Of a stretch of DNA of 64,000 nt, positions 1-64,000 are shown one piece after another. The number at the start of each line of letters is the position of its first letter. Positions within the stretch are counted from its first letter, which is position 1. The translations under genes and the position numbers were made by a program. The DNA is from an uncultured Gammaproteobacteria bacterium. GTDB lineage: Bacteria; Pseudomonadota; Gammaproteobacteria; CAMYKB01. The stretch lies in contig CAMYKB010000003.1 in assembly GCA_947258875.1 (NCBI GenBank), forward strand, positions 12,358 to 76,357, read 5' to 3'. The notes under the pieces were generated by a model, which searched no databases, was not told the DNA's origin, and was given only the letters and a program-made list of their open reading frames with translations.

Positions 1-371
1 AGCGCATCGACACGGCGAAACAAGGCCTTGATGCGCGCCAGTAGTTCGGGGATGCTGAATGGCTTGGTCAGGTAATCATCTGCGCCAACTTCCAGGCCGA
101 GCACGCGGTCAAGTTCGGTGGACTTGGCGGTAAGCATGAGGATAGGCACGTAGCCGGGCAGGGCTCGCAGTGCCTTGCATACGCTGAGGCCGTCCATCAC
201 CGGCAACATCAGGTCGAGTATCACCAGATCGAACTGGCCCTTGTGAAATAACTCCAGGCCTTCCTTGCCATCGCCGGCGATGACCGATTCACACTGGAGG
301 TCGCGCAGGTGCATTTGCACCAGGCGCGCAATGTCGGGTGTGTCTTCGATGATGAGGACGCTGTGAGTCAT
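1..371 (-). CDS. Response regulator receiver domain protein (N-terminal part; gene runs off window start)
   Basis: Reverse translation from ATG at 371 gives MTHSVLIIEDTPDIARLVQMHLRDL...DLVILDLMLPVMDGLSVCKALRA...ILMLTAKSTELDRVLGLEVGADDYLTKPF. This is a classic CheY-like receiver with phospho-acceptor Asp and an OmpR-type linker. Not in ORF track because it is truncated by the window edge. Confidence 0.8.
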   Translation of the reverse strand, partial: MTHSVLIIEDTPDIARLVQMHLRDLQCESVIAGDGKEGLELFHKGQFDLVILDLMLPVMDGLSVCKALRALPGYVPILMLTAKSTELDRVLGLEVGADDYLTKPFSIPELLARIKALFRRVDA

Positions 372-467
372 TCGTTTAGTTTAACCTGTGATGCGGCCAG
401 ACAGCGAAAAACACGTGCCGGGTATATGGCCCGGCACGTTTGTGGGGTACAGCTATGCATCAATACA

Positions 468-1175
468 CTATTGCACAGTGACGACAACCCGCGCCACCGG
501 GTTCAACCAGCGATGAATACTGCTGTCGAGGTCACTGACACCACCACTGGGGTCGCTATCACCCAGCGCGCCACGATGAATATGCACCGTCGCATTGCTG
601 TCTGCACCGGCCGCGCCACTGCCGCCTGTGCCGCCATCACCACCCGGTGCTGCAGGGATACCCGGTGTGCCTGGGGCGCCGCCACCGTTGATGATCTCGT
701 CATTCGCCTCGGTGCCGGCATCATAGCCATTGAGGTAATAGGTGTAGACGCCTTTTCGTTTGGGGATACGCACGGCATCCAGCCCTATGAAGCCGTCATT
801 GGTCGGTAACATCATGGCGACGACCGACAAACGCCTTTTTTTCACATCATCTTCGTCTAGCATAGCGGTGGCACTTGCGCCGGGGGCCAACAGGCCGCCT
901 GCGGGATTTTCGATGGCGGTGCCTCCACTGGCAACTACGTCGTATGCCAGCCCGGAAATATCACCACCCTCTGCCATGGCCTGAAGATTGGCGGATGCAG
1001 CGGTGCCTACTTCAAACAGGTCAGTGTGAGCGCGGTGGGCTGCAATCAACAAGGGAGTGAAGTAAAGGCCGTTGGTCAAATTGGTCACCTCGACGCTGAC
1101 ATCCTTGTCGGCAAACGCAGGTGCTGCTGAAATCAGCAGGGCAGCCGCCGCAATTGCGGAACGTGTTTTTTTCAT
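468..1175 (-). CDS. Secreted spondin_N-like domain protein (Gly-rich C-terminus)
   Basis: 235 aa ORF with N-terminal signal peptide (MKKTRSAIAAAALLISAAPAFA). Motif VEVTNLTNGLYFTPLLIAAH resembles bacterial spondin_N domains. Gly/Pro-rich tail. Confidence 0.55.
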   Translation of the reverse strand: MKKTRSAIAAAALLISAAPAFADKDVSVEVTNLTNGLYFTPLLIAAHRAHTDLFEVGTAASANLQAMAEGGDISGLAYDVVASGGTAIENPAGGLLAPGASATAMLDEDDVKKRRLSVVAMMLPTNDGFIGLDAVRIPKRKGVYTYYLNGYDAGTEANDEIINGGGAPGTPGIPAAPGGDGGTGGSGAAGADSNATVHIHRGALGDSDPSGGVSDLDSSIHRWLNPVARVVVTVQ

Positions 1176-1450
1176 TGCTTGATCCTCTTGGTAGTTAGCT
1201 TTATCAGGAATTGCACCGTTGCTATTAGAGCCACAAGAGGTTGCGGCAGCATCACGAAATTATCACGATTTCATAACATTCAGGATTAATGCCCCCTATA
1301 AATGCGCCATGTCGCGGGTAACGCATAAACGCCTACTAAGACGTAGGTGTGAGCCAAAGCCAGGAGCGATTGCCGAAGAATGACGTTAACTCCAATAAAA
1401 AATGCCGCCTGCCTGTCAGGGAAAACAGGCAGACGGCAGGGTGCGGCGAA

Positions 1451-2965
1451 TTATTCGCCAGGAAGCAGGGTGACTATGGTTTGTGCGTTGAAGTCCGGCG
1501 TGGCCATGCCGAAGGGCGTGACATGGCCGCGAACACCCGCGCGCCCCTCAACCATGAGTTCATCCAACGTCAGTGCACCGCTGTCGATCTCATAGTTCAT
1601 CGGATCGGCATCGTTTGCTGTATCAACGCCGGTGCCGGTGAAGTCATAGATCTCCGGGTTACGACCGTTAATTGCATGCAGATTCATGGTCAGGTAGTTG
1701 CCCGTGTCCGGCAGCTTGACCACCGTGCCGCGCAGGTTGGAGAGCAGCATGCGAAGGTAGCCGTTTGCAGCACTAAACTGCAGATCACTCAATTCATCGT
1801 TCGTGAGGGTACCAAACACGGTCACTCGCTGCCCGACGGAAACATCATCGATGCCTGCGAGTTCGCTGGCCAATTGTTTGGTTACCGTGGTGCTGTCATC
1901 AAGGCTGACAGTGACTGTGTCGTTGAATACCACAGTGCCATCGGTGCGCGTCAGGGTTGCGCCTTTAACAATAATATCATCACCACTGCGAGCGATTACA
2001 CTGCCCTTGACTACATCAAGATCGCCGCCGGGCACACTGCTACCGGCATAGACTTCGCGGGCTACAAAGCGTAGCGGATTCAGACGCAGCTTGCCGATTG
2101 CAACCGTGGCCGTGAACTGAGGCATGGTTGCCAGAACTTCAAGGCCAGCGGCACCTTCGTACATTACGCCATCGATTTCATAAACAGTAGTATCGTTGGT
2201 GTGAATTTTGAACTCACCAAAACGATGTTCTCTGTCAGCGATGCGATGATGGAACGGACGGATATAGACTTGGTAATAGCTATCTGCAACATTTACTTCT
2301 TTTAATGGCCCACGCAGGCGATGTTGCTTGTTAGGAGATTCGCGGTCGACTTCGGCAATCAACACAGCATCTACGGTAACCACCGGTTCACCATTGCTGA
2401 AGTCAACGTTGTTGGATGCTTCCAGATCGAAATCAAGGTTCAGCATGCTGGGTATCCCTGGTGCGATCGGTAGTTGATTGATACCGTCGAGTTGTACGCT
2501 CATGTTCATCGTGGTCACCGGATTACCGGCAGTGTCGAGAATGCTGTTGACCTTTATGCCAACACCATTGGCATCTTCTACCCAAATATCTGCGTTGCTG
2601 TAATCCAGTGTTACTGTGCCCTGAACGTAACGTCCAGCGGGTACAGTCGCGGCAGTCAGAAATTCAGTGAGATCGGTGTACTGGCTAAAATCCACGCGTG
2701 TCGTCAACGGCAGTGTGTCGACCACATTGCCGTCGGCACGAGTCAAAGAGATGGCGACAACATCGACAGTATAATTCACGAAATCGCCTTCGGCGTCAGT
2801 CAGGCCGATAAAGACTTCACCTGTGTCTTCTGTTATCCCAGTGGATCCACCGCAAGCGCTAAGCATTGCCATGCTGGTGAACAATACGAATGCCAGCAGC
2901 CAGCCACTGATAGTGTGTTGTGGCTGCCGAGAGTGGCTGGCGGACGGATAATATGTTGTCTGCAT
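1451..2965 (-). CDS. Lipoprotein, DUF4382-like (start at internal Met MQTTYY)
   Basis: Lipobox LSACGG after a hydrophobic segment. GGGAGA RBS 8 nt upstream of the ATG at 2965. Longer ORF extension to 3067 lacks an RBS. Confidence 0.6.
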   Translation of the reverse strand: MQTTYYPSASHSRQPQHTISGWLLAFVLFTSMAMLSACGGSTGITEDTGEVFIGLTDAEGDFVNYTVDVVAISLTRADGNVVDTLPLTTRVDFSQYTDLTEFLTAATVPAGRYVQGTVTLDYSNADIWVEDANGVGIKVNSILDTAGNPVTTMNMSVQLDGINQLPIAPGIPSMLNLDFDLEASNNVDFSNGEPVVTVDAVLIAEVDRESPNKQHRLRGPLKEVNVADSYYQVYIRPFHHRIADREHRFGEFKIHTNDTTVYEIDGVMYEGAAGLEVLATMPQFTATVAIGKLRLNPLRFVAREVYAGSSVPGGDLDVVKGSVIARSGDDIIVKGATLTRTDGTVVFNDTVTVSLDDSTTVTKQLASELAGIDDVSVGQRVTVFGTLTNDELSDLQFSAANGYLRMLLSNLRGTVVKLPDTGNYLTMNLHAINGRNPEIYDFTGTGVDTANDADPMNYEIDSGALTLDELMVEGRAGVRGHVTPFGMATPDFNAQTIVTLLPGE

Positions 2966-3422
2966 GATTAATTTCTCCCAAAAAAATACTACGGATGCCG
3001 ACACTGCAAACAGTTCGCTGTGCGGGCGTTTATTCCTGAAACGCAGCAACAGGAATTTGGTTGACACGAGGTTTCCTGCGTACGATGAGCTGAGTGGCGC
3101 TGCGTTATTGCGATGCGGGTTATGCGGGCGGTTTAGATGAAATTACCAAATGTAAACAAATGTAGTATCAATAGCTTAGGGCTGGTCATTCGGTGTGCGT
3201 ACAGGATAATGAATCCCCGAGCTCCTGGAGCCGTCCTCGAGAGTGCACACAGTCGAATACGGCTATTTCTGGCTAAAGGGGTTCGAAAGGTCGATAGCTG
3301 GGGGTGTCTATGGGCGCCCCCCGCTTTTAGTGTAGCCCGGTAACTGGTATAACACTCTTAACACTTCTGACACTCATGCCGGCGAAGGGCTATGCCGGTG
3401 CATAGAAAATGAGGTCTGCATA

Positions 3423-4469
3423 ATGAACGTGCTTCATCGCCAACAGTTCATCGCATTATTGTTGTGCCTGATCATTTCGGCACTTGTCTTTGCTGGTTCC
3501 GCGCGTGCTGGACATGACGGCGCCGCCTATCATGAGTTCTCAGCTGATGCCCGGCAACAGGGCCGCGAAGCGCATCTTGCTTTTGCCTGGACTTACGGTT
3601 TCTATGAAGAGCCTAAGGTTCTGAATTACTTGCGTTCAGTCGGGGCGCGTGTCACTGAGCGCCTGCCTTACCGCATCAGGTTTTATATCCTCGATACAGA
3701 TGATGTCAATGCCTATGCAGCCCCTGGCGGCTGTATTTATGTCACGCGGGGCATGTTGGTACATTTAAATTCTGAGGCTGAGTTGGCAGCGGTGCTGGGT
3801 CATGAACTGGCGCATGTCATGGGTGATATCGGTGGGCTTGATGAGGTGTCCAGGAATACCTTGCGTGCAATGCTCGATGACGGTGCTGAGTTAAATCTTA
3901 GTAATACGGGCGACACTCAGGCACAACCCGATATGTTGCATACTAGGATGCGCAGATACGAGTTGGAGGCGGACCGGATATCGTTCGAGTTGCTGGTGCT
4001 GAGAGGCTATAACGCGCGTGCTCTGATCGATGTAATTCGCATGTTTGACGATTATGACCGCATGGTTAATGACATTCCTAAATCACATGCGCCACACCAT
4101 CAGGGGCTGGTGCACCTGTCCAACATTCATCCCGATAATCAGCGGCGCATTATGATGCTGCAGGAGGCTGTGTCTCGTTTCGATGCACAACATGCTGAAG
4201 ATGGCCGCGGCCGTTATCTGGCAATGATTGAGAATATCCGCTTTGGTAATCAGCCCAATTTAAAGGCAACGGATTCCGCATCGGATTTTCTGCAGAGGCA
4301 TGAAGTACGCAAGTTAAAACTGCTGCGTGTAGAAGGTGGTGCGCGTTATGCCGATCTGGCTGCTGACAGTAGTCTGGGGGATTCTGCCGAAGCCGTGTTG
4401 CGCACCCTGAATCGCGCTTATCCTGTGGGAGAACCTATATCAGGCGAATTTATCAAAATAATCGAATAG
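3423..4469 (+). CDS. M48 family zinc metallopeptidase (secreted)
   Basis: HEXXH motif LGHELAHVMGD. Signal peptide present. Conserved C-terminal tail LRTLNRAYPVGEP shared with the downstream paralog. Confidence 0.8.
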   Translation: MNVLHRQQFIALLLCLIISALVFAGSARAGHDGAAYHEFSADARQQGREAHLAFAWTYGFYEEPKVLNYLRSVGARVTERLPYRIRFYILDTDDVNAYAAPGGCIYVTRGMLVHLNSEAELAAVLGHELAHVMGDIGGLDEVSRNTLRAMLDDGAELNLSNTGDTQAQPDMLHTRMRRYELEADRISFELLVLRGYNARALIDVIRMFDDYDRMVNDIPKSHAPHHQGLVHLSNIHPDNQRRIMMLQEAVSRFDAQHAEDGRGRYLAMIENIRFGNQPNLKATDSASDFLQRHEVRKLKLLRVEGGARYADLAADSSLGDSAEAVLRTLNRAYPVGEPISGEFIKIIE

Positions 4470-4877
4470 CCTGAGATCACAGAAATTCAAGCCGCTAGGG
4501 TTGTTTGTTGATGATATTGTGAACTACTGCAAATTTTTCTGTTTTAGCGTCCCTAAACCTTGCCATAGACCATCAAAAGTACATACTGATATTCGAAGCC
4601 TCCCGGACAATAAGTTGTGTTGGTGGGTTTGAAACGTCGACCGCGGATACCTACCGGTATTCGCGGTTTTTGTTGGCCGGGTTGCGGGGTTATTGTTCAC
4701 TGGGTTGGTGTACCCCACTACCGGAATATCAACATATTCTGAAATGCTGTGGTGTCATCAGGATGACTCACCACTTGTACCGTTAATTGATCCGCTGATC
4801 CGCTGCCAGGGTACTTGGGTAGTGGAATACGGTAGATTGAAGGTTCTCAAAAACATTCTGTTTGGGGAGTATCTGCG

Positions 4878-5924
4878 ATGCGTTGGTTTATAGCTTGCAC
4901 TTGTTTGCTACTGACCGCCTGTGCCACAAGCAATAATGCATTGCAGCCCACTTCACTGGCACCCACCCGTGCTTATGATGCGGCCGATCAGCATCGCAAT
5001 GCTGAGGCCAACGAGCGCTTCAACGAGCTATTCGGCTTCTATGAAAACAAAGCGTTGCATCATTATGTGCGCGCAGTAGGTTCGCGAGTCAGCGCGCACC
5101 TGCCCTACGATTTCAAATTTATTATTCTCGATACGGATTACGTTAATGCCTTTTCGGTGTCGGGTGGAGATATCTATATTACACGCGGCATGTTGGCGCA
5201 TCTCGCTACCGAAGCCGAACTCGCAGCCGTGTTGGCGCATGAGGTTGCTCATGTTGTAACGCAGCACAGTGTGCGGAACCATCAAACTATTCCCGCCACA
5301 CCTAAATTTACCAAGTTTTTCGCGAACTGGTCCGGTACGCAAAAATTTGAGGACGGTGTCAGACAAGGACGGACTTCCGGGGCGGTGCGCGGCGCAGCTC
5401 AGCAAGACGAATTAATGGCCGATCGCCTGGCCATCGATTACCTGAAAAAGAGTGGTTACCAGACTTCCGCCGTGCTGGGTATGTTGCGCCTGATCGAAAG
5501 TGTGCAGCAGCTTGAAAAAGAGCTGGCGACTTATGTTGAAAGCCCAAAATTTAACGGTCAGATGCTTACTGGCCATCCCGCTATCGGGCAACGTTATGCT
5601 GAAGTGGCCAAGTGGACCGAAACCGCGGATGTTGTGCAGAATCAGCGAGATCGTAAGCGTTACCTGGACATCATTGAAGGTATGGAATATGGCAACGATA
5701 TTCAAGATCCGCGCATGTATGCCTTGGGAACCAATGACATGCAACAGCAGCAGTCACAGCAGTTGCGCATCCAAGTGGTTGCAGCGGGTGATGGCGAAAC
5801 ATACGCCGAGCTATCCAGGTATTGCCGCCTGCAAAACAATGCCGAAGCCATAGTACGTACCCTGAATAGGGCCTACCCTGAGGGTGAGCCACAGCCGGGC
5901 CAGCTCGTCAAGATCGTCAAGTAA
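4878..5924 (+). CDS. M48 family zinc metallopeptidase, lipoprotein (tandem paralog of 3423..4469)
   Basis: Lipobox LLTACATS. HEXXH motif LAHEVAHVVTQH. Same length (348 aa) and shared C-terminal motif VRTLNRAYPEGEP. Confidence 0.8.
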   Translation: MRWFIACTCLLLTACATSNNALQPTSLAPTRAYDAADQHRNAEANERFNELFGFYENKALHHYVRAVGSRVSAHLPYDFKFIILDTDYVNAFSVSGGDIYITRGMLAHLATEAELAAVLAHEVAHVVTQHSVRNHQTIPATPKFTKFFANWSGTQKFEDGVRQGRTSGAVRGAAQQDELMADRLAIDYLKKSGYQTSAVLGMLRLIESVQQLEKELATYVESPKFNGQMLTGHPAIGQRYAEVAKWTETADVVQNQRDRKRYLDIIEGMEYGNDIQDPRMYALGTNDMQQQQSQQLRIQVVAAGDGETYAELSRYCRLQNNAEAIVRTLNRAYPEGEPQPGQLVKIVK

Positions 5925-6176
5925 AAAAATCACTTACAGGCAAAAATCGATTTGATCGTGGCGGCCAGCTCTTCGCTAGCTGGTATGTCGCGTTTCTCAA
6001 AATTCCTGTGCATCCACCACATATATGTCCAGCGGACTTCATCGCTGCGCCTGTGTCCGGTGGTAGGCATACCATGCCGTCATTGCAGGGCATCATATAG
6101 GCGTCGATAAATCCCTCAATTTAGTACGCGTTGTATTGAAGAGTGTCCCTGAGTGTTTGTTAAGGGTTGTTGTGTC

Positions 6177-6809
6177 TCAGTTGGTGTGCATTGTTGACAG
6201 TTTTTCATGTAAATGGATGGGTTGCTCGGAGAGGGTATAGATGTTTCTGTCGGTGAGACTGGTGTTCACATCCAGTGAGCCCTGGTGTATCACCAGTTCA
6301 CGTTCGCGAAGATCCAGTAATTCGATTATTTCGTGTTGGTAGAGGCACAGCATGCAGGTTAGCCAGTGGCCGAGTACTTCATGTTCTGCATCGATATCGA
6401 GTGATTTCATTATCGCGGGCCATTGAGATGATATCAGCCATGGTCCGCCGGCAACCCATTGATTTACGGTAAACCAGCACAGGGGCTGCCCCGCCTTGCC
6501 CATTGAGAGCCCGGCAACATGTGCCCAGCCATCGGGATGCGAGTCATTGACATTCAATTGCGCAAAAATATGAAAATGACCGTGCTCGTCATGAGTGTGA
6601 TCGGGTGTGTGATGGTGATGGTAATACGTGCGCCAGCGATTATGTCCAAAATAGAGGTCGTCGTATGGGCGGGTCTCATCCTGATTGATGATCTTGCAGT
6701 TATGTAGGTATTCCAGAAATAACTGATGGTCGTGTGTGGACATGCCATGCATGCACTCTCGCAGATAGTGCGAGGCTTTCTTTGGCGTAATAAACTCGTT
6801 AGGCGACAT
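6177..6809 (-). CDS. Hypothetical His-rich protein
   Basis: 210 aa ORF with HHHHTPDHTHDEHGHFH cluster. No recognisable family from sequence alone. Confidence 0.45.
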   Translation of the reverse strand: MSPNEFITPKKASHYLRECMHGMSTHDHQLFLEYLHNCKIINQDETRPYDDLYFGHNRWRTYYHHHHTPDHTHDEHGHFHIFAQLNVNDSHPDGWAHVAGLSMGKAGQPLCWFTVNQWVAGGPWLISSQWPAIMKSLDIDAEHEVLGHWLTCMLCLYQHEIIELLDLRERELVIHQGSLDVNTSLTDRNIYTLSEQPIHLHEKLSTMHTN

Positions 6810-7021
6810 TGCATTTTCCTGGGCTGTTGTCGTTTAACAAGCTTGTTTTGTTGGCATCATAGCTACCTGCAGGCTGGGAGATCGTTGCGAATTGCGCAAT
6901 GGAGATGCCAGTCTGGATTCGCAGGGCATATACATGGGCTGTGATGATTTCCACGAGCATCCCTAGGTTGTGCCTGGCTGTCAGTATAGGGTTGATGTTG
7001 AAAGTTCCATGAAAGTGCTAT

Positions 7022-7210
7022 TTACCGGGTCTTGCAAGTCTTGATGCCTAGCAGGGTATACAGTGGGCACCAGCCGGCAAATGCCGTTACCAGTGGTACG
7101 ATACCGATCCAGCCCCATACGATTTGTGGTCCTGTCAGGGCTATAGTGATTAGTCCCAGACCTACCACGATGCGCAGTATGCGATCCAGACTGCCTACAT
7201 TTCTGGTCAT
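7022..7210 (-). CDS. DUF2892 (YgaP-like) small inner-membrane protein
   Basis: 62 aa with two TM helices. Motif ILRIVVGLGLI...GWCPLYTLLGIKTC is typical of DUF2892. Confidence 0.6.
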   Translation of the reverse strand: MTRNVGSLDRILRIVVGLGLITIALTGPQIVWGWIGIVPLVTAFAGWCPLYTLLGIKTCKTR

Positions 7211-7307
7211 TCTGACGATCTCACAAGTTTTATCTTGATTGGCAGAAATAATGGGCCGTCGGGCGTTAGTACGCAGTGATCTGGATCAATTATCTCGTTG
7301 GTGGGGG

Positions 7308-8267
7308 TTAGTACTCAAACGTATCCTGTTGTTTTTTCAGTTTTTTAACCTGGTTCTCGATTGCCGGGATATAGCGCAAATACTCCACCAGGGCATCGAT
7401 ATCGTCGTCAGTGAGATGTTGTAGGCTGTTGTCGACGACCTCTGCCATGAGGCTACCGGTGAAATCACCATCGGGTGTCATGCCCTGTTTAAGGAAGCTA
7501 TGCAAGTCGTCAGCTGACCAGTTGCCGATGCCTGTTTTTTTGTGTGGGGTGATATTAGGAATGGTTTCTCCATCGGGCCCGTTTCTGGTGCCCGCATAAA
7601 ACATCTTTGCATTCAGTGCGCCGCGTGCATTACGTGGCGTATGACATTCCCCGCAATGTGCGATGGCGTTGGCAAGATACGCGCCTCGGTTCCAGATTTC
7701 ATTCTGGTCAGGGGCCGCTTGAAACTCGCCGGGCTTGAAGTACAGCTTCTGCCATGCCCAGTTGACCAGGCGTAAGCGCAGATACCATGGCAGCACGTGC
7801 GCCTTGTTGGCTTGATTAACAGATGGCAGGCCTTGCAGGTAGGTGAATATGACGGCCATATCCTGTGTTTGCATCTGGTGATACGAAGTATAGGGAAACA
7901 CCGGATAGTAGTAACGGCCCTTGGGGTCTATCCCGTAGCGCAGGGCGCGGATAAAATCACGCAGTTCCCAGTTGCCTATGCCGGTTTCTGTATCGGCCGT
8001 AATGTTAGGCGAATAAAACACGCCCAGATCAGTTTCAATGCGTCGCCCACCGGCGAGTGGAAGGCCGTTATTGTCGTCGTCGGTATGACAACCCAGGCAG
8101 CCTGCGGCGTTGAATATATATTCGCCTTGGCCGATTAAGTCGTTGTGATCAAGTAACTCTGGAGATGCGATGGGCCGCAAGCGCGGCCAGATCAGCGCAT
8201 CAAAAGAAGCCCATGCAACAACGAGTAGCAGGGGCCATAAAATAACACGGCGTAGTTTACGCAACAT
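7308..8267 (-). CDS. Dihaem c-type cytochrome (alcohol/gluconate dehydrogenase cytochrome-subunit-like)
   Basis: Two CXXCH motifs (CLGCH, CGECH), each followed by GIGNW segments. N-terminal TM/signal anchor. Confidence 0.75.
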   Translation of the reverse strand: MLRKLRRVILWPLLLVVAWASFDALIWPRLRPIASPELLDHNDLIGQGEYIFNAAGCLGCHTDDDNNGLPLAGGRRIETDLGVFYSPNITADTETGIGNWELRDFIRALRYGIDPKGRYYYPVFPYTSYHQMQTQDMAVIFTYLQGLPSVNQANKAHVLPWYLRLRLVNWAWQKLYFKPGEFQAAPDQNEIWNRGAYLANAIAHCGECHTPRNARGALNAKMFYAGTRNGPDGETIPNITPHKKTGIGNWSADDLHSFLKQGMTPDGDFTGSLMAEVVDNSLQHLTDDDIDALVEYLRYIPAIENQVKKLKKQQDTFEY

Positions 8268-8322
8268 CAATAATTAAGGGGAGTAGGATCACTTGTGATC
8301 CACTCCCCGTAATACAATTTGA

Positions 8323-8787
8323 CTATTCTTGTTTTTCGCGAAAATCCTTGTGACAGCCTTTGCAGGATTTGCCCAGTGCCTGGAATTTGGCGCCTATTGC
8401 TTCCTTGTTTCCGGATCCTGCAGCTTGCGCAAATTCATTTGCGGCCTTTGCTGACGCATCAGCGGCTTTTTTGAAGTCGTCCCATTTCTCCCAGACTTCG
8501 GGCTTGGCGCGTGTCGGGGTATCACCAAAGTCGGAACCTTCAGGGAAAAGCGCGGTGATCTCTTTCGATAAGTTTGCAATCGCGTCAGCGTGCATTTGTA
8601 AATGGCCCTCGGGGTTGACCTTGCCTTGTGCGATCTGGGCGGCTGCGCCGGTATGTCCGCCGAGTGCCTTCATCATAGCCTGTCGATACTTGATGCTGTT
8701 CTCTGGGCTGTCTCCAGCATAAGCAGCGGTTGTGCAAAACGACACTGCAGGCAGTGTAAGAGAAATAATAAGACGACTGATGTTCAT
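8323..8787 (-). CDS. Cytochrome c' (class II cytochrome c)
   Basis: Signal peptide. Four-helix-bundle-like sequence with a single C-terminal CKGCH. GGAGAGGAGAAC RBS before the ATG at 8787. Confidence 0.7.
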   Translation of the reverse strand: MNISRLIISLTLPAVSFCTTAAYAGDSPENSIKYRQAMMKALGGHTGAAAQIAQGKVNPEGHLQMHADAIANLSKEITALFPEGSDFGDTPTRAKPEVWEKWDDFKKAADASAKAANEFAQAAGSGNKEAIGAKFQALGKSCKGCHKDFREKQE

Positions 8788-8857
8788 GGTGTTCTCCTCT
8801 CCTTGTAGCAGATATTTAGTTCTCACTTACGAAATAACCAGACTCACTGGTTGTCGG

Positions 8858-9358
8858 TTACATGCCAATCTTGATCAGTTCAACATCAAATATCAGTGTG
8901 GCATTCGGACCAATCAGCTTACCGGCGCCGCGTTCGCCGTAGGCAAGTTCTGGCGGGATAAACAGGCGATGTTTGCCGCCTTCCTGCATCAGTTGCAAGC
9001 CTTCAGTCCAGCCTTTGATAACGCGATTGAGTGGAAAGCTTGCGGGTTTGCCGCGGCTGTAAGAGCTGTCGAACTCAGTGCCGTCAATCAAAGTGCCGCG
9101 GTAATGCACGGTGACCGCGTCAGTCACCTGCGGTGAGGCGCCAGTTCCTGGTGTTAGTACCAAATATTGCAGGCCGCTCGCTGTGGTGACAACGCCCTGT
9201 GTTTTTGCATTCTCGGCGAGAAAAGCCGCGCCAGCATCCAGGGGCGCTGATTGACTCTGCATTACCTGGTCTTGTCCATTGTCCTGGGTGCCGCAAGCGG
9301 CCTGGGTGGTTAACATAAACAGTGCCAGCAAGCTGGAGGTTATCAGGGGCTTTTTCAT
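8858..9358 (-). CDS. FKBP-type peptidyl-prolyl cis-trans isomerase, lipoprotein
   Basis: Lipobox TTQAACG. FKBP core [43 protein letters not shown]...[10 protein letters not shown]. Confidence 0.85.
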
Positions 9359-9527
9359 CGGATTCCTCGGTTATTGTTGTGTAGCCTTGGCTTCATCTGG
9401 TGCAGTGATGGCTAGGCCGGGATTATTGGTTAGTCGGATTGTATGAGAGAAGGTTCTACCGTTGCACGTGCGGTATGGCAAGGATGAAGATCACATACAC
9501 GGCCACGGGTGCAACCACAAATAAGGT

Positions 9528-10055
9528 TCAGCCTTGGCTCAGTCGCGTGGAAAGCTCGCGGGCGGCACGGTTCTGGTTGCGCGAACGTTCATCGCGCATG
9601 GCATCGACCAGCACCAGCAGTTCATATAGACCGCTATCATCCATGGCGGCGTCGGGCACGGATTTATACAGTGGCGAAAATGCGTAGCCCCGCACAGGGC
9701 CCCTAGGGTGCGGCCATACCGGTGGCAGGTCCTCGTTGGGTTTGTCGCCGCCGGCCAGCGGTGGCCCCGCATAACTGGTCGGTACGCCGAGAGTCAGTTC
9801 ACCGCGATCCGGTGGGAAGGCGAACTTGATGCCATGCACCAGGAACTCCTGCAGGGCCATGATGACGGGTCTGGGATGGGCGGCTTGTTCGCTGGATGCC
9901 GCCAACAGGCGGGCGCGGCGGCCGCGTTTGACCGCGGCATTAATCTCAGAGGCGCTCATATGCAGTTCAGCCGAGAGGCGCTGATATGACCAGGACTCCT
10001 GGCCCAAAGCCACGAGCTTGAGCGCCACCACGACATCCTGAGGCTTCAGAATCAT
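9528..10055 (-). CDS. Hypothetical protein, possible winged-helix regulator, divergent from the DUF4062 operon
   Basis: 175 aa. The N-terminal ~45 aa (VVVALKLVALGQESWSYQRLSAELHMSASEINAAVKR) look HTH-like. Shares a ~190 bp divergent intergenic region with the 10247 gene. Confidence 0.4.
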   Translation of the reverse strand: MILKPQDVVVALKLVALGQESWSYQRLSAELHMSASEINAAVKRGRRARLLAASSEQAAHPRPVIMALQEFLVHGIKFAFPPDRGELTLGVPTSYAGPPLAGGDKPNEDLPPVWPHPRGPVRGYAFSPLYKSVPDAAMDDSGLYELLVLVDAMRDERSRNQNRAARELSTRLSQG

Positions 10056-10246
10056 AGGCTTAGTCTATTCGCGATCAGCGAATTAAGCAAGGCATCGCTA
10101 AAATGAGCGCAAATAGTGAGGCCGGCGGTTGTTCAATAACCTTGGAGTTTAGGTAAAAGGGCTTCTATTATGCCTATACTTAAAAAAAAGAATCAATCAG
10201 GACCAGCAGTATCGGCGCCCAGTTGGTTACACATACAGGGAGCGGT

Positions 10247-11599
10247 ATGTACCAGGTTTATATCTCGTCGACTTATACAGATCTGCAGGATTTCCGTGCT
10301 ATCGCGGCCAAGGCTGTGCGTCATCTGCAGTGCCGCGCGGTCGCGATGGAGGACTACCTGGCCAGCGATGAGCGCCCGCTCGACCGCTGTCTGTCGGATG
10401 TGCGCGCCAGTAATGTGTATGTCGGTTTGTTCGCCCGGCGCTATGGCTTCACACCGCCCGGCCATGACAAGAGCGTCACCCACCTGGAATATGAGGAAGC
10501 CGGCCGGGCTGGTATACCGCGCCTGATATTTATCCTCGATGAGGCGGTGGACTGGCCGGATTCAAACTGTGATCCAGATCCTTCAGCGATCCGGCAACTG
10601 CGCACAGCACTACAGGAAAAGCACCTCGTCAGTACCTTTCGCAGTGGCGATGAGCTTGATGCCCGCCTGACGGCTGCGCTGAGCCAGGAATTGCTGAAGC
10701 GCGGCGGCAGTGGCAAGGTCGAAATACCGGAATTATTGCCCTATATGAGTGACCGCAGCCGGCAGCGTGACCAGTTGGCCGATGCGCTGGATGTCCACCT
10801 CGACAAGCGGCCACGGCGGCCCTTTGTCGCGATCGTCTATGGCGATGAACGCGAGGCGCACAGCGCCTTCCTGGAACGGCTGGAGCGGGTGACGTTCCCC
10901 GATCTGCTCGGGCTGAGTGCGGAAGCAGGGCCGGTGCATCATCTCGATCTGCGCTGGAGCGAACCTGGAGGTTCCCTGGACGAACGCGAACGACGCCTGC
11001 AGTGCCGTCTTTCCGAAAGCCTGACCGGCGAGCGCCGCGCGGATACACAGACCATGGCACAGGAACTTGCCCGGCACCGCTGCGCGGTGATGATTTCCAC
11101 CTCGATTCTGAGTGCCGACTGGCAGGCGGACGAGGCGAAACTCGTGCAACACTGGCTCAAGCTGTGGAAGGCCTGGCCGGACCTGCCACCTGGTCAGAGG
11201 TTGGTCATTGTATTGAGTTTTCATCTTAAGGACTGTTCGCAGGCCTCGTTCTGGGCGCATCGCAAACTCATCAAGAAGAATCGATGCGTCTGCGAATTCG
11301 TGACCGAACTCGAGCGGCTTGCCGGTGACGATCTATCGCTTGTAAGCCTCGACAGGCTGGAAGCTATACGCGAGTCTGATGTGCTGAACTGGCTGGAAGA
11401 GCATGCCGGGAAGTTCTGCCGTGAATCCCGTGGTGCGATCCGTGACCCACTGGTGCTCGCAGAACAGCTCAAGCCCTGGCTGCGCGAATTTTTTCGCAAG
11501 GAGGGTGTAGCGGACGAATCGGGTGGTATTCATATGGAGGAGCTGGCGCGTGAACTGCGGCGCCAGCTGCACCGCTGTTTAAACGAAGGAGGAATCTGA
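10247..11599 (+). CDS. DUF4062 (TIR-like) domain protein with C-terminal degenerate P-loop/STAND-like region
   Basis: N-terminal MYQVYISSTYTDLQDFRAIAAKAV...NVYVGLFARRYG is the DUF4062 signature. GGGAGCGG RBS before the ATG at 10247. Segment PFVAIVYGDEREAHSAFLERL looks like an NTPase strand-1/P-loop position lacking GK[ST]. Stop is 3 nt before the next gene. Confidence 0.7.
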   Translation: MYQVYISSTYTDLQDFRAIAAKAVRHLQCRAVAMEDYLASDERPLDRCLSDVRASNVYVGLFARRYGFTPPGHDKSVTHLEYEEAGRAGIPRLIFILDEAVDWPDSNCDPDPSAIRQLRTALQEKHLVSTFRSGDELDARLTAALSQELLKRGGSGKVEIPELLPYMSDRSRQRDQLADALDVHLDKRPRRPFVAIVYGDEREAHSAFLERLERVTFPDLLGLSAEAGPVHHLDLRWSEPGGSLDERERRLQCRLSESLTGERRADTQTMAQELARHRCAVMISTSILSADWQADEAKLVQHWLKLWKAWPDLPPGQRLVIVLSFHLKDCSQASFWAHRKLIKKNRCVCEFVTELERLAGDDLSLVSLDRLEAIRESDVLNWLEEHAGKFCRESRGAIRDPLVLAEQLKPWLREFFRKEGVADESGGIHMEELARELRRQLHRCLNEGGI

Positions 11600-11602
11600 C
11601 CC

Positions 11603-12598
11603 ATGGCAAACGCCAACTGGTATCAAGGCACGGGAGCACAAAGCACAACGGCGGTCGACCTGCCGGCATCGCTACTGGATCGGCACGCCAATCCGGCAGG
11701 CTATTTGGCTGATCCCGGTCTCGTAGACGCGGTCAACGTCGCGCTGCATCTTGGTCAACCCCTGCTGTTGACCGGGCAACCAGGTACCGGCAAGACCCAG
11801 CTCGCCAACAGCCTCGCCTGGGAACTCGGCTACGAGCCGTTGCTCAAGTTCGAGGCCAAGTCGACCAGCGTTGCGCGCGATCTGTTCTACACCTACGACA
11901 CCCTGGGCCGCTTCCACGCCGTGCATACCGGCCAGGGCGCTGCCGATAGCCTCGACTATATCCGCTTCAACGCCCTGGGGCTGGCGATCCTGCGCGCCAA
12001 CGATCCCGCCGACGTGGCCCAGCTGCTGGCCGATAATACGCAACATACCGGGCAGCAGCGCTCGGTGGTGTTGATCGATGAAATCGACAAGGCGCCGCGC
12101 GATTTCCCCAACGATCTATTGAACGAAGTGGAGGGCATGTATTTCAGGATCCCCGAGCTCGGCAATGCGACCGTGACCTCGGCGCCTGAGTTGCGGCCGA
12201 TCCTGGTGCTGACCAGTAATTCGGAAAAGAACCTGTCCGAAGCCTTTCTGCGGCGCTGCGTCTTCTACGACATCCCCTTTCCTGATCGCAAGCGTCTCAC
12301 CCACATTGTGCACTCGCGGCTGGGCGAGGCGATTACGGGGCAGGGGGCGCTGCTGGAGGATGCACTCAACCTGTTCGAACGCCTGCGCGATCCGGCCAGT
12401 GGCCTTCATAAGAAACCTTCGACGGGCGAATTGCTTGCCTGGCTGCAGGTACTTGTCACGCATTCGCAAGACAACGATGACTACATCCGCACTGCAGCCA
12501 TGGTCGAGCCGGCGCTTGCTGCGTTGATCAAGACCACCGAAGACCGGCCGAAAGCGCGCGAACTGCTCAAGGACTGGTTGAAAACGAAACCGGCGTGA
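11603..12598 (+). CDS. MoxR-family AAA+ ATPase
   Basis: Walker A LLTGQPGTGKTQLA. Walker B VVLIDEIDKA. Sensor/Arg finger region LVLTSNSEKNLSEAFLRRC. Stop codon overlaps the GTG start of the next gene (GTGA). Confidence 0.9.
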   Translation: MANANWYQGTGAQSTTAVDLPASLLDRHANPAGYLADPGLVDAVNVALHLGQPLLLTGQPGTGKTQLANSLAWELGYEPLLKFEAKSTSVARDLFYTYDTLGRFHAVHTGQGAADSLDYIRFNALGLAILRANDPADVAQLLADNTQHTGQQRSVVLIDEIDKAPRDFPNDLLNEVEGMYFRIPELGNATVTSAPELRPILVLTSNSEKNLSEAFLRRCVFYDIPFPDRKRLTHIVHSRLGEAITGQGALLEDALNLFERLRDPASGLHKKPSTGELLAWLQVLVTHSQDNDDYIRTAAMVEPALAALIKTTEDRPKARELLKDWLKTKPA

Positions 12599-15500
12599 GC
12601 ACGACCTCCGGCAACACGTCGATTGATCCCTCTGTCGAACCGGGAGACGCGGTAACGCTTGATGGCGACAACCTGCTTTCCCTGCTCGATAGCCTGCGAC
12701 ATGACGGGTTTCCCATCGGCGTTAAGGAATATATCACCGCACAGGAAGTCGCCATCGCCTGCAGTGATGATTATGGCATCGACCCAACGCGGCTACGCAA
12801 CTGGCTGGCGCCGGTCCTGTGCACTAACCCCGACGAACAGAGATTGTTTTACCAGCGCTTCGCCGACTGGTGGGTGCAGCGGCAACCGGTAACCGCTATA
12901 CACACGGTTGAACCAGCGCCGGTAAAAACCGAGCTTGACGAAGATGTACAACGCGCACGTCCCTGGAAGTGGGTGGCACTTGCGGTCGGGTTGATTGCAG
13001 TAGCAGTGCTTGTTCCGCCGCTGCTGAAGCAGCCCGAAAATATTACACCGCCGCCAGTCGTGTCGGGGACCGAACCATCGCAGCCAGTGCGTCCCGACCC
13101 GTCTGTTTCGGTTGAGCAGGAGCCGGTTGGGCCGCAATTGCTCGTCACGGGTGAGGTTAGGGATATTGATGGACGGGTGATTGACGGCGCGACGGTGGTA
13201 GCGGTGAAGGAGTTGAAAGGACATGATGACCATGTTTGGTCTATAAACTTCAGCCCGGATGACACACGCGTGGTTACGGCGTCAAGAGATAAAACAGCGC
13301 GCATCTGGGAGGCAGTCAGCGGGCGCGAGCTTGCACGATTGGCGCATGATAAGTGGATCCAGTCGGCCGTTTTCGGTCCGAATGGCAGGCGCGTGCTCAC
13401 GGCGTCACTAGACGGCACAGCGCGTATCTGGGATGCTGTCAGCGGGCGCGAGCTTGCACGATTGGTGCATGATGGTTGGGTCAGTTCAGCCGTTTTCGGT
13501 CCGAATGGCAGGCGCGTGCTCACGGCGTCACTAGACGGTACTGCACGCATCTGGGACGCGGATAGCGGGCGCGAGCTGAGGCGATTGCCGGGTACGGAAG
13601 GGATCCTTTCCGCTGTGTTTAGCCCGGATGGCAAGCTAATTGCCACAAACGGCGTTGGCGCGAAGCTCCTGCACTGGGCCGGTAGCGACTCCACCGGCAA
13701 CTTCGATCTCACCTCCAACCTGATCGGCGGCACCCGGCTCCGGGTTTCCCACCCTGACTATCAGGATGCCTCATTGCACGATATACCCGATGGTTTCGGC
13801 AAGTTAACTGTCGAGGCCAGCCTGGCGCCACGCCCGGCACAGTGGCTGGAGGTATTTATACGCAATCGTGAGCTGACCCGTGTCACGCTCACTCTGCTGC
13901 CATTGCTGGTTGTTACCGCCTGGTGGTTGTGGCGGCGCAAACGTCGGCAGCTGATCCTGGAGCGGCGCACGGTACGCAACGTTGACGCGCTTGCAGGTGT
14001 TGCGATGCCCGAGCCGCAGCACAACCTGTATCGCGACGAGTCCTTTGTGCGCGCACGCATCGAGGCGCGGCGGCACCAGGCAGGCGGGCAAGGCGATCTC
14101 GATGCTGATGCCACTGTCGACGAAACGGTGCGGCAGCTCGGCTGGTTCTCGCCGGTTTACAAGACGCGTCTGCGCCTGCCGGCCTATCTGGCGTTGATCG
14201 ACCGCAGCGGCTTCCGCGATCAGCAGGCACATCTGATCGACGAATTCCTCGACTGTCTGGAAGAAGGTGGCGTGACGGTCGACCGTTATTACTTCGATCG
14301 CGATCCACGCATGTGTGTCACAGCAGTGAGTGGCGACAGCACCCGGCGCGCGGTGCGTGAACTCGCCGGCCGTTATCCGCAGCATCGCCTGTTGCTGTTT
14401 AGCGATGGCAGTGGACTGCTTGATCCCGTGACCGGCCGGCCTGCAACCTGGACAGAACTGTTTTCCGCCTGGCGCGAACGTGCGCTGATGACACCGGTGC
14501 CGGCCTTTCACTGGTCATCACGCGAGGTCGAGCTGGCGCGGTTGGGTTGTAGCGTGTTACCCGCGACACCTGAGGGTCTGTTGGCCTTTGTCGAACAGCT
14601 GGATGTGCCGGACAGTATTGTGCTGCCGCCAACGACGCACTGGCGTGCGCCATTCCCCGAAATCATCGCGGCGCATCCGGCGCGTTGGTTGCAACGCAAT
14701 GAACCGCAGCCGGAGGACAGTGACGAACTGCTGCGTCAGCTGCGGCGTTATCTGGGTGACGACAGTTACCGCTGGCTGTGTGCGCTGGCTGTTTATCCCG
14801 AACTCGACTGGTACCTGACGCTGTATCTTGGTTTGCATCTGCAGCGTGAGAATGGCACGCCGGTACTCGACGAAACGGCGCTCCTGAGTCTGGTGCGTCT
14901 GCCCTGGCTGCGACGCGGCAACATGCCTGACTGGTTGCGCCTGCGTCTCATGGCCGAACTGTCCAGCGATGATGAAAACACCGTGCGCGGGTTTTTGCGC
15001 GAACTGTTGCGCGCCCGACTGGAGGCGCCCGGTAGTCGCTTCCGCCTGGATATCGCGCATCCATCCGACAACATGCAGCGGCGCGGCTGGACCCGGTTCT
15101 TTTCCGATCTGCTGCGTACCGAGCCTGATGATAGTCCGCTGCAGGATCGCGTATTCGTCAATTTTCTGCTCGGCAAGCGTCCGCAGCGCTTGCAGGTGCT
15201 GGCGCCGCGCAACTGGCATCGCTGGGTTTATGAACGGGGTTTGAGTGCATTGGGTTTGCGTGAACGCACAGGGTTGTTGCTGGCGGCCAGCACATCTGTG
15301 CTGCTGGCGGTCAGCGCCTTTTCGCTGATTGATCTTGCCAAGGCAATACAGGCGGGCGGTAACGACTCGCAGATTGTCCAGCGCGACTGGCAACCGGCGG
15401 ACGAGCAGGCTCCACCACAGATTAAAGATGTTTTCGTGGAGAAATTTGGTGGTGGCTCTGGTATTCGCTATTCAGTACGCGATCTCAAGCTCAACGGTGA

Positions 15501-16653
15501 GGGTAACAACATTCGCCTGGCACAGGGCGGTCAGGTGAAAGCGACTCTGGAAATCAATCACGACTGTCGCGAATGCGGCGGCGCCATCAATCAGATCATC
15601 GTTGGCCTGGCCGGTGAAGACAGGGCGCAGGCCTGCGTCTGGAACGGTGGGCAGTCCAGTCGCGGCTGGCAAACGGTATCGTTCACACTCAGGATTCCGC
15701 AAGCACCGGGGAGCTACGAGGTGCGTACCCGCTACGCCCAGGCCTACAACTGTAAAGATGCAATCGGCTGGTGGAAGATAGACCGTTCCCAGGGACCAGG
15801 CGAGCAATCGACCATCGGCGTGGTGGTCGTTGAAGCTGTCTCGCAGCAAAACGATACCCGGCAGACGACAGCTAAACAACAGCCCAAGGCATCGGACGTC
15901 GTTGCAACGTTGAACGAAAAATGGCTCGCGAACGTCCTGCCTTTCTATAAAAAGGCTATCGAGGGACGTTATCCTTTCGATCTGAAAAGTGAGAAGAGCG
16001 TGACCTTGAAAGATTTCGGCATGTTCTTCGGTGAAGGCGGAATTGTGCAGCGCTTCACTGAACAAGAGCTGGCGCCCTACCTGGATACCTCGGGTGGTCA
16101 ATGGCGTTGGCGTGCTGAAGCGCAGGGTTTTTCAAGCGCATCATTAGTCGAGCTTCAACGCGCGAACCGCATCCGCGCAGCGTTCTTCCAGGACGGCGGG
16201 GAAATACCGTTGCTGCGGTTCAGCCTTAAACCCAGTCAACTCGACAAGAAGGCTGTTCGCTTCACGCTGGAGATTGACGGGCAACGCCTTCAATATGCGC
16301 ATGGCCCGAAACGTACCACAGACATAACATGGCCGGGCAACACCAGGCTCAAGCGCGCACTGTACACGTTTGAAGGTCTGGATGGTAAAAGCGCGAGCGT
16401 TAAGGAGGAGGGTGCGTGGGCATGGTTGAAGATTCTGGACCAGGCCAAGATTAGTGCAACGAGGGGCCAGGATGTTTCGCGTGTAACCTTCAGTAAGAAT
16501 AGTCTTTCCGCTAGCTTCGATCTGCAGACAAGCAAAGGAATAAACCCTTTCGACCAAGACTTGCGGAAATTCCATTGTCCGCAGCGTTTAAGTTCAGGTG
16601 GCAGCAGTGAACTGTCTCCGCCTCAGCCACCAACAATTATCAGATCGAAATAA
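12595..16653 (+). CDS. Large multi-domain membrane protein: TM – WD40 repeats – TM – vWA-like – TM – IcmF/TssM C-terminal-like domain
   Basis: 1352 aa. TM helices at aa ~123-143, ~428-446 and ~893-912. Four WD40 blades, aa ~205-360 (GH...TASRDKTARIWEA, TASLDGTARIWDA x2). vWA-like strands LALIDRSGF and LLLFSDGSG. C-terminal ~230 aa contain GAWAWLKILDQAKI, IDGQRLQYAHGP...ITWPG and NPFDQDLRKFHCPQRL, patterns I recognise from the TssM/IcmF periplasmic C-terminal domain. Translationally coupled to the MoxR gene. Confidence 0.8.
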   Translation: MSTTSGNTSIDPSVEPGDAVTLDGDNLLSLLDSLRHDGFPIGVKEYITAQEVAIACSDDYGIDPTRLRNWLAPVLCTNPDEQRLFYQRFADWWVQRQPVTAIHTVEPAPVKTELDEDVQRARPWKWVALAVGLIAVAVLVPPLLKQPENITPPPVVSGTEPSQPVRPDPSVSVEQEPVGPQLLVTGEVRDIDGRVIDGATVVAVKELKGHDDHVWSINFSPDDTRVVTASRDKTARIWEAVSGRELARLAHDKWIQSAVFGPNGRRVLTASLDGTARIWDAVSGRELARLVHDGWVSSAVFGPNGRRVLTASLDGTARIWDADSGRELRRLPGTEGILSAVFSPDGKLIATNGVGAKLLHWAGSDSTGNFDLTSNLIGGTRLRVSHPDYQDASLHDIPDGFGKLTVEASLAPRPAQWLEVFIRNRELTRVTLTLLPLLVVTAWWLWRRKRRQLILERRTVRNVDALAGVAMPEPQHNLYRDESFVRARIEARRHQAGGQGDLDADATVDETVRQLGWFSPVYKTRLRLPAYLALIDRSGFRDQQAHLIDEFLDCLEEGGVTVDRYYFDRDPRMCVTAVSGDSTRRAVRELAGRYPQHRLLLFSDGSGLLDPVTGRPATWTELFSAWRERALMTPVPAFHWSSREVELARLGCSVLPATPEGLLAFVEQLDVPDSIVLPPTTHWRAPFPEIIAAHPARWLQRNEPQPEDSDELLRQLRRYLGDDSYRWLCALAVYPELDWYLTLYLGLHLQRENGTPVLDETALLSLVRLPWLRRGNMPDWLRLRLMAELSSDDENTVRGFLRELLRARLEAPGSRFRLDIAHPSDNMQRRGWTRFFSDLLRTEPDDSPLQDRVFVNFLLGKRPQRLQVLAPRNWHRWVYERGLSALGLRERTGLLLAASTSVLLAVSAFSLIDLAKAIQAGGNDSQIVQRDWQPADEQAPPQIKDVFVEKFGGGSGIRYSVRDLKLNGEGNNIRLAQGGQVKATLEINHDCRECGGAINQIIVGLAGEDRAQACVWNGGQSSRGWQTVSFTLRIPQAPGSYEVRTRYAQAYNCKDAIGWWKIDRSQGPGEQSTIGVVVVEAVSQQNDTRQTTAKQQPKASDVVATLNEKWLANVLPFYKKAIEGRYPFDLKSEKSVTLKDFGMFFGEGGIVQRFTEQELAPYLDTSGGQWRWRAEAQGFSSASLVELQRANRIRAAFFQDGGEIPLLRFSLKPSQLDKKAVRFTLEIDGQRLQYAHGPKRTTDITWPGNTRLKRALYTFEGLDGKSASVKEEGAWAWLKILDQAKISATRGQDVSRVTFSKNSLSASFDLQTSKGINPFDQDLRKFHCPQRLSSGGSSELSPPQPPTIIRSK
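13313..13560. repeat. Near-identical tandem ~123 bp nucleotide repeats encoding WD40 blades
   Basis: gtcagcgggcgcgagcttgcacgattgg(c/t)gcatgat...gccgttttcggtccgaatggcaggcgcgtgctcacggcgtcactagacgg occurs twice almost perfectly (13313-13435, 13436-13558), with a diverged third copy following. Confidence 0.85.
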
Positions 16654-16794
16654 TCGGCAGAAACATTAGGTGGGAGAATCGATCGATTATCTGCAATGTC
16701 TGAACGAACGGTATTAGCCGACTATCGAGGTCCGACCAGGCATTTAACAATTCGTCGGCTTGATCCGCCGAGGGCGACTGCCTAATGCCTAGGG

Positions 16795-17397
16795 CTAGGG
16801 CGCAAAGGACAGTGTGGAAAGTGCGCCCTGAATAATGTCTTTCGCCCGCGCATACTCATTGAAAAGGAATACTGAATAGGCATCCGCCTGTTCGTTTTTG
16901 TGGATCCCGATCAGTAGCGCCTGGCTGTAGCTAGCGGAAAATTGCGGGTCGACATCAAATACCGCTGCCGCGGCCCAGTTCGCGTTAAACAGCTCACGCG
17001 CCTGCGACTGCTGATATTCCGTATTCGGTGTATTTCCGCCATTCGACATCTGCGCGGTCAACGATTCAAACAGCAATGGAAAAAGATGGTTGGGTTCGGG
17101 CGCCGCATTGTGGGGGTCATTGTAATCAATAGAGATTCGCGCTAGTGGACGGATCACGAACCGTATCTCGAGTTCACCCGAGACATGTTTCAATGCACGT
17201 TCATAGTGAAGTACTGGATTGGCCGCGGGTTCAATGTCGGTAAAATCCGGGGGCGGCTCAAATCGCAGGCCGGATTCCTTAAGCAACTGTTCGAATAGTG
17301 CCTGGGAAGATTCCGCAGAACTTGAGGCGGTTGTCGTCAGCGCAGGCGCGACTAGCAGCAACACCAACAGCCACTGTCTTGATGGCACACCTGTCAT
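16795..17397 (-). CDS. Hypothetical secreted protein
   Basis: 200 aa with signal peptide. 4 bp overlap with the upstream TPR gene, giving an operon with the multihaem cytochrome. Confidence 0.5.
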   Translation of the reverse strand: MTGVPSRQWLLVLLLVAPALTTTASSSAESSQALFEQLLKESGLRFEPPPDFTDIEPAANPVLHYERALKHVSGELEIRFVIRPLARISIDYNDPHNAAPEPNHLFPLLFESLTAQMSNGGNTPNTEYQQSQARELFNANWAAAAVFDVDPQFSASYSQALLIGIHKNEQADAYSVFLFNEYARAKDIIQGALSTLSFAP

Positions 17398-18155
17398 GAA
17401 AGATCTGCTTTATTTGCCGGTACATCCTCTGCTTGCCATCGCTGTAATAGTGCTTTGGCGGCATCCTTCCATTCTTCAGAAGGCGCTATCTCCAGAAAAC
17501 GCTTGAGGTCGGCGATGGCCAGTGCCCGGTTGCCCATTACATCATGCACTGAAGCACGGTTGAAATATGGTGCTGCAGAGTGTGGATCCGCCGCAACACA
17601 GGCATCAAAGTCCTCCAGCGCCTGCGGGTATCTGCCTGCGTTAAAGGCAAGCGAACCGCGGTTGAAACGCGCAGCGATAAACCCGCTGTCTGTTTCGATG
17701 GCTTTATCGAGGTCTGCCATCGCCTCATCAATGCGGCCGAAATTGCGGTAGGCCTGGGCGCGATTGGTGAGAAACATCGGGTTGTGCGCATCCAGCTCCA
17801 GCGCTCTGTTAAGGTCGGCCAGTGCCGCCGAACTACGTCCCTGTTCCAGTAACAGGCTGCCGCGCACGCCATGCAAGTTTGCGTTATCCGGATACATTTC
17901 TACGGCCTGGTTGAGGCTATCTATGGCTTGCGTCGCACGGCCCTCAGCCAGGTGCTGCAGGGCGACCTGAACATGCTTGTCCGGCGTCAGGCTGGCGTGA
18001 GGATCATAGCTGCTGTGCGGGCGCACACGCGGGGCATCGGTCCCGGTATTAGGGATTTGCTGAACGATGGCTTCAGACTCGACTTGTGCGTCAGCAGTCG
18101 ACTTACCGGGGCCGCTGTCACAAGCAGACAGGCTTATGGTGACGAGCGTCGCCAT
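17394..18155 (-). CDS. TPR-repeat lipoprotein
   Basis: Lipobox LVTISLSACDSG. Multiple TPR motifs (AxxxYxxGxxxEA pattern repeated). Start chosen at MATLV (ATG 18155) to avoid overlap with the cytochrome gene. Confidence 0.6.
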   Translation of the reverse strand: MATLVTISLSACDSGPGKSTADAQVESEAIVQQIPNTGTDAPRVRPHSSYDPHASLTPDKHVQVALQHLAEGRATQAIDSLNQAVEMYPDNANLHGVRGSLLLEQGRSSAALADLNRALELDAHNPMFLTNRAQAYRNFGRIDEAMADLDKAIETDSGFIAARFNRGSLAFNAGRYPQALEDFDACVAADPHSAAPYFNRASVHDVMGNRALAIADLKRFLEIAPSEEWKDAAKALLQRWQAEDVPANKADLS

Positions 18156-18223
18156 AAGCCTTGCCTGAATCACTATCGAGCGCCTGGCAGCAGAGTGTTT
18201 TCTCAAAAATAGTCTCACCCTGC

Positions 18224-20605
18224 TTATTTGGTCTCGCTGTAGGCCTTGAGCAATTTGTTCATTAGCTCGATGTGCTGCGCGTCGTTCAGCTGACCTTTGG
18301 TGGACACTTTTGCCCACAACTCTGCATTGGTCATTTCACGATGGCAGCCCATGCACAATCCGGTACGATCCATGGCGTCACGCATCTCTTTGGGTAATGC
18401 GCGCGATAACGGCCAGTGTGTGCCGACTGTCTGAACCTGTTGGTCATCCTTGATAATCGTCGACCAGTCAAAATCCAGGGCCTCAATCTTGGGAATCTGG
18501 ATCTGGTAGTTCCTGGGGATGACTTTACCGGTCTTCTGATCAATCAGGTCTTCAACGATATCCACCGGATAACGCGTCTGGAATACACCACCGGAAATAC
18601 CGTACCCCATTGCCTTCGGATTGTTATGGCAGGACTCGCAGGTACGGGCCTTGCGCTGTGCCGAATGCGGTTGCACCGGTGCCATATCAAGTGCCAACGG
18701 AGTACGCTCCTGTCCCAGCTCTTTCTGCTCGTCGTACGATAAAGCTATCTGGTCGAGAGCAACGGTTCTGCCGTCACGCGCTTTAACGGTGTAAACGATC
18801 TGGCAGCCCGGCATTAATGGGGTAACACGGCCCTCACCGTTGATACCCAGTACCGGTTCTTCCCAACGCAGGTAAGCACGAGTTTCATACACCTTACCAG
18901 GACTCTGAATACCTTTTACGCCTAGCGGTGACTCAGCGGTTGAACCGTCCGGGTTGCGTTGACTGCCGGATGCAATCCAGTCGGTATCATGTTTAGGTTT
19001 ACCATCTTTGTCTTTGCCGTAGTCAACCTGTACATGGCAGCCATAACATTGTGGCACCCATGATGCGTGGCAGGCATAACATTCCAGGCTTTCGGCATGT
19101 TTTTGGACCCGGCTCATGGCCACCATGGCATCCGGACTCTTCCACGCGTTGTCGATCTGCAGCTGTTTAAGCAACGGAACTTCAAAGTCATTGCCGGTTG
19201 CCGAATGCAACATGGCCTTCTTGCCATCCTTGACAACGTTGCCGAATGGATTGCCACGGGCGGTCTTCAGATAACCATCCTTCTTGTCGTACAGCGTGGC
19301 GAAGGCTGCGGTTTCCGGCAGTGGGCTCGTGGCCAGACCACGCGCTTTGCCGGTCAGTGGTTGGTCAAATTCCTCGCCATGTCCCAGCGGTAATTCCCAG
19401 GGGAATTGCTCTGGCGTGCCATGGCAGTCCTGGCATTCAATTTCCACCTGTGCCAGCGTGGTGCCCGGAATATTGCCATCACCATGCATGTCGATCGATG
19501 TATGACAATCCTGGCATAGCAGGCCACCTTCGGGATTCCCCGGGCGGCTCTTGATCTGGTGATGCAGATCATCAGAGATAAACAGGTACTGCTTGGTGTG
19601 CAGTTTTGGCTGTTTTTCGCCTTTCTCGTTGAACGGCGAACCGTAAGGGAACTCCATCAATCCCTGATACGTCACGCCGATACGCTTGCCGCGATTGTGG
19701 CAGGAGTTGCAGGTCTCGACGGGGATACCCGAATACTCAATACCACCATGAGTCACTTTGGACTTGCGAGTAGACTGTATCTGGTGGGTCAGCATGTGGC
19801 CCTTTTCTGTCTTGTCGATGGTCGGGTCATTACCTTCGTAGATGCCTTCATTGCCATAGGCTATGTGGCAGGCTGAACACCCCTGACCGCGGTAATCACC
19901 GCGTTTTTCACGGCCCTTGACTGTAACGTGGCAGCGTTGGCATTGCTGGCGCTGGTAGGTAAAGCCAGCAAGCTTCGGGTTTTTCTCGATGTCTTCGACC
20001 GATGGGTTGGGTATTTGCGACAATTCAGTGGGGAACTGTTCCTTGTGCGCGGCTATCATGTCCTTCATGTAGGCCTTGTAGTCATCGGTACCCACAGCAG
20101 GTACAGGTCCGTCACCGTCCTTGATATCATAATTACCCCAGGGAACCTTATGATTCTGCACCTCTTCGATGCCCCAGGTGTGCAGGTTGCCCTGAATCTT
20201 ACCGGCTTCGGTATTCATTAAGGATTTTTCCAGACGTTCAGAATAGCCCAGGTGGCAGGCGCTCTGACCACAGGTAAATTTGTTGACATCCATCGCCCCG
20301 GGATCTGGGTAAAACGTTTGCGGGCCGTTGGCTTGCTTTAGTGTCGCCGGTGAGCCGCTGTGAGCCGCTTTTGCCTCGCTTGCGCCTGGGTTGCCGCCAT
20401 GGCACATGACGCAACCTTGGCTATCCCCGTGCGATGAACCCAACGCCTTGATCATTGCCATCATGGCGCTGCCTTCCTGGCGTATCTGTTCGAGGCCGTT
20501 GTGACAACTCATGCAGCCTTCGCCGGCTCCGATCTTGGCATCTGCAGTGAACGTGATAAATAGCGTAACGAGGAATAAAGCTAGTGCCCTTGCGGTCGTT
20601 CCCAT
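18224..20605 (-). CDS. Multihaem c-type cytochrome (~12 haem-binding motifs), secreted
   Basis: 793 aa with signal peptide and GAGAGGG RBS. 11 CXXCH motifs (CMSCH, CVMCH, CQRCH, CSACH, CNSCH, CQDCH x2, CYACH, CYGCH, CESCH, CMGCH) plus one CX4CH (CGQSACH). Confidence 0.85.
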   Translation of the reverse strand: MGTTARALALFLVTLFITFTADAKIGAGEGCMSCHNGLEQIRQEGSAMMAMIKALGSSHGDSQGCVMCHGGNPGASEAKAAHSGSPATLKQANGPQTFYPDPGAMDVNKFTCGQSACHLGYSERLEKSLMNTEAGKIQGNLHTWGIEEVQNHKVPWGNYDIKDGDGPVPAVGTDDYKAYMKDMIAAHKEQFPTELSQIPNPSVEDIEKNPKLAGFTYQRQQCQRCHVTVKGREKRGDYRGQGCSACHIAYGNEGIYEGNDPTIDKTEKGHMLTHQIQSTRKSKVTHGGIEYSGIPVETCNSCHNRGKRIGVTYQGLMEFPYGSPFNEKGEKQPKLHTKQYLFISDDLHHQIKSRPGNPEGGLLCQDCHTSIDMHGDGNIPGTTLAQVEIECQDCHGTPEQFPWELPLGHGEEFDQPLTGKARGLATSPLPETAAFATLYDKKDGYLKTARGNPFGNVVKDGKKAMLHSATGNDFEVPLLKQLQIDNAWKSPDAMVAMSRVQKHAESLECYACHASWVPQCYGCHVQVDYGKDKDGKPKHDTDWIASGSQRNPDGSTAESPLGVKGIQSPGKVYETRAYLRWEEPVLGINGEGRVTPLMPGCQIVYTVKARDGRTVALDQIALSYDEQKELGQERTPLALDMAPVQPHSAQRKARTCESCHNNPKAMGYGISGGVFQTRYPVDIVEDLIDQKTGKVIPRNYQIQIPKIEALDFDWSTIIKDDQQVQTVGTHWPLSRALPKEMRDAMDRTGLCMGCHREMTNAELWAKVSTKGQLNDAQHIELMNKLLKAYSETK

Positions 20606-21013
20606 GGCGCCCTCTCTTGGTATTGTGTTTTTTTTATATATGCAGTGCTTATATTCGCCACTTAATGCGGCATTGCGACTTGCAATGAGTATAGACGAGA
20701 TTACTATAGAAAGTCGTAGTAATTGTGAGATCGATCAGTTGAAGGATTGGGGTATTGATTGAACAGCCGTCTGCTGCGGCGCCGGGTATGACTTAAGTCT
20801 GTTGTATCAACGCGTTTTTCCAGGATGGGAGCGCACATATAAAATGACAGTATGTGCCGTGGTTTGGTTACGAAAATCCGTTGCAGTCACTTCGAGGGGC
20901 GTGAGTTCTGCAGCACCTGGGATAGTGTGTATTCAGCAGCTCTTACTTATCTGTACACGAACGAGCCTTGTTGGCTCACACTACCCGTCATACCTGATAT
21001 GAACGACTACCCC

Positions 21014-22558
21014 TTATTCCACTAACGCGGCCTGGATCACGCCGACGCGAATGCTGTTAAGCACGGCCTTATCTTTCGCCGGGCCCAACCCTGTAGGAAC
21101 CACTACGGCCTTGCCCGCGGCGAGGCTGCGAATATCGCGGGTGATCTGGCGGCGCTTTCCCTGTGCATCCGGGTATTGTACGGCGACCTTAACATTGCGC
21201 ACTGCATAGGATGTCGGGTTTTGTACCTGCACCACCACATAGCCGTTCTGATTGAGACCAACCCGGGTCTTAATGTAATTACCCGGGTTTTGCGGCAGAT
21301 CCAGTCGCAGCAGTGATTGCGAGGCCTGCTTGCCGGGTTCGGAGTTGGAACCCGCTGCTGCCTTGTAATATTTCAGGGCGCTGGCACGATCACCGGCGGC
21401 CAATGTCAGGTTGCCGAGTGAATTCAGCGCGGTCGCGGTGGGCAACAATTTAACACTTTGCTCGAGATCGCTGCGTGCACCGCTGCGATCACCAAGACGC
21501 TCGCGTGTGAGGCCGCGCTGTACGTAGTAATGAAAAAACTGATTGTTATACTGCAACGCCTTGTTGTAGTCGGCGAGTGCTGATTTGAGGTTGTTTTGCT
21601 GAAACTTTGCGTCGCCGAACAACGAATGAAATTGTGCCTCTCGCGGTTCCATACGAATGGCTTTTTGTGCCAGAGTCATCGCCTTACGGGTATCGCCCTT
21701 GGCCAGGGCTTTGCGGCCCTCGTCGTGGGCCTTGTAGGCTTCGCGGCTGCGTTTGATGTGCGCTATCTTGCTTTGATAGCGCTGTGTGCCCAGTTCTCCA
21801 CCTGATGGCAGGCTTTTCGCGTGTTCGATGTTGTTATCGACACGTTCCTGTGACGGCGGGTGGCTGGCAAACAGGCCGGATAACCAATCTGACCGCCGGC
21901 CTTCGGACAGGCGTACGAAGGTTTCTTGTAGGCTGATGGCGGCACGCGGATCGTAACCGGCTTTGGACATGTAGTTCATGCCATAAAAATCGGATTCGCG
22001 TTCCGCGTCACGGCCGTATTTTTGATTAAGCAGGCCCGCCGCAAGTTGCGCGCCACCGACAGCGAGATTGGCGTAATCGCTATCGCGTGCGGCAATGCCG
22101 GTTGCCATGATGGCGCCTTGCAGCAGCATGCCGCGTTCCATACCTTTGGCGCCATGACGTGCGGCGGCATGTACCACTTCGTGACCCAGTACCGCGGCAA
22201 CTTCAGCTTCGTTATTGAGTTCCACCAGCAGTCCACGGTTGACGGCGATTTTGCCGCCGGGCAGCGCCCATGCGTTAGGTGTGGAGTTGTTGAGTACCAC
22301 GAATTCATAGGGTAATTGCCGGTCACTGACGGCGGCCAGGCGGTTGCCGATACTCTGCACATAACGCGTCAGTTCCTGATCGACGTTGTATTGGCCACCC
22401 TGCATCTGCTGGCTCACCAAGTAGTTCTGTTTGCCCAGCTGGATTTCCTGGGCTTCAGACACCAATGTGAGTTCGCGTTCTCCCGTTACAGGATTAACGG
22501 CACAGCCCTGTAACGCAACCGCCGCAAGTATGAATGCATAAAGGATGTTTCGCATCAT
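21014..22558 (-). CDS. BepA/YfgC-like M48 metallopeptidase with C-terminal TPR domain, lipoprotein
   Basis: Lipobox ALQGCAV. HEXXH motif LGHEVVHAAARH. TPR-like C-terminal half. Start at MMRNILY (22558), preceded by GGGGA. Confidence 0.8.
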   Translation of the reverse strand: MMRNILYAFILAAVALQGCAVNPVTGERELTLVSEAQEIQLGKQNYLVSQQMQGGQYNVDQELTRYVQSIGNRLAAVSDRQLPYEFVVLNNSTPNAWALPGGKIAVNRGLLVELNNEAEVAAVLGHEVVHAAARHGAKGMERGMLLQGAIMATGIAARDSDYANLAVGGAQLAAGLLNQKYGRDAERESDFYGMNYMSKAGYDPRAAISLQETFVRLSEGRRSDWLSGLFASHPPSQERVDNNIEHAKSLPSGGELGTQRYQSKIAHIKRSREAYKAHDEGRKALAKGDTRKAMTLAQKAIRMEPREAQFHSLFGDAKFQQNNLKSALADYNKALQYNNQFFHYYVQRGLTRERLGDRSGARSDLEQSVKLLPTATALNSLGNLTLAAGDRASALKYYKAAAGSNSEPGKQASQSLLRLDLPQNPGNYIKTRVGLNQNGYVVVQVQNPTSYAVRNVKVAVQYPDAQGKRRQITRDIRSLAAGKAVVVPTGLGPAKDKAVLNSIRVGVIQAALVE

Positions 22559-22829
22559 GTAGATCGTCCCCGGTGGGTTTGGGTAAGTGCACAGGCAATA
22601 TTGCCTGGAACCTATCTCAAAGTTTGTCTCACACGCCAATTCAGTGCTGCGGTCCGCGCCTTTATGTCATCAGGTATTGTTATGACGCGCGATCCACGAG
22701 TTGAGATAGATTCTGGTAGTTAATTTATACGGACTCTAGCATGTGTTTGTGCCTCCGGTGCCTGGTGAGCGCCGGGATCAGCGGGGATTTCACAAAACGT
22801 TACAAAATAGAGACCGGGCAGGGCAGTGA

Positions 22830-23321
22830 CTACAGACCGATATTGACGCCAATGCCAAAGTGGACTTTGGGTTTGTCATATTCATGTGTTTCGTTGGACC
22901 ACAGATGCATGTCTTCGGCATTCACGACCGGATAGTTGTAATCAGCCTGGCCAACCTTGCCGGGGCGTGTTTCTGTAATGGTGCCCGCCACGGTAATGCG
23001 CTTGCCATTATGGAGGTCCATGGTCTCGAGGTAACCGTCCTGTGACACCATGAACCGCCCCGTTGGCGTGGAACGCAGTTTGGGTTGTTGCTTGCGGTCG
23101 AGTGGATAACCCAGTACTTCCACCAAGGTGCTGTTTTCCAGGTTGGTGCTACTGATGATCGTGCCACCCCATAACACGCGTTGTCCGGTGGTGCTTTGTG
23201 TAGATGCGCGTGCGGGAGTTAGACTGCTGTCGATGTTGGCTGTTTCGAAACGCGGTGTACTGGCACAGGCCGAAAGCAAACCTATGTACAATGCTATAAT
23301 CACAAAGCGGCTGATAATCAT
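22830..23321 (-). CDS. Slp family outer-membrane lipoprotein
   Basis: Lipobox LLSACAS. Slp hallmark QRVLWGGTIISSTN...GRFMV...YNYPVV. Confidence 0.7.
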   Translation of the reverse strand: MIISRFVIIALYIGLLSACASTPRFETANIDSSLTPARASTQSTTGQRVLWGGTIISSTNLENSTLVEVLGYPLDRKQQPKLRSTPTGRFMVSQDGYLETMDLHNGKRITVAGTITETRPGKVGQADYNYPVVNAEDMHLWSNETHEYDKPKVHFGIGVNIGL

Positions 23322-23329
23322 TATGGTAC

Positions 23330-23875
23330 TCACCAATAGTAGGGATGACGGCGGTAATATGGCCAGTAGAATGGGTCGTAATAGTATGGACGATACCAGG
23401 GATCATACCAGAATGGGTCGTAGTAGCGCGCGGGTTGCTCGACGTGTTTTTCCCATAAGTAATGACTGGTGACTGAAACCAGAGGGAAGTTATAGGCGTG
23501 TTCACCAATCTTGCCCTGTTCAGCACCGGTCAGGGTGCCTGATACGGTCATTTCGCGTCCCTTGGCATAGATGGCAGGATCGAGAAAACCATCCACCTGT
23601 GCAAGGAAACGGCCAGGGCTGCTGTCCTGTTCCAGTGGGCGGCCTGATCTGCCCAGATCACGCGCCACGATTTCCACCACGCTGTCCTGTTGACGGTTAG
23701 TCACTGACACAATGGTGCCACCCCAACGTACCTGGCTGCCGGTGAACTGTTGTGGATTGCTACGGACTTCGGCCACGCTCGGGGTATTGGTTCTGGCGCT
23801 GATCTCTTGTGGGACATTACTGGCGCAGGCCGTCAATAACAATCCTGCAATTAGCAGTGATAACAGCTGTTTCAT
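23330..23875 (-). CDS. Slp family outer-membrane lipoprotein with aromatic/Pro-rich C-terminal tail
   Basis: Lipobox LLTACAS. Hallmark SQVRWGGTIVSVTN...GRFLAQ...YNFPLV. Tail YYDPFWYDPWYRPYYYDPFYWPYYRRHPYYW. Confidence 0.7.
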   Translation of the reverse strand: MKQLLSLLIAGLLLTACASNVPQEISARTNTPSVAEVRSNPQQFTGSQVRWGGTIVSVTNRQQDSVVEIVARDLGRSGRPLEQDSSPGRFLAQVDGFLDPAIYAKGREMTVSGTLTGAEQGKIGEHAYNFPLVSVTSHYLWEKHVEQPARYYDPFWYDPWYRPYYYDPFYWPYYRRHPYYW

Positions 23876-23988
23876 GGTTTCCACCCTACCTTGATAGAGG
23901 TCTATGTTTGATAAGACAGGCCTATCGAAAAGGAGTTCTATAACCCAATAAGTCTACTTGGCCTGGCTGAACGCAAGCTTAACCTGCA

Positions 23989-26900
23989 TCAACTGGGTTC
24001 ACTACGGAGTTTGGACTGTTTGATGACCAGGTAGACTGCGGGTATCACCACCAGCGTCAGCAGGGTAGCGCTGATCATACCGCCCACCATGGGGGCGGCG
24101 ATGCGGCGCATGACCTCTGAACCGGTGCCGCTGCCCAGCATAATAGGTAACAGGCCGGCGATGATTGCGGAGACAGTCATCATGATGGGTCGCACTCGCA
24201 GCAAGGCACCTTCAGTAATGGCTTCGCGTAATTCATCGAGTGTTATTCGGTGGGCGCGTTCGCCGTGATGTGTCATGCGATTATAGGCCTGGTTGAGATA
24301 CACCAGCATGATGACGCCGATTTCTACAGCGACGCCGGCCAGGGCGATGAAGCCGACGCCAACGGCAACAGATATATTATAGTCCAGTAAGTAGAGCAGC
24401 CAGAATCCACCCACCAGCGCCATCGGCAAGGTACCCATTATAATGAGCACTTCCGTGAGGTTGCGGAAATTCAGGTACAGCAACAGCATGATGATCAGTA
24501 TCGTAACGGGCACCACCAGCGTGAGGCGCTCTTTGGCACGCACCATGTATTCGTACTGGCCGGACCAGTTAATTGAATAACCGGCGGGTAATTCGACATT
24601 GTCGGCCACGACCTGGCGCGCTTCTTTTACATAAGAACCCACGTCGCGGTCCTTGATGTCGACAAAGGTCCAGCCGTTGGGGCGTGCGTTTTCGCTCTTG
24701 ATCATGGCTGGGCCATCCTCGACGCGAATATCGGCGACTTCGCCCAGCGGAATGCGGGCGCCACCCGGCGTTACCACCGGCAGGTTGCGTAACTTGGTGA
24801 CCGAATCACGGATGTCGCGAGGATAACGCACATTGATCGGGTAACGTTCCAGGCCTTCCACGCTCATGGCGACATTCATGCCACCGACTGCGGTACGCAC
24901 CACGTCATGCACGTCACTGATGTTAAGACCATGGCGTGAGGCGGCAATACGATCGATATCAGCAACAATATAACGGCCACCGGCGACACGTTCGGAGAAT
25001 GCTGACGCAGTGCCAGGCACCTGGCTAACAACCTTTTCAAGATCCTGGCCGATTTCCTGAATAACACCCAAATCCGGCCCGGCCACCTTGATGCCGACAG
25101 GCGTCTTAATGCCGGTCGCCAGCATATCGATGCGCGTCTTGATCGGCATCACCCAGGCGTTGGTTAGGCCGGGGTATCTCACCATTTCATTCAGTTCTTG
25201 CCTGATTTTTTCAGGTGTAATACCGGGGCGCCATTGATCGCGGGGTTTGAAGATAATGGTGGTTTCGATCATGGTTAGCGGCGCCGGGTCAGTGGCGGTT
25301 TCGGCGCGGCCGATCTTGCCGAAGACGCGTTCCACTTCGGGGTGCGAGCGTATTATTTTATCGGTTTGTTGCAGCAACTCCTGTGCCTTGCCAATGGAGA
25401 CACCCGGGAAGGTGGTCGGCATGTACATCAGGTCGCCTTCATCCAGGTCAGGCATGAATTCGGAACCGAGTTGCGTGACCGGCCATAAACCCACCGCCAT
25501 GATGATGATGGAAGCGAGTAAAACGGTTTTAGGTATCCTTAGTATGATGTTAATAAACGGCCGGTAGACCGCAATCAAAATCCGGTTGATCGGATTTTTA
25601 TGCTCGGGCGTGATATGGCCGCGGATGAAGTAACCCATCAAGACCGGTACCAGGGTAATTGACAAGCCAGCGGCGGCGGCCATGGCATAGGTCTTGGTGA
25701 AGGCCAGCGGCGCAAACAAGCGGCCTTCCTGTGCTTCCAGCGTGAACACCGGCAGGAAGCTCAACGTAATAATGAGTAACGAGAAGAATAACGGCGGGCC
25801 GACTTCCAGAGTCGCTTCGCGGACAATGCGCCAGCGGTTTTCATCGGTTAGCGGTTCACGTTCGATATGCTTGTGCACGTTCTCGATCATCACGATGGCG
25901 GCATCGACCATGGCGCCGATGGCGATGGCGATACCACCCAGCGACATGATGTTGGCATTAATGCCCTGGTTGTACATGACCACGAAGGCAATAAGGATGC
26001 CGATGGGTAAACTGACAATGGCGACAAAGGCTGAACGCAGGTGAAACAGGAATACCACACACACCAGTGCCACTACAATGAACTCTTCTACCAGTTTACC
26101 CTGCAGTGTGCTGACGGCACGTTTGATCAGCGATGAGCGATCATAGGTGGTGACGATCTCGACACCGTCCGGCAAGCCGTTTTGTAATTCCTCAAGTTTT
26201 TGTTTAACGCCTTCGATGGTCTTCAGCGCATTCTCGCCGTAGCGCATGATGATGATGCCGCCGACCACTTCGCCTTCGCCATCGAGTTCGGCAATGCCGC
26301 GGCGCATCTGTGGCCCGAGGCGGATATCGGCCACGTCCTTCAATAGGATAGGCGTGCCTTGTGCGTTCACACCCAGCGGAATACGCCGCAGGTCATCCAG
26401 CTCATTGATGTAACCGGTGGCGCGCACCATGTATTCGGCCTCGGCCATTTCAATTACCGAGCCACCGACTTCCTGGTTGGCCATCTTGATGGCCATACGG
26501 ATCTTGGCGAGCGGTAAGCCATAGGCGCGCAAGCGGTCAGGATTGAGTACCACCTGGTATTGCTTGACCATGCCGCCAACCGTGGCGACCTCAGACACGC
26601 CGGCTACGGTTTGCAATTCATACTTAAGAAACCAGTCCTGCAAGGAACGCAGTTGCGACAAATCCTGTGTGCCCTTGCGGTCGACGAGTGCGTATTCGTA
26701 GACCCAGCCGACACCGGTCGCATCCGGACCCAATGCCGGACGTGCCTCTGCCGGCAAGCGCGTGGCGACCTGACTTAAATATTCCAATACCCGTGAGCGT
26801 GCCCAGTAAGGGTCAGTGCCGTCCTTGAAAATTACGTACACATACGAGTCATTGAAAAACGAGTAGCCGCGGACGTTCACTGCACCCGGTACCGATAACA

Positions 26901-27117
26901 TCGCCGTGGTGAGTGGGTAGGTGACTTGATCCTCCACCACGCGCGGCGCTTGACCGGGATAGGTGGTCTTGATGATAACCTGTACATCGGACAGGTCCGG
27001 GATCGCATCCAGCGGTGTGTTCTTGACCGAGTAAATACCCCAGCCGGTGAGCAATACCGTGAGCAGGATCACCAGGAAGCGATTGTTGAGTGACCAATCA
27101 ATAATGCGTGCAATCAT
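23989..27117 (-). CDS. cusA: Heavy-metal efflux RND transporter CusA (HME-RND)
   Basis: 1042 aa with 12-TM RND topology. N-terminus MIARIIDWSLNNRFLVILLTVLL and conserved HME-RND motifs. Operon with an MFP and an OMF. Confidence 0.9.
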   Translation of the reverse strand: MIARIIDWSLNNRFLVILLTVLLTGWGIYSVKNTPLDAIPDLSDVQVIIKTTYPGQAPRVVEDQVTYPLTTAMLSVPGAVNVRGYSFFNDSYVYVIFKDGTDPYWARSRVLEYLSQVATRLPAEARPALGPDATGVGWVYEYALVDRKGTQDLSQLRSLQDWFLKYELQTVAGVSEVATVGGMVKQYQVVLNPDRLRAYGLPLAKIRMAIKMANQEVGGSVIEMAEAEYMVRATGYINELDDLRRIPLGVNAQGTPILLKDVADIRLGPQMRRGIAELDGEGEVVGGIIIMRYGENALKTIEGVKQKLEELQNGLPDGVEIVTTYDRSSLIKRAVSTLQGKLVEEFIVVALVCVVFLFHLRSAFVAIVSLPIGILIAFVVMYNQGINANIMSLGGIAIAIGAMVDAAIVMIENVHKHIEREPLTDENRWRIVREATLEVGPPLFFSLLIITLSFLPVFTLEAQEGRLFAPLAFTKTYAMAAAAGLSITLVPVLMGYFIRGHITPEHKNPINRILIAVYRPFINIILRIPKTVLLASIIIMAVGLWPVTQLGSEFMPDLDEGDLMYMPTTFPGVSIGKAQELLQQTDKIIRSHPEVERVFGKIGRAETATDPAPLTMIETTIIFKPRDQWRPGITPEKIRQELNEMVRYPGLTNAWVMPIKTRIDMLATGIKTPVGIKVAGPDLGVIQEIGQDLEKVVSQVPGTASAFSERVAGGRYIVADIDRIAASRHGLNISDVHDVVRTAVGGMNVAMSVEGLERYPINVRYPRDIRDSVTKLRNLPVVTPGGARIPLGEVADIRVEDGPAMIKSENARPNGWTFVDIKDRDVGSYVKEARQVVADNVELPAGYSINWSGQYEYMVRAKERLTLVVPVTILIIMLLLYLNFRNLTEVLIIMGTLPMALVGGFWLLYLLDYNISVAVGVGFIALAGVAVEIGVIMLVYLNQAYNRMTHHGERAHRITLDELREAITEGALLRVRPIMMTVSAIIAGLLPIMLGSGTGSEVMRRIAAPMVGGMISATLLTLVVIPAVYLVIKQSKLRSEPS

Positions 27118-27126
27118 GACGGCCCC

Positions 27127-28704
27127 TTATTTCGCTTGTTTTTGAATGGACGAAATCACATAGCCCTGATCGGTCTGTTCCAGTTCGAACATGACCGCAT
27201 CTTGCGCCGCCAAACCCTCAAGACTCACGCCCGGTTTCACATTGAAATCCATGGTCATGGAGGGCCAGCCGATGTCGGGGATTGGCTCATGAGACATGTT
27301 GAGTTTGTTTTCTGCAGCCATGATTGTCTTGAGTACACCGTTACCGGTGATTACTGCTGTGTCTTTTTCTGCAGCAGAGGCTGCCGCATCACTCATACGC
27401 ATCAGGCTGGCTTTCTGGCTGGCCTCTGAATCGATCAGGAACTGGCCCGAAGTCACTACTTTCTCGCCTTCACGCAAACCACTTTGCACTTCAATGAAAT
27501 CACCGCTCTCTATCCCGGCGGTAACCTCGCGTGACGCAAAACTACCATCACCGTTATCGATGATGACACGCTGCGTCTGCCCGGTGCGGATCAACGCCTC
27601 GCGCGGAATCGCCAATACATCGCGTTTGGCACCGCCATAGATCGTGATATCAGCGAACATGTTGGGCTTGAGCGCTTCGTCCGTATTGTCGAACTTGAGA
27701 CGCACCTTGAGTGTACGGGTCTTGGGGTCGAGTCGCGGATAGATATATTCAACCTGGCCTTCCCAGCTGCGGCCCGGCAGGTAACTCAGGCGCACGTCGG
27801 CAGTTTGTCCGGTTTTGACCCAGTCGGCCTGTGACTCAAACACCTCGGCCAGCAACCAGACATTGGACAGATCGGCAAGTGTCATCACTTCCATGGCCGG
27901 CTTAACATACATGCCTTCGCGAATCTTGAGGTTGGCAACGATGCCATCCTGCCTTGCATAGATCTTGAGCATCTGTTGTGCGCGGCGCGTTTTATTAAGC
28001 TGATTGATTTGACCCTTGCTTATGCCCAGTGCAAGCAGGCGGTCTTTTGAGGCGCCGATTAAGGAGCGGCTGCCTGAAGCCAGCGCCTGCAGGTATTCTT
28101 CCTGTGCATTGACGAGTGTGGGTGAATAGAGTTCGAACAGTGTGTCGCCTTGTTTGACGCGCTCGCCTTCCGATTTAACATGCAGTTTTTCGATCCAACC
28201 GTCGGTGCGCAGGTGCACATGGCTCACCAGTTCTTCGTTGAAATCGACATAGCCTACGGTATCGATGCGACGCCACAGACGTGAACGTTCGACACTGGCG
28301 GTACGTATCCCCATGTTTTGTACGACTGCGGGCGATATTTTTACGTCTGTACCACCGCCTTCATCGTAAACGGGTACCAGGTCCATACCCATGGGCGATT
28401 TGCCCGGCTCATCACGACGATAATTAGGATCCATGGGCGCGACCCAATACAGGATTTTCTTTTCCTTTGGTGCGGCATCGTCCTGTTTGACTTCGACCAG
28501 ATCCATACCACAGATCGGGCACGAACCAGGTTCTCCACGGATGATCTGCGGGTGCATGGGGCAGACATAATTCGGGTCAGCATGTTTAAGCCCGTGTTCG
28601 ACAGCGGTCTCACCTGTAGCGGACGGGGTTTCCGGCGGCTTTTCACACGCAGTCAGGACTAGTGATGCCATGATGAGGCTGAGTATTATTGTTGTTGATT
28701 TCAT
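27127..28704 (-). CDS. cusB: Efflux RND periplasmic adaptor CusB with N-terminal metal-binding module and C-terminal CusF-like domain
   Basis: Lipobox LTACEK. N-terminal CPMHP...CPICGM heavy-metal-binding motif. MFP core. C-terminal ~70 aa resemble CusF-like Cu(I)/Ag(I)-binding folds (MTMDFNV...). Confidence 0.85.
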   Translation of the reverse strand: MKSTTIILSLIMASLVLTACEKPPETPSATGETAVEHGLKHADPNYVCPMHPQIIRGEPGSCPICGMDLVEVKQDDAAPKEKKILYWVAPMDPNYRRDEPGKSPMGMDLVPVYDEGGGTDVKISPAVVQNMGIRTASVERSRLWRRIDTVGYVDFNEELVSHVHLRTDGWIEKLHVKSEGERVKQGDTLFELYSPTLVNAQEEYLQALASGSRSLIGASKDRLLALGISKGQINQLNKTRRAQQMLKIYARQDGIVANLKIREGMYVKPAMEVMTLADLSNVWLLAEVFESQADWVKTGQTADVRLSYLPGRSWEGQVEYIYPRLDPKTRTLKVRLKFDNTDEALKPNMFADITIYGGAKRDVLAIPREALIRTGQTQRVIIDNGDGSFASREVTAGIESGDFIEVQSGLREGEKVVTSGQFLIDSEASQKASLMRMSDAAASAAEKDTAVITGNGVLKTIMAAENKLNMSHEPIPDIGWPSMTMDFNVKPGVSLEGLAAQDAVMFELEQTDQGYVISSIQKQAK

Positions 28705-29966
28705 GATTGATCTCCTGCGAGATACAGCAGTCCGGCCAGGGTTTTGCTGTAATCGACGCGAATACGTAAGGCATCCAATTGGGTGTTGAGTGCGGTGATT
28801 CTGGCGCGCATTAACATGGTGAAATCACCGCGGTTACTTTGGTAGGCGTGCAATGCCGCTTCGGCATTCTGTCGGGCGCGTGAAATGAGGGTTTCATCAT
28901 AACGCGCCTGGCGTTCCGCCAGCTTTTGCGAGTTAGCGTAAAGTTCGTCGAGCGCCCGTTTCAGTTCCCTGTATTGCAGCTCGCGTGTTTGTAATGCGGC
29001 ATTGGTTTCGAATTGGCTGGCTGCAAGCTTTCGGTCCTGGCGCTTGTCTTTGAATAATGGAATATCGACGAGCACCATTGCAGATAAAAAATCAGCGCGG
29101 TCGCTGCCGTCCATGTTCTCGCCATCGCGGTTGCCATAAGTCACATCCAGCATCCATTTGGGTTTGTAGGCGGCGCGTGCAACAGCGACTGATTCCTGCG
29201 AAGCCTTTACGCGTGCATCCTGTGAACGCAACATGGGATGCTTGGCCAGATTTTCGAGTAACGTCGGGTAGTCGCCCGGTTGCGCAGTTGTGGGTAGCGA
29301 AGTCGTCAATGGACGTTGTGCAGCTTCATCACCAATCCAGCGTGCCAGCTTGGCGCGCGCCCTGGCTTCCATGTTTTCGACCTGTGTTTGTCGGTCGTTT
29401 AATAGTTCCAGTTCCAGTTCAGCGCGAATTACGTCCTGTTGATTACTGCGGCCAGCAGCATATTGTGAGCGTGTGATTTTAATCAGCTGCCTGAATAGAG
29501 ATTGATTGCGGCGTACAATCTGTTTTGCCTGACCCCAATAATAGGTTTCGAGGTAGAGCTCGTGAACCTGCTGTCGAATTTTCTGTTGTTTGTCGGCGGC
29601 CTGCTCACGTTCGGCATCAGCCATATGCGAAACCTGGCTGCTGCGGTGTTCCAGTGTGCCTCCGGAGGGAAACATCTGTTGCACGCCCAGCTGGACCTGT
29701 GTCATGGGTTCCTGTTCGCGGGCAAAGGTGTCGGTAGGAAAATTCATTAACCCAAGTTTTAATTTCGGGTCCGGCAGCTGTTTGCTGGCAATGGCGCGCT
29801 CATCCAGGGCCTGTGCCTTCTCGTAATGACGTTGCACCAGAGGGTCTTGCTGCATCGCCAGTTGCAGCGCATCTTCAAGCGCCAGTTCGGTAGCGGAAGC
29901 GTTACCGCCAAATACAGCAAATAGTGTTAGCAGACCTAACACGGCAAATCGAAATTGATAGTTCAT
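28701..29966 (-). CDS. cusC: Outer membrane efflux protein CusC (TolC family)
   Basis: OMF repeats. Start at MNYQFRF (ATG 29966) with GGAG RBS. 4 bp overlap with cusB. Confidence 0.85.
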   Translation of the reverse strand: MNYQFRFAVLGLLTLFAVFGGNASATELALEDALQLAMQQDPLVQRHYEKAQALDERAIASKQLPDPKLKLGLMNFPTDTFAREQEPMTQVQLGVQQMFPSGGTLEHRSSQVSHMADAEREQAADKQQKIRQQVHELYLETYYWGQAKQIVRRNQSLFRQLIKITRSQYAAGRSNQQDVIRAELELELLNDRQTQVENMEARARAKLARWIGDEAAQRPLTTSLPTTAQPGDYPTLLENLAKHPMLRSQDARVKASQESVAVARAAYKPKWMLDVTYGNRDGENMDGSDRADFLSAMVLVDIPLFKDKRQDRKLAASQFETNAALQTRELQYRELKRALDELYANSQKLAERQARYDETLISRARQNAEAALHAYQSNRGDFTMLMRARITALNTQLDALRIRVDYSKTLAGLLYLAGDQS

Positions 29967-30080
29967 TGTACTAACTCCAACGCAGCTGCAGGTTGCGCAC
30001 TTAGCTGTGTATGATGCAGCGCATCTTCCGTAAACAAAAGAAAATAAGACCAACGCGGTTAGCGTAGGCTAACAGTGAGT

Positions 30081-30419
30081 CTAGTAGATGCGTGGAGGTC
30101 GCAGTTCGATCGGATGGTCGATATCGTGAGGTGTTGAGTAGAGGCGTACGATCTGTTGGTTGCCCGCCATTGTGCTGGGAGAATAATCAGAGATGATGAA
30201 TGTGAAGCCTGTGGATGAGTCACAATCAAGGCAGTTGCAGCATTGTGTGTGATCGGTATGTAACTTAAATACATGGTTTGCGTGATCTTTCAGCATGGAA
30301 TCGCAGTGGCAGCTGCTTGAAGTGTTGGTATTGAATGGGGGGCTGCTGATAGCATTAAACGGCGCCATGATCATCATGACGGCCAGTATTGCTACCACAG
30401 GGTTTAACAGCTTCTTCAT
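30081..30419 (-). CDS. Small secreted Cys/His-rich protein (copper-island family member 1)
   Basis: 112 aa with signal peptide. CHCD, CCNCLDCD and His clusters. C-terminal ...HPIELRPPRIY tail shared with two other ORFs in this island. Confidence 0.55.
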   Translation of the reverse strand: MKKLLNPVVAILAVMMIMAPFNAISSPPFNTNTSSSCHCDSMLKDHANHVFKLHTDHTQCCNCLDCDSSTGFTFIISDYSPSTMAGNQQIVRLYSTPHDIDHPIELRPPRIY

Positions 30420-30604
30420 GCTGTTAGAGCATAGAGAGTGAATATATGTGTGTCAATCGGGCGCCAATCGTTATTTGCATATCGTCGCTCCCGAGTTAGC
30501 GCTCATTTGATTTCGGTCAATATTTGGGAACATACGGTAAACCAGACTGTCTACTATGATTAGGTCAATACCAATCATGGGCATCTCAACAGGCTGAATA
30601 TGCC

Positions 30605-31060
30605 ATGTGTCGTCGACAGATCAATGAAGAACCAGCGTGCCTCGTGAGGTTGTTGTTGGTTCTGATGATTGGTTTTATGCCCATGCAGCTCGTTGTGGCC
30701 GGCTTGCCTGCTCATGTTGCTGGCGAGCAGGCGCTCGTAACAACACAAAAGCTATGCCGTGGCTATGATGAAACCAAGCTTGATAGTGTAAGGTATGACC
30801 ATAACCACACTGCAAATACCGCTGCCAGCAGTGATAGCCAGAACAGCGATGAAGTCTGCGCTTGTTGTTATGATCAAGCATGCAATGGGATTGTGTGTGT
30901 CAGTAGTTGCGGCGGGGCGCCTGGCGGCACAATGATTCCAGCCCATACTTCAGATCTCTTTAACTTTACAGCGCACAAGCTGAGTCCGTTTCATTTGCTT
31001 ACCAAGCGCGAACTCCATATTTCTCCTCCCCAAAGACCTCCACGTACTGTCACTCTCTAA
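30605..31060 (+). CDS. Small secreted Cys-rich protein (copper-island family member 2; true start probably downstream Met)
   Basis: Hydrophobic N-terminus. CACCYDQACNG...CVSSCGG. C-terminal ...FHLLTKRELHISPPQRPPR tail. Confidence 0.45.
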   Translation: MCRRQINEEPACLVRLLLVLMIGFMPMQLVVAGLPAHVAGEQALVTTQKLCRGYDETKLDSVRYDHNHTANTAASSDSQNSDEVCACCYDQACNGIVCVSSCGGAPGGTMIPAHTSDLFNFTAHKLSPFHLLTKRELHISPPQRPPRTVTL

Positions 31061-31242
31061 AGCGCGCTTGCCTGTAGGGCAGGCTTAGCGTCGTAACCTG
31101 TTGGCCGCAGCGATACGGAGCTATGCATATGCATGGATTCCATGTGGATAGGCACTCACCTGCAAGCAACGCCTGATGGATAGTGTCACTGGAGTCGAGA
31201 ATAGTAACGGCAAATCAATGGACAGTAATTTGGAGAAATATT

Positions 31243-31752
31243 ATGAAGTCATTATACAAACATGGTTTACAAAAAAATCTTGCTGGTGGCGCCTACTGGT
31301 ACATAATTGTCGGTGGGCTTGTATTAGCATTGATCGCGTCATTCATGATTTGGATGCCTGTGCGCAATGCCGACGCTGATGCCATTGAGATCACCGTTTA
31401 CAAGAGCCCGACATGCGGGTGTTGTAACAAATGGATCAGCCATCTGAGTGATAACGGATTTAAGGTCAAAGCTGTGAACATGCCCAATATGGATCAGATC
31501 AGGGCGCGGTCTGGAATCACGTCCGAATTATCTTCGTGCCATACAGCGCTGGTAGATGACTACATTGTAGAGGGGCATGTGCCGGCTGATGTGGTCAAGC
31601 GTTTACTGCAGGAGCGTCCCGAAGTCAGGGGTATTTCGGTGCCGGGAATGGTAATGGGTTCGCCGGGCATGGAGGGTAATCGTCGCGATGCTTATAATAT
31701 CCTGACCTTTGATGCTGAGGGCAATACTGCTGTTTATGCCAGTCGACGGTGA
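31243..31752 (+). CDS. DUF411 family metal-binding protein (CopG-like of copper resistance clusters)
   Basis: GGAGA RBS before the ATG at 31243. N-terminal TM anchor. CGCC motif (KSPTCGCCNKW) typical of DUF411. Confidence 0.75.
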   Translation: MKSLYKHGLQKNLAGGAYWYIIVGGLVLALIASFMIWMPVRNADADAIEITVYKSPTCGCCNKWISHLSDNGFKVKAVNMPNMDQIRARSGITSELSSCHTALVDDYIVEGHVPADVVKRLLQERPEVRGISVPGMVMGSPGMEGNRRDAYNILTFDAEGNTAVYASRR

Positions 31753-31861
31753 CTCATTGGTCTATATGGTTAGAACAGGATTAAAAGGATGATGTGAGAC
31801 CTGCTGTTAAATAGAGTTGCGCTATCGGTGTTAGATATCGCGATTGCCGGAGGGTGACGAT

Positions 31862-32212
31862 ATGAACGAAACAATCATCGAAATACTCAGTTATCCGCGT
31901 GCATTAATGCATCAATACATTGAGCTCGAAGACTGCGCTCATGCCGGACACTATGCAGCAAAGGAGAAGGAATGTCAGCGATGTGATTACGAGTTCGAGT
32001 GTCAATGGCTATTCGGTAATGATGAATGTGTCGCGCTAGAACAGAAATCCAGTGAGGCAGTCGCTTGTTCGTTTGAATCCGCAATAGCCTATGTCGAAGG
32101 GATGAGTATACTGAATGGACATGATACGCATCGCTGTACCTGTGATAACTGTACATGGACCAGGGATGCATTGCTGTTTATCGGTGAATTAAAATGCCGC
32201 CAGATGCGGTGA
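31862..32212 (+). CDS. Hypothetical Cys-rich cytoplasmic protein
   Basis: GGAGGG RBS before MNETI. ~13 Cys in 116 aa, including CQRCDYEFEC and CTCDNCTW. Confidence 0.45.
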   Translation: MNETIIEILSYPRALMHQYIELEDCAHAGHYAAKEKECQRCDYEFECQWLFGNDECVALEQKSSEAVACSFESAIAYVEGMSILNGHDTHRCTCDNCTWTRDALLFIGELKCRQMR

Positions 32213-32318
32213 GTAGAGGAAAACGAACGTGCGTAATATTGCATGCATATAACGAATTAAACGAAAGTATCGCGATACCTGATTATATTTAATAGGTTTC
32301 ACGATCGGGAGGTTTCGA

Positions 32319-32930
32319 ATGTCAAATAATATACGCGTGAAGATTGTTCTGGCAATGGTGGTCGGTATGGGTTTGCCTGTCGTGGCATCAAGTTGTGAGA
32401 TGGGCTCAGATTCGGGTGAATCTACTAATGAGCGCGATACTCATGAAAGCATGGATCATGGTGACGAGGGTATGCAGGGTGATAAGCATGCTATGGATAT
32501 GGCGGGTCACCAGCATGGTGAGTGGGTAGCACCGCCAGCCGATTACAGCGAAAAGGTAAATGCTGACTGGAACGATGAGGCTGCGGCCCTGCGCGGGAAA
32601 ACGCTATACCAGCAAAACTGCGCAAGCTGCCATGGTGCAGATGGAAAAGGTACGGGGCCAGTGGCAAAATCTCTGGAGCATCCTCCGGCTGATTTGACAA
32701 ATCATTTTCACAAGAAGGCCGGTGATGGCGACGCTTATCTTTTCTGGAGAGTGAGTGAGGGTGGTGTCGTGGCGCCTTTTAAAGCAATGAAATCAGGTAT
32801 GCCACCATTCAAATCCAGCTTGAGTGAGCCGCAACGCTGGGATGTTCTGACTTATGTCCATAAGGCGTTTCATAAAGGTTTTTCTGATGAAGATAAACGT
32901 GACGACAGCCATAAAGATCATACTCATTGA
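32319..32930 (+). CDS. Monohaem c-type cytochrome with Met/His-rich N-terminal region, lipoprotein
   Basis: Lipobox VVASSC. Single CASCH. Met/His-rich stretch MDHGDEGMQGDKHAMDMAGHQHGEW reminiscent of Cu-binding MXXM/HXXM motifs. Confidence 0.7.
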   Translation: MSNNIRVKIVLAMVVGMGLPVVASSCEMGSDSGESTNERDTHESMDHGDEGMQGDKHAMDMAGHQHGEWVAPPADYSEKVNADWNDEAAALRGKTLYQQNCASCHGADGKGTGPVAKSLEHPPADLTNHFHKKAGDGDAYLFWRVSEGGVVAPFKAMKSGMPPFKSSLSEPQRWDVLTYVHKAFHKGFSDEDKRDDSHKDHTH

Positions 32931-33161
32931 TGGTGCAAGGCAGGTAATGGGTATGATCAACATCATGTGCGCTGAACGCAATGTGTCTGTGGCAAAGCGA
33001 CCTGAAGTCAGTTTACTCAACGGCTCGCAATCGAGGGCGCTCTCTTAAGAATCAGACGCTGCCCGAATGACAGGGTGGCGCAACGAGTTTCAGTGTTATG
33101 CGTGTTGTTACCAATGAGGTTGCTTGGTGCGGCATGTGTGATCAAACCAGGAGGTGATGTT

Positions 33162-33485
33162 ATGAGTTTCCAAATGGTGGTAGCGATGTTTCCGGAATTA
33201 GCCCTGGAGCAGGTTGAGCTGGATTTGATGGACCTGGGTGTTCCTGGGATGACGATATCTAGAGTGCATGGTTTGGGAGAATACCGAAATTACTACACAA
33301 AGGATTGCATGGCTGATTGCATCCGCATGGAGATATTTACAGAGACTGAGAAGACAAGAGAAATAGTAAACACTATTGCGAAAACTGTGCATCAAGGCTT
33401 GGCTAGCGACGGTATTATTGCGATTCTTCCTGTAGAAGAATTCATACACATCAAAAACTTTATTGGGATGCCAGATGATGGGTAA
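33162..33485 (+). CDS. P-II (GlnB-like) family small protein often associated with HME-RND operons
   Basis: GGAGGTGA RBS. MSFQMVVAMFPELALEQVELDLMDLGVPGMTISRVHGLGEY resembles the GlnB-like ferredoxin-like fold (DUF3240-type). Confidence 0.55.
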   Translation: MSFQMVVAMFPELALEQVELDLMDLGVPGMTISRVHGLGEYRNYYTKDCMADCIRMEIFTETEKTREIVNTIAKTVHQGLASDGIIAILPVEEFIHIKNFIGMPDDG

Positions 33486-34041
33486 TAATGTAAAGCGTAT
33501 TTATCTGGGAGCTGTTTCAAGATCTTGTGATAGCGCGTGATCTTGCGCCTTTTGTTTCAGTGCCACAGTAAAAATGGAGGCGCCAACGACCATTGGAAAA
33601 ATGACACACCTCCTGCGTTGATCACCGGTATCAATGGCGCCCGCTTCATATGGTTGCATGTCCCATTGCTGCGAACATTCAATATTTCGCTGTATGTAAT
33701 ATATGTGACCTCAACAATGATGAAGAAGGATGTGCAGGCATACCAATAGCGATTTTCCATAAAGGTTTCAGTGAGGGCGTGAACGTAACCACAAATACTT
33801 GTGGTTGTTGGTGTCAGGCAATGCCTGATTTTGTGGTGGCAGCCAGGCACGGCCGCATAGCAATTTTATCAATACAATGATTGCGGCAATGGTGATCACC
33901 CAAATTAACAGGCCAAAAATCTATGTCCGAAACCGAAACATAGTTGGTGACCATCATGCATGGTTTTATACCTCTATAAAATGCTGCAAGGGTGCCGTCC
34001 TGTTTTTATTCCGCAGAACGGCACCACAGGATCGCAAATAC

Positions 34042-34563
34042 TTAATGTCCCATCATGGAATGATCCATCTGGAAGGTATCGCCCGTACCTTCCTTGTTCC
34101 ATGGCGGCATGGCTGGGTAATGCCCCGGACCTTTGGAAGCACCTTCGGATTTGCCGCCGCACTTATCCCAGGTGGCGTTATCCAGCATGATCAAACCACG
34201 GCTACCATTGGCGCACAGCGTTGCCAGCTCGTGCTGCGCTGACGTGGGTTCCATGGCATAACGACCATCAAAACCCGCCTCGCGAGCACGGCCGCTCGGC
34301 GGAATGGTGTTGAGTTTGTCTAGCGTTTTTACTTCACCGGTGTCTCTGTATTGAGGGCTTGCCGCGGGTGCATGTTGAGAATGGTCCATAGGCATCGCGT
34401 GTTTGCTATGGTCCATCTCCGGTTGCATCGTCTGTTGCATTTGATCAGGGTGCTGCATCTGCCCTGCATGGCCACTGTGATCGGGTTCAGCCGCGATCAA
34501 TGCGCCACTCGTAGCCAGGGTCAATCCAGTCATAAAAATTAATATTTGCATATGAAGTTTCAT
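34042..34563 (-). CDS. Met/His-rich periplasmic protein (putative copper-binding; resembles the CopB N-terminal Met-rich module)
   Basis: Signal peptide. Repeats MDHSKHAMPMDHSQHA and HSGHAGQMQHPDQMQQTMQPEMDH. Immediately downstream of copB. Confidence 0.6.
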   Translation of the reverse strand: MKLHMQILIFMTGLTLATSGALIAAEPDHSGHAGQMQHPDQMQQTMQPEMDHSKHAMPMDHSQHAPAASPQYRDTGEVKTLDKLNTIPPSGRAREAGFDGRYAMEPTSAQHELATLCANGSRGLIMLDNATWDKCGGKSEGASKGPGHYPAMPPWNKEGTGDTFQMDHSMMGH

Positions 34564-34577
34564 GTTATTGCCCCCAC

Positions 34578-35780
34578 TTATCGTGTGATGTAGTTGTGTT
34601 CTGTATCGAGGATTGATGTACGCTCGCCAATGGTGTCATTGAATGTCATATCGAAATTGAACGATAAACCCACCATGACCGCGGTCTCCTTGTCATAGCC
34701 GGTGATTGCTGCAATGCCATCATCAAGATCGGTGTAGCTGAGTTGGCCGATCAGGTCGACACCTGATCCCAGTCGATACGCAATGCTGGGGATGATGCTG
34801 AACTGACTGGCGTTGCTGTCATCGTAGTCCTTATAGGCTAGTGTCAACCCCGCCTGCCAGCGTGTCAGTAGCTTGGGTCGGCGCGTGTAGCGCAGTGAGC
34901 TTACGGCAGACCATGAGGCGGTGCGTCGCAAACCATTGGCATCGAGCAAAGTGATGTCGTCGAGGCCTTCGCTGTAGATGATTTGCAGGCCCGTTGACCA
35001 GTTGGCTAATGGGTTGTTGTTGAGATTGAACTCAGCACCTGCGATGACTGAATTACTGCTGGAATCGTTGACGCTATCGTCAACGTCCTGGTAATCGACC
35101 AGTAGGCCGAGGGTGCGCAGGCGTTTGAGATACACCAGTTCTTCAGGTATGACATAGACGAGACCGATACCGGCCGAGTTCATGTTGAATTCATCGCGTT
35201 TTTCACCATTGGGCTCGGTTTCTGCGCGTGTACCAGCCCATACTGACGCCGTTGTATAGGGTGTGATATGCCAGCCGAGCGACATGATGTCGCCGAACAT
35301 CTGGTATTGATCGTTTTCCGCGAACGATGACAGATTGAGTGCATGGGTGTAGGTCATCAGGTCGTCGTCGCGCAGGGTTGGAAATTCGATCAGTGTGTTG
35401 GGCAGGCGGGTGCGCCCGAGCAGCACATCGTAATTCTTGTTCCAGTAAAACGCGTTGAACTGATGGAAGAACACATCATCATCAAGATCGCTGTCCTGGT
35501 CCGGCTTGGTGAAACCGACCATGGCGCCTGCGACCCCGGTTTCATAGATGCGCTTGTCGAAACGCAGTAATAACCCCGAATCAGAAATATCGATGGCATT
35601 GTGATCTTCGTCTTCGTTACCGGCGAAGCCGTCCAGCTGACTCGCTGAGGGGGTGGCGATCACACGGCCACCGACGGTGACACGCGGCATGACTTTGCGG
35701 TCTACTTCAAGCGCTTGTGCCGACTGCAAACCGAGTAATGCGGCGAGCGCTGAAAATAATAAAGTGTATTGTGTTTTCAT
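34578..35780 (-). CDS. copB: Copper resistance protein B (CopB/PcoB outer-membrane protein)
   Basis: 400 aa with signal peptide. Beta-barrel-like sequence ending in aromatic residues. Positioned after copA as in pco/cop operons. Lacks the usual N-terminal Met-rich region. Confidence 0.75.
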   Translation of the reverse strand: MKTQYTLLFSALAALLGLQSAQALEVDRKVMPRVTVGGRVIATPSASQLDGFAGNEDEDHNAIDISDSGLLLRFDKRIYETGVAGAMVGFTKPDQDSDLDDDVFFHQFNAFYWNKNYDVLLGRTRLPNTLIEFPTLRDDDLMTYTHALNLSSFAENDQYQMFGDIMSLGWHITPYTTASVWAGTRAETEPNGEKRDEFNMNSAGIGLVYVIPEELVYLKRLRTLGLLVDYQDVDDSVNDSSSNSVIAGAEFNLNNNPLANWSTGLQIIYSEGLDDITLLDANGLRRTASWSAVSSLRYTRRPKLLTRWQAGLTLAYKDYDDSNASQFSIIPSIAYRLGSGVDLIGQLSYTDLDDGIAAITGYDKETAVMVGLSFNFDMTFNDTIGERTSILDTEHNYITR

Positions 35781-35803
35781 GATTATATTCCTTCTCGCAA
35801 CAG

Positions 35804-37147
35804 TTACTGGTCCACAGACGTCGAGGGTATGTAGCTGGGCTGGAAGTCCTCGTACTCGAGCACCGTCAGCATGCCTCCGGGGTAAATGCCGTTATTGGTG
35901 GCGTGGGTCGTCTTGTGGTCGTGGAAAGTCCAGTAGCCGGGGTTGTCGCCGTACACCATAATGTCGTAGGTGCCGCCTGGTTCCACATGAATAGTATTGA
36001 TCTGGCGGGGTTCAGCCAGGTCATTACCGTCTTGTGCCACCCACCAGAAGTCATGGCCATGCAGATGCATGTGATGGGTCAGGCCACTGGCGTTGATCAT
36101 GCGGATGCGTATCCATTCGCCCTGTCGGATACTGATGCGCTTGGTTGCGGGATAGGCCTTACCGTTGATGCCGAAGAAGTTTTGCTTCATGTGCATCCCG
36201 TTAGAACGGCTTTGCAGATATGGCGCCTTGTAGTCGCCGCTATCAACAGCCTGTTTGAACTCAGCGTAGTCCTTGAAGAAGCCGTGTGTCTTATAGTCCA
36301 GCTTGCCTTGTGACATCAACAGGTTGACCTCTTTCATGCCGCGCAAGAGTTCATTGATTTCTTCACGTGAAAAATCGATGTCCCAGGCCTCGAGCATGAG
36401 GGTATAGTCCCGTGTGTAAGGGAAGCGTTTTTTCAGAGGTTCGTGCTTGCGGTGCACGATGAATGCGCCGTGCATCGCATGGGTGGCATGTAAAGGCGTC
36501 CCCCAGTGGCAGTGATACCAGCGGGTACCTGATGGTTTAGCTTGAAAGCGATACACAAAGGTCTGGCCGGGATGCACCGGATCCTGGGTGATCATAGGTA
36601 CGCCATCCATGGTGTATGGCAGCACGATGCCATGCCAGTGGATGGTGTGCATCTCCTCTGTATGGTTAGTGAAATTGACCTTGACCCAATCACCTTCGGT
36701 GACATGGAATTCAGGTCCCGGCACCTGGCCATTGAAGGCGAAGAAGTGTGTCTTGATGCCAGGCAGGATTTCGTGCTCGGCCAAACGGATGTCGATATCG
36801 AACACCTTGTAATCAACCTCATGGTCGGCGGGTGAGCCGGGGGGTTCGGTCAACAGGCCGGGCTGCATGGCATGACCTTCCACGAACATCATGGAGCTGT
36901 AACCGTTACCGGCCTGTCCCATCTGAGCATGCATGCTGTGATCCATGCCGCCTTGAGCCATGTGTGCAGAGTGATCTGTTTTATCTGTCTGGGCGGCCAG
37001 TTGGCTGCTCGCTGCCAGCGCGGCCGAGCCGGTGGCGGCTACGGCGCCGCGCAAGAAGTTACGGCGCGAAGTATCGGCTGATGGTGGTGTAATATCCGCA
37101 GCCTGCAGTATGCGCTGCTTGTCGTGCTCGAGGTTTTTAGATTTCAT
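35804..37147 (-). CDS. copA: Multicopper oxidase CopA/PcoA (Tat-secreted)
   Basis: Tat motif RRNFLRGAVAATGSAALA. Copper ligand motifs HWHG, HCHW...H.H.MHG and HMHLHGH. Met/His-rich loop. Confidence 0.9.
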   Translation of the reverse strand: MKSKNLEHDKQRILQAADITPPSADTSRRNFLRGAVAATGSAALAASSQLAAQTDKTDHSAHMAQGGMDHSMHAQMGQAGNGYSSMMFVEGHAMQPGLLTEPPGSPADHEVDYKVFDIDIRLAEHEILPGIKTHFFAFNGQVPGPEFHVTEGDWVKVNFTNHTEEMHTIHWHGIVLPYTMDGVPMITQDPVHPGQTFVYRFQAKPSGTRWYHCHWGTPLHATHAMHGAFIVHRKHEPLKKRFPYTRDYTLMLEAWDIDFSREEINELLRGMKEVNLLMSQGKLDYKTHGFFKDYAEFKQAVDSGDYKAPYLQSRSNGMHMKQNFFGINGKAYPATKRISIRQGEWIRIRMINASGLTHHMHLHGHDFWWVAQDGNDLAEPRQINTIHVEPGGTYDIMVYGDNPGYWTFHDHKTTHATNNGIYPGGMLTVLEYEDFQPSYIPSTSVDQ

Positions 37148-37243
37148 CCTCTATCTCCTGATCAATTACCTGAGACCCAATAACCCGCACTAAAGGAATC
37201 CGTGCAAGTAAAGCCTTAGTAGCCGTATGGCTACGGGTAGTGA

Positions 37244-37600
37244 TTAGAGATAGCGGGGTGGGCGGTATTCCAGGGAGGGCAGAAATTCGTGTGGGGCGAA
37301 GCCGGGCTTGCTGATCAAGACAGATATGATTTCTGAATCGCCAGTGGAATTGGCTGTCAGCATGGTCTGCGTGAAACTGCTATCAGCGCAGTTATTGCAT
37401 TGGCCGTTATGATCACAGCCCTTGTTTTGATCCTGTTGCTTGTCCATTTTGCAGTGTGTGGCCTGCTCAGACATTTGTTGGCAGTGTTTGCAGTCGTCAG
37501 CATCGGTGAGATGTGCAGGTGCAGCCATAGCCTGCAAGGGCGCAAAAATCAGGCTGCAGACCAAAAGGAATATCCACCATATATTGCGGCGAGTTTTCAT
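37244..37600 (-). CDS. Small secreted Cys/His-rich protein (copper-island family member 3)
   Basis: Signal peptide. CKHCQQ, HCKMD, CDHNGQCNNC. C-terminal ...PHEFLPSLEYRPPRYL tail matching the 30081 and 30605 ORFs. Confidence 0.55.
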   Translation of the reverse strand: MKTRRNIWWIFLLVCSLIFAPLQAMAAPAHLTDADDCKHCQQMSEQATHCKMDKQQDQNKGCDHNGQCNNCADSSFTQTMLTANSTGDSEIISVLISKPGFAPHEFLPSLEYRPPRYL

Positions 37601-37843
37601 ATAGAACGAAGCTTAACTCCCACTATTTCCATTTACAAGCAAGTGATAATAGTAAGCTGATATAAATCAAGACCAGTAATCAAGCCTGATAGTTCCGATT
37701 GTTGTGTAAACTGAGGTATGGGAACGACGGATCAGCAGCTCTATTCGTCAGGCTTAAGGGAGGTCACCTCATTAGTAAGATGCAGCAAGTCGCGTGATGG
37801 GGGAATGGTTTTCATCGCGCTGCCCTGGTGAGGCTGGGCTGCC

Positions 37844-40800
37844 TCAGGCGGACTGGCTTGCGTTCAGCGTTTCCTGCTTTTGCTTGCCAAACACCTCATC
37901 GAATGGCGTAGCGCGGCCTAATAAAAAACCTTGAACGTAATCTATGCCAATCTCTTTGAGGAGGCTGAGCGTCTCTTCATTCTCGACACATTCCGCGATG
38001 GTCTTAATGCCCATGATCTCACCCACTTCGTGAATAGCGGCCACCATGGCGCGATCTACGGAGTCATTAGCAATGCCGCGAACGAAGTGCCCGTCAATTT
38101 TCAGAAAATCGACAGGTAGGTTTTTTAGATAGTTGAAAGATGACAGCCCGCTGCCGAAATCATCCAGCGAGAAACTGCAACCGGTATCACGCAGTGAGGT
38201 GATGATATTGGAGGCCTGTGCGATATTGCTCACAGCAGCGGTTTCAGTGATTTCAAAGCAAACGCATTCTGGTGGCACATGGAACTCAATCAACGTCTGG
38301 CAGACATAGGACACCAGATCACGGTCATTCAGCGATGTTCCGGACAGGTTGATCGTCATTTTGCTGGCTGGCGGGGTGTCCGTATTGCTCATATAGCGAC
38401 GTAATGCTTCATAAATCACCCAACGGTCGATCTTGCTCATCAGGTTATAGCGTTCCGCAGCCGGTATGAACGCGCCGGGTGAAACCAGCTGGCCGTCTTC
38501 ACCTGTCAGCCGCAACAGGATCTCATAGTATGTGGCGGGGCTGCCATCTGCGGGCAGGCTAATGATAGGTTCGCAATACAAATCAAATTTTCCCTGCGTC
38601 ATAGCATCTGATAATGCCGCCGCACGGAATAACTCATTGTGCCGTTTACCGGATTCATCGTCTTCAAACTGGTAGATGTGCAACCGGTTGCGGCCTTGTT
38701 CTTTTGCGGTATAACAAGCGACATCGGCGCGGGTAAGGAGTTGCACTGCACTGTCTGCGTTATCGGAAATCGGTGTAATGCCTATGCTTACGCCTATGCT
38801 GAAACTGTGGTCTTTCCACAAAAACCGGTAGTCGTTCAATGCGCTAATGAGTGTTTCCGCGATATGTTCGGCGTGATGCAATGAACAGCTATGTAATAAC
38901 AAGCAGAATTCATCGCCGCCTATCCGGGCTAGTGTGTCAGCCGCACGTATCTTATGTAACAGCAGGTTGCTGACCTGCTTGAGTAGTTTGTCCCCTGCGA
39001 TATGCCCGACTGTATCATTGATGACCTTGAACTGGTCCAGGTCCAGGTAGCACAGCACGTGTTGTTGATCCGAGTTTTTAACGTCCTTGAGGGCCTGCTT
39101 TATCAGACGTTCGCATTCACTGCGATTGACGAGGCCTGTGAGTGAATCGTGGGTCGCCTGATAGGCCATTTGTCTGGCAAGATGTCGTGATTCGCTGATA
39201 TCTATGAACGTAAAAACATAGCCGCGGTAGGTGCTGTCTTCACCAATGATGGCTGATGCCGAACTCTGGATGGAGAATTCACGGCCATTGCGACTGGTCA
39301 TGATGATGTCATCATTAACGCCGATCGAATCCTGCTGATGAATATAAGCGTCAATGGGAGACGTGACTGGTTCGCGTCCCAGTTCAGTCATCACTTTGAA
39401 TACCTCGTTGATAGGTGTCCCAATCGCTTCGCTTTCAGCCCATTCCGTTAGCTCCCCGCTAACCGGGTTCATATAGGTAATGATACCTTCCGGGTCGGTA
39501 GTAATTACGCCTTCATTGATTGAGTCGAGCGTAGTCTGAATACGATTTTTTTCGGTAGCCAGGGTGGCTTGTGCCTGCTGACGTTCACTGACCTCGGTTT
39601 GTAGCTGGGTGTTGGCTTCATGTATCTCAACAAACTGATTGCATAATGATTCTGTCATGGTGTGCAGGGTGTTGGTGAGGGAGCGAATCTCGGAAATTCT
39701 GCTTTTTGGCCATTCGATGAAACGTCCGCTAACCAGGCGGTTGGAGAGTGCCGATGTTTCGTTTACCAGACGTACCAGCGTATCGGTTGCGCGTCGGCTG
39801 AGGATGGCTGATACCAGGGCAGAGATAAGGGAAACAAGAAACGCAAAACCGAGGTACTTAACATATACATTCTGTAACTCTGTGATGTTGCCAGATAATG
39901 GTTTTTCAATGACTGCATGGGCGTTTAGCAAGGCGCCGTCAAGATCAGGTTCGATGATGGCAACAGAATTCCTCCAACGTGCCAGCGCGGGCATTGCTTC
40001 ATTCGGCAGGAAGTTCGGTATCTTGTCTGCGAAGGAGAGCGTGGCCTGAGCTCTCTTGTGCGCATAGTCATCTCCAGGGGCCAGATCTGGGCTGGTAGCG
40101 GCGATGACGCGGCCATTTTCACTTACTATGGCGGCCTTTGCGCCAATGGATTCTGTGAATTCGGCGAAGACCTCGAGTAGGCCCTGGCTTGACAGATTAT
40201 AGCTCACGCTTGCCAATTTCCGCTGATTCTCCAGCAAGTCGATGCTGTAAGTGATGCGGTCACTATTACCACTACCACTCGTCCCTCGTGGCTGGCGGAA
40301 ACTCCTTTGATAAAGAAGTTTATTGTTGGCATCAGACAAGACGATTTTGCTGGGTGCGAGTTTAGCGAACTGATCGTGCAGGTTGCTTTGATTCAATCTG
40401 CTTGCCAGGCGTCTGGGATTGTTGATTAATTCAGAAAGCTTATCGCCCTTGTCAGTGACGCTAACTGTAAGTTGGTTTGATATGGTGTGCGATGTGGCTG
40501 CTAAATTCTGTTTAATCTCATCAAGGATCTTTGTGTGGTCCTGTCTTGCCTGGTAGGCGAAAATACTGATTGCCGGGATTACAGCGAAAGAGATCAGCAG
40601 GCTTTGCAGTGATCCCGTGATGGAAACAAAATTTCTATTATCGTTCTGATTGCGCCAGAACACGGAAGGGGTAATGGCCGCCAACAGTATGGCCGCCACC
40701 GCATTGGTGATGCCGTTAACCGGCTGCTTGAACAGGATAGTCAGTGCTTGAGGGTTATCGATATGCAATGTCCCGGAATAGAAAAACCAGGTCATCGGCA

Positions 40801-41131
40801 TGCCCAGCAACAGCCAAAAGGCGATATCTGCGGCTACGATGTCTGTTTGTGTGCGGCGGATTAATGTACCGACGAACAGCGCCTCGGCAGTGAAGGTGAT
40901 CAGCGCGTAGGGATGCCCCCAGTGCAATAAGGTGTAGCTACTGGCGGCAATGGCAACGACCACCCCCCAGAAAGTGCCAAGATGGCGGGTCACGGTCAGT
41001 GTGGCTATGCTGCCGAACAGGTAATTGACGCCCAGGAAAAGAGGCAGGCTATAGTAATTGCCAGCGAATCCCGCTATTGAAAACAGTAGGACGATAGACA
41101 GGGTCTTGATCATCGCTACAAAATTATTCAA
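37844..41131 (-). CDS. Membrane-anchored sensory protein with PAS, GGDEF and EAL domains (c-di-GMP turnover)
   Basis: 1095 aa. N-terminal multi-TM region. PAS (LDSINEGVITTDPEGIITYMNP). GGDEF (RIGGDEFCLLL). EAL (EALRRY...CFEITETAAV). Confidence 0.9.
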   Translation of the reverse strand: MNNFVAMIKTLSIVLLFSIAGFAGNYYSLPLFLGVNYLFGSIATLTVTRHLGTFWGVVVAIAASSYTLLHWGHPYALITFTAEALFVGTLIRRTQTDIVAADIAFWLLLGMPMTWFFYSGTLHIDNPQALTILFKQPVNGITNAVAAILLAAITPSVFWRNQNDNRNFVSITGSLQSLLISFAVIPAISIFAYQARQDHTKILDEIKQNLAATSHTISNQLTVSVTDKGDKLSELINNPRRLASRLNQSNLHDQFAKLAPSKIVLSDANNKLLYQRSFRQPRGTSGSGNSDRITYSIDLLENQRKLASVSYNLSSQGLLEVFAEFTESIGAKAAIVSENGRVIAATSPDLAPGDDYAHKRAQATLSFADKIPNFLPNEAMPALARWRNSVAIIEPDLDGALLNAHAVIEKPLSGNITELQNVYVKYLGFAFLVSLISALVSAILSRRATDTLVRLVNETSALSNRLVSGRFIEWPKSRISEIRSLTNTLHTMTESLCNQFVEIHEANTQLQTEVSERQQAQATLATEKNRIQTTLDSINEGVITTDPEGIITYMNPVSGELTEWAESEAIGTPINEVFKVMTELGREPVTSPIDAYIHQQDSIGVNDDIIMTSRNGREFSIQSSASAIIGEDSTYRGYVFTFIDISESRHLARQMAYQATHDSLTGLVNRSECERLIKQALKDVKNSDQQHVLCYLDLDQFKVINDTVGHIAGDKLLKQVSNLLLHKIRAADTLARIGGDEFCLLLHSCSLHHAEHIAETLISALNDYRFLWKDHSFSIGVSIGITPISDNADSAVQLLTRADVACYTAKEQGRNRLHIYQFEDDESGKRHNELFRAAALSDAMTQGKFDLYCEPIISLPADGSPATYYEILLRLTGEDGQLVSPGAFIPAAERYNLMSKIDRWVIYEALRRYMSNTDTPPASKMTINLSGTSLNDRDLVSYVCQTLIEFHVPPECVCFEITETAAVSNIAQASNIITSLRDTGCSFSLDDFGSGLSSFNYLKNLPVDFLKIDGHFVRGIANDSVDRAMVAAIHEVGEIMGIKTIAECVENEETLSLLKEIGIDYVQGFLLGRATPFDEVFGKQKQETLNASQSA

Positions 41132-41621
41132 CAGTCATGCCCGTTGGTCGTTATCATCATACAGCCCAGCCCCCTGCCCAAGATGCCCAAAGATATAGTA
41201 AATACGCAGAATTTAACGCTTTTTCTCGTACATAGCTATTTTAAGTTAACCAATCTGCTGCTCAGTGCCGCAGCTGATACTGCGACGGAGGGCGGTGGAT
41301 AGGGGCAAAACAGGCTATGGGTTAATTGTTGGAGTTGGGCTGTTTCAGTGCTGTCAGCGGGTTATGCATAAATAAATCTTCCGCGATCTGTGGCTTAAAG
41401 GGGACGAATCCAGCGCGCTTCCCAGGATGGTAGGCTATGTGCAGGTGCTGCGCTGGCGGGTAATAGTTGCTTATGGAGAAACCATTATTATTGTAAGTTT
41501 GTTCAGTTTACATTCAGGTCTTTTCTTGTAACATGCGAGTCTAAATTATGGGGGTTCCCGCTAGGGGGCTGTTTGAAATATTTTTTATATTCATATAGAT
41601 ATGGTAATTAGGAGAGGTGAA

Positions 41622-41933
41622 ATGATCAGGTTAGCACGCATTATTGTTGTATTAGGCTTGCTGATTAGCGGTAGCGCGATGGCTGCCGGGGATGCAGCAG
41701 CAGGTAAAACTAAGGCGGCATCCTGTGCCGGTTGTCACGGCGCTAATGGTATTAGCAATGTCCCGATGTACCCTAATCTGGCAGGCCAAAAGGAAGCCTA
41801 TATTGTCACCACATTGAAGGGTTTCAGATCCGGTGAACGCAAGAACGCCACCATGAAGGCGATGGCGGCAGGCCTGTCCGATGCGGATATCGATAACCTC
41901 GCTGCTTACTTCTCGGGCTTGAGTTGCAATTAA
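41622..41933 (+). CDS. Monohaem class I cytochrome c (c552/c4-like)
   Basis: GGAGAGG RBS. Signal peptide. CAGCH, then ...PNLAGQ...Y.V..L..F...R. Confidence 0.8.
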
Positions 41934-41951
41934 CGAAATTATATTTGCACA

Positions 41952-41984
41952 ATAAAAAGGCCCGCTTTAGCGGGCCTTTTTATT
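41952..41984. terminator. Bidirectional rho-independent terminator
   Basis: aaaaaGGCCCGCtttaGCGGGCCtttttatt between convergent genes. Confidence 0.8.
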
Positions 41985-41999
41985 GTGCTGGCATTGTGG

Positions 42000-42452
42000 T
42001 TACAGGTATTTTCCAAGTATGACGAGCGCAATCAGTAGCAGCCCAAGGGTAAGGTTGATGCCGATTAATATTCGAATCTGGTTTAGGCTTTTACCGGCCG
42101 CCTGAAAATCCTCTGCATCAACAGCGCGAGATAAACGTTTGAATGGCCCAAAGAACACATGCAGGTAGATCAGGATCATGATGATCCCCAGCAGCTGCAT
42201 GGTATGGATATACCCGGCCGTTGTGGCCATGCCGCCGAAATAACTGAATAGCATCCAGTAGCCGGTTACGGGTAACAAGATGATCGCGGCCCACACCCAT
42301 GGGAAAAACCTGCGAAAGGTGTCGCGCCACAAGGTCAGGCGTAGGGGGGGATCCAGCAGTTGTGCGGCCACCGGGCGTAACGCCACATAAGCGAAAAACA
42401 TACCGCCTACCCAGATAACAGAGGCGAGTACATGTAATGTGTAGGCAATAGA
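42000..42452 (-). CDS. Conserved integral membrane protein (4 TM, CopD-like)
   Basis: GGGAG RBS before MSIAYT. Four hydrophobic helices. Family unassigned. Confidence 0.5.
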   Translation of the reverse strand, partial: SIAYTLHVLASVIWVGGMFFAYVALRPVAAQLLDPPLRLTLWRDTFRRFFPWVWAAIILLPVTGYWMLFSYFGGMATTAGYIHTMQLLGIIMILIYLHVFFGPFKRLSRAVDAEDFQAAGKSLNQIRILIGINLTLGLLLIALVILGKYL

Positions 42453-42633
42453 CATTCGGGCTCCCGGGTGCTCAGTCGTGGATTGTGTTGAACGCTTCAT
42501 TCTCCTGAAACTGGCGCCCAGGCACAACAAAGACTTTAGTATTTACGGAGATTAAGTCGTTTTGGGCTGAAAAATGTGTCCTGATCGGGTAAAGTCCCCG
42601 CTTCCTGAGATTTTGAGTAACGAGGCAACCCGT

Positions 42634-43326
42634 ATGGCTAGGCAGCAAGATCATATCGCCCCGTCCATCCTGTCCGCTGATTTCGCCCGCCTGGGTGAGG
42701 AAGTCGGCAATGTATTGAAGGCTGGCGCCGACATCGTGCACTTCGATGTTATGGATAACCACTATGTACCCAATCTGACGATTGGTCCCCTGGTATGCGA
42801 AGCACTGCGCAAGCATGGTGTTACAGCGCCTATCGATGTGCACTTGATGGTGAAGCCGGTGGATCGGATCATTCCCGATTTTGCCAAGGCTGGTGCCAGC
42901 TATATCACCTTCCACCCTGAAGCCAGTGAGCACATCGACCGTACCCTGCAACTCATTAAGAACGAGGGTTGCAAGGCCGGATTGGTATTCAATCCTGCGA
43001 CCTCCTTAAGTTACCTTGAGTATGTCCTCGACAAGATAGACATGGTGTTGTTGATGTCGGTGAATCCCGGTTTCGGTGGGCAGAGCTTCATCCCTGCGAC
43101 CCTGGAGAAACTGCGCCAGGCACGCAAGCTGATCGATGGCAGTGGCCGTGACATTCGGCTTGAGATCGACGGCGGCGTCAAGGTGGATAACATCCGTGAG
43201 ATCAAGGAAGCAGGCGCCGATACCTTTGTAGCTGGTTCTGCGATTTTTGGTGCAGCCAACGCCAGCGATCCGAACCATTACGATAGCATTGTCAAGGCGA
43301 TGCGCGAGGAGCTGGCCAAGGCCTAA
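42634..43326 (+). CDS. rpe: Ribulose-phosphate 3-epimerase
   Basis: [24 protein letters not shown]...[17 protein letters not shown]...HLMV matches Rpe throughout. Confidence 0.9.
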
Positions 43327-43344
43327 TTGAGAAGGATGCAGGGC

Positions 43345-44025
43345 ATGAGTTTGCATAAACCCAAAATGGTGCTCATTGATGTCGATGGTACACTGGTCGA
43401 TAGCGTGCCTGACCTTGCGTACTGTGTTGACGAAATGATGTCCCACCTGGAGATGCCGCGGCGTGGTGAAGACGCCGTGCGCAACTGGGTCGGTAACGGT
43501 GTGGAGCGCCTAGTAGAACGCGCGCTGGTTAACCAGCTCGATGGCAAGCCTGAGCGGGTGTTATTCGACAAGGCGCTGCCGATTTTTATGGACCTGTACG
43601 CCGAAAATACCAGCAAGCGCAGCCGTCTGTATCCGGGGGTGGAAGAAGGCTTAGCCTATCTCAAGTCACTGGGTGTGCGCTTGGGTTGTGTGACCAACAA
43701 GGCGGAGCGTTTCACCCTTCCTTTGTTGCGAGAGCTGGGGATCCATGACCATTTTGAAATTGTCATCAGTGGCGACGTGCTGCCCCGCAAGAAACCCGAT
43801 CCCATGCCCTTGTTGCATGGTGCCGAGCAACTCGGTGTCGATCCCGGCGAGGCGCTGATGCTGGGTGATTCCATTAGCGACGTCAAGGCCGCGCGTGCCG
43901 CCGGTTTCCAGATTATTTGCATGAGTTATGGTTATAATCATGGCGAAGATATCCGTGACTACAATCCGGATGCCGTGATTGACTCCATGGCGGAGTTGAG
44001 TACCCTGTTGGAACAAGCGGCATAG
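43345..44025 (+). CDS. gph: Phosphoglycolate phosphatase (HAD superfamily)
   Basis: HAD motif I LIDVDGTLVDS. Follows rpe, as in many Proteobacteria. Start could also be at 43327 or 43336. Confidence 0.8.
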   Translation: MSLHKPKMVLIDVDGTLVDSVPDLAYCVDEMMSHLEMPRRGEDAVRNWVGNGVERLVERALVNQLDGKPERVLFDKALPIFMDLYAENTSKRSRLYPGVEEGLAYLKSLGVRLGCVTNKAERFTLPLLRELGIHDHFEIVISGDVLPRKKPDPMPLLHGAEQLGVDPGEALMLGDSISDVKAARAAGFQIICMSYGYNHGEDIRDYNPDAVIDSMAELSTLLEQAA

Positions 44026-44125
44026 AGACATGATGATGCTCATTCAAGCTGAAGTTTGGCAAGGCGCAGGACAGCGATGGTGGTAAACCATCTGCAAACC
44101 TGTGCCCGACAACTTTTGACTTGGA

Positions 44126-45622
44126 ATGAGCCGTATGAAACCTGAACAATTCGAACACCTGGCCGCACAAGGCCACAACCGCATCCCCATGGTCCGCGAA
44201 GTGCTCGCCGACCTCGATACACCATTAAGTGCCTATCTGAAGCTGGCCGCCGGCCCCTATTCCTATTTATTCGAGTCCGTGCAGGGCGGTGAGCAATGGG
44301 GGCGATATTCCATTATTGGCTTACCTTGTCGCAGCGTGCTCAAGGTGTCCGGCCACCGCATTGTTGTTGAGACCGATGGCAGGATTGTCGAAGAGATTGA
44401 TGCAGACGACCCCCTGGCCTGGCTAGAGGATTACCAACGGCAGTTTTCAGTGGCCCAGGTGAATGGCTTGCCACGGTTTACTGGCGGACTGGTAGGTTAC
44501 TTTGGTTACGATACTATTCGTTATATCGAACCCAAGCTGGCCAAATCTGGCGGAGTACATAAATCCGACCCGTTAGGGACACCTGATATCCTGTTGATGG
44601 TATCGGAAGAAGTGGTGGTGTTCGATAATCTCAGTGGCAAGCTGTACATCATAGTTAACGCGACTCCCGGTAATTATGCGTCTGCTGTGCAACGACTCGA
44701 TAAGTTGGAAGCAATACTGCGCACCGCCACGCCGGTGTACAAGGTCAATCAACATGCGCGTAGCGTCACGGAAGCGGACTTCGTGTCCGGTTTTACTGAA
44801 GACGGTTTCAAGTCGGCAGTAGCAAAGGCCAGGGAATATATCATTGAGGGTGATGTGATGCAGGTGGTGCTGTCGCAACGCCTGTCAGTTCCGTTCGAGG
44901 CGCGGCCACTGGATCTGTACCGTGCCCTGCGCAGCCTCAACCCGTCACCGTATATGTATTTCCTTGATCTCGGGGATTTTTATATTGTGGGCTCTTCACC
45001 AGAAATCCTGACGCGCTTGGACGAGGGTGAAGTTACTGTCAGGCCTATCGCGGGTACTCGCAAGCGCGGCAGTACGCATGAACGTGATATAGAGCTGGAG
45101 CGCGAACTGTTAGCCGATCCCAAAGAACTGGCCGAGCACCTGATGCTGATCGATCTGGGGCGCAATGACATCGGCCGTGTCAGTGAAACGGGCAGCGTGC
45201 AACTCACCGAGCAGATGTTGATCGAGCGCTACTCGCATGTGATGCATATCGTCTCCAATGTGATTGGCAAGTTGTTACCGGGCAAGAGCGCCATTGATGT
45301 ATTGCGTGCCACATTCCCGGCAGGCACCGTCAGCGGCGCCCCCAAGATTCGCGCCATGGAGATCATCGACGAACTTGAACCCGTAAAACGTGGTGTGTAT
45401 GCCGGCGCCGTGGGTTATCTTTCCTGGAACGGTAATATGGATACCGCGATCGCCATACGCACTGCGGTGATCAAGGACAAGACCCTGCACATCCAGGCGG
45501 GTGCGGGCATAGTCTATGATTCTATTCCCGAGCTGGAATGGAAGGAGACCATGAATAAGGGGCGTGCGGTGTTCCGCGCCGTGGCGATGGCCGAAGCGGG
45601 TCTCGATGGCGTGCATAAATAG
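44126..45622 (+). CDS. trpE: Anthranilate synthase component I
   Basis: Full-length chorismate-binding enzyme with the LLESV-equivalent LFESVQGGE motif. Followed by trpG. Confidence 0.9.
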
Positions 45623-45629
45623 GGGTTGG

Positions 45630-46211
45630 ATGATGCTTTTGATGATCGATAATTATGACTCCTTCACCTATAACCTGGTGCAGTATCTCGCTGAGCTGCA
45701 GACCGATGTCAAGGTGGTGCGCAATGATGCAATCAGTATTGCAGAGATCGAAGCGCTGGCGCCTGAACGCATTGTGATTTCACCAGGGCCGTGTACACCC
45801 AATGAGGCCGGAATTTCGTTGCAGGTGATCGAGCATTTTGCCGGCAAGCTGCCGATTCTGGGTGTGTGTCTGGGGCATCAGTGTATCGGTCAGGCCTTCG
45901 GTGGGCGTATCGGACACGCCGGCGAAATCATGCACGGCAAGACCTCGATGATTCACCATAAAGATCAAGCGGTATTCAAGGGTCTGGAAAACCCCTTTGA
46001 GGCGACGCGTTACCATTCATTAGTGATCGAGAAAGATAGCCTGCCGGAGTGTCTGGAGATCACAGCCTGGACCGAAATCAAAGATGGGCAACTGGATGAG
46101 ATCATGGGTGTACGCCATAAGGAATACGACATTGAGGGCGTACAATTTCATCCGGAGTCTATTTTGACGCGGCATGGACATGATTTGTTGCGGAATTTTC
46201 TTGGCGATTAG
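45630..46211 (+). CDS. trpG: Anthranilate synthase component II (glutamine amidotransferase)
   Basis: [20 protein letters not shown]... with GVCLGHQ catalytic Cys and H...E triad. Confidence 0.9.
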
Positions 46212-46301
46212 TGTCGTTAACGTAAAGGCCATTAGGTAATGTATCCGATAGAATCGATCTCGTAGGCTAATGAGAATCTAATAATTCAGGTTAAAGTCAC
46301 T

Positions 46302-47318
46302 ATGAACATCCAACAAGCCATAGCCGCAGTTATCGAACATCGGGATTTGAATGCTGATGATATGACTTCTGTGATGCGCAGTATTATGACGGGTGAGAGC
46401 ACGCCGGCGCAGATCGGGGGATTTCTCATCGGACTGCGCATGAAGGGCGAGACGGTAGATGAGATCGCCGCTGCGGCCACTGTGATGCGTGAGCTGGCGG
46501 CGCATGTGGAGGTCGATAAGACGCATCTGGTGGATACCTGTGGCACGGGTGGCGATGCCTCAGGCAGTTTTAATGTGTCTACTGCCAGCGCGCTGGTGGT
46601 GGCCGCTGCGGGCGGGCGTGTCGGCAAGCACGGTAATCGTTCGGTATCCAGCAAGTCAGGTAGTTCGGATGTGTTGGAGGCGGCCGGGGTGAAGCTGGAC
46701 TTGAATCCACAACAGGTTGCGCGTTGTATCGATGAGGTCGGTGTGGGCTTTATGTTTGCACCCATGCACCACAGTGCAATGAAACATGCCATTGGGCCGC
46801 GTAAGGAGATGGCGGTTCGTACTATTTTCAATCTGTTGGGTCCGTTGACGAATCCTGCTGGTGCGCCCAATCAGGTGCTGGGTGTGTTCAGCGAGCATTG
46901 GTTGGAAGCGATGGCTGAGGTGCTCGGCAAACTGGGCAGCCGGCATGTTGTGGTGGTGCATTCCGAGGATGGCCTGGACGAGATCAGCATTGGTGCGCCC
47001 ACGCGTATTGCCGAATTGAAGCAGGGCAAAGTCGAGACCTACAGCGTATCGCCAGAGGATTTTGGCCTGCTGCGCAGTCCCTTGGATGCCATCAGGGCTG
47101 ATTCCGCGGAGCATAGCCTGGCTATCATCAAAAGTGTGCTGGCTAATGAGCCGGGCGCGGCGCGTGACATTGTGTGTTTGAACGCCGGTGCGGCGATTTA
47201 TGTGGCTGGCCTTGTTGATGATCTTAAGGCGGGTGTGACTAAAGCGGCCGAAAATATAGCCAGTGGCGCAGCGGCCAAAAAGTTGCAATCCCTGGTCGAC
47301 CTAACACAATCTTTCTGA
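46302..47318 (+). CDS. trpD: Anthranilate phosphoribosyltransferase
   Basis: GTGGDG motif ([20 protein letters not shown]) and overall TrpD similarity. Confidence 0.9.
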
Positions 47319-47362
47319 TTTTCTAGTAACTAAATTCCAAGCATTCACAACCAAGAACTATC

Positions 47363-48166
47363 ATGCCTTCACCTCCTGATATTCTGCAAAGGATCCTGCG
47401 CCGTAAGGCTGAGGAGGTTGCCGAGCGTAGCGAGCACAATAGTGTGCAAGATCTGCTGCAGCGCATCGAAAATGCCCCGTCAGTGAGGCCCTTCGCTGCT
47501 GCCATGGCAGCGCGAATTGATGCGCAACGGCCAGCAGTGATTGCTGAGATCAAGAAGGCCTCGCCCAGCAAGGGTGTATTGCGCGAAGATTTTAATCCGG
47601 CAGCAATAGCCACAAGCTATGCTGCGGGCGGCGCTACCTGTTTGTCAGTGCTGACAGACCACGACTTCTTTCAAGGCTCTGAGAATTACCTGCAGGCTGC
47701 GCGTGCCGCTTGTGAGTTGCCGGTGCTACGCAAGGATTTTATTATCGACCCGTACCAGGTGTACGAGGCACGCAGCATCGGCGCCGATTGTATTTTGCTG
47801 ATCGTCGCTGCACTGCATGATACAGGTCTGCGTGAACTCTATGGCCTTGCGCGCGAACTCGGTATGGATGTGCTGATCGAAGTGCACGACGCTGTTGAAC
47901 TCGAACGTGCCCTGCAGCTGAAACCCCGATTGTTAGGAATTAATAACCGTAACCTACGCAGCTTCGAGACGCACCTGGAGACCACGTTGGATTTGCTGGA
48001 CAAAATCCCACAGGAAAGTCTGGTGATTACTGAGAGTGGCATACTGCAGCCGGATGATGTGGCGTTGATGCAAGCGCATCACGTAAACGCCTTCCTGGTC
48101 GGGGAAGCCTTCATGCGAGCCAAAGATCCGGGTTTAGCTTTAAAGGCAATGTTTAGTTTTAGTTGA
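47363..48166 (+). CDS. trpC: Indole-3-glycerol phosphate synthase
   Basis: [12 protein letters not shown]...[11 protein letters not shown]...LLI TIM-barrel signature. Confidence 0.9.
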
Positions 48167-48280
48167 AAAGCAAAATTAGTAGTGTAGGTTGGGCTGCGCA
48201 ACGCGCTGCTCAAGCGACAGATTTGGCTTGCTTTCATCGTTCCTTAATTAAGCATTAAGTACTTGAAACTAAAGTTGCTC

Positions 48281-48946
48281 TTAGCGCGTGCCGAATACCA
48301 CTATGGTCTTGCCGTGTGCAGAGATTAGGCCGCGGTCTTCAAGTTCCTTGAGGACGCGCCCGGCCATTTCGCGTGAACAGCCAACAATCTTGGAAATTTC
48401 CTGGCGAGTAATTTTGATCTGCATCCCATCGGGATGGGTCATGGCGTCCGGTTGCTTGGCGAGATCAAGCAGGGTCAGGGCGATGCGGCCTGTGACATCG
48501 AGAAACGCCAGATCGATGACCTTGCGGCTGGTATCGCGCAAACGGGCTGCAATCTGCGACGCCAGCGAGAACAGTAGGTCAGGGTCCTCAGCTGCCAGTT
48601 CGCGGAATTTGGTGTAGTGCATTTCCGCCAGTTGACATTCGGTGCGGGCAACAACCAGCGCGCTGCGCGGGTCGGTCTCGAACATGCCCATCTCACCAAA
48701 GAAGTCGCCCTTGTTGAGGTAGGCGAGTACCATTTCATGGCCGCTTTCGTCTTCGATCATTACGCTGACCGAACCGTCAATTATATAGTAGAGTGTGTCT
48801 GCAATGTCGCCGGCGTGGATGATGACGCTACGTCCAGCGTAGTGTTTTTTGTGGCAGTGCCCCAGGAATCTTTCCAACGAGGGATCCAGGTCCGGTTTCT
48901 GTGGTTTAAGTGTAGGCATTGCTTGGCTCAAGGCGTTATTAGTCAT
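48281..48946 (-). CDS. crp: cAMP receptor protein family global regulator (CRP/Vfr)
   Basis: [23 protein letters not shown] and the surrounding HTH are essentially identical to E. coli CRP. AGGA RBS before the ATG at 48946. Confidence 0.9.
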
Positions 48947-49026
48947 TGTATGTCCTAAGTTTAGCAAGGATTGAGTTTTTCCCGAAATCTATTGACTGAA
49001 ATATTTGAGGAAGGTTCATTAATATT

Positions 49027-49452
49027 ATGAAAGCGCGTGTTAAATGGCTGGATCATATGAGTTTTGTCGGCGAGTCGGACAGCGGTCACAGTGTTGTCAT
49101 GGACGGCGCGGCGGAGTATGGAGGGCGGAATATGGGTATCCGCCCCATGGAAATGGTGCTGCTAGGCATGGGGGGCTGTACCGCCTTCGACGTGGTTCAA
49201 ATACTGAAAAAGGCGCGCCAGCCAATTACGGATTGCATCATTGAATTGCAGGCTGAGCGCGCCGATAGCGTGCCCGCCGTATTTACCCGCATCCATGCCC
49301 ATTACATCATTAAGGGCAGAGGACTGGTTGACAAGCAGGTAAAACGTGCAGTCGAGCTTTCGGCAGATAAATACTGTTCGGTATCAATGATGCTGGGCGA
49401 GTCCGTTGAGATCACCCACGATTACGCAGTGGTAGATGAAGCGAACCCATGA
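49027..49452 (+). CDS. OsmC/Ohr family protein
   Basis: 141 aa with OsmC-like conserved Cys context (GMGGCTAFDVVQILKK). Confidence 0.7.
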   Translation: MKARVKWLDHMSFVGESDSGHSVVMDGAAEYGGRNMGIRPMEMVLLGMGGCTAFDVVQILKKARQPITDCIIELQAERADSVPAVFTRIHAHYIIKGRGLVDKQVKRAVELSADKYCSVSMMLGESVEITHDYAVVDEANP

Positions 49453-49850
49453 ATAGGCCCCCAGTGACCGGTGGTCTGCGCCATGTGGCCCTCAATGTCG
49501 ATGACATGGCGGCGGCTGAACATTTCTATAGCGAATTGCTGGGCATGCAGGTCGAATGGCGTCCAGATGCGGAGAATCTCTATCTGAGCTCCGGCTGCGA
49601 TAACCTGGCCCTGCACAAGGCGAAAACGCACTCAGATTCAGAGCAGCGTCTTGATCACATTGGGTTTATACTGCGCCGCCCTGAGGATGTGGATGCCTGG
49701 TATGATTTTCTCTGCGCACATGAAGTACTGGTGGAGAAGTCTCCACGCACCCATCGCGATGGTGCGCGCAGTTTTTATTGCCGCGACCCGGAAGGTAATA
49801 CTGTGCAAATGATTTATCATCCGCCAATCGCGGAGAAGTGTCCTGGGTAA
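49449..49850 (+). CDS. VOC (glyoxalase/bleomycin resistance/dioxygenase) family protein
   Basis: [24 protein letters not shown]... is the typical VOC beta-alpha-beta-beta-beta module. Confidence 0.7.
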
Positions 49851-50725
49851 CCGATCTATATTCTTATCCGGGTTTAATATTTAGCAGCCATCTGCCGGCT
49901 GCTTGTAACGAGGCTGGTGCGTTCGTGCGTAAACTCAATCCGAAACTCAAACTCTACGGTTTTAACAATCTGACCAAAACCCTGAGCTTTAATATATACG
50001 ACATCTGCTACGCAAAAACGCCTAAGCATCGTGAAGAGTATATTGAGTATATCGATGAGGCCTATAACGCCGAGCGCCTGACGCAGATTCTGACAGATGT
50101 TGCCGAGATCATTGGCGCCAATGTACTTAACACCGCGCGTCAGGATTATCACCCTCAGGGTGCCAGTGTCACTATGCTGATTGCTGAAGACGAAGTCACC
50201 ACCGAGCAAATTTCCAATACCGAAGCGCCTGGTCCGCTGCCGGATGCTGTCGTGGCGCATCTCGACAAAAGCCACATTACGGTGCATACCTATCCGGAAT
50301 CCCACCCGGACAATGGTATTAGTACTTTCCGCGCCGATATCGATGTTTCGACTTGTGGACGAGTCTCACCCTTGAAGGCTTTGAATTACCTGATCCACAG
50401 CTTCGATGAGGATATTGTGATCATGGATTATCGGGTGCGTGGATTTACCCGTGATGTGAGAGGTAAGAAGCACTATAACGATCACAAGATCGATTCCATC
50501 CAAAATTTTTTGAGCAAGGACACCAAGAAGCGTTATCAGATGATTGATGTCAATGTCTATCAGGAAAACATCTTTCATACCAAGATGATGCTGAGGGATT
50601 TTAATATGGGCAGTTATTTGTTTGGTTCAGGTGTTGATGATTTTGATAAGCGCGAGCTGGCCAACATCGAAAAGCGTCTGCGTAAAGAAATGGCGGAGAT
50701 CTTTTACGGGAGAAACATGAGCTAA
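49838..50725 (+). CDS. speD: S-adenosylmethionine decarboxylase proenzyme
   Basis: Strong collinear similarity to E. coli SpeD: [26 protein letters not shown]...[20 protein letters not shown]...STCG. The start may actually be the downstream GTG (~49925), matching E. coli MKKLKLHGFNN. Confidence 0.85.
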
Positions 50726-50860
50726 CCGTAAATTTTGGTTTTTAATTCTTAATTTTAATTAAAAATACGAATAATTGTCTGTTCCCATTAGCTTTGCGGT
50801 AAACCGCAGGGCGGTTCTTCCAATCAATAATTAAATATTCAAAACTAAAAACTGCCTAAC

Positions 50861-51505
50861 CTATATCCAGTAAGCCGTCGTCGTCATTACTTTCGATACC
50901 ATTTTCATCAGGCCTTTGATGGGTGCAGGGAGTTGTGCAGCGCCGGCGTCGTGAGCGATGTCTGCATGATGGGTTTCATCGATGCGCATTTGTTCGAGGA
51001 TGGCGCGGCTTTTTTCATCTGCTGGCGAGATGCGTTGCAGGTGGTTGTCGAGATGCTTCACTACCTGACGTTCGGTTTCGTTGACGAAGCCCAGGCTCCA
51101 GCGGTCACCAGCCAGTCCGGCAGCGGCGCCCATGGTAAACGAGCCCAGGTACCATAGCGGGCCAAGCATGCTTTTGTTGCTGTCAAGCTCTTCCAGGCGT
51201 TGTTCGCACCAGGCGAGGTGGTCGGTCTCCTCGTCTGATGACTGCTGCATCTGTGCGCGCACCAGTTCGTTGCGGGCGGTCAGTGCCTGACCATGATATA
51301 GACCTTGCGCGGCTACCTCGCCAGCATGATCCACGCGTAACAGACGGGCGGATAACTTTTGTTCCTCATCGCTCAGATCGATGGCATCCTCGACGCCGCT
51401 CGCCGGGTTGTCACGCTCAGGTTTAGGCGCCCGTGCGTGAATCGTCCGCATGGCCTGATCAGCCTGCATGAGCAGGCGGTCTATCGGTGAATAGTTGCGC
51501 ATCAT
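50861..51505 (-). CDS. coq7: Demethoxyubiquinone hydroxylase, COQ7 family (di-iron)
   Basis: LRVDHAGEVAAQGLY...E..HL...E di-iron carboxylate motifs. Start at MMRNYSP. Confidence 0.75.
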   Translation of the reverse strand: MMRNYSPIDRLLMQADQAMRTIHARAPKPERDNPASGVEDAIDLSDEEQKLSARLLRVDHAGEVAAQGLYHGQALTARNELVRAQMQQSSDEETDHLAWCEQRLEELDSNKSMLGPLWYLGSFTMGAAAGLAGDRWSLGFVNETERQVVKHLDNHLQRISPADEKSRAILEQMRIDETHHADIAHDAGAAQLPAPIKGLMKMVSKVMTTTAYWI

Positions 51506-51563
51506 GCCATGGAGTATAAAGATTAAACCGCCAAGACACCAAGGGTGCCAAGAAGTATTTCCC

Positions 51564-51586
51564 GTTCCCACGCTCCCGCGTGGGAA
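51564..51586. repeat. REP-like perfect palindrome
   Basis: GTTCCCACGC-tcc-GCGTGGGAAC in the intergenic region between the Fe-S protein gene end and the coq7 start. No T-tract. Confidence 0.5.
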
Positions 51587-51729
51587 CGCATGCCTTGTTC
51601 TTGGTTGAGTTCAGTATCGGTAGCCACGGCGGACCGTGGGCGCCAGGAAAAGGTGTTGGAGTGGTAACGCCCTCGGCTTGTATCCGTGCCACGCAAGCTG
51701 TGTATTTAATAAAAATTATGAATTCAAAA

Positions 51730-52956
51730 CTAAAAATTGCCTTTAAGCTGCCTTGCCAGCATCGTCACTGGATGCACGACCTCGATATCCAGTCCCTCCC
51801 GGCGTAAGCCAGCCTGTAAATGCAGTGCACAGCCTATATTGCTGGAAACCAGGGTGTCGATATCGTGTTCCTTGATATGTTCCAGCTTGTCCTGGAGTAA
51901 GCTATCGGCCATTTCAGGGTGGGTCATCATATAATTGCCTGCCGCGCCGCAGCACAACTCATTTCCCGGTAATTCAACCACATCGATGCCAGGTATCTTT
52001 TGCAGTAACTCAAATGGTTGCTGTGAACATTTAAGTACATTTCTCAGACTGCAGGGACTATGCACAGCAACGTGGCGATACAGTGGTTCCAGTTGTACAT
52101 CGTCATTCCAGTGATCGAGTAAAAACGTGCTGATATCGAAGTGCTTGTGAGCCAGTGTCCGACTTTCGCTGTTATCAATATGGTCTGGATACTCCAGTAG
52201 CATAGCGCCACAGCCACTGGCGCTGGATACAACAAAATCAGATTCTGCAAAGGCCTCGATATTGCGTTGCATTAGTGTCAGCGCTTGAGGGGATCTTCCA
52301 GCATGCAAATCCAGTGCGCCGCAACAACACTGGTGTTCGGCGTTGGCAACAGAATAACCCAGGGCACTGATCAGCAAACGACTTGCCGCCAGGGTTTCGT
52401 GCTCAAATAGTTCGGCAACACAACCTGTGAACAGCGCCACGCTCTGGGATTTGTGTGGCCGGTGGTTTGCGCCGGCTTCAAGTCTGAAGCGGCGCTGTCT
52501 TGGGATGATGCTCTCTGCACGTGCCAGTCCCAGTAGCTCCAGGGCCCCGCTTTTACGCGTTAGGGTCTGCAAGCCGCTGCGTTGATAACCTATAAGCAGG
52601 AGGCCGCTGAGTTGGCGCACTACACGGTGTTTCAGAAAAGCGCGTCGGAACAATTCTGCGAGGCGGAGGTGTTGCTTGTTGTTACTCTGCAGTAGCGCAT
52701 GGGCCGCGTCGATCAGTTCGCCATAGGGCACCAGGGCAGGACACATTGCCTCGCAGGCGCGACATTGCAGGCAGCTCTCTATGTGTCCAGTGAGGTTTTC
52801 ATCAGGACCGAGCTGACCATTGTTGAGTGCCTGCATCAGTGCAATACGCCCGCGCGGTGATTCGGCTTCGTTGCCGGTTTTCATATAGGTGGGGCAGTGC
52901 GGCAGGCACATGCCGCACATCACGCAACGGTCGGTGGCATCAAGCGCCTTATCCAT
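51730..52956 (-). CDS. (Fe-S)-binding oxidoreductase subunit with two CCG domains (GlcF/GlpC family)
   Basis: From MDKALDATDRCVMCGMCLPHCPTY: two 4Fe-4S Cys clusters (CxxCxxCxxxCP x2) followed by two CCG motifs. 408 aa, matching GlcF length. The longer ORF extension is invalidated by the divergent ferredoxin gene. Confidence 0.75.
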   Translation of the reverse strand: MDKALDATDRCVMCGMCLPHCPTYMKTGNEAESPRGRIALMQALNNGQLGPDENLTGHIESCLQCRACEAMCPALVPYGELIDAAHALLQSNNKQHLRLAELFRRAFLKHRVVRQLSGLLLIGYQRSGLQTLTRKSGALELLGLARAESIIPRQRRFRLEAGANHRPHKSQSVALFTGCVAELFEHETLAASRLLISALGYSVANAEHQCCCGALDLHAGRSPQALTLMQRNIEAFAESDFVVSSASGCGAMLLEYPDHIDNSESRTLAHKHFDISTFLLDHWNDDVQLEPLYRHVAVHSPCSLRNVLKCSQQPFELLQKIPGIDVVELPGNELCCGAAGNYMMTHPEMADSLLQDKLEHIKEHDIDTLVSSNIGCALHLQAGLRREGLDIEVVHPVTMLARQLKGNF

Positions 52957-53127
52957 GTGAATCTGTGAAATGCTGATGATATGGCTATGGGCTGAAATAT
53001 TGGCAGTGTAAGGGGCTGGCCGGTTTGTCGCCAGCACTATAGCAATCCCGGTTTTCTGGTTATGACATGCGTTCCGCGTGGCTGCGCTATATAATCTGCC
53101 GCCAGTATCACACGGGATATTAGCTGA

Positions 53128-53433
53128 ATGTCTTATTACAAGCGGCACATGTTCTTTTGCACTAACCAGCGCGAGGATGGCGTATGCTGTCAGGATCATG
53201 ATGCGTTGGCGTTTCGCAATCATGCCAAGCAACGCAGCAAAGAGCTGGGCATAGCCGGGCAGGGTGGTGTTCGCATCAATACAGCAGGTTGCCTGGATCG
53301 CTGTAGTGAGGGGCCGGTTGCAGTGATCTACCCGGAAGGGATCTGGTATACCTATGGAAGCACCGCCGATATCGATGAAATCATGGATGAGCACCTGGTC
53401 AACGGTCGCATTGTTAAACGCCTTAAGCTCTGA
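53128..53433 (+). CDS. Thioredoxin-like [2Fe-2S] ferredoxin family protein
   Basis: YKRHMFFCTNQREDGVCC...GCLDRCSEGPVAVIYPEGIWY is a canonical Cys spacing and motif set. Confidence 0.8.
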   Translation: MSYYKRHMFFCTNQREDGVCCQDHDALAFRNHAKQRSKELGIAGQGGVRINTAGCLDRCSEGPVAVIYPEGIWYTYGSTADIDEIMDEHLVNGRIVKRLKL

Positions 53434-53754
53434 ACACGGCCTTTCGGCTAAATAATTCAGGAAATACAATCACATAGTGGCATGCATCGAACCGGTGCGC
53501 GGGGGTTGACAAGTAAATAGTTATATTAGACAATTATTATATTCTGAATGAGAGCTCCTCGTTCTCAACAGAAAAATCCTCCATCCTCCCTTGGTGGTAT
53601 ATTTGGCGCGGCTTCCTACCTATTGGCCGCGCTTTTTTTTTGTCTTAAATTTGGGGTTGTAGCTGGCATTCAGCTTGTATCCCAGGGCTATCTTGGGTAG
53701 TATTGCGCGCCTTCCGTGTGGTGCTGACAGCCAACTTTTGGAGTTTTTTCTCGG

Positions 53755-54183
53755 ATGAAGACATTTAGTGCAAAGCCGGAAACGGTGAAACGCGACTGGT
53801 ACGTCGTCGATGCAGATGGCAAGGCCCTCGGCCGCCTGGCTAGCGAGGTTGCGCGCCGACTGCGTGGCAAACATAAGCCAGAATATACCCCGCATGTGGA
53901 TACGGGCGATTACATTGTGATCGTCAATGCCAGTAAAGTACGCGTCACTGGCAACAAGGCTGCCAACAAGATGTACCACCATCACACAGGTTATATCGGT
54001 AACCTCAAATCGATCAGCTTCGAGAAGATGATCCGCAAATCGCCCGAAAGGGTGATTGAGCTGGCGGTCAAGGGTATGTTGCCCAAGAATCCGCTGGGCC
54101 GGTCGATGTACCGTAAACTCAAGGTCTATGCAGGCGCGGAACATATGCACGCCGCACAGCAACCTCAAACACTCGAATTATAA
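53755..54183 (+). CDS. rplM: 50S ribosomal protein L13
   Basis: [20 protein letters not shown]... Confidence 0.95.
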
Positions 54184-54201
54184 GTCAGGCATAAGACGGT
54201 T

Positions 54202-54594
54202 ATGGCAAATACAAATTATTACGGCACGGGCCGCCGCAAAAGTTCAACAGCGCGCGTATTTCTGCGCAGCGGCAATGGCGATATCACTATCAATCAGCGT
54301 TCGATAGATACTTACTTCGGTCGTGAAACGTCGCGCATGATCGTGCGCCAGCCACTCGAGGCAACCGAGCTCCTCAAAAATTTCGACGTGCGCATCACGG
54401 TTGCCGGAGGCGGTGCCAACGGCCAGGCTGGTGCCATACGCATGGGTATCGCGCGCGCTTTGCTGAACTATGATGAAGGCCTGCGTCCCGCGTTACGCAA
54501 AAAAGGTTTCCTGACACGTGATGCACGCGAAGTTGAGCGCAAGAAAGTTGGCCTGCGCAAGGCACGTAAGGCAACCCAATACTCCAAGCGTTAA
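54202..54594 (+). CDS. rpsI: 30S ribosomal protein S9
   Basis: [16 protein letters not shown]...[31 protein letters not shown]. Confidence 0.95.
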
Positions 54595-54637
54595 ACGGGA
54601 CCATCACGTCCACCCCTGGATCGCTTCATCAGTTTAT

Positions 54638-54711
54638 TGGGGGATCGTCTAGTGGTAGGACTGCGGACTCTGACTCCGCCAACCTAGGTTCGAATCCTAG
54701 TCCCCCAGCCA
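54638..54711 (+). tRNA. tRNA-Gln (anticodon CUG)
   Basis: Cloverleaf folded by hand. 7-bp acceptor TGGGGGA/TCCCCCA plus discriminator G and CCA. D arm GTCT-AGTGGTA-GGAC. Anticodon stem GCGGA/TCCGC with loop cuCUGac. T arm CTAGG-TTCGAAT-CCTAG. Confidence 0.85.
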
Positions 54712-54935
54712 ATAAGGAACCCGCCGTCAGGCGGGTTTTTTGTTGGCTGGGGGACGAAGGATGAGAAGCTAGTGGTTCGACAAAATTGCCGGGAGCAATT
54801 TTGAACAGCGGAGCGCAGCGACGCTGGCCCCGCAGGGGTGAGTCTACGCGACTGAGCAGAAGGCGCGCCGAGTAATCCTAGTCCCCCAGCCAATAAGGAA
54901 CCCGCCGTCAGGCGGGTTTTTTTGTTGGCTGGGGA
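54693..54935. repeat. ~61 bp direct repeat of tRNA-Gln 3' end plus terminator (copy 1 54693..54753, copy 2 54874..54935)
   Basis: aatcctagtcccccagccaataaggaacccgccgtcaggcgggtttttt(t)gttggctgggg occurs twice, ~120 bp apart, differing by one T. Confidence 0.85.
54720..54741 (+). terminator. Rho-independent terminator after tRNA-Gln
   Basis: CCCGCC-gtca-GGCGGG followed by TTTTTT. Confidence 0.85.
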
Positions 54936-55678
54936 AGCCTGCGCGGCTGAGCGAAAGAAGTTTGCGAGTTTGCTGCAGAATTGCTTGGGTCAATTTTATT
55001 TGCCATGTTCGTGTGTTCAGCCTTACAGGCTTCTTTCTGTTCACCGAACACTTCACGATCTTTAAAAGTGTGTTTAGCGTTATTGTAAGCAGAGCAATGA
55101 TCCTGCCCTTGTGTCTTTATGTGTAGTGCGGAAGTTACAAGTATGAATTCATTTTGATGCGGGTTGCATAGATGCAAGCATGGGTGTCGCAGTCCGAAAT
55201 AGCATGCGTTTGTAACATGAGTGAATTAATGTGCATTAGCGTGGTAACCGGGGTGAGGTGAAGCGTGAGCTGCAGGTTTAAAGGAAATTACGGTTGCCCT
55301 GGAGCGTGTCAATGCGGCGAACGTAAGCTGTTTGGCTTGCTTTTGTGCTTTTCCGATACAGGCCGTTATCCTGGGAGAGTGACCTCTATCGCATAAATAT
55401 CAGTAAGTTATCGGTGCTACTTGTTAATTTACAGGAGCTTGTTTATACTCATTCGCAACTTGGCATTCATTTTGTTGTTTTTGAACAACAAAATGAATGC
55501 CAAAAAAGGTCTCAATGCGGCTAAACCCGCTTGATACCGAGCAGAAATGTCATTGTTTTCATAAGAAATTAGAACTAACTGTGGTTTTTTTGAGATAAAG
55601 TGTTGCATATTTGTCTGTATGCGACTATAACGTATCTCGACTACACAATCTCATCACTCGTTTATTGGGAGTCTTAAC

Positions 55679-56761
55679 ATGAACAAGAAACTTATTGCAG
55701 TAGCAGTTGCTGCAGCTGTGGCAGCTCCTGGCGCCGCATTCGCAGGTTCAACACTTTATGGTCAGGCACATGTATCCGTTGGGTATTATGATGATGACAT
55801 CTCCAACAACCTCCGCGTTTCCAGTAACACCTCACGCATCGGTGTGAAGGGTTCTGAAGATCTGGGCGGTGGTTTAAAGGCCTTGTATAAGGCTGAATGG
55901 GAAGTCGGTATGTCCGATACATTCCGCGACTTCAGTGGCGCTACCCGTAACCGTGATCAGTTCATCGCATTACGAGGCGGCTTCGGTACCTTTAAGTTGG
56001 GTCGTGAAGACACCATCGTTAAAGTGGTCGGTCGTAAGGTGGATTTGTTCTGGAGCACTCAGGTTGGCCAGAACCGTAGTGTGGCGCGTGGCCTGGATGG
56101 CAAAGACAGCCGCCTCGGTAACACCATTATGTATGCTTCACCGAAGATCGCTGGTGGTTTGACTCTGGAACTTGGTTATAACACGGACGTGAATGCCAGT
56201 AACAATGAGGACGATGTCAACACAAGTGGCGATATCAATAACGATAACGATATGGTCAGTGTAGGTGCTACCTGGGCGAATGGTCCGCTGTACCTTGGGC
56301 TGGCCTATGAATCCCGTGGTATCGATGACGGCGGCTCGCCACTCATCGATAATGCAGATACGATACGTTTTGGCGTTACTTATAAGATCGGTGCCGTGAA
56401 ATTGGCCGGTTTTTATCAGGATGCCACCAACCAGGGTTTTGTTTCTGACTTAGATCGCTCGATCTGGGGTATTGGCGCAGCTTACACCGCCGGTAAGAAC
56501 ACCTTTAAGGCTCAGTACTATGCTGCAGATGAGTTTGATACACCTGTAGGCACTGCCGCTGATACTGGCGAAGCGCTGTTTTCAATTGGCTGGGATCACA
56601 AGATGTCCAAGCGTACCCATACCTATGTTCAATACGCGCAGAATGAAGGCGACAACAACATTGGCCCCCGCCTGGGTGGCAGTGGTCATGCTGAGACAGT
56701 TGTCGGACCAGCAGGCGGCACAGTTTCTGTGATCGACTTCGGTATCCGTCACAAGTTCTAA
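55679..56761 (+). CDS. Outer-membrane general porin (Gram-negative porin superfamily)
   Basis: Signal peptide MNKKLIAVAVAAAVAAPGAAFA. Alternating amphipathic beta-strands. C-terminal ...IRHKF terminal Phe. Long AT-rich upstream leader. Confidence 0.8.
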   Translation: MNKKLIAVAVAAAVAAPGAAFAGSTLYGQAHVSVGYYDDDISNNLRVSSNTSRIGVKGSEDLGGGLKALYKAEWEVGMSDTFRDFSGATRNRDQFIALRGGFGTFKLGREDTIVKVVGRKVDLFWSTQVGQNRSVARGLDGKDSRLGNTIMYASPKIAGGLTLELGYNTDVNASNNEDDVNTSGDINNDNDMVSVGATWANGPLYLGLAYESRGIDDGGSPLIDNADTIRFGVTYKIGAVKLAGFYQDATNQGFVSDLDRSIWGIGAAYTAGKNTFKAQYYAADEFDTPVGTAADTGEALFSIGWDHKMSKRTHTYVQYAQNEGDNNIGPRLGGSGHAETVVGPAGGTVSVIDFGIRHKF

Positions 56762-56787
56762 AAGCAATAGCAAAGCAGTGTAAATTT

Positions 56788-56816
56788 AATGGGCGCCTTC
56801 GGGCGCCCATTTTTTA
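56788..56816 (+). terminator. Rho-independent terminator after porin gene
   Basis: ATGGGCGCC-ttc-GGGCGCCCAT followed by TTTTT. Confidence 0.85.
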
Positions 56817-56919
56817 TGCGTGAAATCTGATATGAGATATGTTCACCGCAAAGACGCTAACGACTCCCAGGATGGAGGAGGTGGCGTCTTTGCGGTGAAA
56901 TATTTTGGCGTAAATTAGA

Positions 56920-57576
56920 CTAGGTCAGTGTCTTAACCCCATCTTTGTCACCCAGCAGCAAAACGTCTGCGGGACGCTGCGCGAAAATCCCCACGGTAAC
57001 GATACCGGGTATTGCATTCAGCTCTATTTCGAGTTCTACCGGATCCAATATGTCCAGGTTGTGGATATCCAGAATCAGGTTGCCGTTGTCGGTAATGAAA
57101 TCTTCGCGTAACACGGGTTGTCCGCCGTGTTTTAATAGTTGACGCGCGACAAAGCTGCGTGCCATGGGGATGACCTCGATTGGCAACGGGAATTTACCCA
57201 GCACGTCTACCAGCTTGGAATCGTCGGCGATGCAGATGAATTTACTGCTGGCACCTGCGACTATTTTCTCACGAGTGAGTGCACCACCACCGCCCTTGAT
57301 GAGGTGTAAATGACGGGTCGCCTCATCGGCGCCATCGACGTAAACCGGAAGATCACCGACCGCATTGAGATCCAGTACCGTAATACCATGTGACTGCAGG
57401 CGTTGGGCAGAGGCTTCTGAACTGGCGACGGTGCCATCGATCTTGCCCTTCAGGCCTGCGAGCGCATCAATGAAGAAATTGGCTGTAGAACCTGTGCCGA
57501 CTCCTACGATATCACCTGCTTCGATATAATCCAGTGCCGCTTCTGCGGTGAGTTTTTTCATGTCATCTTGTGTCAT
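56920..57576 (-). CDS. rpiA: Ribose-5-phosphate isomerase A
   Basis: MTQDDMKKL...GVGTGSTA...DGADE...[11 protein letters not shown] matches E. coli RpiA throughout. Confidence 0.9.
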
Positions 57577-57693
57577 CACTGTTTCCTGCCGGAGTAATCG
57601 AGCCGGAATGATACCGTTTGTGGCGGTGGATGTCATGATAGGCGCAGGCTTGCTATGCTGTGTCGTAGCGCACTTTACAACCTAGCTGGAACC

Positions 57694-59205
57694 ATGACAA
57701 AAAAATACATTGATATGATCCTTTCATCGCGCGTCTATGACGTCGCGGTAGAATCAACGCTTGATCTGGCGCCATCATTATCCAGGCGTTTTGATAACCA
57801 TGTTTACCTCAAGCGCGAAGACAAGCAGGCTGTGTTTTCGTTTAAATTGCGTGGTGCCTATAACAAAATTTATCACCTGAGTGAGGCAGAAAAGGCTCGT
57901 GGGGTTATCGCCGCATCTGCCGGTAATCATGCGCAAGGCGTGGCACTTGCCGCGCATCAGCTGAAGATCAAGGCGGTCATTGTGATGCCCAGGACAACGC
58001 CCAGTATTAAGGTTGAAGCCGTACGATCATACGGTGCACGTGCATTATTGCATGGTGACACCTATGACGAAGCCTACGAACATGCATTACAGCTGGCAGA
58101 CAAGCAGCGCATGACCTTTATCCATCCATTCGATGATCCTTTGGTGATCGCTGGGCAAGGCACTGTTGGTGTTGAGATTGCGCGCCAGCATCCTGACGAT
58201 ATCGAGGCGATCTTTGTGCCGGTGGGCGGCGGTGGATTGATCGCAGGGATCAGTACCTATTTCAAATACCTGCGCCCCGAGGTCAAGATCATCGGTGTCG
58301 AGCCTGAGGATGCGCCATCAATGCACGCGGCCATGAACGCAGGGCGTCGTGTGGTATTGGATCAGGTTGGGATCTTTGCTGACGGCGTCGCCGTACGGCA
58401 AATTGGCAAAGAAACCTTCAGATTGGCGCGAAAGAGCGTTGATGAGGTGATCCTGGTGACTACTGACGAGATCTGTGGCGCGATTAAAGACATTTTTGAC
58501 GATACTCGCAGCATTTCAGAGCCTGCAGGGGCCCTGGCACTGGCAGGAATGAAGAAATATATCGAGCGCGAGGGCGTCAAAAACAAGAATTTGATCGTCA
58601 TAAACAGTGGCGCCAACATCAATTTCGACCGATTACGGCACGTGGCGGAGCGTGCCGAACTGGGTGATCGCCGCGAATTCCTCTTGGCGGTGACGATTCC
58701 GGAGCGTCCCGGCAGCTTCCGAAAATTCTGCCGTCTGCTGGGCAAGCGCGGTATCACCGAGTTCAATTACCGTTATGCAGATGAAAAAATTGCTCACGTC
58801 TTTGTAGGTATGCAGATGGAAGATGCAGATATGCAGGGCCCCGAGCTTTTAAGTGAACTGGCCGATAAGGGTTATACGGTGTTGAACATTAGCGACAATG
58901 AAATGGCCAAGGTTCACTTGCGCTATATGGTAGGCGGGCGCGCGCCCGGAGTGAAAAATGAAATACTGTATCGATTCGAGTTTCCAGAACGACCGGGTGC
59001 GTTACTTCAGTTCCTGAATGCAATGAGTCACGATTGGAATATCAGCTTGTTTCATTATCGAAATCATGGTGCAGCGTATGGGCGGGTTTTGGTAGGAGTG
59101 CAGGTAGCGAAAAAAGATCGCTCTGAGTTCGTCGCGTCGCTCAAGGACTTGGGCTATCCTTATGCAGATGAAACGGCTAATCCGGCTTATAAGTTATTCC
59201 TCTAA
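57694..59205 (+). CDS. ilvA: Threonine dehydratase, biosynthetic (PLP; two C-terminal ACT-like domains)
   Basis: SFKLRGAYN PLP-Lys motif, GNHAQGVA and C-terminal regulatory repeats, collinear with E. coli IlvA. Confidence 0.9.
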   Translation: MTKKYIDMILSSRVYDVAVESTLDLAPSLSRRFDNHVYLKREDKQAVFSFKLRGAYNKIYHLSEAEKARGVIAASAGNHAQGVALAAHQLKIKAVIVMPRTTPSIKVEAVRSYGARALLHGDTYDEAYEHALQLADKQRMTFIHPFDDPLVIAGQGTVGVEIARQHPDDIEAIFVPVGGGGLIAGISTYFKYLRPEVKIIGVEPEDAPSMHAAMNAGRRVVLDQVGIFADGVAVRQIGKETFRLARKSVDEVILVTTDEICGAIKDIFDDTRSISEPAGALALAGMKKYIEREGVKNKNLIVINSGANINFDRLRHVAERAELGDRREFLLAVTIPERPGSFRKFCRLLGKRGITEFNYRYADEKIAHVFVGMQMEDADMQGPELLSELADKGYTVLNISDNEMAKVHLRYMVGGRAPGVKNEILYRFEFPERPGALLQFLNAMSHDWNISLFHYRNHGAAYGRVLVGVQVAKKDRSEFVASLKDLGYPYADETANPAYKLFL

Positions 59206-59290
59206 TCTGCCTGGGGTTACCGGGGCATCCTATGTTTAACTTATTGATATTTATACTAATTTTTCTTAGCGTTAGGTGGTTTTTAGGCAC

Positions 59291-59317
59291 AAAAAAGGGC
59301 CCCTTTCGGGGCCCTTT
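59291..59317. terminator. Rho-independent terminator (mainly for the minus-strand Lys-rich gene; possibly bidirectional)
   Basis: aaaaaaGGGCCCCtttcGGGGCCCttt. On the minus strand the hairpin is followed by TTTTTT. Confidence 0.8.
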
Positions 59318-59338
59318 GCAGTCTTCGTAAACGACTAC

Positions 59339-59806
59339 TTACTTTTTCCTTTTAGCTGTTTTGCGCTTGGCTGTTTTACGTTTAGCCGTTTTACGTTTAG
59401 CCGTTTTACGTTTCGCCGTTTTCCTTTTGGCTGTTTTACGTTTAGCCGTTTTCTTTTTCTTTGCTACCTTGCGCTTGGCTGTCTTACGTTTCGCCGTTTT
59501 GCGCTTGGCAGTTTTTTTCTTTTTAGCTGTTTTCTTTTTCTTAGCTACCTTTTTCTTCTTGGCAGTTTTTTTCTTTTTAGCTGTTTTCTTTTTCTTGGCT
59601 ACTTTGCGTTTCGCCGTTTTACGTTTTGCGGTTTTGCGTTTCGCCGTTTTCTTTTTCTTGGCTACTTTGCGTTTCGCCGTTTTACGCTTTGCGGTTTTGC
59701 GCTTGGTAGTTTTCCTTTTCGCAACTTTCCTTTTGGTCGTTGCGCGTTTCGCTTTAGCTTTCGTTCGAGACTTTTTCTTCGTTGATGCTCTGCGTTTGAT
59801 GGCCAT
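59339..59806 (-). CDS. Highly basic Lys/Ala/Thr-rich repeat protein (histone H1-like / AlgP-like nucleoid protein)
   Basis: GGAGGGAG RBS before ATG 59806. 155 aa almost entirely TAKRK/VAKKKK repeats. Terminator immediately downstream. Confidence 0.7.
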   Translation of the reverse strand: MAIKRRASTKKKSRTKAKAKRATTKRKVAKRKTTKRKTAKRKTAKRKVAKKKKTAKRKTAKRKTAKRKVAKKKKTAKKKKTAKKKKVAKKKKTAKKKKTAKRKTAKRKTAKRKVAKKKKTAKRKTAKRKTAKRKTAKRKTAKRKTAKRKTAKRKK

Positions 59807-60146
59807 CAAATCTCCCTCCAAACAGTTAGTTAACAAAAGTGCACGGGCTGAGTATAAACCACAAAATGGAAAATACTAGCCAATAAGTAATGTTTTTTTA
59901 GCACGTTTTTTTAGAAAAAAGTAGTTTTTTTTAAAATTTGCATTGTCGAACACATGTTTTTGCTAACTGAACGGCGAAGAATCGGCGATAAAAGGATGTG
60001 TTAAACGGTATGTTTGTGCGCATATCACGTGTCGGAATTTAGAAACCGGTAGTGTCAAACGGGCATGATGTCTGAGCTGCGAATATAGCGGGAGATTCGT
60101 GATACTAGGGAAAGACTATGGTGTGCAGCGTAATCAAAAGCTGGTT

Positions 60147-60599
60147 TTATTCCAGCTCCAGTATGTAGTCCCATTGTTTTCTAGTAACAGACATGACGGA
60201 AAGGCGGTTGCCTTTACGCAGCAGGGTCATATCAGCGAGCGCTCGGTGCTGTTTGAGCTCGTTGAGTGTAATCACACGCTTGAGTTTGCGCTTATAACGC
60301 ACATCAACCATGAACCAGCGTGGATTGTCAGGGTCGCTCTTGGGGTCGTAATGGTTGTCATCAGGGTCGAATGCGGTGTGGTCTGGATAAGCCTCCCGTG
60401 CAATGGTCATGACACCGACAATGCCGATTTCATCACAGTTTGAGTGATACAGAAATGCGAGATCGCCCTTTTTCATGTCGTCGCGCATCATGTTGCGGGC
60501 CTGATAATTTCTTACGCCATCCCATGGTTCGACCTTAACGCGTTTGAGGTCGTCGATACTGAATTCGCTGGGTTCCGATTTCATTAGCCAGTATTGCAT
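60147..60599 (-). CDS. EVE (PUA-like) domain protein
   Basis: MQYWLMKSEPSEFSIDDL...WDGVRNYQARN...GDLAFLYHS...IVGV is the EVE domain signature. The upstream extension of the ORF overlaps the 6S RNA and is spurious. Confidence 0.8.
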   Translation of the reverse strand: MQYWLMKSEPSEFSIDDLKRVKVEPWDGVRNYQARNMMRDDMKKGDLAFLYHSNCDEIGIVGVMTIAREAYPDHTAFDPDDNHYDPKSDPDNPRWFMVDVRYKRKLKRVITLNELKQHRALADMTLLRKGNRLSVMSVTRKQWDYILELE

Positions 60600-60844
60600 G
60601 TCCGCTATCCTGTATTTGGGGAGCTGCTGAGTATAAAGCCGCTGGCGGTGCAGACAAGTGCTGGAGGTATGTATAGCTATACACGCTCGTTGTAAGCCTG
60701 GAGGTAATGCTTGGGGTAGATAGCTGTGCTGCAGTGGCTGCTTTATGTTGAAACTGTGGTGGAATCGGCGTGTACTAGTAGGAGGTTCAGTAGATTGTGT
60801 GTGGAAAGTCAGCGGCGCTCTCCGCAGCGTCGCTCTTGAAGGGG

Positions 60845-61032
60845 AAGGGTGCTCCGCCCTGCCGTTACAGCTTTCGACCTTGAACCAGAGGTTCAGGTGG
60901 GGGCTTCGGTGATGCTTAAGGCTTTCCGTTGACCGGACATGCACACCACATCATCTACTCGGCTCCCGGGGTAAAGAAATAGGCTCAAGGATTTTACCCA
61001 GCTGCTCACGTACAGGGCAGAGCGACCCAAAC
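60845..61032 (-). ncRNA. ssrS: 6S RNA (SsrS)
   Basis: Minus-strand sequence aligns to E. coli 6S: AUCCUUGAGCCUAUUUCUUUACC vs GUCCCCUGAGCCGAUAUUUCAUACC. GAAAGCCUUAA...CACCUGAACCUCUGGUUCAAGG...ACGGCAGGGCGGAG vs GAGAAGCCUUAA...CACCUUGAACCAAGGGUUCAAGG...ACAGCCUGCGGCGG. Located directly downstream of zapA, as in enterobacteria. Ends approximate (±10 nt). Confidence 0.75.
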
Positions 61033-61054
61033 TTTAAATCTTTAATACAGGCGC

Positions 61055-61372
61055 TTAAAACTCCATCTGTTGGCTGTCTTTGAGTGCCACATCGACTCGC
61101 TCCTGGAGTGAACGAATACGGTTGAAGAACTTGTCGGCAAAGTTTTCCTGACTGTTCTTCTGGTTCAGCATTTCGTGTGTCAGATTCAGGGCTGCCATTA
61201 CCGCAATACGGTCTGCACCCACGACCTTGCCGCTGTCACGGATCTCCTTCATGGTCTTGTGTAGGTAGTTTGCCGAAGCCAACAGTTCATTCTGTTGTTC
61301 CGCAGGGCAGCCGATACGGTATTCCTTGTCCAGGATGTTGACGGTGACAGGGATGTTGTCGTTTGCGCTCAT
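61055..61372 (-). CDS. zapA: Cell division protein ZapA
   Basis: MSANDNIPVTVNILDKEYRIGCP...AANYL... is a typical ZapA. Followed by 6S RNA. Confidence 0.85.
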   Translation of the reverse strand: MSANDNIPVTVNILDKEYRIGCPAEQQNELLASANYLHKTMKEIRDSGKVVGADRIAVMAALNLTHEMLNQKNSQENFADKFFNRIRSLQERVDVALKDSQQMEF

Positions 61373-61602
61373 GCGGTCTGTTCCATGGACTTCAGTCGGT
61401 TCAGGATAGCCTCGACACGCGTCCGCACCTGCTCATGTTTATCAATAAGATTGGCGCGTTCGGTGGACTGATGGTCCTGCTGAGTGCGCAGTAGGCGATT
61501 TTCTTCCTTGAGGTGCTCGCAGGTACGAATCAGTTCATTAATGCGGGACTCGAGCCGCTGTAGCTCGTGTTCCATGACTTGCTGTGCTTTATCTTTTTCC
61601 AT
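61369..61602 (-). CDS. ZapB-like small coiled-coil protein
   Basis: 77 aa. All-helical heptad pattern ELQRLESRINELIRTCEHLKEENRLLR. 4 bp overlap with zapA. Confidence 0.6.
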   Translation of the reverse strand: MEKDKAQQVMEHELQRLESRINELIRTCEHLKEENRLLRTQQDHQSTERANLIDKHEQVRTRVEAILNRLKSMEQTA

Positions 61603-61734
61603 GGGTCAATAGTAGGCCGCTGCAATGCGGGGGTCAACCGGCCATAGCGCCAATTGCGGCGCTGGCTTGTGAAATCTGTCAAGGCTGCCGCAACTTGATT
61701 ATTGTGCGCCGTTTTAGTGCCGACTGGTGATAAG

Positions 61735-62295
61735 ATGCAGGGCATGCAAATGCCGGAATATCACGAAGTCAGCAATGCACTGCGCAATGCCGATGTGGAC
61801 ATCGACGCTGCCGATTGCCATGGATCATTATGCGGTGTGCTGGTGGTGAATGCCGCTGTGCCAGTGCAGCTTTGGCTGGATGAGGTGTTATCCGAGGCTG
61901 ATTCCGCGAATGCGCTGGTGAGAGAAACGCGTGCGCTGCTGGAAACCTTGTGTACCGCGACCCGCGAGCAGCTCAACAGCAGTAATCTGGATTTTCAGTT
62001 ACTGTTGCCTGGTGATGATTGCTCGCTGCAAGAGCGTGCGGGTGCACTGGCACTCTGGTGTCGGGGCTTTCTTTTCGGCACTGCCTTGGCGGGTGTCAAG
62101 GCGGATACTTCGCTACCGGCAGACAGTGCAGAGCTATTTAAGGACTTGGCTGAGATCGTTAAACTTGGTATCGGCGAGATCGCGGACGAAGAGGATGAAA
62201 ACGCCTACACTGAGATTCTGGAATATGTCCGCATGGGCGTATTGCTGGTAAATGAAGAGCTGCAGCCCATGAAGCTGCAGGCATCAATTCACTGA
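61735..62295 (+). CDS. ygfB: UPF0149 family protein YgfB
   Basis: MPEYHEV... aligns with E. coli YgfB MPGYNEM.... GVLVVN..., ...WCRGFLFG... and acidic C-terminus. Precedes pepP-ubiH as in E. coli. Confidence 0.8.
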   Translation: MQGMQMPEYHEVSNALRNADVDIDAADCHGSLCGVLVVNAAVPVQLWLDEVLSEADSANALVRETRALLETLCTATREQLNSSNLDFQLLLPGDDCSLQERAGALALWCRGFLFGTALAGVKADTSLPADSAELFKDLAEIVKLGIGEIADEEDENAYTEILEYVRMGVLLVNEELQPMKLQASIH

Positions 62296-62320
62296 TTTAA
62301 CCTCAATAATTGGTAAAACA

Positions 62321-63631
62321 ATGCAGAGCAAGGAATACGTTAAACGCCGCAAGACCTTAATGCGCATGATGGGAAATGATGCCATTGCAATCCTACCCTC
62401 GGCGCCGGTGCGCATTCGTAACCGGGATGTCGATTATCCTTACCGCCAGGACAGCGATTTTTTGTATCTCACCGGATTCGAAGAGCCGGAATCAGTTGCG
62501 GTGCTGATTCCCGGTCGCAAGCACGGGCAGTACATTCTGTTTTGCCGGGAAAAAGATCCCGAACAGGAAACCTGGCATGGCCGGCGCACAGGGCAAGAGG
62601 GTGCAATCGAAACCTATGGCGCGGATGACGCTTTCCCGATCACGGATATCGACGACATCCTGCCTGGTTTGCTGGAGGAGCGTGATCGCGTGTTCTACAG
62701 CATGGGTCGGGATCCGGAATTCGACCACCAGCTCATGAGTTGGGTGAACAGTATTCGTGAGCGTGCCCGTGCCGGTAGCCAGGCCCCGCATGAGTTCGTG
62801 TCGCTGGAGTATCCCTTGCATGACATGCGTCTGTACAAATCGCGTGCCGAAGTCAGTGCCATGAGAAAAGCAGCAAAAGCAGCAATCTCGGCACACCAGC
62901 GTGCCATGATGTATTGCGAACCAGGTATAAATGAACACCATATCGAAGCGGAGCTCATGTATGAGTTTCATCTTGCCGGCACGGTCCCATCCTATACGCC
63001 GATCGTCGGCGGTGGTGATAACAGTTGCATCCTGCATTACACGGACAACAACCAGCTACTTGAAGACGGTGATCTGTTGTTGATTGATGCCGGTGCTGAG
63101 CACGATGGTTATGCCAGTGACATCACGCGCACCTTCCCCGTAAATGGCCGCTTTAAACCTGCGCAGCGCGATATCTATGAGCTGGTGCTGGCGGCGCAAG
63201 AGGCTGCCATTAAAAAAGCGATCCCCGGTAATCACTGGAATGATCCGCACGATGCCGCGGTGAAAGTATTGACCAAAGGGCTGGTTAGGCTCGGCTTGCT
63301 GAAGGGGCGGCCCGCGCAATTGATCCGCGATGAAGCCTATAAGCGATTTTACATGCACCGAACCGGTCACTGGCTGGGACTGGATGTCCACGATGTGGGT
63401 GATTACCGCGTTGATGAAGAGTGGCGTTTGCTGGAACCAGGTATGGTGATGACCGTTGAGCCTGGTATTTATATACCCGCGGGCAGCAAGGGTGTTGCCA
63501 GGCGTTGGTGGAACATCGGTGTCCGCATCGAAGATGATGTGCTGATTACGCGCGATGGTAACGAGGTGTTGAGCCGTGGACTGACGCGTGATCCCGACGA
63601 GATCGAAGGCCTGGTTGGGTCCGCGTTGTAA
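62321..63631 (+). CDS. pepP: Xaa-Pro aminopeptidase
   Basis: N-terminal Creatinase_N-like region plus M24 pita-bread motifs (DAGAEHDGYASDITRT, HGTGHWLGLDVHD, VMTVEPGIY, GVRIEDDVLIT). Confidence 0.9.
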   Translation: MQSKEYVKRRKTLMRMMGNDAIAILPSAPVRIRNRDVDYPYRQDSDFLYLTGFEEPESVAVLIPGRKHGQYILFCREKDPEQETWHGRRTGQEGAIETYGADDAFPITDIDDILPGLLEERDRVFYSMGRDPEFDHQLMSWVNSIRERARAGSQAPHEFVSLEYPLHDMRLYKSRAEVSAMRKAAKAAISAHQRAMMYCEPGINEHHIEAELMYEFHLAGTVPSYTPIVGGGDNSCILHYTDNNQLLEDGDLLLIDAGAEHDGYASDITRTFPVNGRFKPAQRDIYELVLAAQEAAIKKAIPGNHWNDPHDAAVKVLTKGLVRLGLLKGRPAQLIRDEAYKRFYMHRTGHWLGLDVHDVGDYRVDEEWRLLEPGMVMTVEPGIYIPAGSKGVARRWWNIGVRIEDDVLITRDGNEVLSRGLTRDPDEIEGLVGSAL

Positions 63632-63650
63632 CTGGAGTCTCTGCGCACTA

Positions 63651-64000
63651 CTCAATCCTATGCAAGACGATTGCGATATTCTGATAGTTGGTGGTGGCCT
63701 GGTGGGTGCTACGCTGGCGTGTGCGCTTGCCAATTGTGATTACCGAGTGGTGTTACTCGAGGCGCGACCTCTCGGTACGCCCGGTCAACCCAGTTATGAC
63801 GAGCGTACCGTTGCGCTGTCATACAGTTCACGGCGTATCTTCGAAGCGCTGGGTTTGTGGGATGAACTGCTACAGGTGGCAACATCCATCAATACGATCC
63901 ATATTTCTGAGCGCGGCCGTTTTGGTGTAACGCGTTTACATCATGCTGATGAAGATGTAGATGCATTAGGTTATGTTGTCGCAAATCGAAACATCGGTGA
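63651..64000 (+). CDS. ubiH: 2-octaprenyl-6-methoxyphenol hydroxylase (FAD monooxygenase), 5' part; continues beyond window
   Basis: DILIVGGGLVGATLACALA...VVLLEA is an FAD GXGXXG fingerprint. Synteny ygfB-pepP-ubiH. Confidence 0.8.

Follow-up and report, generated by a model that had tools for sequence, protein, structure and literature searches.

Ternary conflict systems, in which an inactive STAND (iSTAND) protein is combined with a MoxR-type AAA+ ATPase and a vWA protein, were predicted from genomes by Kaur, Burroughs, Iyer and Aravind (eLife, 2020), and the prediction was extended in 2021. The class is a computational prediction, and no experimental tests of MoxR-vWA ternary systems were found in the searched literature. 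The description by Kaur et al. (2020) includes N-terminal transmembrane (TM) segments, extracytoplasmic domains that follow a TM segment and variable tails, and for the iSTAND systems it names FGS, PASTA, PEGA and TM segments. In their model the iSTAND protein is the sensor and the vWA tail the effector, whereas Doré et al. give the sensor role in ternary systems to the vWA protein and the effector role to the third component.

Swarozyc (KpSwz) and Evangelion (2026 preprints) are defence systems that consist of one gene each, for a DUF4062 NADase; the protein, which includes a short stalk or AUX region, itself senses the phage portal or replication intermediates. Those DUF4062 proteins that have been characterised act by direct NAD+ depletion and yield ADP-ribose, not cADPR; TIR+SLATT pairs (type VII Thoeris) signal through cADPR.

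The three-gene locus described here is a variant of the predicted iSTAND class and not a new system, since it corresponds to the ternary arrangement that Kaur et al. (2020) described for iSTAND. Both contain an iSTAND protein headed at its N-terminus by an enzymatic domain; beside it the trio has a short AAA+ ATPase, probably of MoxR type, and a protein of predicted vWA fold that combines a conserved N-domain with TM segments, a helical linker and a variable tail, as in the published class. Among relatives of the trio, caspase heads occur, and tails of the FGS, PASTA or PEGA kind, again as published. The original prediction had pointed correctly to NTP-dependent ternary conflict systems, but its proposal of a new three-gene system is not supported, as gene 1 carries a Pfam iSTAND domain. 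The head of the trio is DUF4062, a name absent from the Kaur et al. papers, which list TIR or DRHyd, and neither a TssM/IcmF C-terminal tail nor a periplasmic WD40 loop is mentioned by them. New here are two features of the vWA component, the TssM C-terminal arm and the WD40 array in a periplasmic loop; of these the arm, borrowed from a type VI secretion system, stands out as unusual.

Gene layout and the products of genes 1 and 2

The window, the whole 64-kb stretch of DNA that was analysed, contains three plus-strand genes at 10247-11599, 11603-12598 and 12595-16653. The ORF list gives 10223 and 10247 as starts of gene 1, and the public gene call is the 450-aa form from ATG 10247; this exact product is present in a public collection. 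The TGA of gene 1 (11597-11599) is followed after a 3-nt gap by the ATG of gene 2 (11603), with GAAGGAGG just 5' of it, and the GTG of gene 3 (12595) overlaps the TGA of gene 2 (12596-12598) as GTGA. The ORF list and the junction sequences thus confirm the single unit originally described.

Gene 1 (10247..11599) encodes a DUF4062 TIR-like head fused to an iSTAND module, and its product is 76-81% identical to the orthologues in the loci L001-L005. DUF4062 (PF13271) is matched at residues 3-85 (E 2e-23, 82.8 bits), in line with the original domain call. The TIR-like nature of DUF4062, which had also been suggested, has been shown experimentally (bioRxiv 10.64898/2026.05.01.722283; PDB 10wc), and the predicted NADase domain (aa 1-150; 10247..10696) matches the KpSwz DUF4062 of 10wc over aa 2-144 (phmmer, E 3.2e-6). 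Glu81 of T78-H-L-E81 (10478-10501) lies opposite the Ala of a T-E-K-A motif in the deposited 10wc chain. As the KpSwz cryo-EM construct is an E97A mutant, Glu81, which is invariant in six orthologues, is the putative counterpart of the catalytic Glu97. The head is likely, from this alignment, to be an NAD+-destroying enzyme. It resembles Swarozyc and Evangelion in its DUF4062 TIR-like domain and conserved catalytic Glu; unlike in those proteins, an inactive STAND module of 300 aa follows the head, and the gene is coupled to those for an ATPase and a membrane protein.

The iSTAND module (aa 165-450; 10739..11596) had been missed in the original prediction. PF19995 matches residues 165-317 (E 3.5e-15, 57.2 bits, cut-off 24) and also the orthologues of L001-L006 and L087. 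The P-loop position is occupied by VAIVYGDEREAHSAF (10826-10870), which contains G199-D-E-R-E-A-H-S, with GDEREAH invariant in six orthologues. Because it has no GK[ST], and so no Walker A Lys, the STAND module is presumed to be catalytically inactive.

Gene 2 (11603..12598; 331 aa) encodes a predicted MoxR-type (AAA_5/midasin-like) AAA+ ATPase. The Pfam models AAA (E 2e-10) and AAA_5 (E 7e-9) both score above their cut-offs, and the motifs are intact and invariant in 11 orthologues: Walker A GQPGTGKT (58-65), Walker B VVLIDEID (155-162), the sensor-1 TSN (204-206) and RR (217-218). None of the specific MoxR models passes (bpMoxR, E 0.09). The AAA+ call was right, but to call the protein unambiguously MoxR was too strong; placement in the MoxR clade follows from the AAA_5 match, the context and the similarity to midasin, whose AAA modules are the best PDB sequence matches.

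The membrane component

Gene 3 (12595..16653) encodes a predicted three-pass inner-membrane vWA-type component of 1352 aa, with hydrophobic segments at 126-144 (TM1), 427-445 (TM2) and 894-912. WRRKRRQ lies on the inner side of TM1/TM2, and the predicted topology is supported by such positive-inside residues at the TM segments. The N-terminal cytoplasmic domain (aa 1-125; 12595..12969) is a conserved feature of the family: phmmer detects it in 132 of the 150 top-ranking representatives, and it is present in loci L001-L026; Kaur et al. (2020) describe a CoxE-like 4-helix domain at the matching position.

Loop 1, between TM1 and TM2 (aa 145-426; 13027..13872), is probably periplasmic, because PASTA domains fill the same loop in the homologue P0051. 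It has a CarboxypepD_reg-like segment (aa 184-209; a weak, partial Pfam match below cut-off) and a WD40 array of three full and one partial repeats (WD40 E 5e-31), which is encoded by 123-nt DNA repeats at 13249-13617.

The cytoplasmic core (aa 446-893; 13930..15273) is predicted to fold into a vWA-like α/β domain (about 520-670) and an α-helical linker, 'vWA-L' (about 689-810). In the predicted structure β1 is YLALI (531-535) and β4 is RLLLF (598-602). LALIDRSGF (532-540) and LLLFSDGSG (599-607), the motifs from which a vWA domain had been proposed, lie on these two strands, at the positions of the vWA DxSxS and TDG motifs. The best fold matches are the midasin MIDAS and NorD, with NorD in the NorQD complex as the Foldseek top match, but no Pfam vWA model matched gene 3 or 19 other family members (threshold E 1 for 10). 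The vWA identity of the core is thus supported at the level of predicted fold. Its MIDAS motif is degenerate, with D536-R-S-G-F and S604-D-G at the MIDAS positions and E or R in place of the first Asp in some relatives. The trio resembles the NorQ-NorD, CoxD-CoxE and midasin AAA-MIDAS pairs in this core and in the midasin-like gene 2; it differs from them in the degenerate MIDAS and in having no linked metalloenzyme target, and it adds a third, iSTAND component and membrane anchoring.

The C-terminal arm begins with a predicted periplasmic β-sandwich (aa 942-1090; 15418..15864), an unnamed mobile domain with four Cys and the motif NHDCRECGGAINQ. It is followed by the helical and β domains of a TssM/IcmF C-terminal periplasmic module (aa 1100-1332; 15892..16590), matched by IcmF_helical at 1104-1201 (E 1.6e-8) and IcmF_C at 1209-1313 (E 6e-26). 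The TssM model TIGR03348 is matched at its positions 933-1168 only (E 1.2e-66) and scores 225.6 bits, below its cut-off of 388.15; the ImcF-related N-domain has no Pfam match in gene 3. In the type VI secretion system (T6SS) the C-terminal module of TssM reaches the outer-membrane lipoprotein TssJ. Gene 3 shares this module with TssM, the best bona fide matches being 33-34% identical, but it is without the cytoplasmic NTPase, the long periplasmic pillar and T6SS neighbours, and upstream of residue 1100, as in the arrangement of its TM segments, it bears no relation to TssM. An extracytoplasmic position of these parts is implied by PASTA in loop 1 and by the haem-c or TssM-type tails of homologues. 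The WD40 repeats, TssM-like C-terminus and three TM passes originally read from gene 3 are all borne out. Its periplasmic modules (WD40, β-sandwich and TssM C-terminal module) show no enzymatic features.

Relatives and genomic setting

The trio occurs in the same order and with the same coupling in at least 15 other loci (L001-L010, L012-L014, L016, L017, L026 and L087) of Gammaproteobacteria, Acidobacteriota and Deltaproteobacteria. On the same scaffold the head is exchanged for a caspase-iSTAND (Peptidase_C14) in L088 and for CHAT in L089. The gene 3 core family comprises 3461 clusters at 50% identity. Its tails include FGE-sulfatase, PASTA, PEGA, Lcl_C, ricin lectin, TPR/WD40 and, in L026, a multihaem cytochrome; the TssM-like arm is rare, being present in three of the 150 best family clusters, with other tails in 147, and the WD40 loop is absent from most of the wider family.

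The flanks of the related loci all differ (in L001-L004 they hold DUF4202, SelO and a kinase, in L087 FtsH), and the cytochromes of the window are absent from them. The cytochrome neighbourhood and divergent regulator named in the original prediction have no link to the system. The trio itself is surrounded by cytochrome c genes, with a copper-resistance cluster not far away. A SLATT_1/DUF4231 gene adjoins the trio directly on its 3' side in L001-L004 only, an arrangement like that of type VII Thoeris. The window is without it: tblastn with the SLATT protein of L001 gave no match there, and L005, the closest relative, also has none.

The trio is a GC-rich island and a compositional outlier, with a GC content of 0.595 against a mean of 0.516 (sd 0.016, max 0.547) in other 6.4-kb windows. 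All three genes have dN/dS of 0.13-0.23 against L005, which indicates purifying selection. Conserved order and coupling, this selection and the outlier composition argue that the trio is not a chance assembly. No other defence genes were found among the 44 ORFs surveyed in the 64-kb window, no T6SS families among these ORFs or in L001-L006, and no PADLOC model gave a specific match.

Proposed mechanism and alternatives

The best explanation, held as one combined claim with moderate confidence, is that the trio is a chromosomal, horizontally acquired vWA-MoxR-iSTAND ternary conflict system, in which envelope sensing by gene 3 would lead to MoxR remodelling and then to NADase activation. (i) Gene 3 is placed by its predicted architecture in the inner membrane, with the N-domain and the vWA/helical-linker core in the cytoplasm, and with the WD40 loop and the β-sandwich plus TssM C-terminal module as periplasmic arms. 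(ii) Through these non-enzymatic arms, as sensor or anchor, the protein would register what happens at the envelope, for instance a puncture or the adsorption or injection of a phage. Identity is 50-70% in the periplasmic parts and 82-90% in the cytoplasmic core, and this faster divergence of the former suggests sensor-like behaviour. (iii) The gene 2 ring would dock on the gene 3 vWA domain, like NorQ on NorD and the midasin ring on its MIDAS, and spend ATP to remodel the complex. (iv) The gene 1 protein would then be released or assembled, with the inactive STAND module as oligomerisation scaffold, and its DUF4062 head (Glu81) would hydrolyse NAD+ and arrest the infected or damaged cell. In the closest sister loci the SLATT pore gene 3' of the trio suggests that the head may, in addition, produce a signal of ADP-ribose type; the window has no such gene. 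Points that weigh against this reading are the want of experimental tests of the class in the searched literature, the lack of specific PADLOC matches and of defence genes in the window, the missing Pfam vWA match, the degenerate MIDAS, the short WD40 array, the absent SLATT gene and the opposite roles assigned by Kaur et al. (2020).

The wiring may instead run in the opposite direction, a possible but rather doubtful alternative. Here the cytoplasmic iSTAND would recognise a molecule of the invader, for example nucleic acid, MoxR would set the threshold, the vWA tail would be the effector on the cell wall or outer membrane, and DUF4062 would only make a second messenger. Such wiring is what has been published for iSTAND systems, with inactive STAND modules proposed as nucleic-acid receptors (Kaur et al. 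2020), and the SLATT pore of the sister loci fits a messenger-making head. It is opposed by the non-enzymatic periplasmic modules of gene 3, by the many lectin-like or binding domains among the family tails, by the direct NAD+ depletion, without signalling, of characterised DUF4062 proteins, and by a window that contains neither SLATT nor another messenger receptor.

An accessory role in type VI secretion is improbable, with gene 3 as a paralogue of TssM that would become part of a T6SS membrane complex encoded elsewhere, or regulate or monitor it, and MoxR as its assembly chaperone. Only the last ~235 TssM residues are present, well below the model cut-off; there is no TssM NTPase domain and no T6SS gene in the 64 kb, the identity to bona fide TssM is low, and the family core bears unrelated tails in 147 of the 150 representatives.

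The copy could be partly disabled, as SLATT is missing and only three to four WD40 blades remain, against six to eight or more in close full-length homologues; gene 3 of L005 has 131 extra residues at the WD40 loop. That the trio is a decaying remnant, whose function went with the SLATT partner and half of the propeller, is quite unlikely, because none of the three ORFs is disrupted and their translational coupling is retained, the putative catalytic Glu81 and the ATPase motifs are preserved, dN/dS is low, L005 also lacks SLATT, and most of the wider family does without the WD40 loop. A housekeeping role, as a MoxR-vWA pair of the CoxD/E, NorQ/D or CbbQ/O type that serves as chaperone in the maturation of a cytochrome or copper enzyme encoded nearby, would fit the NorD match, the surrounding cytochrome c and copper-resistance genes and the multihaem tail in L026, but is very unlikely given flanks that differ in every related locus and there lack the window's cytochromes, a DUF4062 or caspase head that is always on the trio and is typical of conflict systems, the GC-rich island, and the degeneracy of the MIDAS motif needed for metal insertion.

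Within the favoured reading of envelope sensing by gene 3, a more speculative proposal, to which we give little weight, casts gene 3 as an immune receptor that spans the envelope. The tip derived from TssM might dock at the outer membrane, alone or via a TssJ-like lipoprotein, and together with the periplasmic WD40 and β-sandwich domains it might detect a breach, or an arriving phage or T6SS structure, before anything enters the cytoplasm, and relay this across the membrane to the MoxR-gated NADase. If true, bacteria would possess, in gene 3, an equivalent of transmembrane pattern-recognition receptors that is partly assembled from components of secretion systems.

Organisation and genomic setting of the trio

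The three genes lie on the + strand as a tightly packed unit. Gene 1 (10223/10247..11599; the public gene call is the 450-aa form from ATG-10247) has a GGGAG box 6 nt 5' of that ATG and stops at TGA 11597-11599. Gene 2 (11603..12598) begins at ATG 11603, preceded by GAAGGAGG, and the GTG start of gene 3 (12595..16653) at 12595 overlaps the gene 2 stop (GTGA). The GC content of the trio block is 0.595 compared to 0.52 in the remaining window, the other 6.4-kb windows having a mean of 0.516 (sd 0.016, max 0.547). The ORF table, the junctions and this GC outlier bear out the coupled three-gene unit of the original prediction, and all three ORFs and their motifs are intact in the window copy. Flanking repeats, tRNA and integrase were sought at the island edges and none was found; a promoter and terminator scan was uninformative.

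The surroundings are an ordinary chromosomal region with a copper efflux and oxidase cluster, trpEGDC, a porin, ilvA and pepP. The copper-handling cluster (23989-37147) encodes a CusA-like RND pump, a CusB-like adaptor with HMBD and CusF, an outer-membrane factor, DUF411, a cytochrome c and a multicopper oxidase. Tandem paralogue pairs (3423-5924 and 22830-23884) encode two 348-aa M48 peptidases and two Slp-family outer-membrane lipoproteins, and a third M48 protein, M48-TPR, lies at 21014-22639. A 793-aa multihaem cytochrome with an MtrC/MtrF-like domain (18224-20605, - strand) adjoins a TPR protein (17394-18317), while cytochrome c' (8323-8826) and a dihaem-type cytochrome c (7308-8270) are on the opposite side of the island. 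The original prediction noted this cytochrome-rich neighbourhood, but flanks differ between related loci and share nothing with the window's cytochromes, and a functional link was rejected on that ground. The proposed divergent small regulator fared no better. ORF 9528-10055 (- strand, 175 aa), divergent from gene 1, has no Pfam match and no homologue at any related locus, and was rejected as a regulator or conserved partner; its GC of 0.627 is the highest in the area and it may belong to the same imported island. No defence or T6SS genes were found near the trio among the 44 ORFs surveyed in the window, and PADLOC models gave generic P-loop matches only.

Domain architecture of the three proteins

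Gene 1 carries the DUF4062 domain originally predicted (aa 3-85, E 2e-23, Pfam), together with a domain missing from that prediction, the Pfam 'inactive STAND' module iSTAND (aa 165-317, E 3.5e-15), whose STAND P-loop position reads GDEREAHS, without Lys. The N-terminus matches the DUF4062 NADase KpSwz (PDB 10wc, E 3.2e-6). Glu81 (motif T-H-L-E), kept in 6/6 orthologues, is aligned to the Ala of a T-E-K-A motif in the 10wc chain; the KpSwz construct that was solved is an E97A mutant.

Gene 2 encodes a 331-aa AAA+ protein that passed the Pfam AAA and AAA_5 models. Walker A (GQPGTGKT), Walker B (VVLIDEID), sensor-1 (TSN) and an RR pair show no variation among 11 orthologues, and midasin AAA modules are its top PDB sequence matches. 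The earlier description 'unambiguous MoxR-class' is right about an AAA+ ATPase but too strong, as no specific MoxR model passes (bpMoxR, E 0.09); 'MoxR-type' is a reasonable label for the sequence. A partial match of aa 151-322 (window 12053-12568) to the NCBIfam model NF047784 'MadB family AAA-type ATPase' (E 2e-25) scored 89.5 bits, far below the cut-off of 475, and is not interpretable as an identity; MadB in the searchable literature refers to unrelated proteins only.

Gene 3 has hydrophobic segments at aa 126-144, 427-445 and 894-912. Positive residues flank them at the cytoplasmic side (RARPWKW before TM1, WRRKRRQ after TM2, LRERTG before TM3), and gene 3 homologues carry PASTA domains in loop 1 and, following TM3, domains of haem-c or TssM type. 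PASTA, haem-c and TssM-type domains function extracytoplasmically. Because of these flanking residues and of the extracytoplasmic domain types at the same places in homologues, we infer that the N-domain and vWA core are cytoplasmic and that the WD40 loop and tail are periplasmic.

Pfam vWA models did not match gene 3, nine homologues or 10 further family members, the last 10 scanned to E 1. The AF2 prediction for aa 446-893 (pLDDT 75, pTM 0.73) consists of an α/β domain and, C-terminal to it, a helical one, and in a Foldseek search of the PDB a NorQ-NorD complex chain came first (E 2.4e-3, probability 1.0), with no second match equalling it in E-value and probability together. The model contains a β2-β3 hairpin and places the originally noted motifs on β1 (YLALI, then DRSGF) and β4 (RLLLF, then SDG), the canonical vWA MIDAS positions. 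The vWA-like strands thus hold up as elements of the predicted fold but not by Pfam match, and the DxSxS motif is degenerate and variable among relatives. The modelled core probably contains a vWA domain. The correspondence to midasin is twofold, gene 2 matching its ring and the gene 3 core its MIDAS domain. A PDB profile search with alignment A1, in which repeat columns were retained, gave WD40 structures only.

WD40 repeats occupy approximately aa 190-360 (Pfam) and are encoded by three tandem 123-nt repeats (window 13249-13617), the later two 79% and 69% identical to the first. Gene 3 of the window has three full and one partial repeat, compared with 6-8 or 15 in close full-length homologues, and gene 3 of L005, the closest relative, has 131 extra residues at this site. 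Because of the tandem repeats and the low blade number, a deletion by repeat-repeat recombination is suggested, which would leave the propeller incomplete unless oligomerisation completes it.

The tail ends in IcmF_helical (1104-1201) and IcmF_C (1209-1313) domains (Pfam). TIGR03348 (TssM) aligns over model positions 933-1168 (E 1.2e-66), under its whole-protein cut-off, so that gene 3 has the C-terminal module of TssM in common with this T6SS protein; with T6SS genes also absent nearby, membership of a T6SS was rejected. Between TM3 and the IcmF module is a four-Cys β-sandwich (aa 942-1090, window 15418-15864; NHDCxECGGAINQIIVGLAGE..AQxCxWxGG) with no Pfam match and weak, C2-like fold matches. 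Relatives of 43-73% identity occur in small signal-peptide proteins, and others are fused to an OAA-family lectin and a weak DUF4062 (protein P0128), to B_lectin and DUF4241 (P0134), to DUF4476 or to pentapeptide repeats. The domain has the look of a mobile module for binding outside the cytoplasm, without a Pfam family.

Conservation and relation to described systems

The trio recurs with the same order and coupling in metagenome contigs (L001-L006), a Gammaproteobacteria MAG (L007, gene 1 78% identical to that of the window), an unclassified MAG (L008), Acidobacteriota (L009, L010, L013, L016, L017, L026), a Deltaproteobacteria MAG (L012), and L014 and L087. Window to L005 dN/dS values of 0.17, 0.13 and 0.23 for genes 1, 2 and 3 show purifying selection on each of them. 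Within gene 3, the periplasmic parts (50-70% identity) diverge faster than the cytoplasmic core (82-90%). The L010 locus (8109-12004, a Marinacidobacterales genome) encodes DUF4062 in an ORF of its own, ~1.2 kb 5' of the iSTAND ORF, and its ATPase is split in two ORFs, which may represent a frameshift or pseudogene.

Whole gene 3 as query was swamped by WD40 proteins (true homologues were 11 of 120 among the matches listed), and a word-indexed search with the core found five proteins only, badly under-reporting a family that numbers 3461 clusters (50% identity) at E ≤ 1e-3 in an exhaustive representative search and 1472 at E ≤ 1e-30. True homologues have the N-domain and 446-893 core in common, with variable loop and tail. 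A TssM-like tail is present in 3 of the best 150 of the 3461 representatives; other gene 3-type tails are FGE-sulfatase (L012, L017), four PASTA plus PEGA (P0051), Lcl_C, ricin lectin, TPR plus WD40, and multihaem cytochrome. Heads vary as well, L088 having a caspase (Peptidase_C14) on iSTAND and L089 a CHAT protein, and the architectures indicate that heads and tails are exchangeable across the family. The vWA component of L026 (12394-15423, Blastocatellia MAG) carries a multihaem cytochrome c tail, with several CXXCH motifs and with Cytochrome_C7 and c3 matches, which is unusual in a predicted immune protein. Downstream of the L005 trio, the gene at 8296-9261 encodes MAP3K_TRAF_bd and TPR-S (sensor TPR), which typically belong to other predicted conflict systems.

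Kaur, Burroughs, Iyer and Aravind (eLife 2020, PMC7159879) described four MoxR-vWA ternary systems, of which the iSTAND system is the second. Its inactive STAND protein carries TIR, DRHyd, caspase, trypsin or EAD heads, its MoxR is without VMAP-type extensions, and its vWA protein has a CoxE-like 4-helix N-domain, with N-terminal TM segments in 28% and FGS as the commonest tail, or PEGA, OmpA, PASTA or Sel1 after a TM segment (PMC7159879); a 2021 paper of the group adds a helical vWA-L linker between vWA domain and tail. With the probable vWA domain, the MoxR-type ATPase and a candidate CoxE-like N-domain counted in, every one of these features is found in the window trio or its homologues; the locus is therefore a member of this known, computationally defined class, and what is new is the tail and loop. 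DUF4062, IcmF and TssM are not mentioned in the 2020 or 2021 paper, and neither IcmF nor DUF4062 was found in the supplement, although the dataset may still hold such an architecture. The original prediction was right about the domains, the reality of the trio and the pointer to ternary systems, but a new system is not supported, nor is a regulator role or a link to the cytochromes.

Predicted signalling order and significance

Two orders have been proposed for ternary systems. According to Doré et al. the vWA protein senses and the third component executes, and this order is favoured for the window trio: gene 3, through its non-enzymatic variable modules, would be the sensor, the gene 2 MoxR ATPase would transduce the signal, and the gene 1 head would execute by a predicted NAD+ hydrolysis by oligomerised DUF4062. 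The reverse order of Kaur et al., in which iSTAND senses and the vWA tail acts, is the less likely one here. Preprints of 2026 showed DUF4062 to be a TIR-like NADase that acts in two single-gene defence systems, Swarozyc and Evangelion, and they make no mention of MoxR, iSTAND or SLATT. In type VII Thoeris, TIR+SLATT pairs use cADPR as their signal, and in four sister loci a 151-aa SLATT_1/DUF4231 gene with two TM segments lies directly 3' of the trio (L001 15517-15972; L002 10278-10733; L003 13492-13947; L004 9797-10252). Neither the window nor L005 has this gene, and NAD+ depletion would therefore be the only output available to the favoured gene 1 effector here.

As a group, the MoxR-vWA ternary systems form an extensive collection of predicted immune modules of bacteria, with eukaryote-like logic, and no experimental study of any was found in the searchable literature. 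The DUF4062 output domain, with assayable NADase activity in its family and a solved relative, makes this locus a practical entry point, the intact ATPase is a further advantage, and the clear inside/outside layout of gene 3 could help settle the sensor/effector dispute between Kaur et al. and Doré et al. Its TssM C-terminal module represents a component of the T6SS membrane complex put to new use outside secretion, which bears on the evolution of envelope-spanning sensors. The locus is of value mainly as a member of its class that lends itself to experiment and as an example of the re-use of a T6SS part.

Follow-up and report, generated by a model that had tools for sequence, protein, structure and literature searches.

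Ternary systems consisting of a MoxR ATPase, a vWA protein and an inactive STAND (iSTAND) protein have been described by Kaur, Burroughs, Iyer and Aravind (eLife 2020, PMC7159879), in which the iSTAND protein carries TIR or DRHyd domains, peptidases or EADs as N-terminal fusions, and the vWA component often carries an N-terminal 4-helix CoxE-like domain, transmembrane (TM) segments and envelope-binding domains. A preprint on BREX restates this ternary system and proposes that the iSTAND modules are sensors or regulators (bioRxiv 10.1101/2025.10.09.681413). The DUF4062 domain has been described as a TIR-like NADase in KpSwz (Swarozyc) and in human TEP1, with the catalytic Glu at E97 and E1008, respectively; KpSwz is switched on by a phage portal protein, and TEP1 is active within the vault particle (bioRxiv 10.64898/2026.05.01.722283). 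A second preprint of 2026 describes Evangelion as a DUF4062 defence family. For the iSTAND ternary type of system, no defence phenotype was reported in the literature that we found.

In this study we analysed a window of 64,000 nucleotides (the whole stretch of DNA under analysis), in which the original prediction had pointed to a degenerate P-loop-like segment at 10817..10880 on the + strand. The observation was confirmed. The segment is, with high probability, the dead Walker A of the iSTAND domain within an iSTAND ternary system. The feature itself is already known, the domain being deposited in Pfam as PF19995 and the combination of DRHyd/DUF4062-iSTAND, MoxR and vWA having been published in 2020 (PMC7159879). 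The original prediction thus recognised a pseudo-ATPase correctly from the sequence alone, and the locus does not represent a new kind of system.

The DUF4062-iSTAND protein and its fold

The gene for the DUF4062-iSTAND protein (10247..11599, + strand, stop codon included), identified from the ORF list and its translation, encodes 450 aa and opens a compact row of three genes on the + strand; the surrounding genes, mostly on the opposite strand, code for a cytochrome c protein, cytochrome c', an FKBP isomerase, a TPR protein and an MtrC-like multihaem cytochrome. In the ORF list the frame opens at an upstream TTG (10223), but ATG at 10247 was adopted as the start because P0001, a 450-aa protein in the public collection that is identical to the iSTAND protein of the window, and the homologs begin at the same Met (MYQVYISS).

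The N-terminal part of the protein is a TIR-like DUF4062 domain (10253..10501, +; residues 3-85; Pfam PF13271, E 2e-23), which we take to be the DRHyd domain of Kaur et al. 2020. This domain ends at the conserved motif T-x-L-E81-Y-E-E-A, and the family profile matched the solved DUF4062 structure of KpSwz (PDB 10wc) with an E-value of 1.4e-13. E81 (in T-H-L-E-Y-E-E-A) is kept in the aligned DUF4062-bearing homologs, but the register of the catalytic Glu is ambiguous because the HMM alignment puts the Glu of KpSwz two columns earlier. Relatives of the iSTAND protein also occur with TIR_2 or CHAT in place of DUF4062.

The Pfam model for iSTAND (PF19995) matched residues 165-317 (10739..11197, +), corresponding to the alpha/beta core. 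The match scored 57.2 bits (gathering cut-off 24; E 3.5e-15) and took in positions 1-152 of the 163 in the profile, and this match is common to all 26 of the 26 aligned homologs. The Pfam models for NACHT and NB-ARC gave no match at E<=1 to the iSTAND protein of the window or to any of the 26 homologs, AAA_16 gave none at E<=1 except for one of the 26 homologs (E 0.058), and no model of PADLOC matched the iSTAND protein.

The fold was modelled with AlphaFold2 for residues 150-450 (10694..11596, +), using an alignment of 26 homologs as the input. The model (mean pLDDT 90.4, pTM 0.88) has an alpha/beta core of five strands, to which a short bundle of three helices is added at the C-terminus, arranged in the order alpha0-beta1-loop-alpha1-beta2-alpha2 (two helices)-beta3-alpha3-beta4-long alpha4-beta5 and then the bundle, and this order of elements in the model is that of an AAA+ core with a reduced lid. 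Foldseek search with the iSTAND model gave matches to TnsC, ORC/Cdc6, Rad24, CED-4, Apaf-1 and NRC4 (E 2e-4 to 1e-3). The original prediction had set a P-loop NTPase fold lacking Walker A and Walker B against an unrelated helical domain; the model shows a P-loop NTPase-type core with both Walker motifs missing, and both the alpha/beta AAA+ core of the model and the Foldseek matches speak against the helical alternative. The fold searches do not tell STAND apart from the Cdc6/ORC or TnsC clades; the name STAND is taken here from Pfam and from the profile-profile comparisons of Kaur et al. 2020 (PMC7159879).

It is very improbable that the region is unrelated to P-loop NTPases and that the strand-Gly-helix pattern is a coincidence. 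Such a reading could draw on the absence of sequence-level matches to solved AAA+ proteins, given that profile searches of the PDB sequences with two alignments recovered DUF4062 structures but, over the iSTAND part, nothing of the AAA+ class, and on the negative result of hhalign between the trimmed iSTAND profile and the NTPase regions of three active DUF4062-STAND proteins (P0030, P0031 and P0034), for which no meaningful alignment was obtained, the template profile being too thin; it is, however, effectively refuted by the Pfam iSTAND match together with the fold searches. With the untrimmed alignment, hhalign against P0030 aligned the shared DUF4062 domain alone. Weak PDB profile matches to designed helical repeats and to luciferase were judged to be noise. 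Beta1, the turn and alpha1 most probably form the former Walker A element of a STAND/ORC-Cdc6-type AAA+ domain that is catalytically dead.

The segment under study (10817..10880, +; residues 191-212 by translation and model) is in phase 0, in frame with the ORF 10247-11599 (+), and runs from beta1 (193-200) through the turn of the pseudo-P-loop into the start of alpha1. Residues 191-212 read RPFVAIVYGDEREAHSAFLERL in the translation, and the peptide LDKRPRRPFVAIVYGDEREAHSAFLERL, quoted in the original prediction, is present in the translation of ORF 10247-11599. The strand, turn and helix that had been proposed are all found in the AlphaFold2 model, the strand spanning 193-200 (FVAIVYGD), the turn 201-204, and the helix starting at H205 and extending to about residue 220, but the turn is not G-rich as claimed and carries one glycine only (G199). 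The loss of GK[ST] is evident, as the segment reads GDEREAHS, and the proposed location at the Walker A position of a STAND-type domain agrees with GDEREAHS lying at the beta1/alpha1 junction of an AAA+/STAND-like fold with the PF19995 match.

The former Walker A and Walker B sites

In P-loop NTPases, Walker A is always located at the junction of beta1 and alpha1. The pseudo-Walker A of the window, G199-D-E-R-E-A204-H205-S206 (10841..10864, +), is in register with GxxxxGK[ST] as judged from column counts and the model: the spacing of G199-x4-A204-H205-S206 is the same as that of G-x4-G-K-[ST], and in the model the helix begins at H205, the position of the Lys. The equivalence of G199-S206 to Walker A is assigned from the topology and the helix start of the model.

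The profile of the iSTAND part was searched against 1.84 billion cluster representatives, and 2296 representatives passed E<=1e-3 and are counted here as the iSTAND family, 571 of them passing E<=1e-30 as well. Residues were then counted by column for the best 150 of the 2296 representatives, mutually <=50% identical and aligned to the profile. The canonical Walker A, GxxxxGK[ST], was found in 0/150 of these best representatives. Instead of it, the best 150 carry H198 (135), G199 (149), D200 (109) and E201 (116), a variable position thereafter, E (75) or Q (75) at position 203, C (69), A (43) or S (28) at position 204, H205 (125), and an acidic residue at position 206 (117; D 97 and E 20), followed by the family columns F208, R211 and L212. 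The family consensus of this former P-loop (ex-P-loop) is thus (H)-G-D-E-x-[EQ]-[CAS]-H-[DE], and no other motif of the iSTAND domain is as well conserved among the best 150 representatives. In the protein of the window, the Lys is replaced by His (H205), the loop has three acidic residues, and Y198, A204, S206, S284 and S286 deviate from the family consensus (H, C, D, H and H, respectively). Because the segment lies inside the PF19995 match and its G199 is kept in nearly all of the best representatives, its occurrence is not a matter of chance.

The D-R-S-x-Q motif at the start of the helix preceding beta1 (10751..10765, +; residues 169-173, from column counts and the model) is also retained: D/N-R-x-x-Q, one helix upstream, is near-invariant, with R in 146/150 and Q in 146/150 of the best representatives. 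STAND ATPases, like those of the Cdc6/ORC group, carry an Arg-containing 'GRxxE / LPHRE' motif ahead of their Walker A, and we take D-R-S-x-Q to be its probable counterpart.

By the topology of the model, Walker B would fall on strand beta3, VMISTSIL (11087..11110, +; residues 281-288; strand 132-139 in the numbering of the model). The end of this strand has neither Asp nor Glu: it reads S-T-S in the window and H-T-H in about 44% of the family, whose columns here are H/S-T-H/S, so that the protein of the window has VMISTS in place of the Walker B pattern hhhhD[DE]. Since every residue required for Mg-ATP is missing from the site, the iSTAND domain is not expected to bind or hydrolyse ATP, the term 'inactive' being used here on the basis of the motifs.

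We consider it improbable that the domain is still a nucleotide-binding switch, in which a non-canonical P-loop would hold ATP or ADP without hydrolysis and the STAND sensor would be locked in one state. In agreement with such a switch, the loop length and the first Gly match Walker A, and neither the general AAA+ fold nor the R/Q motif upstream has been lost, but His stands in for the phosphate-binding Lys, the position of the Mg-binding Ser/Thr is occupied by D or E in 117 of the best 150 representatives, the two to three acidic residues of the loop would repel phosphates, the Walker B acid is missing together with GK[ST] in 0/150 of the best representatives, and the domain is classed as inactive by Pfam and in two papers.

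The high conservation of the ex-P-loop argues, on the other hand, that the loop is not inert but still has some role, for example in contacting a partner, metal or ligand. One possible, though rather doubtful, form of such a role is a re-purposed pocket, made up of the loop and the His residues that many relatives have at the Walker B position. Its ligand in a regulatory step would be a metal ion, a nucleotide signal derived from NAD, or a basic side chain on the partner, such as the conserved Arg in the D-R-x-x-F pseudo-MIDAS of the vWA-like protein; this overlaps with the reading as a dead Walker A and is not exclusive of it. The loop is the most conserved stretch, as seen from the counts of G199, H198, E201 and H205 among the best 150 representatives, and His 284 and His 286 occur together in 42 cases against about 29 expected if they were independent, a moderate association. 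The conservation is, however, equally explicable by structural salt bridges that form a network and keep an empty loop stable, and the protein of the window is devoid of several possible metal ligands (Y198, A204, S284 and S286 being at these positions), for which reason a metal site would not be universal. A metal site in a His/Cys-rich pocket was rejected as the main explanation, given the moderate link between H284 and H286 and the lack of most such residues in the protein of the window.

The two partner genes

The second gene (11603..12598, +; 331 aa) begins 3 nt past the stop codon of the iSTAND gene and overlaps by 4 nt with the third gene, and its product is classified from the translation and the Pfam matches to AAA and AAA_5 as an AAA+ ATPase of the putative MoxR class. 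Its motifs are intact (Walker A GQPGTGKT; Walker B VVLIDEID), the nearest sequences of solved structure are the AAA modules of Midasin, and PADLOC gave generic AAA matches only. The designation 'MadB family AAA-type ATPase' was rejected for this gene, the NCBIfam match being partial (89 bits against a cut-off of 475) and the literature on MadB being unrelated. The original prediction had proposed that an inactive STAND protein is paired with an active MoxR ATPase as in ternary systems, and this proposal gains support from the PF19995 match, the MoxR-class neighbour with intact motifs, and the published type of system.

The third component (12595..16653, +; 1352 aa), analysed by translation, Pfam, TIGR03348 and a hydropathy scan, is composed, in this order, of an N-terminal helical region, a TM segment, WD40, a second TM segment, a vWA-like core with a helical part, a third TM segment, a Cys-containing region and a TssM/IcmF C-terminus. 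The hydropathy scan located the TM segments at 126-144, near 437-453, which is followed by RRKRR, and at 894-912. Pfam detected WD40 (5.2e-31) and matches to IcmF_helical and IcmF_C; the TssM/IcmF C-terminal helical and C2-like domains (15904..16533, +) occupy residues 1104-1313 (PF21070, 1.6e-08; PF06744, 5.9e-26), and TIGR03348 matched residues 1100-1330 (1.2e-66). By the positive-inside rule, the WD40 and TssM-C blocks are predicted to be periplasmic, with a predicted cytoplasmic core (residues about 455-890) between them.

The vWA-like alpha/beta domain of this protein (14077..14604, +) includes residues about 495-670. The Pfam vWA model gave no match in the third protein, and three sub-regions gave no Pfam matches at E<=10; the vWA identity was therefore judged by the fold. 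The best structural match of the core was the MIDAS domain of Midasin, with flavodoxin-like folds scoring nearly equal, and the third protein is accordingly described here as vWA-like, by fold alone. The MIDAS is degenerate, with D536-R537-S-G-F for DxSxS, and the F-S-D-G strand is kept.

The vWA/MIDAS domains generally bind an acidic residue of their ligand. In the third protein, other residues stand in for the Ser residues of MIDAS, and the Arg of the D-R-x-x-F pseudo-MIDAS is near-invariant, in line with the possibility of the re-purposed pocket. We tentatively consider that the ex-P-loop may be a selected, rebuilt acidic/His site, for docking or for ligand binding, that would give the vWA-like partner, a small molecule or a metal control over the effector. 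If this is true, a phosphate-binding loop has been turned into a protein- or cation-binding switch, and the MIDAS of the partner into the conserved D-R motif.

The homologs of the third protein carry variable PASTA, PEGA, OmpA and WD40 modules, and the N-terminal helical region is conserved, being common to P0037 and P0038. The gene order of iSTAND protein, AAA of 331-337 aa and large variable third protein gene(s) was found in 4/4 relatives (L001, L005, L006 and L007), of which L005, a close relative, has the same TssM-C terminus as the third protein of the window. A single-protein search for related loci gave one Gammaproteobacteria MAG fragment with 78% identity as the sole genome match; the relatives, and most probably the source of the system in the window, are Gammaproteobacteria.

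Proposed working and comparison with known systems

Returning to the reading of the segment as a dead Walker A in an iSTAND ternary system, we propose that the iSTAND domain, as a scaffold or sensor without enzymatic activity, would restrain the DUF4062 effector (NADase), and that the MoxR ATPase may provide an ATP-driven conformational switch in trans, coupled via the vWA-like protein, whose predicted periplasmic WD40 and TssM-C modules might read, or anchor to, the cell envelope. A trigger, either phage or another invader, would lead to remodelling or oligomerisation of the iSTAND protein and hydrolysis of NAD+, and the depletion of NAD+ may end in growth arrest, abortive infection or death of the infected cell. 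Our confidence in this chain is clearly lower than that in the identity of the segment.

The compact three-gene locus joins a DUF4062 NADase domain to a candidate regulatory machine, and with this domain and the compact operon it is therefore a good candidate for the first experimental iSTAND ternary system. As the ex-P-loop is conserved and not eroded, G199, D200, E201 and H205 are the residues of interest. The TssM/IcmF C-terminus and the predicted periplasmic WD40 hint at a link between this subgroup and the cell envelope.

The locus is like the iSTAND ternary systems (PMC7159879) in having PF19995 above the threshold, an AAA+/STAND-like fold with loss of Walker A and B, an N-terminal DRHyd/DUF4062 fusion, an adjacent MoxR without VMAP-type extensions, and a partner that begins with a helical domain, has TM segments and ends in envelope-associated modules. 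It differs from these systems in that the vWA of the window is too divergent for the Pfam vWA models and its MIDAS is degenerate, and in that the partner has a TssM/IcmF C-terminus and a WD40 insert between two TM segments, IcmF/TssM having 0 mentions in the main text of that paper (PMC7159879).

Compared with the active STAND NTPases (NB-ARC/Apaf-1/CED-4/plant NLRs, NACHT and AAA_16), the domain of the window is without GK[ST] and without the Walker B acid, its helical bundle is short, no long WD40/TPR/LRR sensor is present in the same chain, and the ATPase function resides on the separate MoxR gene. Active DUF4062-STAND proteins are also found, including human TEP1 and the bacterial P0030 and P0034. 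The BrxB types are reported to evolve rapidly and to show minimal conservation, having a three-strand cap after strand 4 and no C-terminal bundle (bioRxiv 10.1101/2025.10.09.681413). In contrast to BrxB/BrxF, the family of the window keeps the conserved ex-P-loop and the three-helix bundle and has, in the model, no three-stranded insert after strand 4; the partners also differ, being MoxR and vWA in the window but PglZ and BrxC in BREX.

The principle of an AAA+ motor with a vWA/MIDAS adaptor, as in Midasin/Rea1, CoxD-CoxE, NorQ-NorD and RavA-ViaA, is assumed to apply also to the window, for which Midasin provides both the nearest solved sequences of the ATPase and the best structural match of the third protein core. 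Midasin and the MoxR-vWA chaperone pairs, however, mature ribosomes or metalloenzymes with an intact MIDAS, whereas the MIDAS of the window is degenerate, its adaptor is membrane-embedded, and a third component, the effector-bearing pseudo-ATPase, is added. With Swarozyc (KpSwz) and Evangelion, finally, the protein of the window has in common the DUF4062/TIR-like N-terminus, including the conserved acidic E-Y motif, but these are single-gene systems in which the C-terminal 'AUX' senses phage proteins directly, whereas the C-terminus in the window is the iSTAND domain, accompanied by two conserved genes.

The former nucleotide pocket of the iSTAND domain

In the iSTAND protein, the former nucleotide pocket (window 10838-10864 and 11096-11104; residues 198-206 and 284-286) was found, by comparison of 150 family representatives, to be lined with conserved His, Cys and acidic residues. 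The family pattern at the ex-P-loop is HGDExE[CAS]H[DE], and the Walker B position is occupied by H-T-H in about 44% of the representatives, with H284 and H286 co-occurring above expectation (42 observed vs about 29 expected). The window's own protein departs from this pattern at Y198, A204, S206, S284 and S286. Two long antisense ORFs of 143 and 175 aa (minus strand, 10629-11260) overlap the iSTAND coding region, but are most likely artefacts of the G+C-rich sequence, because the reading frame on the plus strand is backed by homologs and by a confidently modelled fold.

The vWA-like third component

The vWA-like core of the third protein (window 12595-16653) carries D-R-S-G-F (residues 536-540; 14200-14214) where the MIDAS motif DxSxS should stand. 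Since this motif is replaced, and since its D and R are nearly invariant among 26 relatives, the core has probably lost the metal site and gained an Arg. Upstream of this core, WD40 repeats are flanked by two TM segments, and the C-terminal end of the protein (residues 1104-1313; 15904-16533) consists of the helical and C2-like domains known from TssM/IcmF, a type VI secretion protein (PF21070, PF06744 and TIGR03348, the last at 1.2e-66). As the WD40 block sits between the two TM segments, both this block and the TssM/IcmF block are predicted to be periplasmic.

In the P0010 relative (contig L001, 10371-16294), the third component is carried by two overlapping ORFs of 790 and 1200 aa, of which the former stops within the vWA-like core (…YYFDHDPRLC…) and the latter encodes WD40 plus caspase (Peptidase_C14); the split probably reflects either a frameshift or faulty assembly.

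Genomic surroundings of the system and its relatives

The operon gives the impression of having been inserted into a stretch of housekeeping genes. Flanking it on the minus strand (7308-9358 and 18224-20605) are respiratory and periplasmic genes, encoding a cytochrome c protein, cytochrome c', an FKBP isomerase and a 792-aa MtrC/MtrF-like multihaem cytochrome, and two M48 peptidase genes lie nearby (4878-5924, plus strand; 21014-22639, minus strand).

In the close relative L005, a SLATT_1/DUF4231 gene (15865-16320) directly follows the trio of iSTAND, MoxR and vWA-like genes. By prediction, SLATT domains act as pore-forming effectors responsive to nucleotide signals. No such gene is present in the window, the first ORF past 16653 being on the minus strand. 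In the more distant relative L007 (3458-6361 plus flanks), a TIR-Roc-COR protein is encoded ahead of the trio, and IS elements and a reverse transcriptase gene lie on its flanks, which together suggest a defence-island or mobile context. On contig L003, homologous MoxR and vWA-like genes come after the gene for a 1149-aa protein (2379-5828) that combines a helical repeat region with an intact AAA_16 STAND module (GPAGIGKS, ALDDAQW) at its N-terminus. The final 205 residues of this protein share 43% identity with the window's iSTAND protein (residues 237-447), but the beta1/pseudo-P-loop part is missing from them. Because the contig coverage is about 2x, this architecture is possibly a chimeric assembly.

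Likeness to known systems

The MoxR gene (11603-12598) gave a partial NCBIfam match to 'MadB family AAA-type ATPase' (NF047784), confined to its C-terminal half and scoring 89 bits vs the cut-off of 475. Neither IcmF nor TssM is mentioned in the main text of Kaur et al. 2020 (PMC7159879), which defined the iSTAND ternary systems; the TssM/IcmF C-terminus is also present in the partner protein of the 76%-identical relative, L005.

Follow-up and report, generated by a model that had tools for sequence, protein, structure and literature searches.

A three-gene iSTAND-type MoxR-vWA operon whose membrane-anchored vWA protein carries a TssM C-terminal module, predicted to be periplasmic

The three genes at positions 10247-16653 of the window (the whole 64-kb stretch of DNA analysed) form an operon of an iSTAND-type MoxR-vWA ternary conflict system. 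Gene 3 is predicted to encode a protein that crosses the inner membrane three times, with its N-terminal domain, vWA domain and helical linker in the cytoplasm and its TM1-TM2 loop and last 440 aa in the periplasm. Sequence comparisons further indicate that the TssM module at its C-terminus was acquired through domain capture in a single small clade within a very large family and is not a secretion-system relic. We predict that gene 3 is the vWA partner in an anti-phage system, not a part of a secretion system. Taken together, the operon assignment, the topology, the domain capture and an envelope-sensor mechanism are the best explanation of the locus, to which we assign a probability of about 60%.

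A three-gene operon of the iSTAND ternary type

The iSTAND ternary conflict system was described computationally by Kaur, Burroughs, Iyer and Aravind (eLife 2020, PMC7159879) and extended in PMC8195603. Like these systems, the locus encodes an iSTAND protein with a nucleotide-acting domain at its N-terminus, together with a MoxR-like AAA+ ATPase and a vWA protein. In the vWA protein, an N-terminal domain and the vWA-L linker are joined by a C-terminal domain of variable type (Table 1). The locus was placed among these systems because gene 1 encodes DUF4062 (Pfam, E=2e-23) followed by iSTAND (PF19995, E=3.6e-15, over its cut-off). The mechanical open reading frame of gene 1 starts with TTG at 10223; homologues align from the ATG at 10247, and the protein read from there is 76% identical to its L001 orthologue. 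A motif search found no P-loop or Walker A motif in gene 1. Its N-terminus aligns with the DUF4062 of KpSwz in the PDB (E=5e-6), and a Glu, E81 by an inferred residue offset, occupies the position of the KpSwz catalytic E97. DUF4062 has been shown experimentally to be a NADase that causes abortive infection (bioRxiv 10.64898/2026.05.01.722283). Gene 1 resembles Swarozyc of that study in starting with DUF4062 and in having the Glu at the catalytic position; Swarozyc, however, is a single protein that a phage portal activates via its own auxiliary domain, whereas the DUF4062 of gene 1 is fused to iSTAND within a MoxR-vWA operon.

Gene 2 has intact Walker A (GQPGTGKT, aa 58) and Walker B (VVLIDEIDK, aa 155) motifs and is 82% identical to its L001 orthologue. 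No MoxR-specific model matched it significantly (bpMoxR, E=0.09), and the MoxR clade was assigned because of the gene context and the match of its vWA partner to NorD. A partial NCBIfam match bears the name 'MadB family ATPase', for which the literature search found no paper. The stop of gene 2 and the start of gene 3 overlap by 4 nt, and the order DUF4062-iSTAND, AAA+ ATPase, vWA protein is repeated beside four homologues (L001-L005). The GC content of the operon is 0.595 versus 0.52 in the flanks, in line with horizontal acquisition. PADLOC gave no system-level match; the ATPase drew only generic P-loop matches, and the one match to the gene 3 protein was due to its WD40 repeats. We also considered the MoxR-vWA subsystem that Kaur et al. 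call 'beta-propeller-containing' and rejected it, since the locus has an iSTAND gene and its propeller is placed in the loop of the TM hairpin instead of at the C-terminus.

Table 1 Features of the operon, in window coordinates
Feature	Position	Strand	Basis
Gene 1, DUF4062 + iSTAND, 450 aa	10247..11599	+	Pfam, orthologue alignment
Gene 2, MoxR-like AAA+ ATPase, 331 aa	11603..12598	+	Pfam AAA + AAA_5, motifs
Gene 3, three-TM vWA component, 1352 aa	12595..16653	+	ORF; identical to database protein P0001
N-terminal domain (predicted cytoplasmic), aa 1-120	12595..12954	+	BLAST conservation in at least 20 family members
TM1, aa ~124-144	12964..13026	+	Kyte-Doolittle peak 2.48 (aa 126-144)
Loop module (predicted periplasmic): split CarboxypepD_reg-like beta-sandwich + WD40 array	13132..13830	+	Pfam, in-silico excision
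TM2, aa ~427-446, then WRRKRRQ	13873..13932	+	Kyte-Doolittle peak 1.59 (aa 427-445)
vWA domain (predicted cytoplasmic), aa ~510-672	14122..14610	+	Fold (AF2, Foldseek), MIDAS residues
Helical linker (vWA-L), aa ~685-810	14647..15024	+	AF2, family conservation
TM3, aa ~893-912	15271..15330	+	Kyte-Doolittle peak 2.20 (aa 894-912)
Cys-rich beta-sandwich (predicted periplasmic), aa ~945-1080	15427..15834	+	AF2, invariant C991, C994, C1014, C1053
TssM C-terminal module, IcmF_helical + IcmF_C	15904..16533	+	Pfam, TIGR03348, PDB phmmer, Foldseek

Membrane topology and domains of the gene 3 protein

The predicted topology of gene 3 is based on three independent lines of evidence. Hydropathy (Kyte-Doolittle, 19-residue windows) showed exactly three strong peaks. 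Charges flank these helices asymmetrically: RARPWKW lies at aa 120-126 and WRRKRRQ at aa 446-452, with 8 K/R within the 15 residues C-terminal of TM2, and the mean K+R per 15 aa on either side of each helix across 123-150 homologues was 4.03 before and 1.41 after TM1, 1.60 before and 4.66 after TM2, and 2.88 before and 1.33 after TM3. The third line is the compartment logic of the domains in relatives. The TM1-TM2 loop of P0051 contains four PASTA domains and CarboxypepD_reg, and in P0008, P0051, P0133 and P0120 the region after TM3 contains PASTA, PEGA, OmpA and SLT domains; P0131, which has a hairpin loop of 7 residues and no TM3, carries a cytoplasmic-type EAD2 adaptor. Both the three hydrophobic helices and the N-in, loop-out, middle-in, C-out arrangement that the earlier note had read from the sequence were borne out, as were its count of only four WD40 blades and its vWA-like middle region served by a separate ATPase. 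Periplasmic WD40 repeats are unusual, which counts against the predicted topology. A moderately hydrophobic helix at aa 729-746 was rejected as a fourth transmembrane segment: it is conserved in relatives with no detected TM helix, and in the confident part of the AF2 model it is a buried core helix of the linker.

For the N-terminal domain of such vWA proteins, Kaur et al. (PMC7159879) use the term CoxE-like 4-helix domain. In gene 3, even at E up to 10, no Pfam family matched the N-domain, the middle region or the sandwich after TM3. In the TM1-TM2 loop, the two halves of a CarboxypepD_reg-like sandwich (aa 180-203 and aa 362-412) enclose a WD40 array of four 41-residue repeats (aa 198-361, nt 13186-13677; Pfam E=5e-31, counted with our own HMM). 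Excising the array in silico restored a contiguous CarboxypepD_reg match over positions 2-66 of 82 (E=4.6e-7), and P0120 has the domain unbroken in the same loop. A WD40 array inside a periplasmic CarboxypepD_reg-like domain of a TM hairpin loop sets gene 3 apart from the iSTAND ternary systems described so far. The closest relatives have 7-8 blades and P0008 has 16, and the four blades of gene 3 are a lineage-specific reduction; a self-closing propeller takes six to eight blades per chain. Gene 1, the reduction from 7-8 blades and the WD40 insertion within the CarboxypepD_reg-like domain had all escaped the earlier note.

The middle region folds as a vWA domain of the type that partners MoxR ATPases, NorD being its best Foldseek match. 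When the middle-region family was run as a profile against PDB sequences, no vWA entry was returned; the only match, a weak one to a TetR-like helical protein, involved the N-domain part of the profile and was taken as uninformative. The MIDAS is partly kept, as D536-R-S538-G-F540, in which the last Ser of DxSxS is replaced, and D604 in LLLFSDGSG. D536 is almost invariant among family members, and the D of the FxDG consensus is conserved in at least half, not 90%, of the members. A conserved hairpin, RYYFDRDPRMC (aa 564-574), also lies inside the vWA domain. The linker that follows, named vWA-L after PMC8195603, is helical in the AF2 model (pLDDT mostly 88-95) and contains the nearly invariant LPWLRxGxMPDWLR, conserved also in P0138, in which no TM helices were detected. 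As in NorQ-NorD and CoxD-CoxE, the AAA+ gene is adjacent and translationally coupled to the vWA gene, and by analogy with the NorQD cryo-EM structure (PMC13036017) the ATPase likely grips the vWA and strains the linker. NorD and CoxE, however, are soluble metal-insertion co-chaperones for respiratory enzymes, whereas the vWA of gene 3 would be held by a TM helix on each side and linked both to modules in the periplasm and to an iSTAND partner that bears a NADase.

A TssM module in the C-terminal slot

Two modules fill the region after TM3. The first, a Cys-rich sandwich, is an uncharacterised mobile module that also turns up in unrelated proteins from other phyla; it is all-beta in the AF2 model (pLDDT 60-83) and gave only weak Foldseek matches to a Wzt carbohydrate-binding domain and to Ig-like folds. 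The second is homologous to the C-terminus of TssM. Pfam identified IcmF_helical (PF21070, aa 1104-1201, E=1.6e-8) and IcmF_C (PF06744, aa 1209-1313, E=5.9e-26), and a conserved GRYPF-type motif is retained. TIGR03348 scored 225.6 bits (E=1e-66) over model positions 933-1168 of 1168, below its cut-off of 388 bits. In a phmmer search of the PDB, the C-terminus matched the C-terminal domain of EAEC TssM (4y7m, E about 1e-9), and the nine best Foldseek matches of its AF2 model were all TssM chains (E 3e-14 to 7.5e-10). Because this model is poor (pLDDT 60.7, TM-score 0.45 to TssM), the structural match draws mainly on sequence-like 3Di/AA signal. A homology search with the IcmF_C region alone as query gave no matches.

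Gene 3 and TssM/IcmF (TIGR03348; 4y7m, 4y7o, 6hs7, 6ixh) share more than this module: in both, a TM hairpin is followed by a nucleotide-dependent module in the cytoplasm, then by a third TM helix and a large periplasmic region ending in the homologous helical and C2-like domains. The homology, however, is confined to the last ~235 of 1168 model positions. Between TM2 and TM3 there is no P-loop NTPase, and neither ImcF-related_N nor IcmF-related (PF06761) is among the Pfam families listed; ATPase activity is predicted to be supplied in trans, by the MoxR protein acting via the vWA. Nor does gene 3 have tssJ, tssL, tssB, tssC, hcp or vgrG neighbours in the window: a Pfam scan of the other 59 open reading frames (at least 70 aa, greedy non-overlapping) found no T6SS family, none is among the Pfam families listed for the genes called around four homologues, and no TssJ-like lipoprotein partner is visible near the operon.

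The origin of the membrane plan was addressed at the level of the vWA family, which comprises 5306 clusters at 50% identity and of which 169 sequences were sampled. The 2 + 1 TM layout was the commonest in the sample. In most members having it, the periplasmic side holds either other domains (PASTA, PEGA/CarboxypepD_reg, OmpA, SLT, ricin lectin) or no domain at all, and IcmF_C occurs in 7 of the 169, P0001-P0007 only. Since many members that lack IcmF_C have the 2 + 1 TM plan, gene 3 did not inherit it from TssM; the plan comes from the vWA family. Family-wide, the slot after the linker is variable, holding PASTA, PEGA, OmpA, SLT, ricin, GH43, EAD2, FGE-sulfatase, caspase or TPR domains, and the census reproduced the effector list of Kaur et al. 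(FGE-sulfatase, caspase, TPR, PASTA). Those authors already noted membrane-anchored vWA components with PEGA, OmpA, PASTA and Sel1 domains, of cell-wall-binding type, after the TM helix (PMC7159879), a subset that gene 3 resembles. Unlike in the described systems, its slot holds the TssM/IcmF module and the Cys-rich sandwich, neither of which is mentioned in the main text of PMC7159879 or PMC8195603 or in the accessible part of the supplement. The nearest relatives of the module outside the clade are the full-length TssM proteins L016 (41.5% identity; TIGR03348, 1229 bits) and L021 (33%; 1138 bits). This, together with the rarity of IcmF_C in the sample, is what argues for domain capture. The earlier note had implied that gene 3 is a TssM-type protein in which a vWA module replaces the NTPase. 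Its topology and vWA assignment, its homology of the last ~250 aa to TssM by sequence and by fold, and its absence of T6SS core genes from the window all held; the swapped engine and the TssM-mirroring layout as a TssM trait were not supported, because only the last fifth of the TssM model is homologous and the layout belongs to the family at large.

Proposed mechanism and alternatives

We infer a defence role for the operon and an outside-in direction of signalling. The gene 3 protein would act as an envelope-spanning sensor or tether whose periplasmic modules, including the TssM tip, would monitor the cell wall and the outer-membrane side. In the T6SS, the TssM tip reaches the outer-membrane lipoprotein TssJ. 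A periplasmic perturbation, such as phage entry, would cause a conformational change in the TM2-vWA-linker-TM3 segment, which a cytoplasmic MoxR hexamer may grip and remodel, by analogy with NorQ pulling NorD. Remodelling would then license oligomerisation of the iSTAND protein and activate the DUF4062 NADase, with NAD+ depletion and abortive infection as the output; in some relatives a SLATT pore protein may provide an extra output. A more specific version, which we put forward tentatively, makes gene 3 a trans-envelope immune receptor, in which the TssM tip would sit at the outer membrane, the WD40/PEGA-like loop and the Cys-rich sandwich would touch the wall, and mechanical or ligand-induced changes would pass through TM2/TM3 to the MoxR-held vWA and so gate the NADase. 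Such a defence system would detect phage at the envelope, before genome entry, with a secretion-system part reused as an antenna.

The published proposals disagree on direction. For Dore et al., the vWA protein with its variable domain is the proposed sensor, cytoplasmic or periplasmic, and the third component is the effector; Kaur et al. (PMC7159879) hold the opposite, with iSTAND as the sensor and the C-terminal domains of the vWA protein as effectors. Our literature search found no experimental test of any iSTAND ternary system. Under the original scheme, the cytoplasmic iSTAND protein would sense the invader and MoxR would remodel or release the vWA protein, whose periplasmic modules would be a deployed effector or anchor able to open or clog the envelope or to tether the complex to wall and outer membrane. 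The position of the modules is that of effectors in the published model, NorQ exerts force on the linker of its vWA partner, the gene 3 linker runs straight into TM3, and TssM has been proposed to relay NTPase-driven changes to its periplasmic tip, the matched C-terminal domain being the outer-membrane-proximal tip of the T6SS membrane complex (6hs7, 6ixh). However, the periplasmic domains of the family are mostly binding modules (PASTA, PEGA, OmpA, lectins, TPR), the enzymatic exceptions being SLT in P0120 and GH43 in P0138; the iSTAND protein already bears an executioner in its DUF4062 NADase; and Dore et al. base their case for a sensor role on the targeted hypermutation that such domains undergo. 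We consider this reverse direction unlikely, though the likeliest of the rival readings.

It is improbable that the window copy is a decaying or mis-assembled remnant of an 8-blade form with DUF3108 and SLATT, cut to four blades by an in-frame deletion or an assembly repeat collapse. The relatives have higher blade counts, blades 2 and 3 are 88% identical in DNA, making recombination between repeats plausible, and the P0003-P0007 loci have a DUF3108 insert and a SLATT gene that this locus lacks. Yet the 1352-codon frame and the 4-nt overlap are intact, every family-invariant motif is present, and collapse is unlikely for repeats of 52-88% DNA identity. In P0002, the closest relative, DUF3108 and SLATT are likewise missing although it has 7 blades, which marks those absences as normal variation. 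With four blades and neither DUF3108 nor SLATT, the window copy may nevertheless be functionally reduced. Least probable of all is a T6SS accessory or decoy whose module would dock on TssJ or TssM encoded elsewhere, the system then monitoring or regulating the T6SS of the cell itself, or an attack by a foreign T6SS, and not phage: the module shares 33-42% identity with the C-termini of genuine TssM proteins and keeps the GRYPF-type motif, and its EAEC counterpart binds TssJ (4y7m, 4y7o), but no T6SS family was found in the 64 kb or listed at the four flanked homologous loci, and generic wall-binding modules fill the same slot in the rest of the family.

These results indicate that the outer-membrane-proximal C-terminal module of TssM can be put to use in systems other than T6SS and T4BSS, which bears on its reading as an autonomous envelope-spanning or lipoprotein-binding unit. 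The operon is a specific case, open to cloning, of a predicted MoxR-vWA defence system embedded in the membrane, with a predicted sensor side in the periplasm and, as its predicted killing side, a TIR-like NADase from a family whose activity was demonstrated in 2026. Ternary systems are widespread, as the size of the vWA family of gene 3 alone attests, and the separable compartments of this operon make the dispute over sensor and effector directly testable.

Domain architecture and membrane topology of the vWA protein

The stretch 12595-16653 on the forward strand is a real open reading frame (ORF) encoding 1352 aa, and its sequence is identical to that of a database protein on a 110-kb NCBI contig. 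The ORF and its features, first read from the sequence by an earlier note, were confirmed by hydropathy, Pfam and NCBIfam. Kyte-Doolittle analysis revealed three strong hydrophobic segments (TM1-TM3), and basic clusters are found at aa 120-126 (RARPWKW) and aa 446-452 (WRRKRRQ). A weaker hydrophobic peak at aa 729-746 was rejected as a TM helix and is a conserved buried helix.

Features of the operon, its surroundings and related loci
Feature	Position	Strand	Remarks
DUF4062 + iSTAND protein	10247-11599	+	upstream of vWA gene; PF13271 E = 2e-23, PF19995 E = 3.6e-15
AAA+ ATPase	11603-12598	+	immediately upstream of vWA gene; Walker A and Walker B intact
TM1, TM2, TM3	aa 126-144, 427-445, 894-912	+	Kyte-Doolittle
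WD40 x4	aa 198-361, 13186-13677	+	Pfam
Cys-rich beta-sandwich	aa ~945-1080, 15427-15834	+	between TM3 and TssM module
IcmF_helical	aa 1104-1201	+	Pfam, E = 1.6e-8
IcmF_C	aa 1209-1313	+	Pfam, E = 5.9e-26
Beta-sandwich copies in other database loci	L006 2506-5196; L007 ~10001-10438; L008 4901-6223; L009 9836-10990
SLATT_1/DUF4231 gene of two relatives' loci	L001 13517-13972; L003 13492-13947		151 aa, two-TM
ORFs bracketing operon	9528-10055; 16795-17397	-	no Pfam family at E ≤ 1e-6
Multihaem c-type cytochrome	18224-20605	-	793 aa; weak MtrC/MtrF-like and cytochrome c7 matches
M48-family peptidase paralogues	3423-4469; 4878-5924; 21014-22639		two tandem, one fused to TPR repeats
Two tandem Slp-family outer-membrane lipoprotein genes	22830-23884		adjoin third M48 paralogue
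Copper/heavy-metal resistance neighbourhood	23989-30053; 35804-37147; 42000-42530		CusA-like RND pump, CusB with HMBD and CusF-like domain, outer-membrane efflux protein, multicopper oxidase, CopD, DUF411
Lysine-rich ORF	59339-59836	-	165 aa, nearly all KRKTAK/KKKKTAK repeats
Tandem repeat array	59344-59720		period 15 nt

With a threshold of E ≤ 1e-3, a profile search of 1.84 billion representatives returned 5306 clusters; tightening it to E ≤ 1e-30 left 3226. Two TM helices precede the vWA core in 123 of 169 family sequences, 69 of the 169 having the exact 2+1 arrangement, and the TM1-TM2 loop ranges from 7 residues (homologues P0131 and P0132) up to several hundred. Topology was judged without a dedicated predictor, from three independent lines: hydropathy, the positive-inside rule and the compartment logic of homologues. 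Across the family, the mean K+R count per 15-residue flank was 4.03 before and 1.41 after TM1, 1.60 and 4.66 for TM2, and 2.88 and 1.33 for TM3. Homologue P0051 carries four PASTA repeats and CarboxypepD_reg in the TM1-TM2 loop and PEGA after TM3; after TM3, P0008 has PASTA, P0133 has OmpA, and P0120 has an SLT transglycosylase and then WD40 repeats. In P0131, TM3 is missing and the C-terminus is an EAD2 adaptor of cytoplasmic type; since the hairpin loop of this protein is so short, the N-domain and vWA domain lie on the same side. The vWA-in topology also fits the cytoplasmic location of the partner ATPase. The three lines agree, and the N-in, loop-out, vWA-in, C-out topology predicted by the earlier note is well supported.

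Pfam gave no match on the middle region (aa 447-892). A structure prediction built on an alignment of 30 family sequences had a mean pLDDT of 77 (mostly 82-95 over model residues 30-360, with a few blocks at 61-78), and its only strong Foldseek matches were two states of NorD (E = 2.8e-4 and 1.7e-3). NorD is the vWA protein with which NorQ, a MoxR ATPase, is paired (PMC13036017). The vWA assignment of the middle region is thus backed at the fold level by two methods, and its nearest solved relative belongs to the vWA type that acts together with MoxR ATPases. The MIDAS is only partly retained (D536-R-S538-G-F540 and D604). On the C-terminal side of the vWA domain, a confidently modelled helical domain carrying the nearly invariant LPWLRxGxMPDWLR is the vWA-L linker of PMC8195603. 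The vWA-like module that had been proposed is supported. A further motif, RYYFDxDPRxC (aa 564-574, nt 14284-14316), is nearly invariant family-wide. The AF2 model of the vWA domain shows it as a long beta-hairpin, which may correspond to the "finger" that NorD inserts into the pore of NorQ.

The operon as an iSTAND ternary system

The stop codon of the ATPase gene overlaps the start of the vWA gene, and the identical three-gene order was found around four metagenome homologues. The operon (10247-16653) is an iSTAND ternary system as defined by Kaur et al. 2020 (PMC7159879), a system type in which a MoxR ATPase is joined by a vWA co-chaperone whose C-terminal domain varies and by a third component, an inactive STAND that has a TIR or DRHyd-type domain at its N-terminus. 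In that study, ~28% of the vWA components had N-terminal TM segments, and the variable position held PEGA, OmpA, PASTA or Sel1, typically with a TM segment before it. A Pfam census of 46 random family representatives (CarboxypepD_reg 10, FGE-sulfatase 5, TPR 5, caspase 3, PASTA 2, and others) agreed with the effector list of Kaur et al. and contained no IcmF domain. A link between IcmF/TssM and iSTAND ternary systems is not mentioned in PMC7159879, its follow-up PMC8195603 or other searchable literature. The locus belongs to a system type described computationally, for which we found no published experimental test, and it has two architectural features absent from the searchable literature: a captured TssM C-terminal module and a WD40 array inside a periplasmic CarboxypepD_reg-like domain.

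The operon has a GC content of 0.595 vs ~0.52 in both flanks, and it sits among different genes than its relatives do, both of which fit a horizontally acquired defence cassette. In two 8-blade relatives, a SLATT_1/DUF4231 gene lies directly downstream of the vWA gene; its product would be a predicted nucleotide-responsive pore effector. One 8-blade relative with this gene is on contig Ga0316209_1000284. No trace of the SLATT gene was detected by tblastn in the window, positions 16654-17400 included, and the locus of homologue P0002 is also without it.

Pfam families among the other window ORFs cover housekeeping (trp operon, rpe, rpiA, ilvA, rpsI), copper resistance, cytochromes, a porin and Slp lipoproteins; given this gene content, including the porin and the lipoproteins, the host is Gram-negative. 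Of the two ORFs bracketing the operon, one encodes 200 aa with a signal-peptide-like N-terminus and the other 175 aa. The multihaem cytochrome gene lies ~1.6 kb downstream of the operon. The lysine-rich ORF, with a histone H1-like look, sits on the tandem repeat array, and the opposite-strand "FFFLAV" ORFs there were rejected as genes, being artefacts of the repeat.

Origin of the periplasmic modules

The earlier note had also proposed a TssM/IcmF_C-like C-terminus. A PDB phmmer search aligned the protein with residues 870-1105 of enteroaggregative E. coli TssM (E ~1e-9). The AF2 model of aa 913-1352 was poor overall (pLDDT 60.7); each of its nine best Foldseek matches was a structure of the TssM C-terminus (E = 3e-14 to 7.5e-10, identity 22-23%), with a low TM-score of 0.45. 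Pfam, phmmer and Foldseek support a real TssM module. The NCBIfam TssM model TIGR03348 scored 225.6 bits, did not reach its cut-off of 388 bits and matched only model positions 933-1168 of 1168.

In the family set of 169 sequences, only P0001 (the protein itself) to P0007 carry the module. A metagenome scan with module patterns returned the same clade first and then further hits, most of them fragments, at 33-42% identity. Those with a full-length ORF (L016, L021/L022) encode ordinary proteins of 1164-1198 aa with a P-loop; L016 and L021 scored 1229 and 1138 bits with TIGR03348, and their identity to the module is 41.5% and 33%. The simplest history suggested by these sequences is that the last fifth of a TssM was captured by one small clade of iSTAND-system vWA proteins into the variable periplasmic slot. 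The likeness of the TM plan to TssM is older than this capture and is convergent. Of the TssM-like plan put forward earlier, the TM layout and C-terminal homology hold; the implied reading as a TssM-type protein with a replaced NTPase is not supported, as the match is confined to the end of the model and the TM plan predates the capture.

Pfam also agreed with the earlier count of four WD40 blades. In the intact protein, the CarboxypepD_reg match was limited to aa 184-209 (model positions 2-27); in-silico removal of aa 205-361 extended it without a break over positions 2-66 of 82 (E = 4.6e-7), and P0120 has an uninterrupted domain in the equivalent loop. The WD40 array is an insertion in a CarboxypepD_reg-like domain. 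Because the closest relatives have 7 (P0002) or 8 repeats (P0003, P0004, P0005 and P0007) and P0008 has 16, the four-blade state is a lineage-specific reduction and not part of the family's general design. DNA identity is 88% between blades 2 and 3 and 34-56% for the other pairs. Blades could plausibly have been lost by recombination among the repeats, and collapse during assembly is an unlikely source of the four blades.

The Cys-rich beta-sandwich has four invariant Cys residues and the motifs CGGAINQIIVGLAGE and RAQACVWN. No Pfam family was found for it, and in structure it matched Wzt carbohydrate-binding domains and Ig-like ones only weakly. The sandwich is a mobile module: copies 50-66% identical occur in unrelated proteins, namely an 896-aa protein of the cyanobacterium Elainella saxicola, two alphaproteobacterial MAG proteins and one from a deltaproteobacterial MAG, which appears to have a signal peptide. 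P0003-P0007 have an extra DUF3108 between TM3 and the sandwich (P0003 aa ~1140-1325, PF11306 E = 6e-22), which is absent from the window protein and P0002.

Models of action

DUF4062 is a TIR-like NADase causing abortive infection in Swarozyc (bioRxiv 10.64898/2026.05.01.722283). The window iSTAND protein aligned with the Swarozyc protein KpSwz (E = 5e-6), and we infer from this alignment that its E81 is the Glu at the position of the KpSwz catalytic E97. The MoxR protein NorQ grips the finger of its vWA partner and strains the linker (PMC13036017).

In the scheme of Kaur et al. (PMC7159879), sensing lies in the third component and the vWA C-terminal domains are effectors; this inside-out model is the main rival to the proposal made here. 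A T6SS accessory or decoy is one remaining rival. As the earlier note had stated, T6SS core genes are absent from the 64 kb: Pfam detected no T6SS family in the 59 other window ORFs (greedy non-overlapping selection, ≥ 70 aa). The other remaining rival is a decaying copy.

What the domains are, how the operon is composed and which topology signals run through the family are established here; our own proposal goes beyond these results. In contrast to Kaur et al., it places sensing in the vWA protein, following Dore et al., who argued that vWA proteins with variable domains are sensors. The protein would be an envelope-spanning sensor or tether of the iSTAND system, whose periplasmic modules would pick up a disturbance of the wall or outer membrane and relay it via TM2, the vWA domain, the linker and TM3 to the MoxR hexamer; this would in turn license iSTAND assembly and NADase firing.

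Follow-up and report, generated by a model that had tools for sequence, protein, structure and literature searches.

The window, by which we mean the whole 64-kb stretch of DNA that was analysed, contains a gene for a large membrane protein with four WD40 blades, of which blades 2 and 3 closely resemble each other at the nucleotide level. We consider it probable that this resemblance reflects concerted evolution in a hypervariable WD40 cassette, which has contracted in frame here to a four-blade half-propeller. The likeness of blades 2 and 3 would then be owed to homologous recombination or gene conversion among the repeats that encode blades and not to a fresh duplication, and across the family, the same process would homogenise blades, alter their number (7, 8 or 16) and leave variation at a few positions.

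The repeat itself is clear, although it is less uniform than had been thought. An earlier note on this DNA described two adjacent 123-bp units with about 95% identical DNA, and TRF bears out both the period and the coordinates (Table 1), with a second TRF report giving the 123-bp period at 13249-13633 (3.1 copies, 78% matches). The identity, in contrast, is 82 to 89% depending on the register: 108 of 123 bases (87.8%) in the register of that note (13313-13435 against 13436-13558), 110 of 123 (89.4%) in the best register (13294-13416 against 13417-13539) and 101 of 123 (82%) in the blade register (13345 against 13468). The longest exact repeat at an offset of 123 measures 50 bp (13366-13415). 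The peptide quoted in the note is correct, with 37 of 41 residues the same in the two units and A/V, K/G, I/V and Q/S as the differences, and the third, diverged copy that it mentioned exists as blade 1.

Synonymous divergence between the units amounts to a pS of 0.145-0.24 (0.145 in the best register) and a dS of 0.16-0.29, roughly one fifth to one third of what separates the gene from its nearest homologue; the window gene and its closest homologue differ at a pS of 0.51. With such a dS and an identity of 88-89%, the units cannot be called nucleotide-identical or very recent, as had been proposed. Their identity is also a mosaic: two tracts, of 28 and 50 bp, match exactly, and the differences on either side come in clusters, among them six synonymous changes within eight codons. 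Because synonymous sites are alike too, and the old blades of relatives share 50-70% of their nucleotides, the similarity is greater than protein-level constraint or chance would produce.

A 294-aa antisense ORF does overlap the array, but it was not created by the repeat, as the note had supposed, since similar antisense ORFs lie along the whole gene: antisense ORFs of 209-278 aa tile the entire GC-rich gene. A Pfam scan of the ORF at 12849..13733 found no family, and its reading as a gene was rejected on this ground and on the strong homology in the sense frame. The ORF is a side effect of the high GC content of the coding sequence.

The units were correctly recognised as WD40 blades (Pfam WD40, 5.2e-31, in three stretches). 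Within the array, blades 2 and 3 share 83-90% of their amino acids, depending on the register, while blade 1 reaches 59-63% and blade 4 20-27%. Blades 2 and 3 match each other best, at 83% amino acid identity as against 63% at most to any blade of 10 homologues, and three of their six differences fall at blade positions 3-6. Given that these two blades are closest to each other, a lineage-specific duplication or conversion has taken place. Blade 4, with 54-56% amino acid identity to the last blade of P0002-P0005, is the ortholog of the homologues' terminal blade and the sole blade that is orthologous across genes.

In an AF2 model of the loop, the blades form 16 strands at a pLDDT of 86-98, with flanks below 50, and Foldseek retrieves WD40 propellers at an E-value of 2e-14. 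When superposed, the four blades cover part of a full propeller, spanning 158 columns at 1.1 A with a TM-score by target of 0.37. Ring closure of a WD40 propeller usually takes six to eight blades. This number is not reached here, where the four blades make up around half of a full propeller in the model, and no WD40 blades that might be supplied in trans were found elsewhere in any frame of the 64-kb window. The array is modelled as an open half-propeller and may be non-functional.

Most members of the family have no WD40 blades in the loop, and the other homologous genes that do have them carry 7, 8 or 16, so that the four-blade array of the window is the shortest and the only one of its kind. 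For this reason, the expansion proposed earlier is better described as a net contraction or an assembly collapse, the direction of contraction being inferred by parsimony and from the fact that a propeller needs around seven blades to close. Blades that are highly alike in their nucleotides are a trait of the family. For instance, six blades of P0002 are 84-95% identical to each other, and in P0003 and P0008, the blade-to-blade identity rises to 86-87%; in P0006 and P0007, which have old arrays, it is only 50-70%. Unit identity of at least 80-85%, the mark of highly internally conserved WD40 proteins, is seen in the window in blades 2 and 3 alone and is clear in P0002. At the DNA level, the closest homologue can be aligned at 75-80% as far as 13226 and again from 13618, with no alignment across blades 1-3, and the array is the sole part that cannot be aligned with this roughly 80% identical homologue. 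In P0002, a set of nine variable positions (3, 4, 6, 22 and a few others) shows a pN of 0.41 and a pS of 0.10, while the remaining positions show a pN of 0.009 and a pS of 0.157; these site classes were picked after seeing the data, which inflates pN/pS. By general WD40 geometry, such variable blade positions would fall on the top face of the propeller. No closer relative was found above 60% in a genome scan or 79% in a metagenome scan of the cytoplasmic region, and in a cluster look-up, all three operon proteins are singletons. The nearest relative is thus 79% identical, and a second allele of this species was not found in the collections searched.

Thus, the proposal that a conflict system carries a diversifying module finds its support at the level of the family, in blade number, in the non-alignable array and in the few variable positions of a homologue. 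Of the two processes named in the note, slippage is unlikely for 123-bp units; recombination is the relevant one, and it has no more than 50 bp of exact identity to work with. As the window gene has only two highly similar units, concerted evolution in this gene leans mainly on family-level patterns.

Other origins of the array have to be weighed against concerted evolution. The blades might be old and alike through selection on the WD40 fold alone, with no recombination, and the strong consensus among WD40 blades agrees with this, as does the identity of blade 1 to blades 2 and 3 (66-72% of nucleotides), which fits ordinary old repeats; nevertheless, the conserved synonymous sites (0.145 in the best register), the 50 identical bases in a row and the much lower identity of the old arrays in P0006 and P0007 make this very improbable. 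A simple, very recent tandem duplication that took the array from three blades to four, with slight drift since, would account for blades 2 and 3 being closest to each other, head to tail and at an exact 123-bp period, and it may have come after an earlier, larger deletion. Such an event is rather unlikely to be the explanation, however, with the identity at 88-89% and dS at 0.16-0.29, high identity that extends over 2.3 units and is mosaic and not uniform, and neither three nor four blades closing a propeller; moreover, all relatives with WD40 in the loop have at least seven blades, so the net change is a loss.

A further alternative to be taken seriously is that the true gene has seven or eight highly similar blades, of which assembly from short reads left four by an in-frame collapse. 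The window is the sole four-blade member of the family, its protein is known from one 110-kb NCBI contig, the exact repeat of 50 bp is longer than the small k-mers that assemblers may use, and a Podospora study reports that arrays of highly conserved 126-bp WD40 repeats lose length in short-read assemblies (PMC12222747). Yet the retained units differ at 11-12% of their bases, the reading frame is intact, no mark of a join is seen in the sequence itself, and a relative whose blades are 84-95% alike was assembled with seven of them at around 4x coverage, going by the name of its contig record. On balance, we hold an artefact to be unlikely, if slightly less so than the recent duplication, and concerted evolution with contraction in frame to be the probable origin.

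The gene encodes a 1352-aa product that is identical to NCBI protein P0001. Transmembrane helix 1 is followed by no K/R in the next 15 residues, and transmembrane helix 2 by eight; by the positive-inside rule, the WD40 loop is therefore predicted to lie outside the cytoplasm, as the first, periplasmic loop of a three-TM protein. Within this loop, the array is predicted to be nested inside a CarboxypepD_reg/PEGA-like domain, as the sequence reaches 34.5 bits for CarboxypepD_reg, above the cut-off of 32.3, once the WD40 array is spliced out in silico, in a match that spans the splice; the nested fold is thus based on a spliced-sequence Pfam match and not on a structure. The C-terminal part of the domain is kept in all homologues. 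Between helices 2 and 3, a domain that is predicted to be cytoplasmic looks vWA-like, an assignment at the level of the fold that does not separate it from CheY-like folds. By sequence, no vWA match was obtained with Pfam on sub-regions (E up to 10) or in a profile search of PDB sequences; the support for the vWA-like assignment came from the fold search alone. At the C-terminus, the IcmF module matches PF21070 (1.6e-8) and PF06744 (5.9e-26), and TIGR03348 is matched at positions 933-1168 only, at 225.6 bits, which is under its 388-bit cut-off.

Table 1. Positions of the features discussed in the text, numbered along the window
Feature	Position	Strand	Basis
DUF4062 (TIR-like NADase, 'DRHyd'/NIR) fused to inactive STAND module, 450 aa	10247..11599	+	Pfam
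MoxR/midasin-like AAA+ ATPase, 331 aa	11603..12598	+	Pfam AAA, AAA_5
Whole gene, 1352-aa membrane protein, vWA-like third subunit of the operon	12595..16653	+	ORF and translation
Antisense ORF, 294 aa, judged spurious	12849..13733	-	ORF list
Predicted transmembrane helix 1 (aa 121-147)	12955..13035	+	Kyte-Doolittle peak 2.48
CarboxypepD_reg/PEGA-like beta-sandwich hosting the WD40 insertion, N-terminal strands (predicted)	13126..13215	+	Pfam CarboxypepD_reg, aa 184-209
Four-blade WD40 array	13222-13680	+	Blade HMM
WD40 blade 1 (aa 210-250), diverged copy	13222..13344	+	Blade HMM, 67 bits; 72% nucleotide identity to blade 2
Tandem repeat, period 123 bp, 2.3 copies, blade 1/2 junction to blade 3/4 junction	13294..13577	+	TRF, 88% matches
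WD40 blade 2 (aa 251-291)	13345..13467	+	Blade HMM, 64 bits
WD40 blade 3 (aa 292-332)	13468..13590	+	Blade HMM, 66 bits; codon-by-codon comparison with blade 2
Degenerate terminal WD40 blade 4	13594..13680	+	Blade HMM, 10 bits
Same CarboxypepD_reg/PEGA-like domain, C-terminal part (predicted)	13687..13854	+	Spliced-sequence Pfam match, profile positions 2-66 of 82
Predicted transmembrane helix 2 (aa 427-445), then RRKRRQLILERR	13873..13929	+	Hydropathy
vWA-like alpha/beta domain, around aa 527-672, invariant D (LIDR) and DG (FSDGSG) motifs	14173..14610	+	
Predicted transmembrane helix 3 (aa 891-920)	15265..15354	+	Hydropathy peak 2.2
TssM/IcmF-like C-terminal periplasmic module (predicted), IcmF_helical and IcmF_C	15904..16533	+	Pfam

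The membrane-protein gene is the last of a conserved operon for a DUF4062-iSTAND protein, an AAA+ ATPase and the vWA-like protein, a predicted operon that agrees with the conflict-system setting proposed earlier. Pfam recognises DUF4062 (2e-23) and iSTAND (3.5e-15) in the first protein, whose 450-aa form is the NCBI protein. The stop of the AAA+ gene overlaps the start of the membrane-protein gene; its product has midasin AAA modules as best PDB sequence matches (1.3e-8) and does not match a MoxR-specific model. The AAA+ gene encodes 331 aa in all homologous operons, the DUF4062-iSTAND gene is conserved in homologous operons too, and in three homologous loci, a SLATT gene lies downstream, while none was found in the window. 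PADLOC gave no system-level match, only weak AAA matches (TRIP13, IetA) and a HEAT-ARM match driven by WD40.

If the cassette works as a receptor, the periplasmic propeller would bind a ligand, the signal would pass the membrane to the vWA/AAA+ pair, and this pair would free the iSTAND-linked NADase and, in relatives, the SLATT membrane protein as well. One could imagine that the four-blade array is real and functional, a periplasmic half-propeller within the PEGA-like domain that forms an eight-blade ring only when two vWA-like subunits pair and so couples an outside ligand to the MoxR/iSTAND/NADase assembly. We think this quite unlikely, but if it were true, the protein would serve a bacterial abortive-infection system as a diversifying receptor outside the cytoplasm.

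The repeat itself carries little weight, as near-identical WD40 blades produced by shuffling are documented in fungal NLRs and many prokaryotic WD40 proteins, and the window offers a weak example of them. The operon context matters more: in a compact three-gene operon, a hypervariable WD40 cassette is predicted to face the periplasm and to be linked, by way of a vWA-like domain and an AAA+ ATPase, with a DUF4062 NADase module; the enzymology of such modules was demonstrated only recently, in other systems. Should the cassette be a receptor, this family could reveal how iSTAND ternary systems perceive something that lies outside the cytoplasm. The four-blade state calls for caution, in that repeat counts from draft assemblies need verification before interpretation.

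Among known systems, the operon appears to match the "iSTAND ternary conflict system" predicted by Kaur, Burroughs, Iyer and Aravind in 2020, which combines a MoxR AAA+, a vWA and an iSTAND protein (PMC7159879, section 20). Such systems are computational predictions only, and their vWA protein has two conserved aspartates; a helical domain at the N-terminus, TM segments and envelope-associated domains of variable kind, among which PEGA and PASTA are named, are often present as well (PMC7159879). Similarly, the window has a TIR-like/DRHyd and iSTAND protein, an AAA+ that looks MoxR/midasin-like and a large variable protein with an N-terminal helical region, TM segments, a putative vWA-like domain and envelope-associated domains, and one homologue of this protein carries PASTA. 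An iSTAND protein with an N-terminal signalling domain, which by definition may be TIR/DRHyd, a peptidase or an EAD, is present as the 450-aa DUF4062-iSTAND protein. The window differs from these systems in a vWA that is not detectable by sequence, in the WD40 cassette in the PEGA-like loop and in the TssM/IcmF-like C-terminus; the term 'IcmF' is absent from the main text of both Aravind-lab papers.

With TssM/IcmF of type VI and type IVB secretion, the protein shares a three-TM layout, a large C-terminal periplasmic part and IcmF_helical and IcmF_C. Unlike them, it matches over the last 230 or so residues only and is encoded in a different, conserved operon. A Pfam scan of the operon flanks and of the largest ORFs recovered no IcmF NTPase region and no other T6SS genes (TssJ, L, K, B, C, Hcp, VgrG), and a T6SS reading of the IcmF domains was rejected given the partial match under the cut-off and the lack of T6SS neighbours.

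DUF4062 heads a STAND-type module here as it does in the DUF4062/NIR NADase defence proteins (Swarozyc, Avs2-NIR, Vulcan and Vesta), and DUF4062 is a NADase by experiment in other defence systems. In APAF-1 and TEP1/NWD1, WD40 propellers are proposed or known signal receivers, and the window operon likewise pairs a DUF4062-STAND protein with WD40. In contrast to all of these, the STAND module of the window is of the inactive type, and the WD40 blades are on another polypeptide, predicted to lie across the membrane.

The array itself is closest to those of Podospora HET-E, HET-D and NWD and of the prokaryotic 'highly repetitive WD40 proteins', with head-to-tail units of around 123-129 bp at high nucleotide identity, related genes that differ in repeat number, variation at a few positions per blade and a tie to immunity or cell-death type systems. 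In Podospora, short-read assemblies of the conserved 126-bp WD40 repeats fall short of long-read ones, 'omitting or creating repeats' (PMC12222747). Unlike the arrays of fungal NLRs, that of the window has four blades, of which only two are highly similar (83-90% of amino acids), while HET-E/D alleles need at least 10-11 repeats at 80-100% identity to be reactive. Furthermore, its WD40 blades are not fused to a STAND NTPase, as they are in fungal NLRs, but belong to the predicted periplasmic loop of a separate, vWA-like protein.

The 1352-codon open reading frame at 12595-16653 (+) contains the repeat region, in which TRF detected tandem repetition with a period of 123 bp at 13294-13577 (2.3 copies, 88% matches) and a looser tandem array at 13249-13633 (3.1 copies, 78%). 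An earlier note had claimed that two 123-bp WD40 units are about 95% identical in DNA and very recent in origin, but in the register proposed there (13313-13435 against 13436-13558) we found 108 of 123 bases alike (87.8%), with 110 of 123 in the best register (13294 against 13417) and 101 of 123 in the structural blade register (13345 against 13468). The peptide quoted for the units was right (37 of 41 residues identical), and the "third diverged copy" corresponds to blade 1. Nine mismatches fall within 23 bp, in the codons for HD[K/G]W[I/V][Q/S], and the DGTARIWD codons carry six synonymous changes within eight codons; exact tracts of 28 and 50 bp separate the two clusters. The units differ at synonymous sites by a dS of 0.16 when the best register is used and of 0.29 when the earlier one is aligned by codons, values that speak against a very recent origin and can be scaled by the pS of 0.51 between this gene and its closest homologue (pN 0.083), a comparison that indicates purifying selection on a gene that is otherwise intact. 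The units are genuinely similar, at silent sites too, yet they fall short of near-identity, and their likeness is not of very recent date.

The antisense ORF at 12849..13733 that the repeat was said to create does exist, without a family match. Several antisense ORFs, each 200-280 codons long, tile the whole GC-rich gene, and as this is one of them, the repeat is not its origin. No further WD40 blades were found in any frame of the window beyond the four-blade array. A 24-bp short tandem repeat at 15266-15315 (2.1 copies, 76% matches) lies in the coding sequence of predicted TM helix 3 and probably results from its Leu/Ala-rich composition.

Coordinates of the operon genes, WD40 blades and C-terminal domains, and of SLATT_1/DUF4231 genes at homologous loci
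Feature	Position	Strand	Remark
DUF4062 + iSTAND protein, 450 aa	10247-11599	+	first gene of block, upstream of AAA+
AAA+ ATPase, 331 aa	11603-12598	+	stop overlaps start of the 1352-codon gene
Blade 1	13222-13344	+	72% to blade 2
Blade 2	13345-13467	+
Blade 3	13468-13590	+
Blade 4, degenerate	13594-13680	+	ends array
TssM C-terminal domains IcmF_helical + IcmF_C	15904-16533		end of the 1352-aa protein
SLATT_1/DUF4231 gene	L002 5629-6084
SLATT_1/DUF4231 gene	L003 13517-13972
SLATT_1/DUF4231 gene	L005 13492-13947

Among full-length homologues, arrays in the first predicted extracytoplasmic loop have seven blades in the closest homologue (P0002, at locus L001), L009 and L051, eight in P0003, P0004, P0005, P0007, P0021, L007 and L047-L050, and sixteen in P0008, with six scored in P0006, for which the alignment additionally shows a terminal blade and a stretch of degenerate repeat. 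The window, with four blades, is the sole exception. More distant family members mostly have no WD40 repeats in the loop; one of them has PASTA domains, and some instead have seven blades C-terminal to the vWA-like region. Nucleotide identity between blades varies widely, from 84-95% in P0002 (six blades) through up to 86-87% in P0003 and P0008 to only 50-70% in P0006 and P0007, and thus the window's blade 2/3 pair is unexceptional within the family. Blades 2 and 3 match each other best (83% of amino acids), reaching at most 63% with any of about 80 other blades, and orthology across genes is seen for the terminal blade alone (54-56%). The DNA of the closest homologue can be aligned with the window up to 13226 (80%) and again from 13618 on (75-77%), with no alignment whatever across blades 1-3, and the blades of this homologue repeat every 43 residues and have a consensus unlike the window's.

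The array of P0002 is a much cleaner case of highly conserved, hypervariable WD40 repeats than that of the window. Nearly all amino acid variation among its six 43-residue blades (aa 206-463; L001 3838-4614) lies at positions 3, 4, 6 and 22. Together with five milder positions, these give pN 0.41 and pS 0.10, against pN 0.009 and pS 0.157 for the other 34, a contrast that is indicative only, as the site classes were picked after inspection of the data. The variable positions presumably sit in the top-face loops (d-a and b-c) of the propeller. At L006, the locus of P0008, the strand opposite the operon carries two more stand-alone WD40 genes, of 110 and 395 aa, immediately upstream of it (3564-5080, -), and these could be a reservoir for blade exchange.

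A plain recent tandem duplication of a blade is contradicted by the divergence of the units, by their mosaic pattern of identity and by the blade counts in homologues. Constraint at the protein level alone fails to account for the silent-site identity of the units. Short-read assemblies of comparable arrays are known to be too short (PMC12222747), and the protein was found on a single draft contig, so that a longer array might have been collapsed to four blades; we consider this a live but less probable alternative, as 11-12% of bases differ between the units kept, and seven blades were recovered in the assembly of a relative whose blades are much more uniform. The cassette fits concerted evolution, in which recombination or conversion among blade-coding units would homogenise the blades and could also alter their number, separate lineages would fix distinct blade types, and a few positions would go on varying. 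The blade 2/3 pair probably represents one such event, of intermediate age, and the net history of the window's array would be the loss of about half a propeller.

In an AF2 model of the loop, the blades have pLDDT values of 86-98 and the flanks are poorly predicted, and Foldseek superposed 158 columns on the full propeller ODA16 at 1.1 Å, with a target coverage of about 37% by TM-score. The modelled blades form an open arc of normal curvature and no closed four-blade ring; if four blades still work, it might be through pairing of two subunits. Pfam detects three WD40 repeats (aa 204-330), a CarboxypepD_reg fragment immediately N-terminal to them, and IcmF_helical and IcmF_C at aa 1104-1313; the NCBIfam TssM model matches with its last ~230 positions only, under the cut-off. 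Three TM segments were predicted from hydropathy (aa 121-147, 427-445 and 891-920), and since TM2 is followed by RRKRRQLILERR whereas the stretch following TM1 lacks basic residues, the prediction places aa 448-890 in the cytoplasm, with the WD40 loop and IcmF-like C-terminus on the other side of the membrane. When the array is excised in silico, its flanks fuse into a CarboxypepD_reg match spanning the splice (34.5 bits against a Pfam cut-off of 32.3), from which the propeller appears to be an insertion into a PEGA-like beta-sandwich; in homologues without WD40 repeats in the loop, this CarboxypepD_reg/PEGA-like domain is unbroken. No family was detected at the sequence level in the cytoplasmic part, and two aspartates, in LIDR and FSDG, are invariant in the homologue alignment.

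The three genes occur in the same order and sizes at every full-length homologue examined, and the closest solved relatives of the AAA+ protein are midasin AAA modules. In three homologous loci, a SLATT_1/DUF4231 gene for a 151-aa membrane protein lies directly downstream of the large gene; tblastn found none in the window, and none was seen in L001. The block (10247-16653) is on a single strand, with a GC content of about 0.60 against 0.50-0.55 in the flanks, and has the look of an iSTAND-type ternary conflict operon gained by horizontal transfer; the wider family was found in Acidobacteriota, Nostoc, Trichodesmium, Okeania, Chloroflexaceae, Gallionella and Parabeggiatoa. Around it are genes for cytochromes, FKBP, M48 peptidases (tandem 348-aa paralogues at 3423-4469 and 4878-5924; a third, fused to TPR repeats, at 21014-22639) and TPR proteins. 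The c-type cytochrome cluster (7308-8826 and 18224-20605: cytochrome c, cytochrome c′ and a 793-aa multihaem protein with MtrC/MtrF-like domains) suggests a host with a metal- or extracellular-electron-transfer lifestyle. The window also has an operon for Cus-like RND efflux, which encodes an AcrB-family pump, an outer-membrane factor and a CusB-like adaptor that includes HMBD and CusF domains, plus a multicopper oxidase (23989-30053, 35804-37147), and its only Rfam/tRNA matches are 6S RNA (60847-61026, -; 100 bits) and tRNA-Gln(CTG) (54638-54711, +).

Kaur et al. predicted in 2020 iSTAND ternary systems made up of an iSTAND protein headed by TIR or DRHyd, an AAA+ of the MoxR type and a vWA protein. 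The last of these is believed to act near the envelope, and N-terminal TM segments as well as PEGA, PASTA or OmpA domains are often present in it (PMC7159879). The window's operon matches this layout, with a DUF4062-iSTAND protein, an AAA+ and a vWA-like membrane protein with predicted TM segments and a PEGA-like domain. In other defence proteins, DUF4062 has since been demonstrated to act as a TIR-like NADase, and a catalytic Glu has been reported in characterised DUF4062 NADases (E97 in KpSwz); E81 of the 450-aa protein (10487-10501, SVTHLEYEEA region, with a preceding TH-LE pattern) is the putative equivalent by approximate position. From the domain identities and this literature, we infer a putative chain in which the predicted periplasmic propeller would bind something, the vWA/AAA+ pair would pass the signal on, and the iSTAND-NADase would act as executor. 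The operon context is a reasonable candidate for experiments, provided that the repeat count holds up. Highly conserved WD40 repeats with varying repeat number and hypervariable positions are established in fungal NLRs (PMC4986451, PMC12222747), and such repeats have also been noted in bacterial NLRs and in "highly repetitive" prokaryotic WD40 proteins. The protein resembles TssM/IcmF of T6SS in its C-terminal domains, but a scan of the operon flanks and of other large ORFs found no T6SS genes. Two Aravind-lab papers on ternary systems do not use the term "IcmF" in their main text, and what those main texts lack is a PEGA-nested WD40 cassette in a predicted periplasmic loop combined with a TssM/IcmF-like C-terminus and with only four blades in the array.
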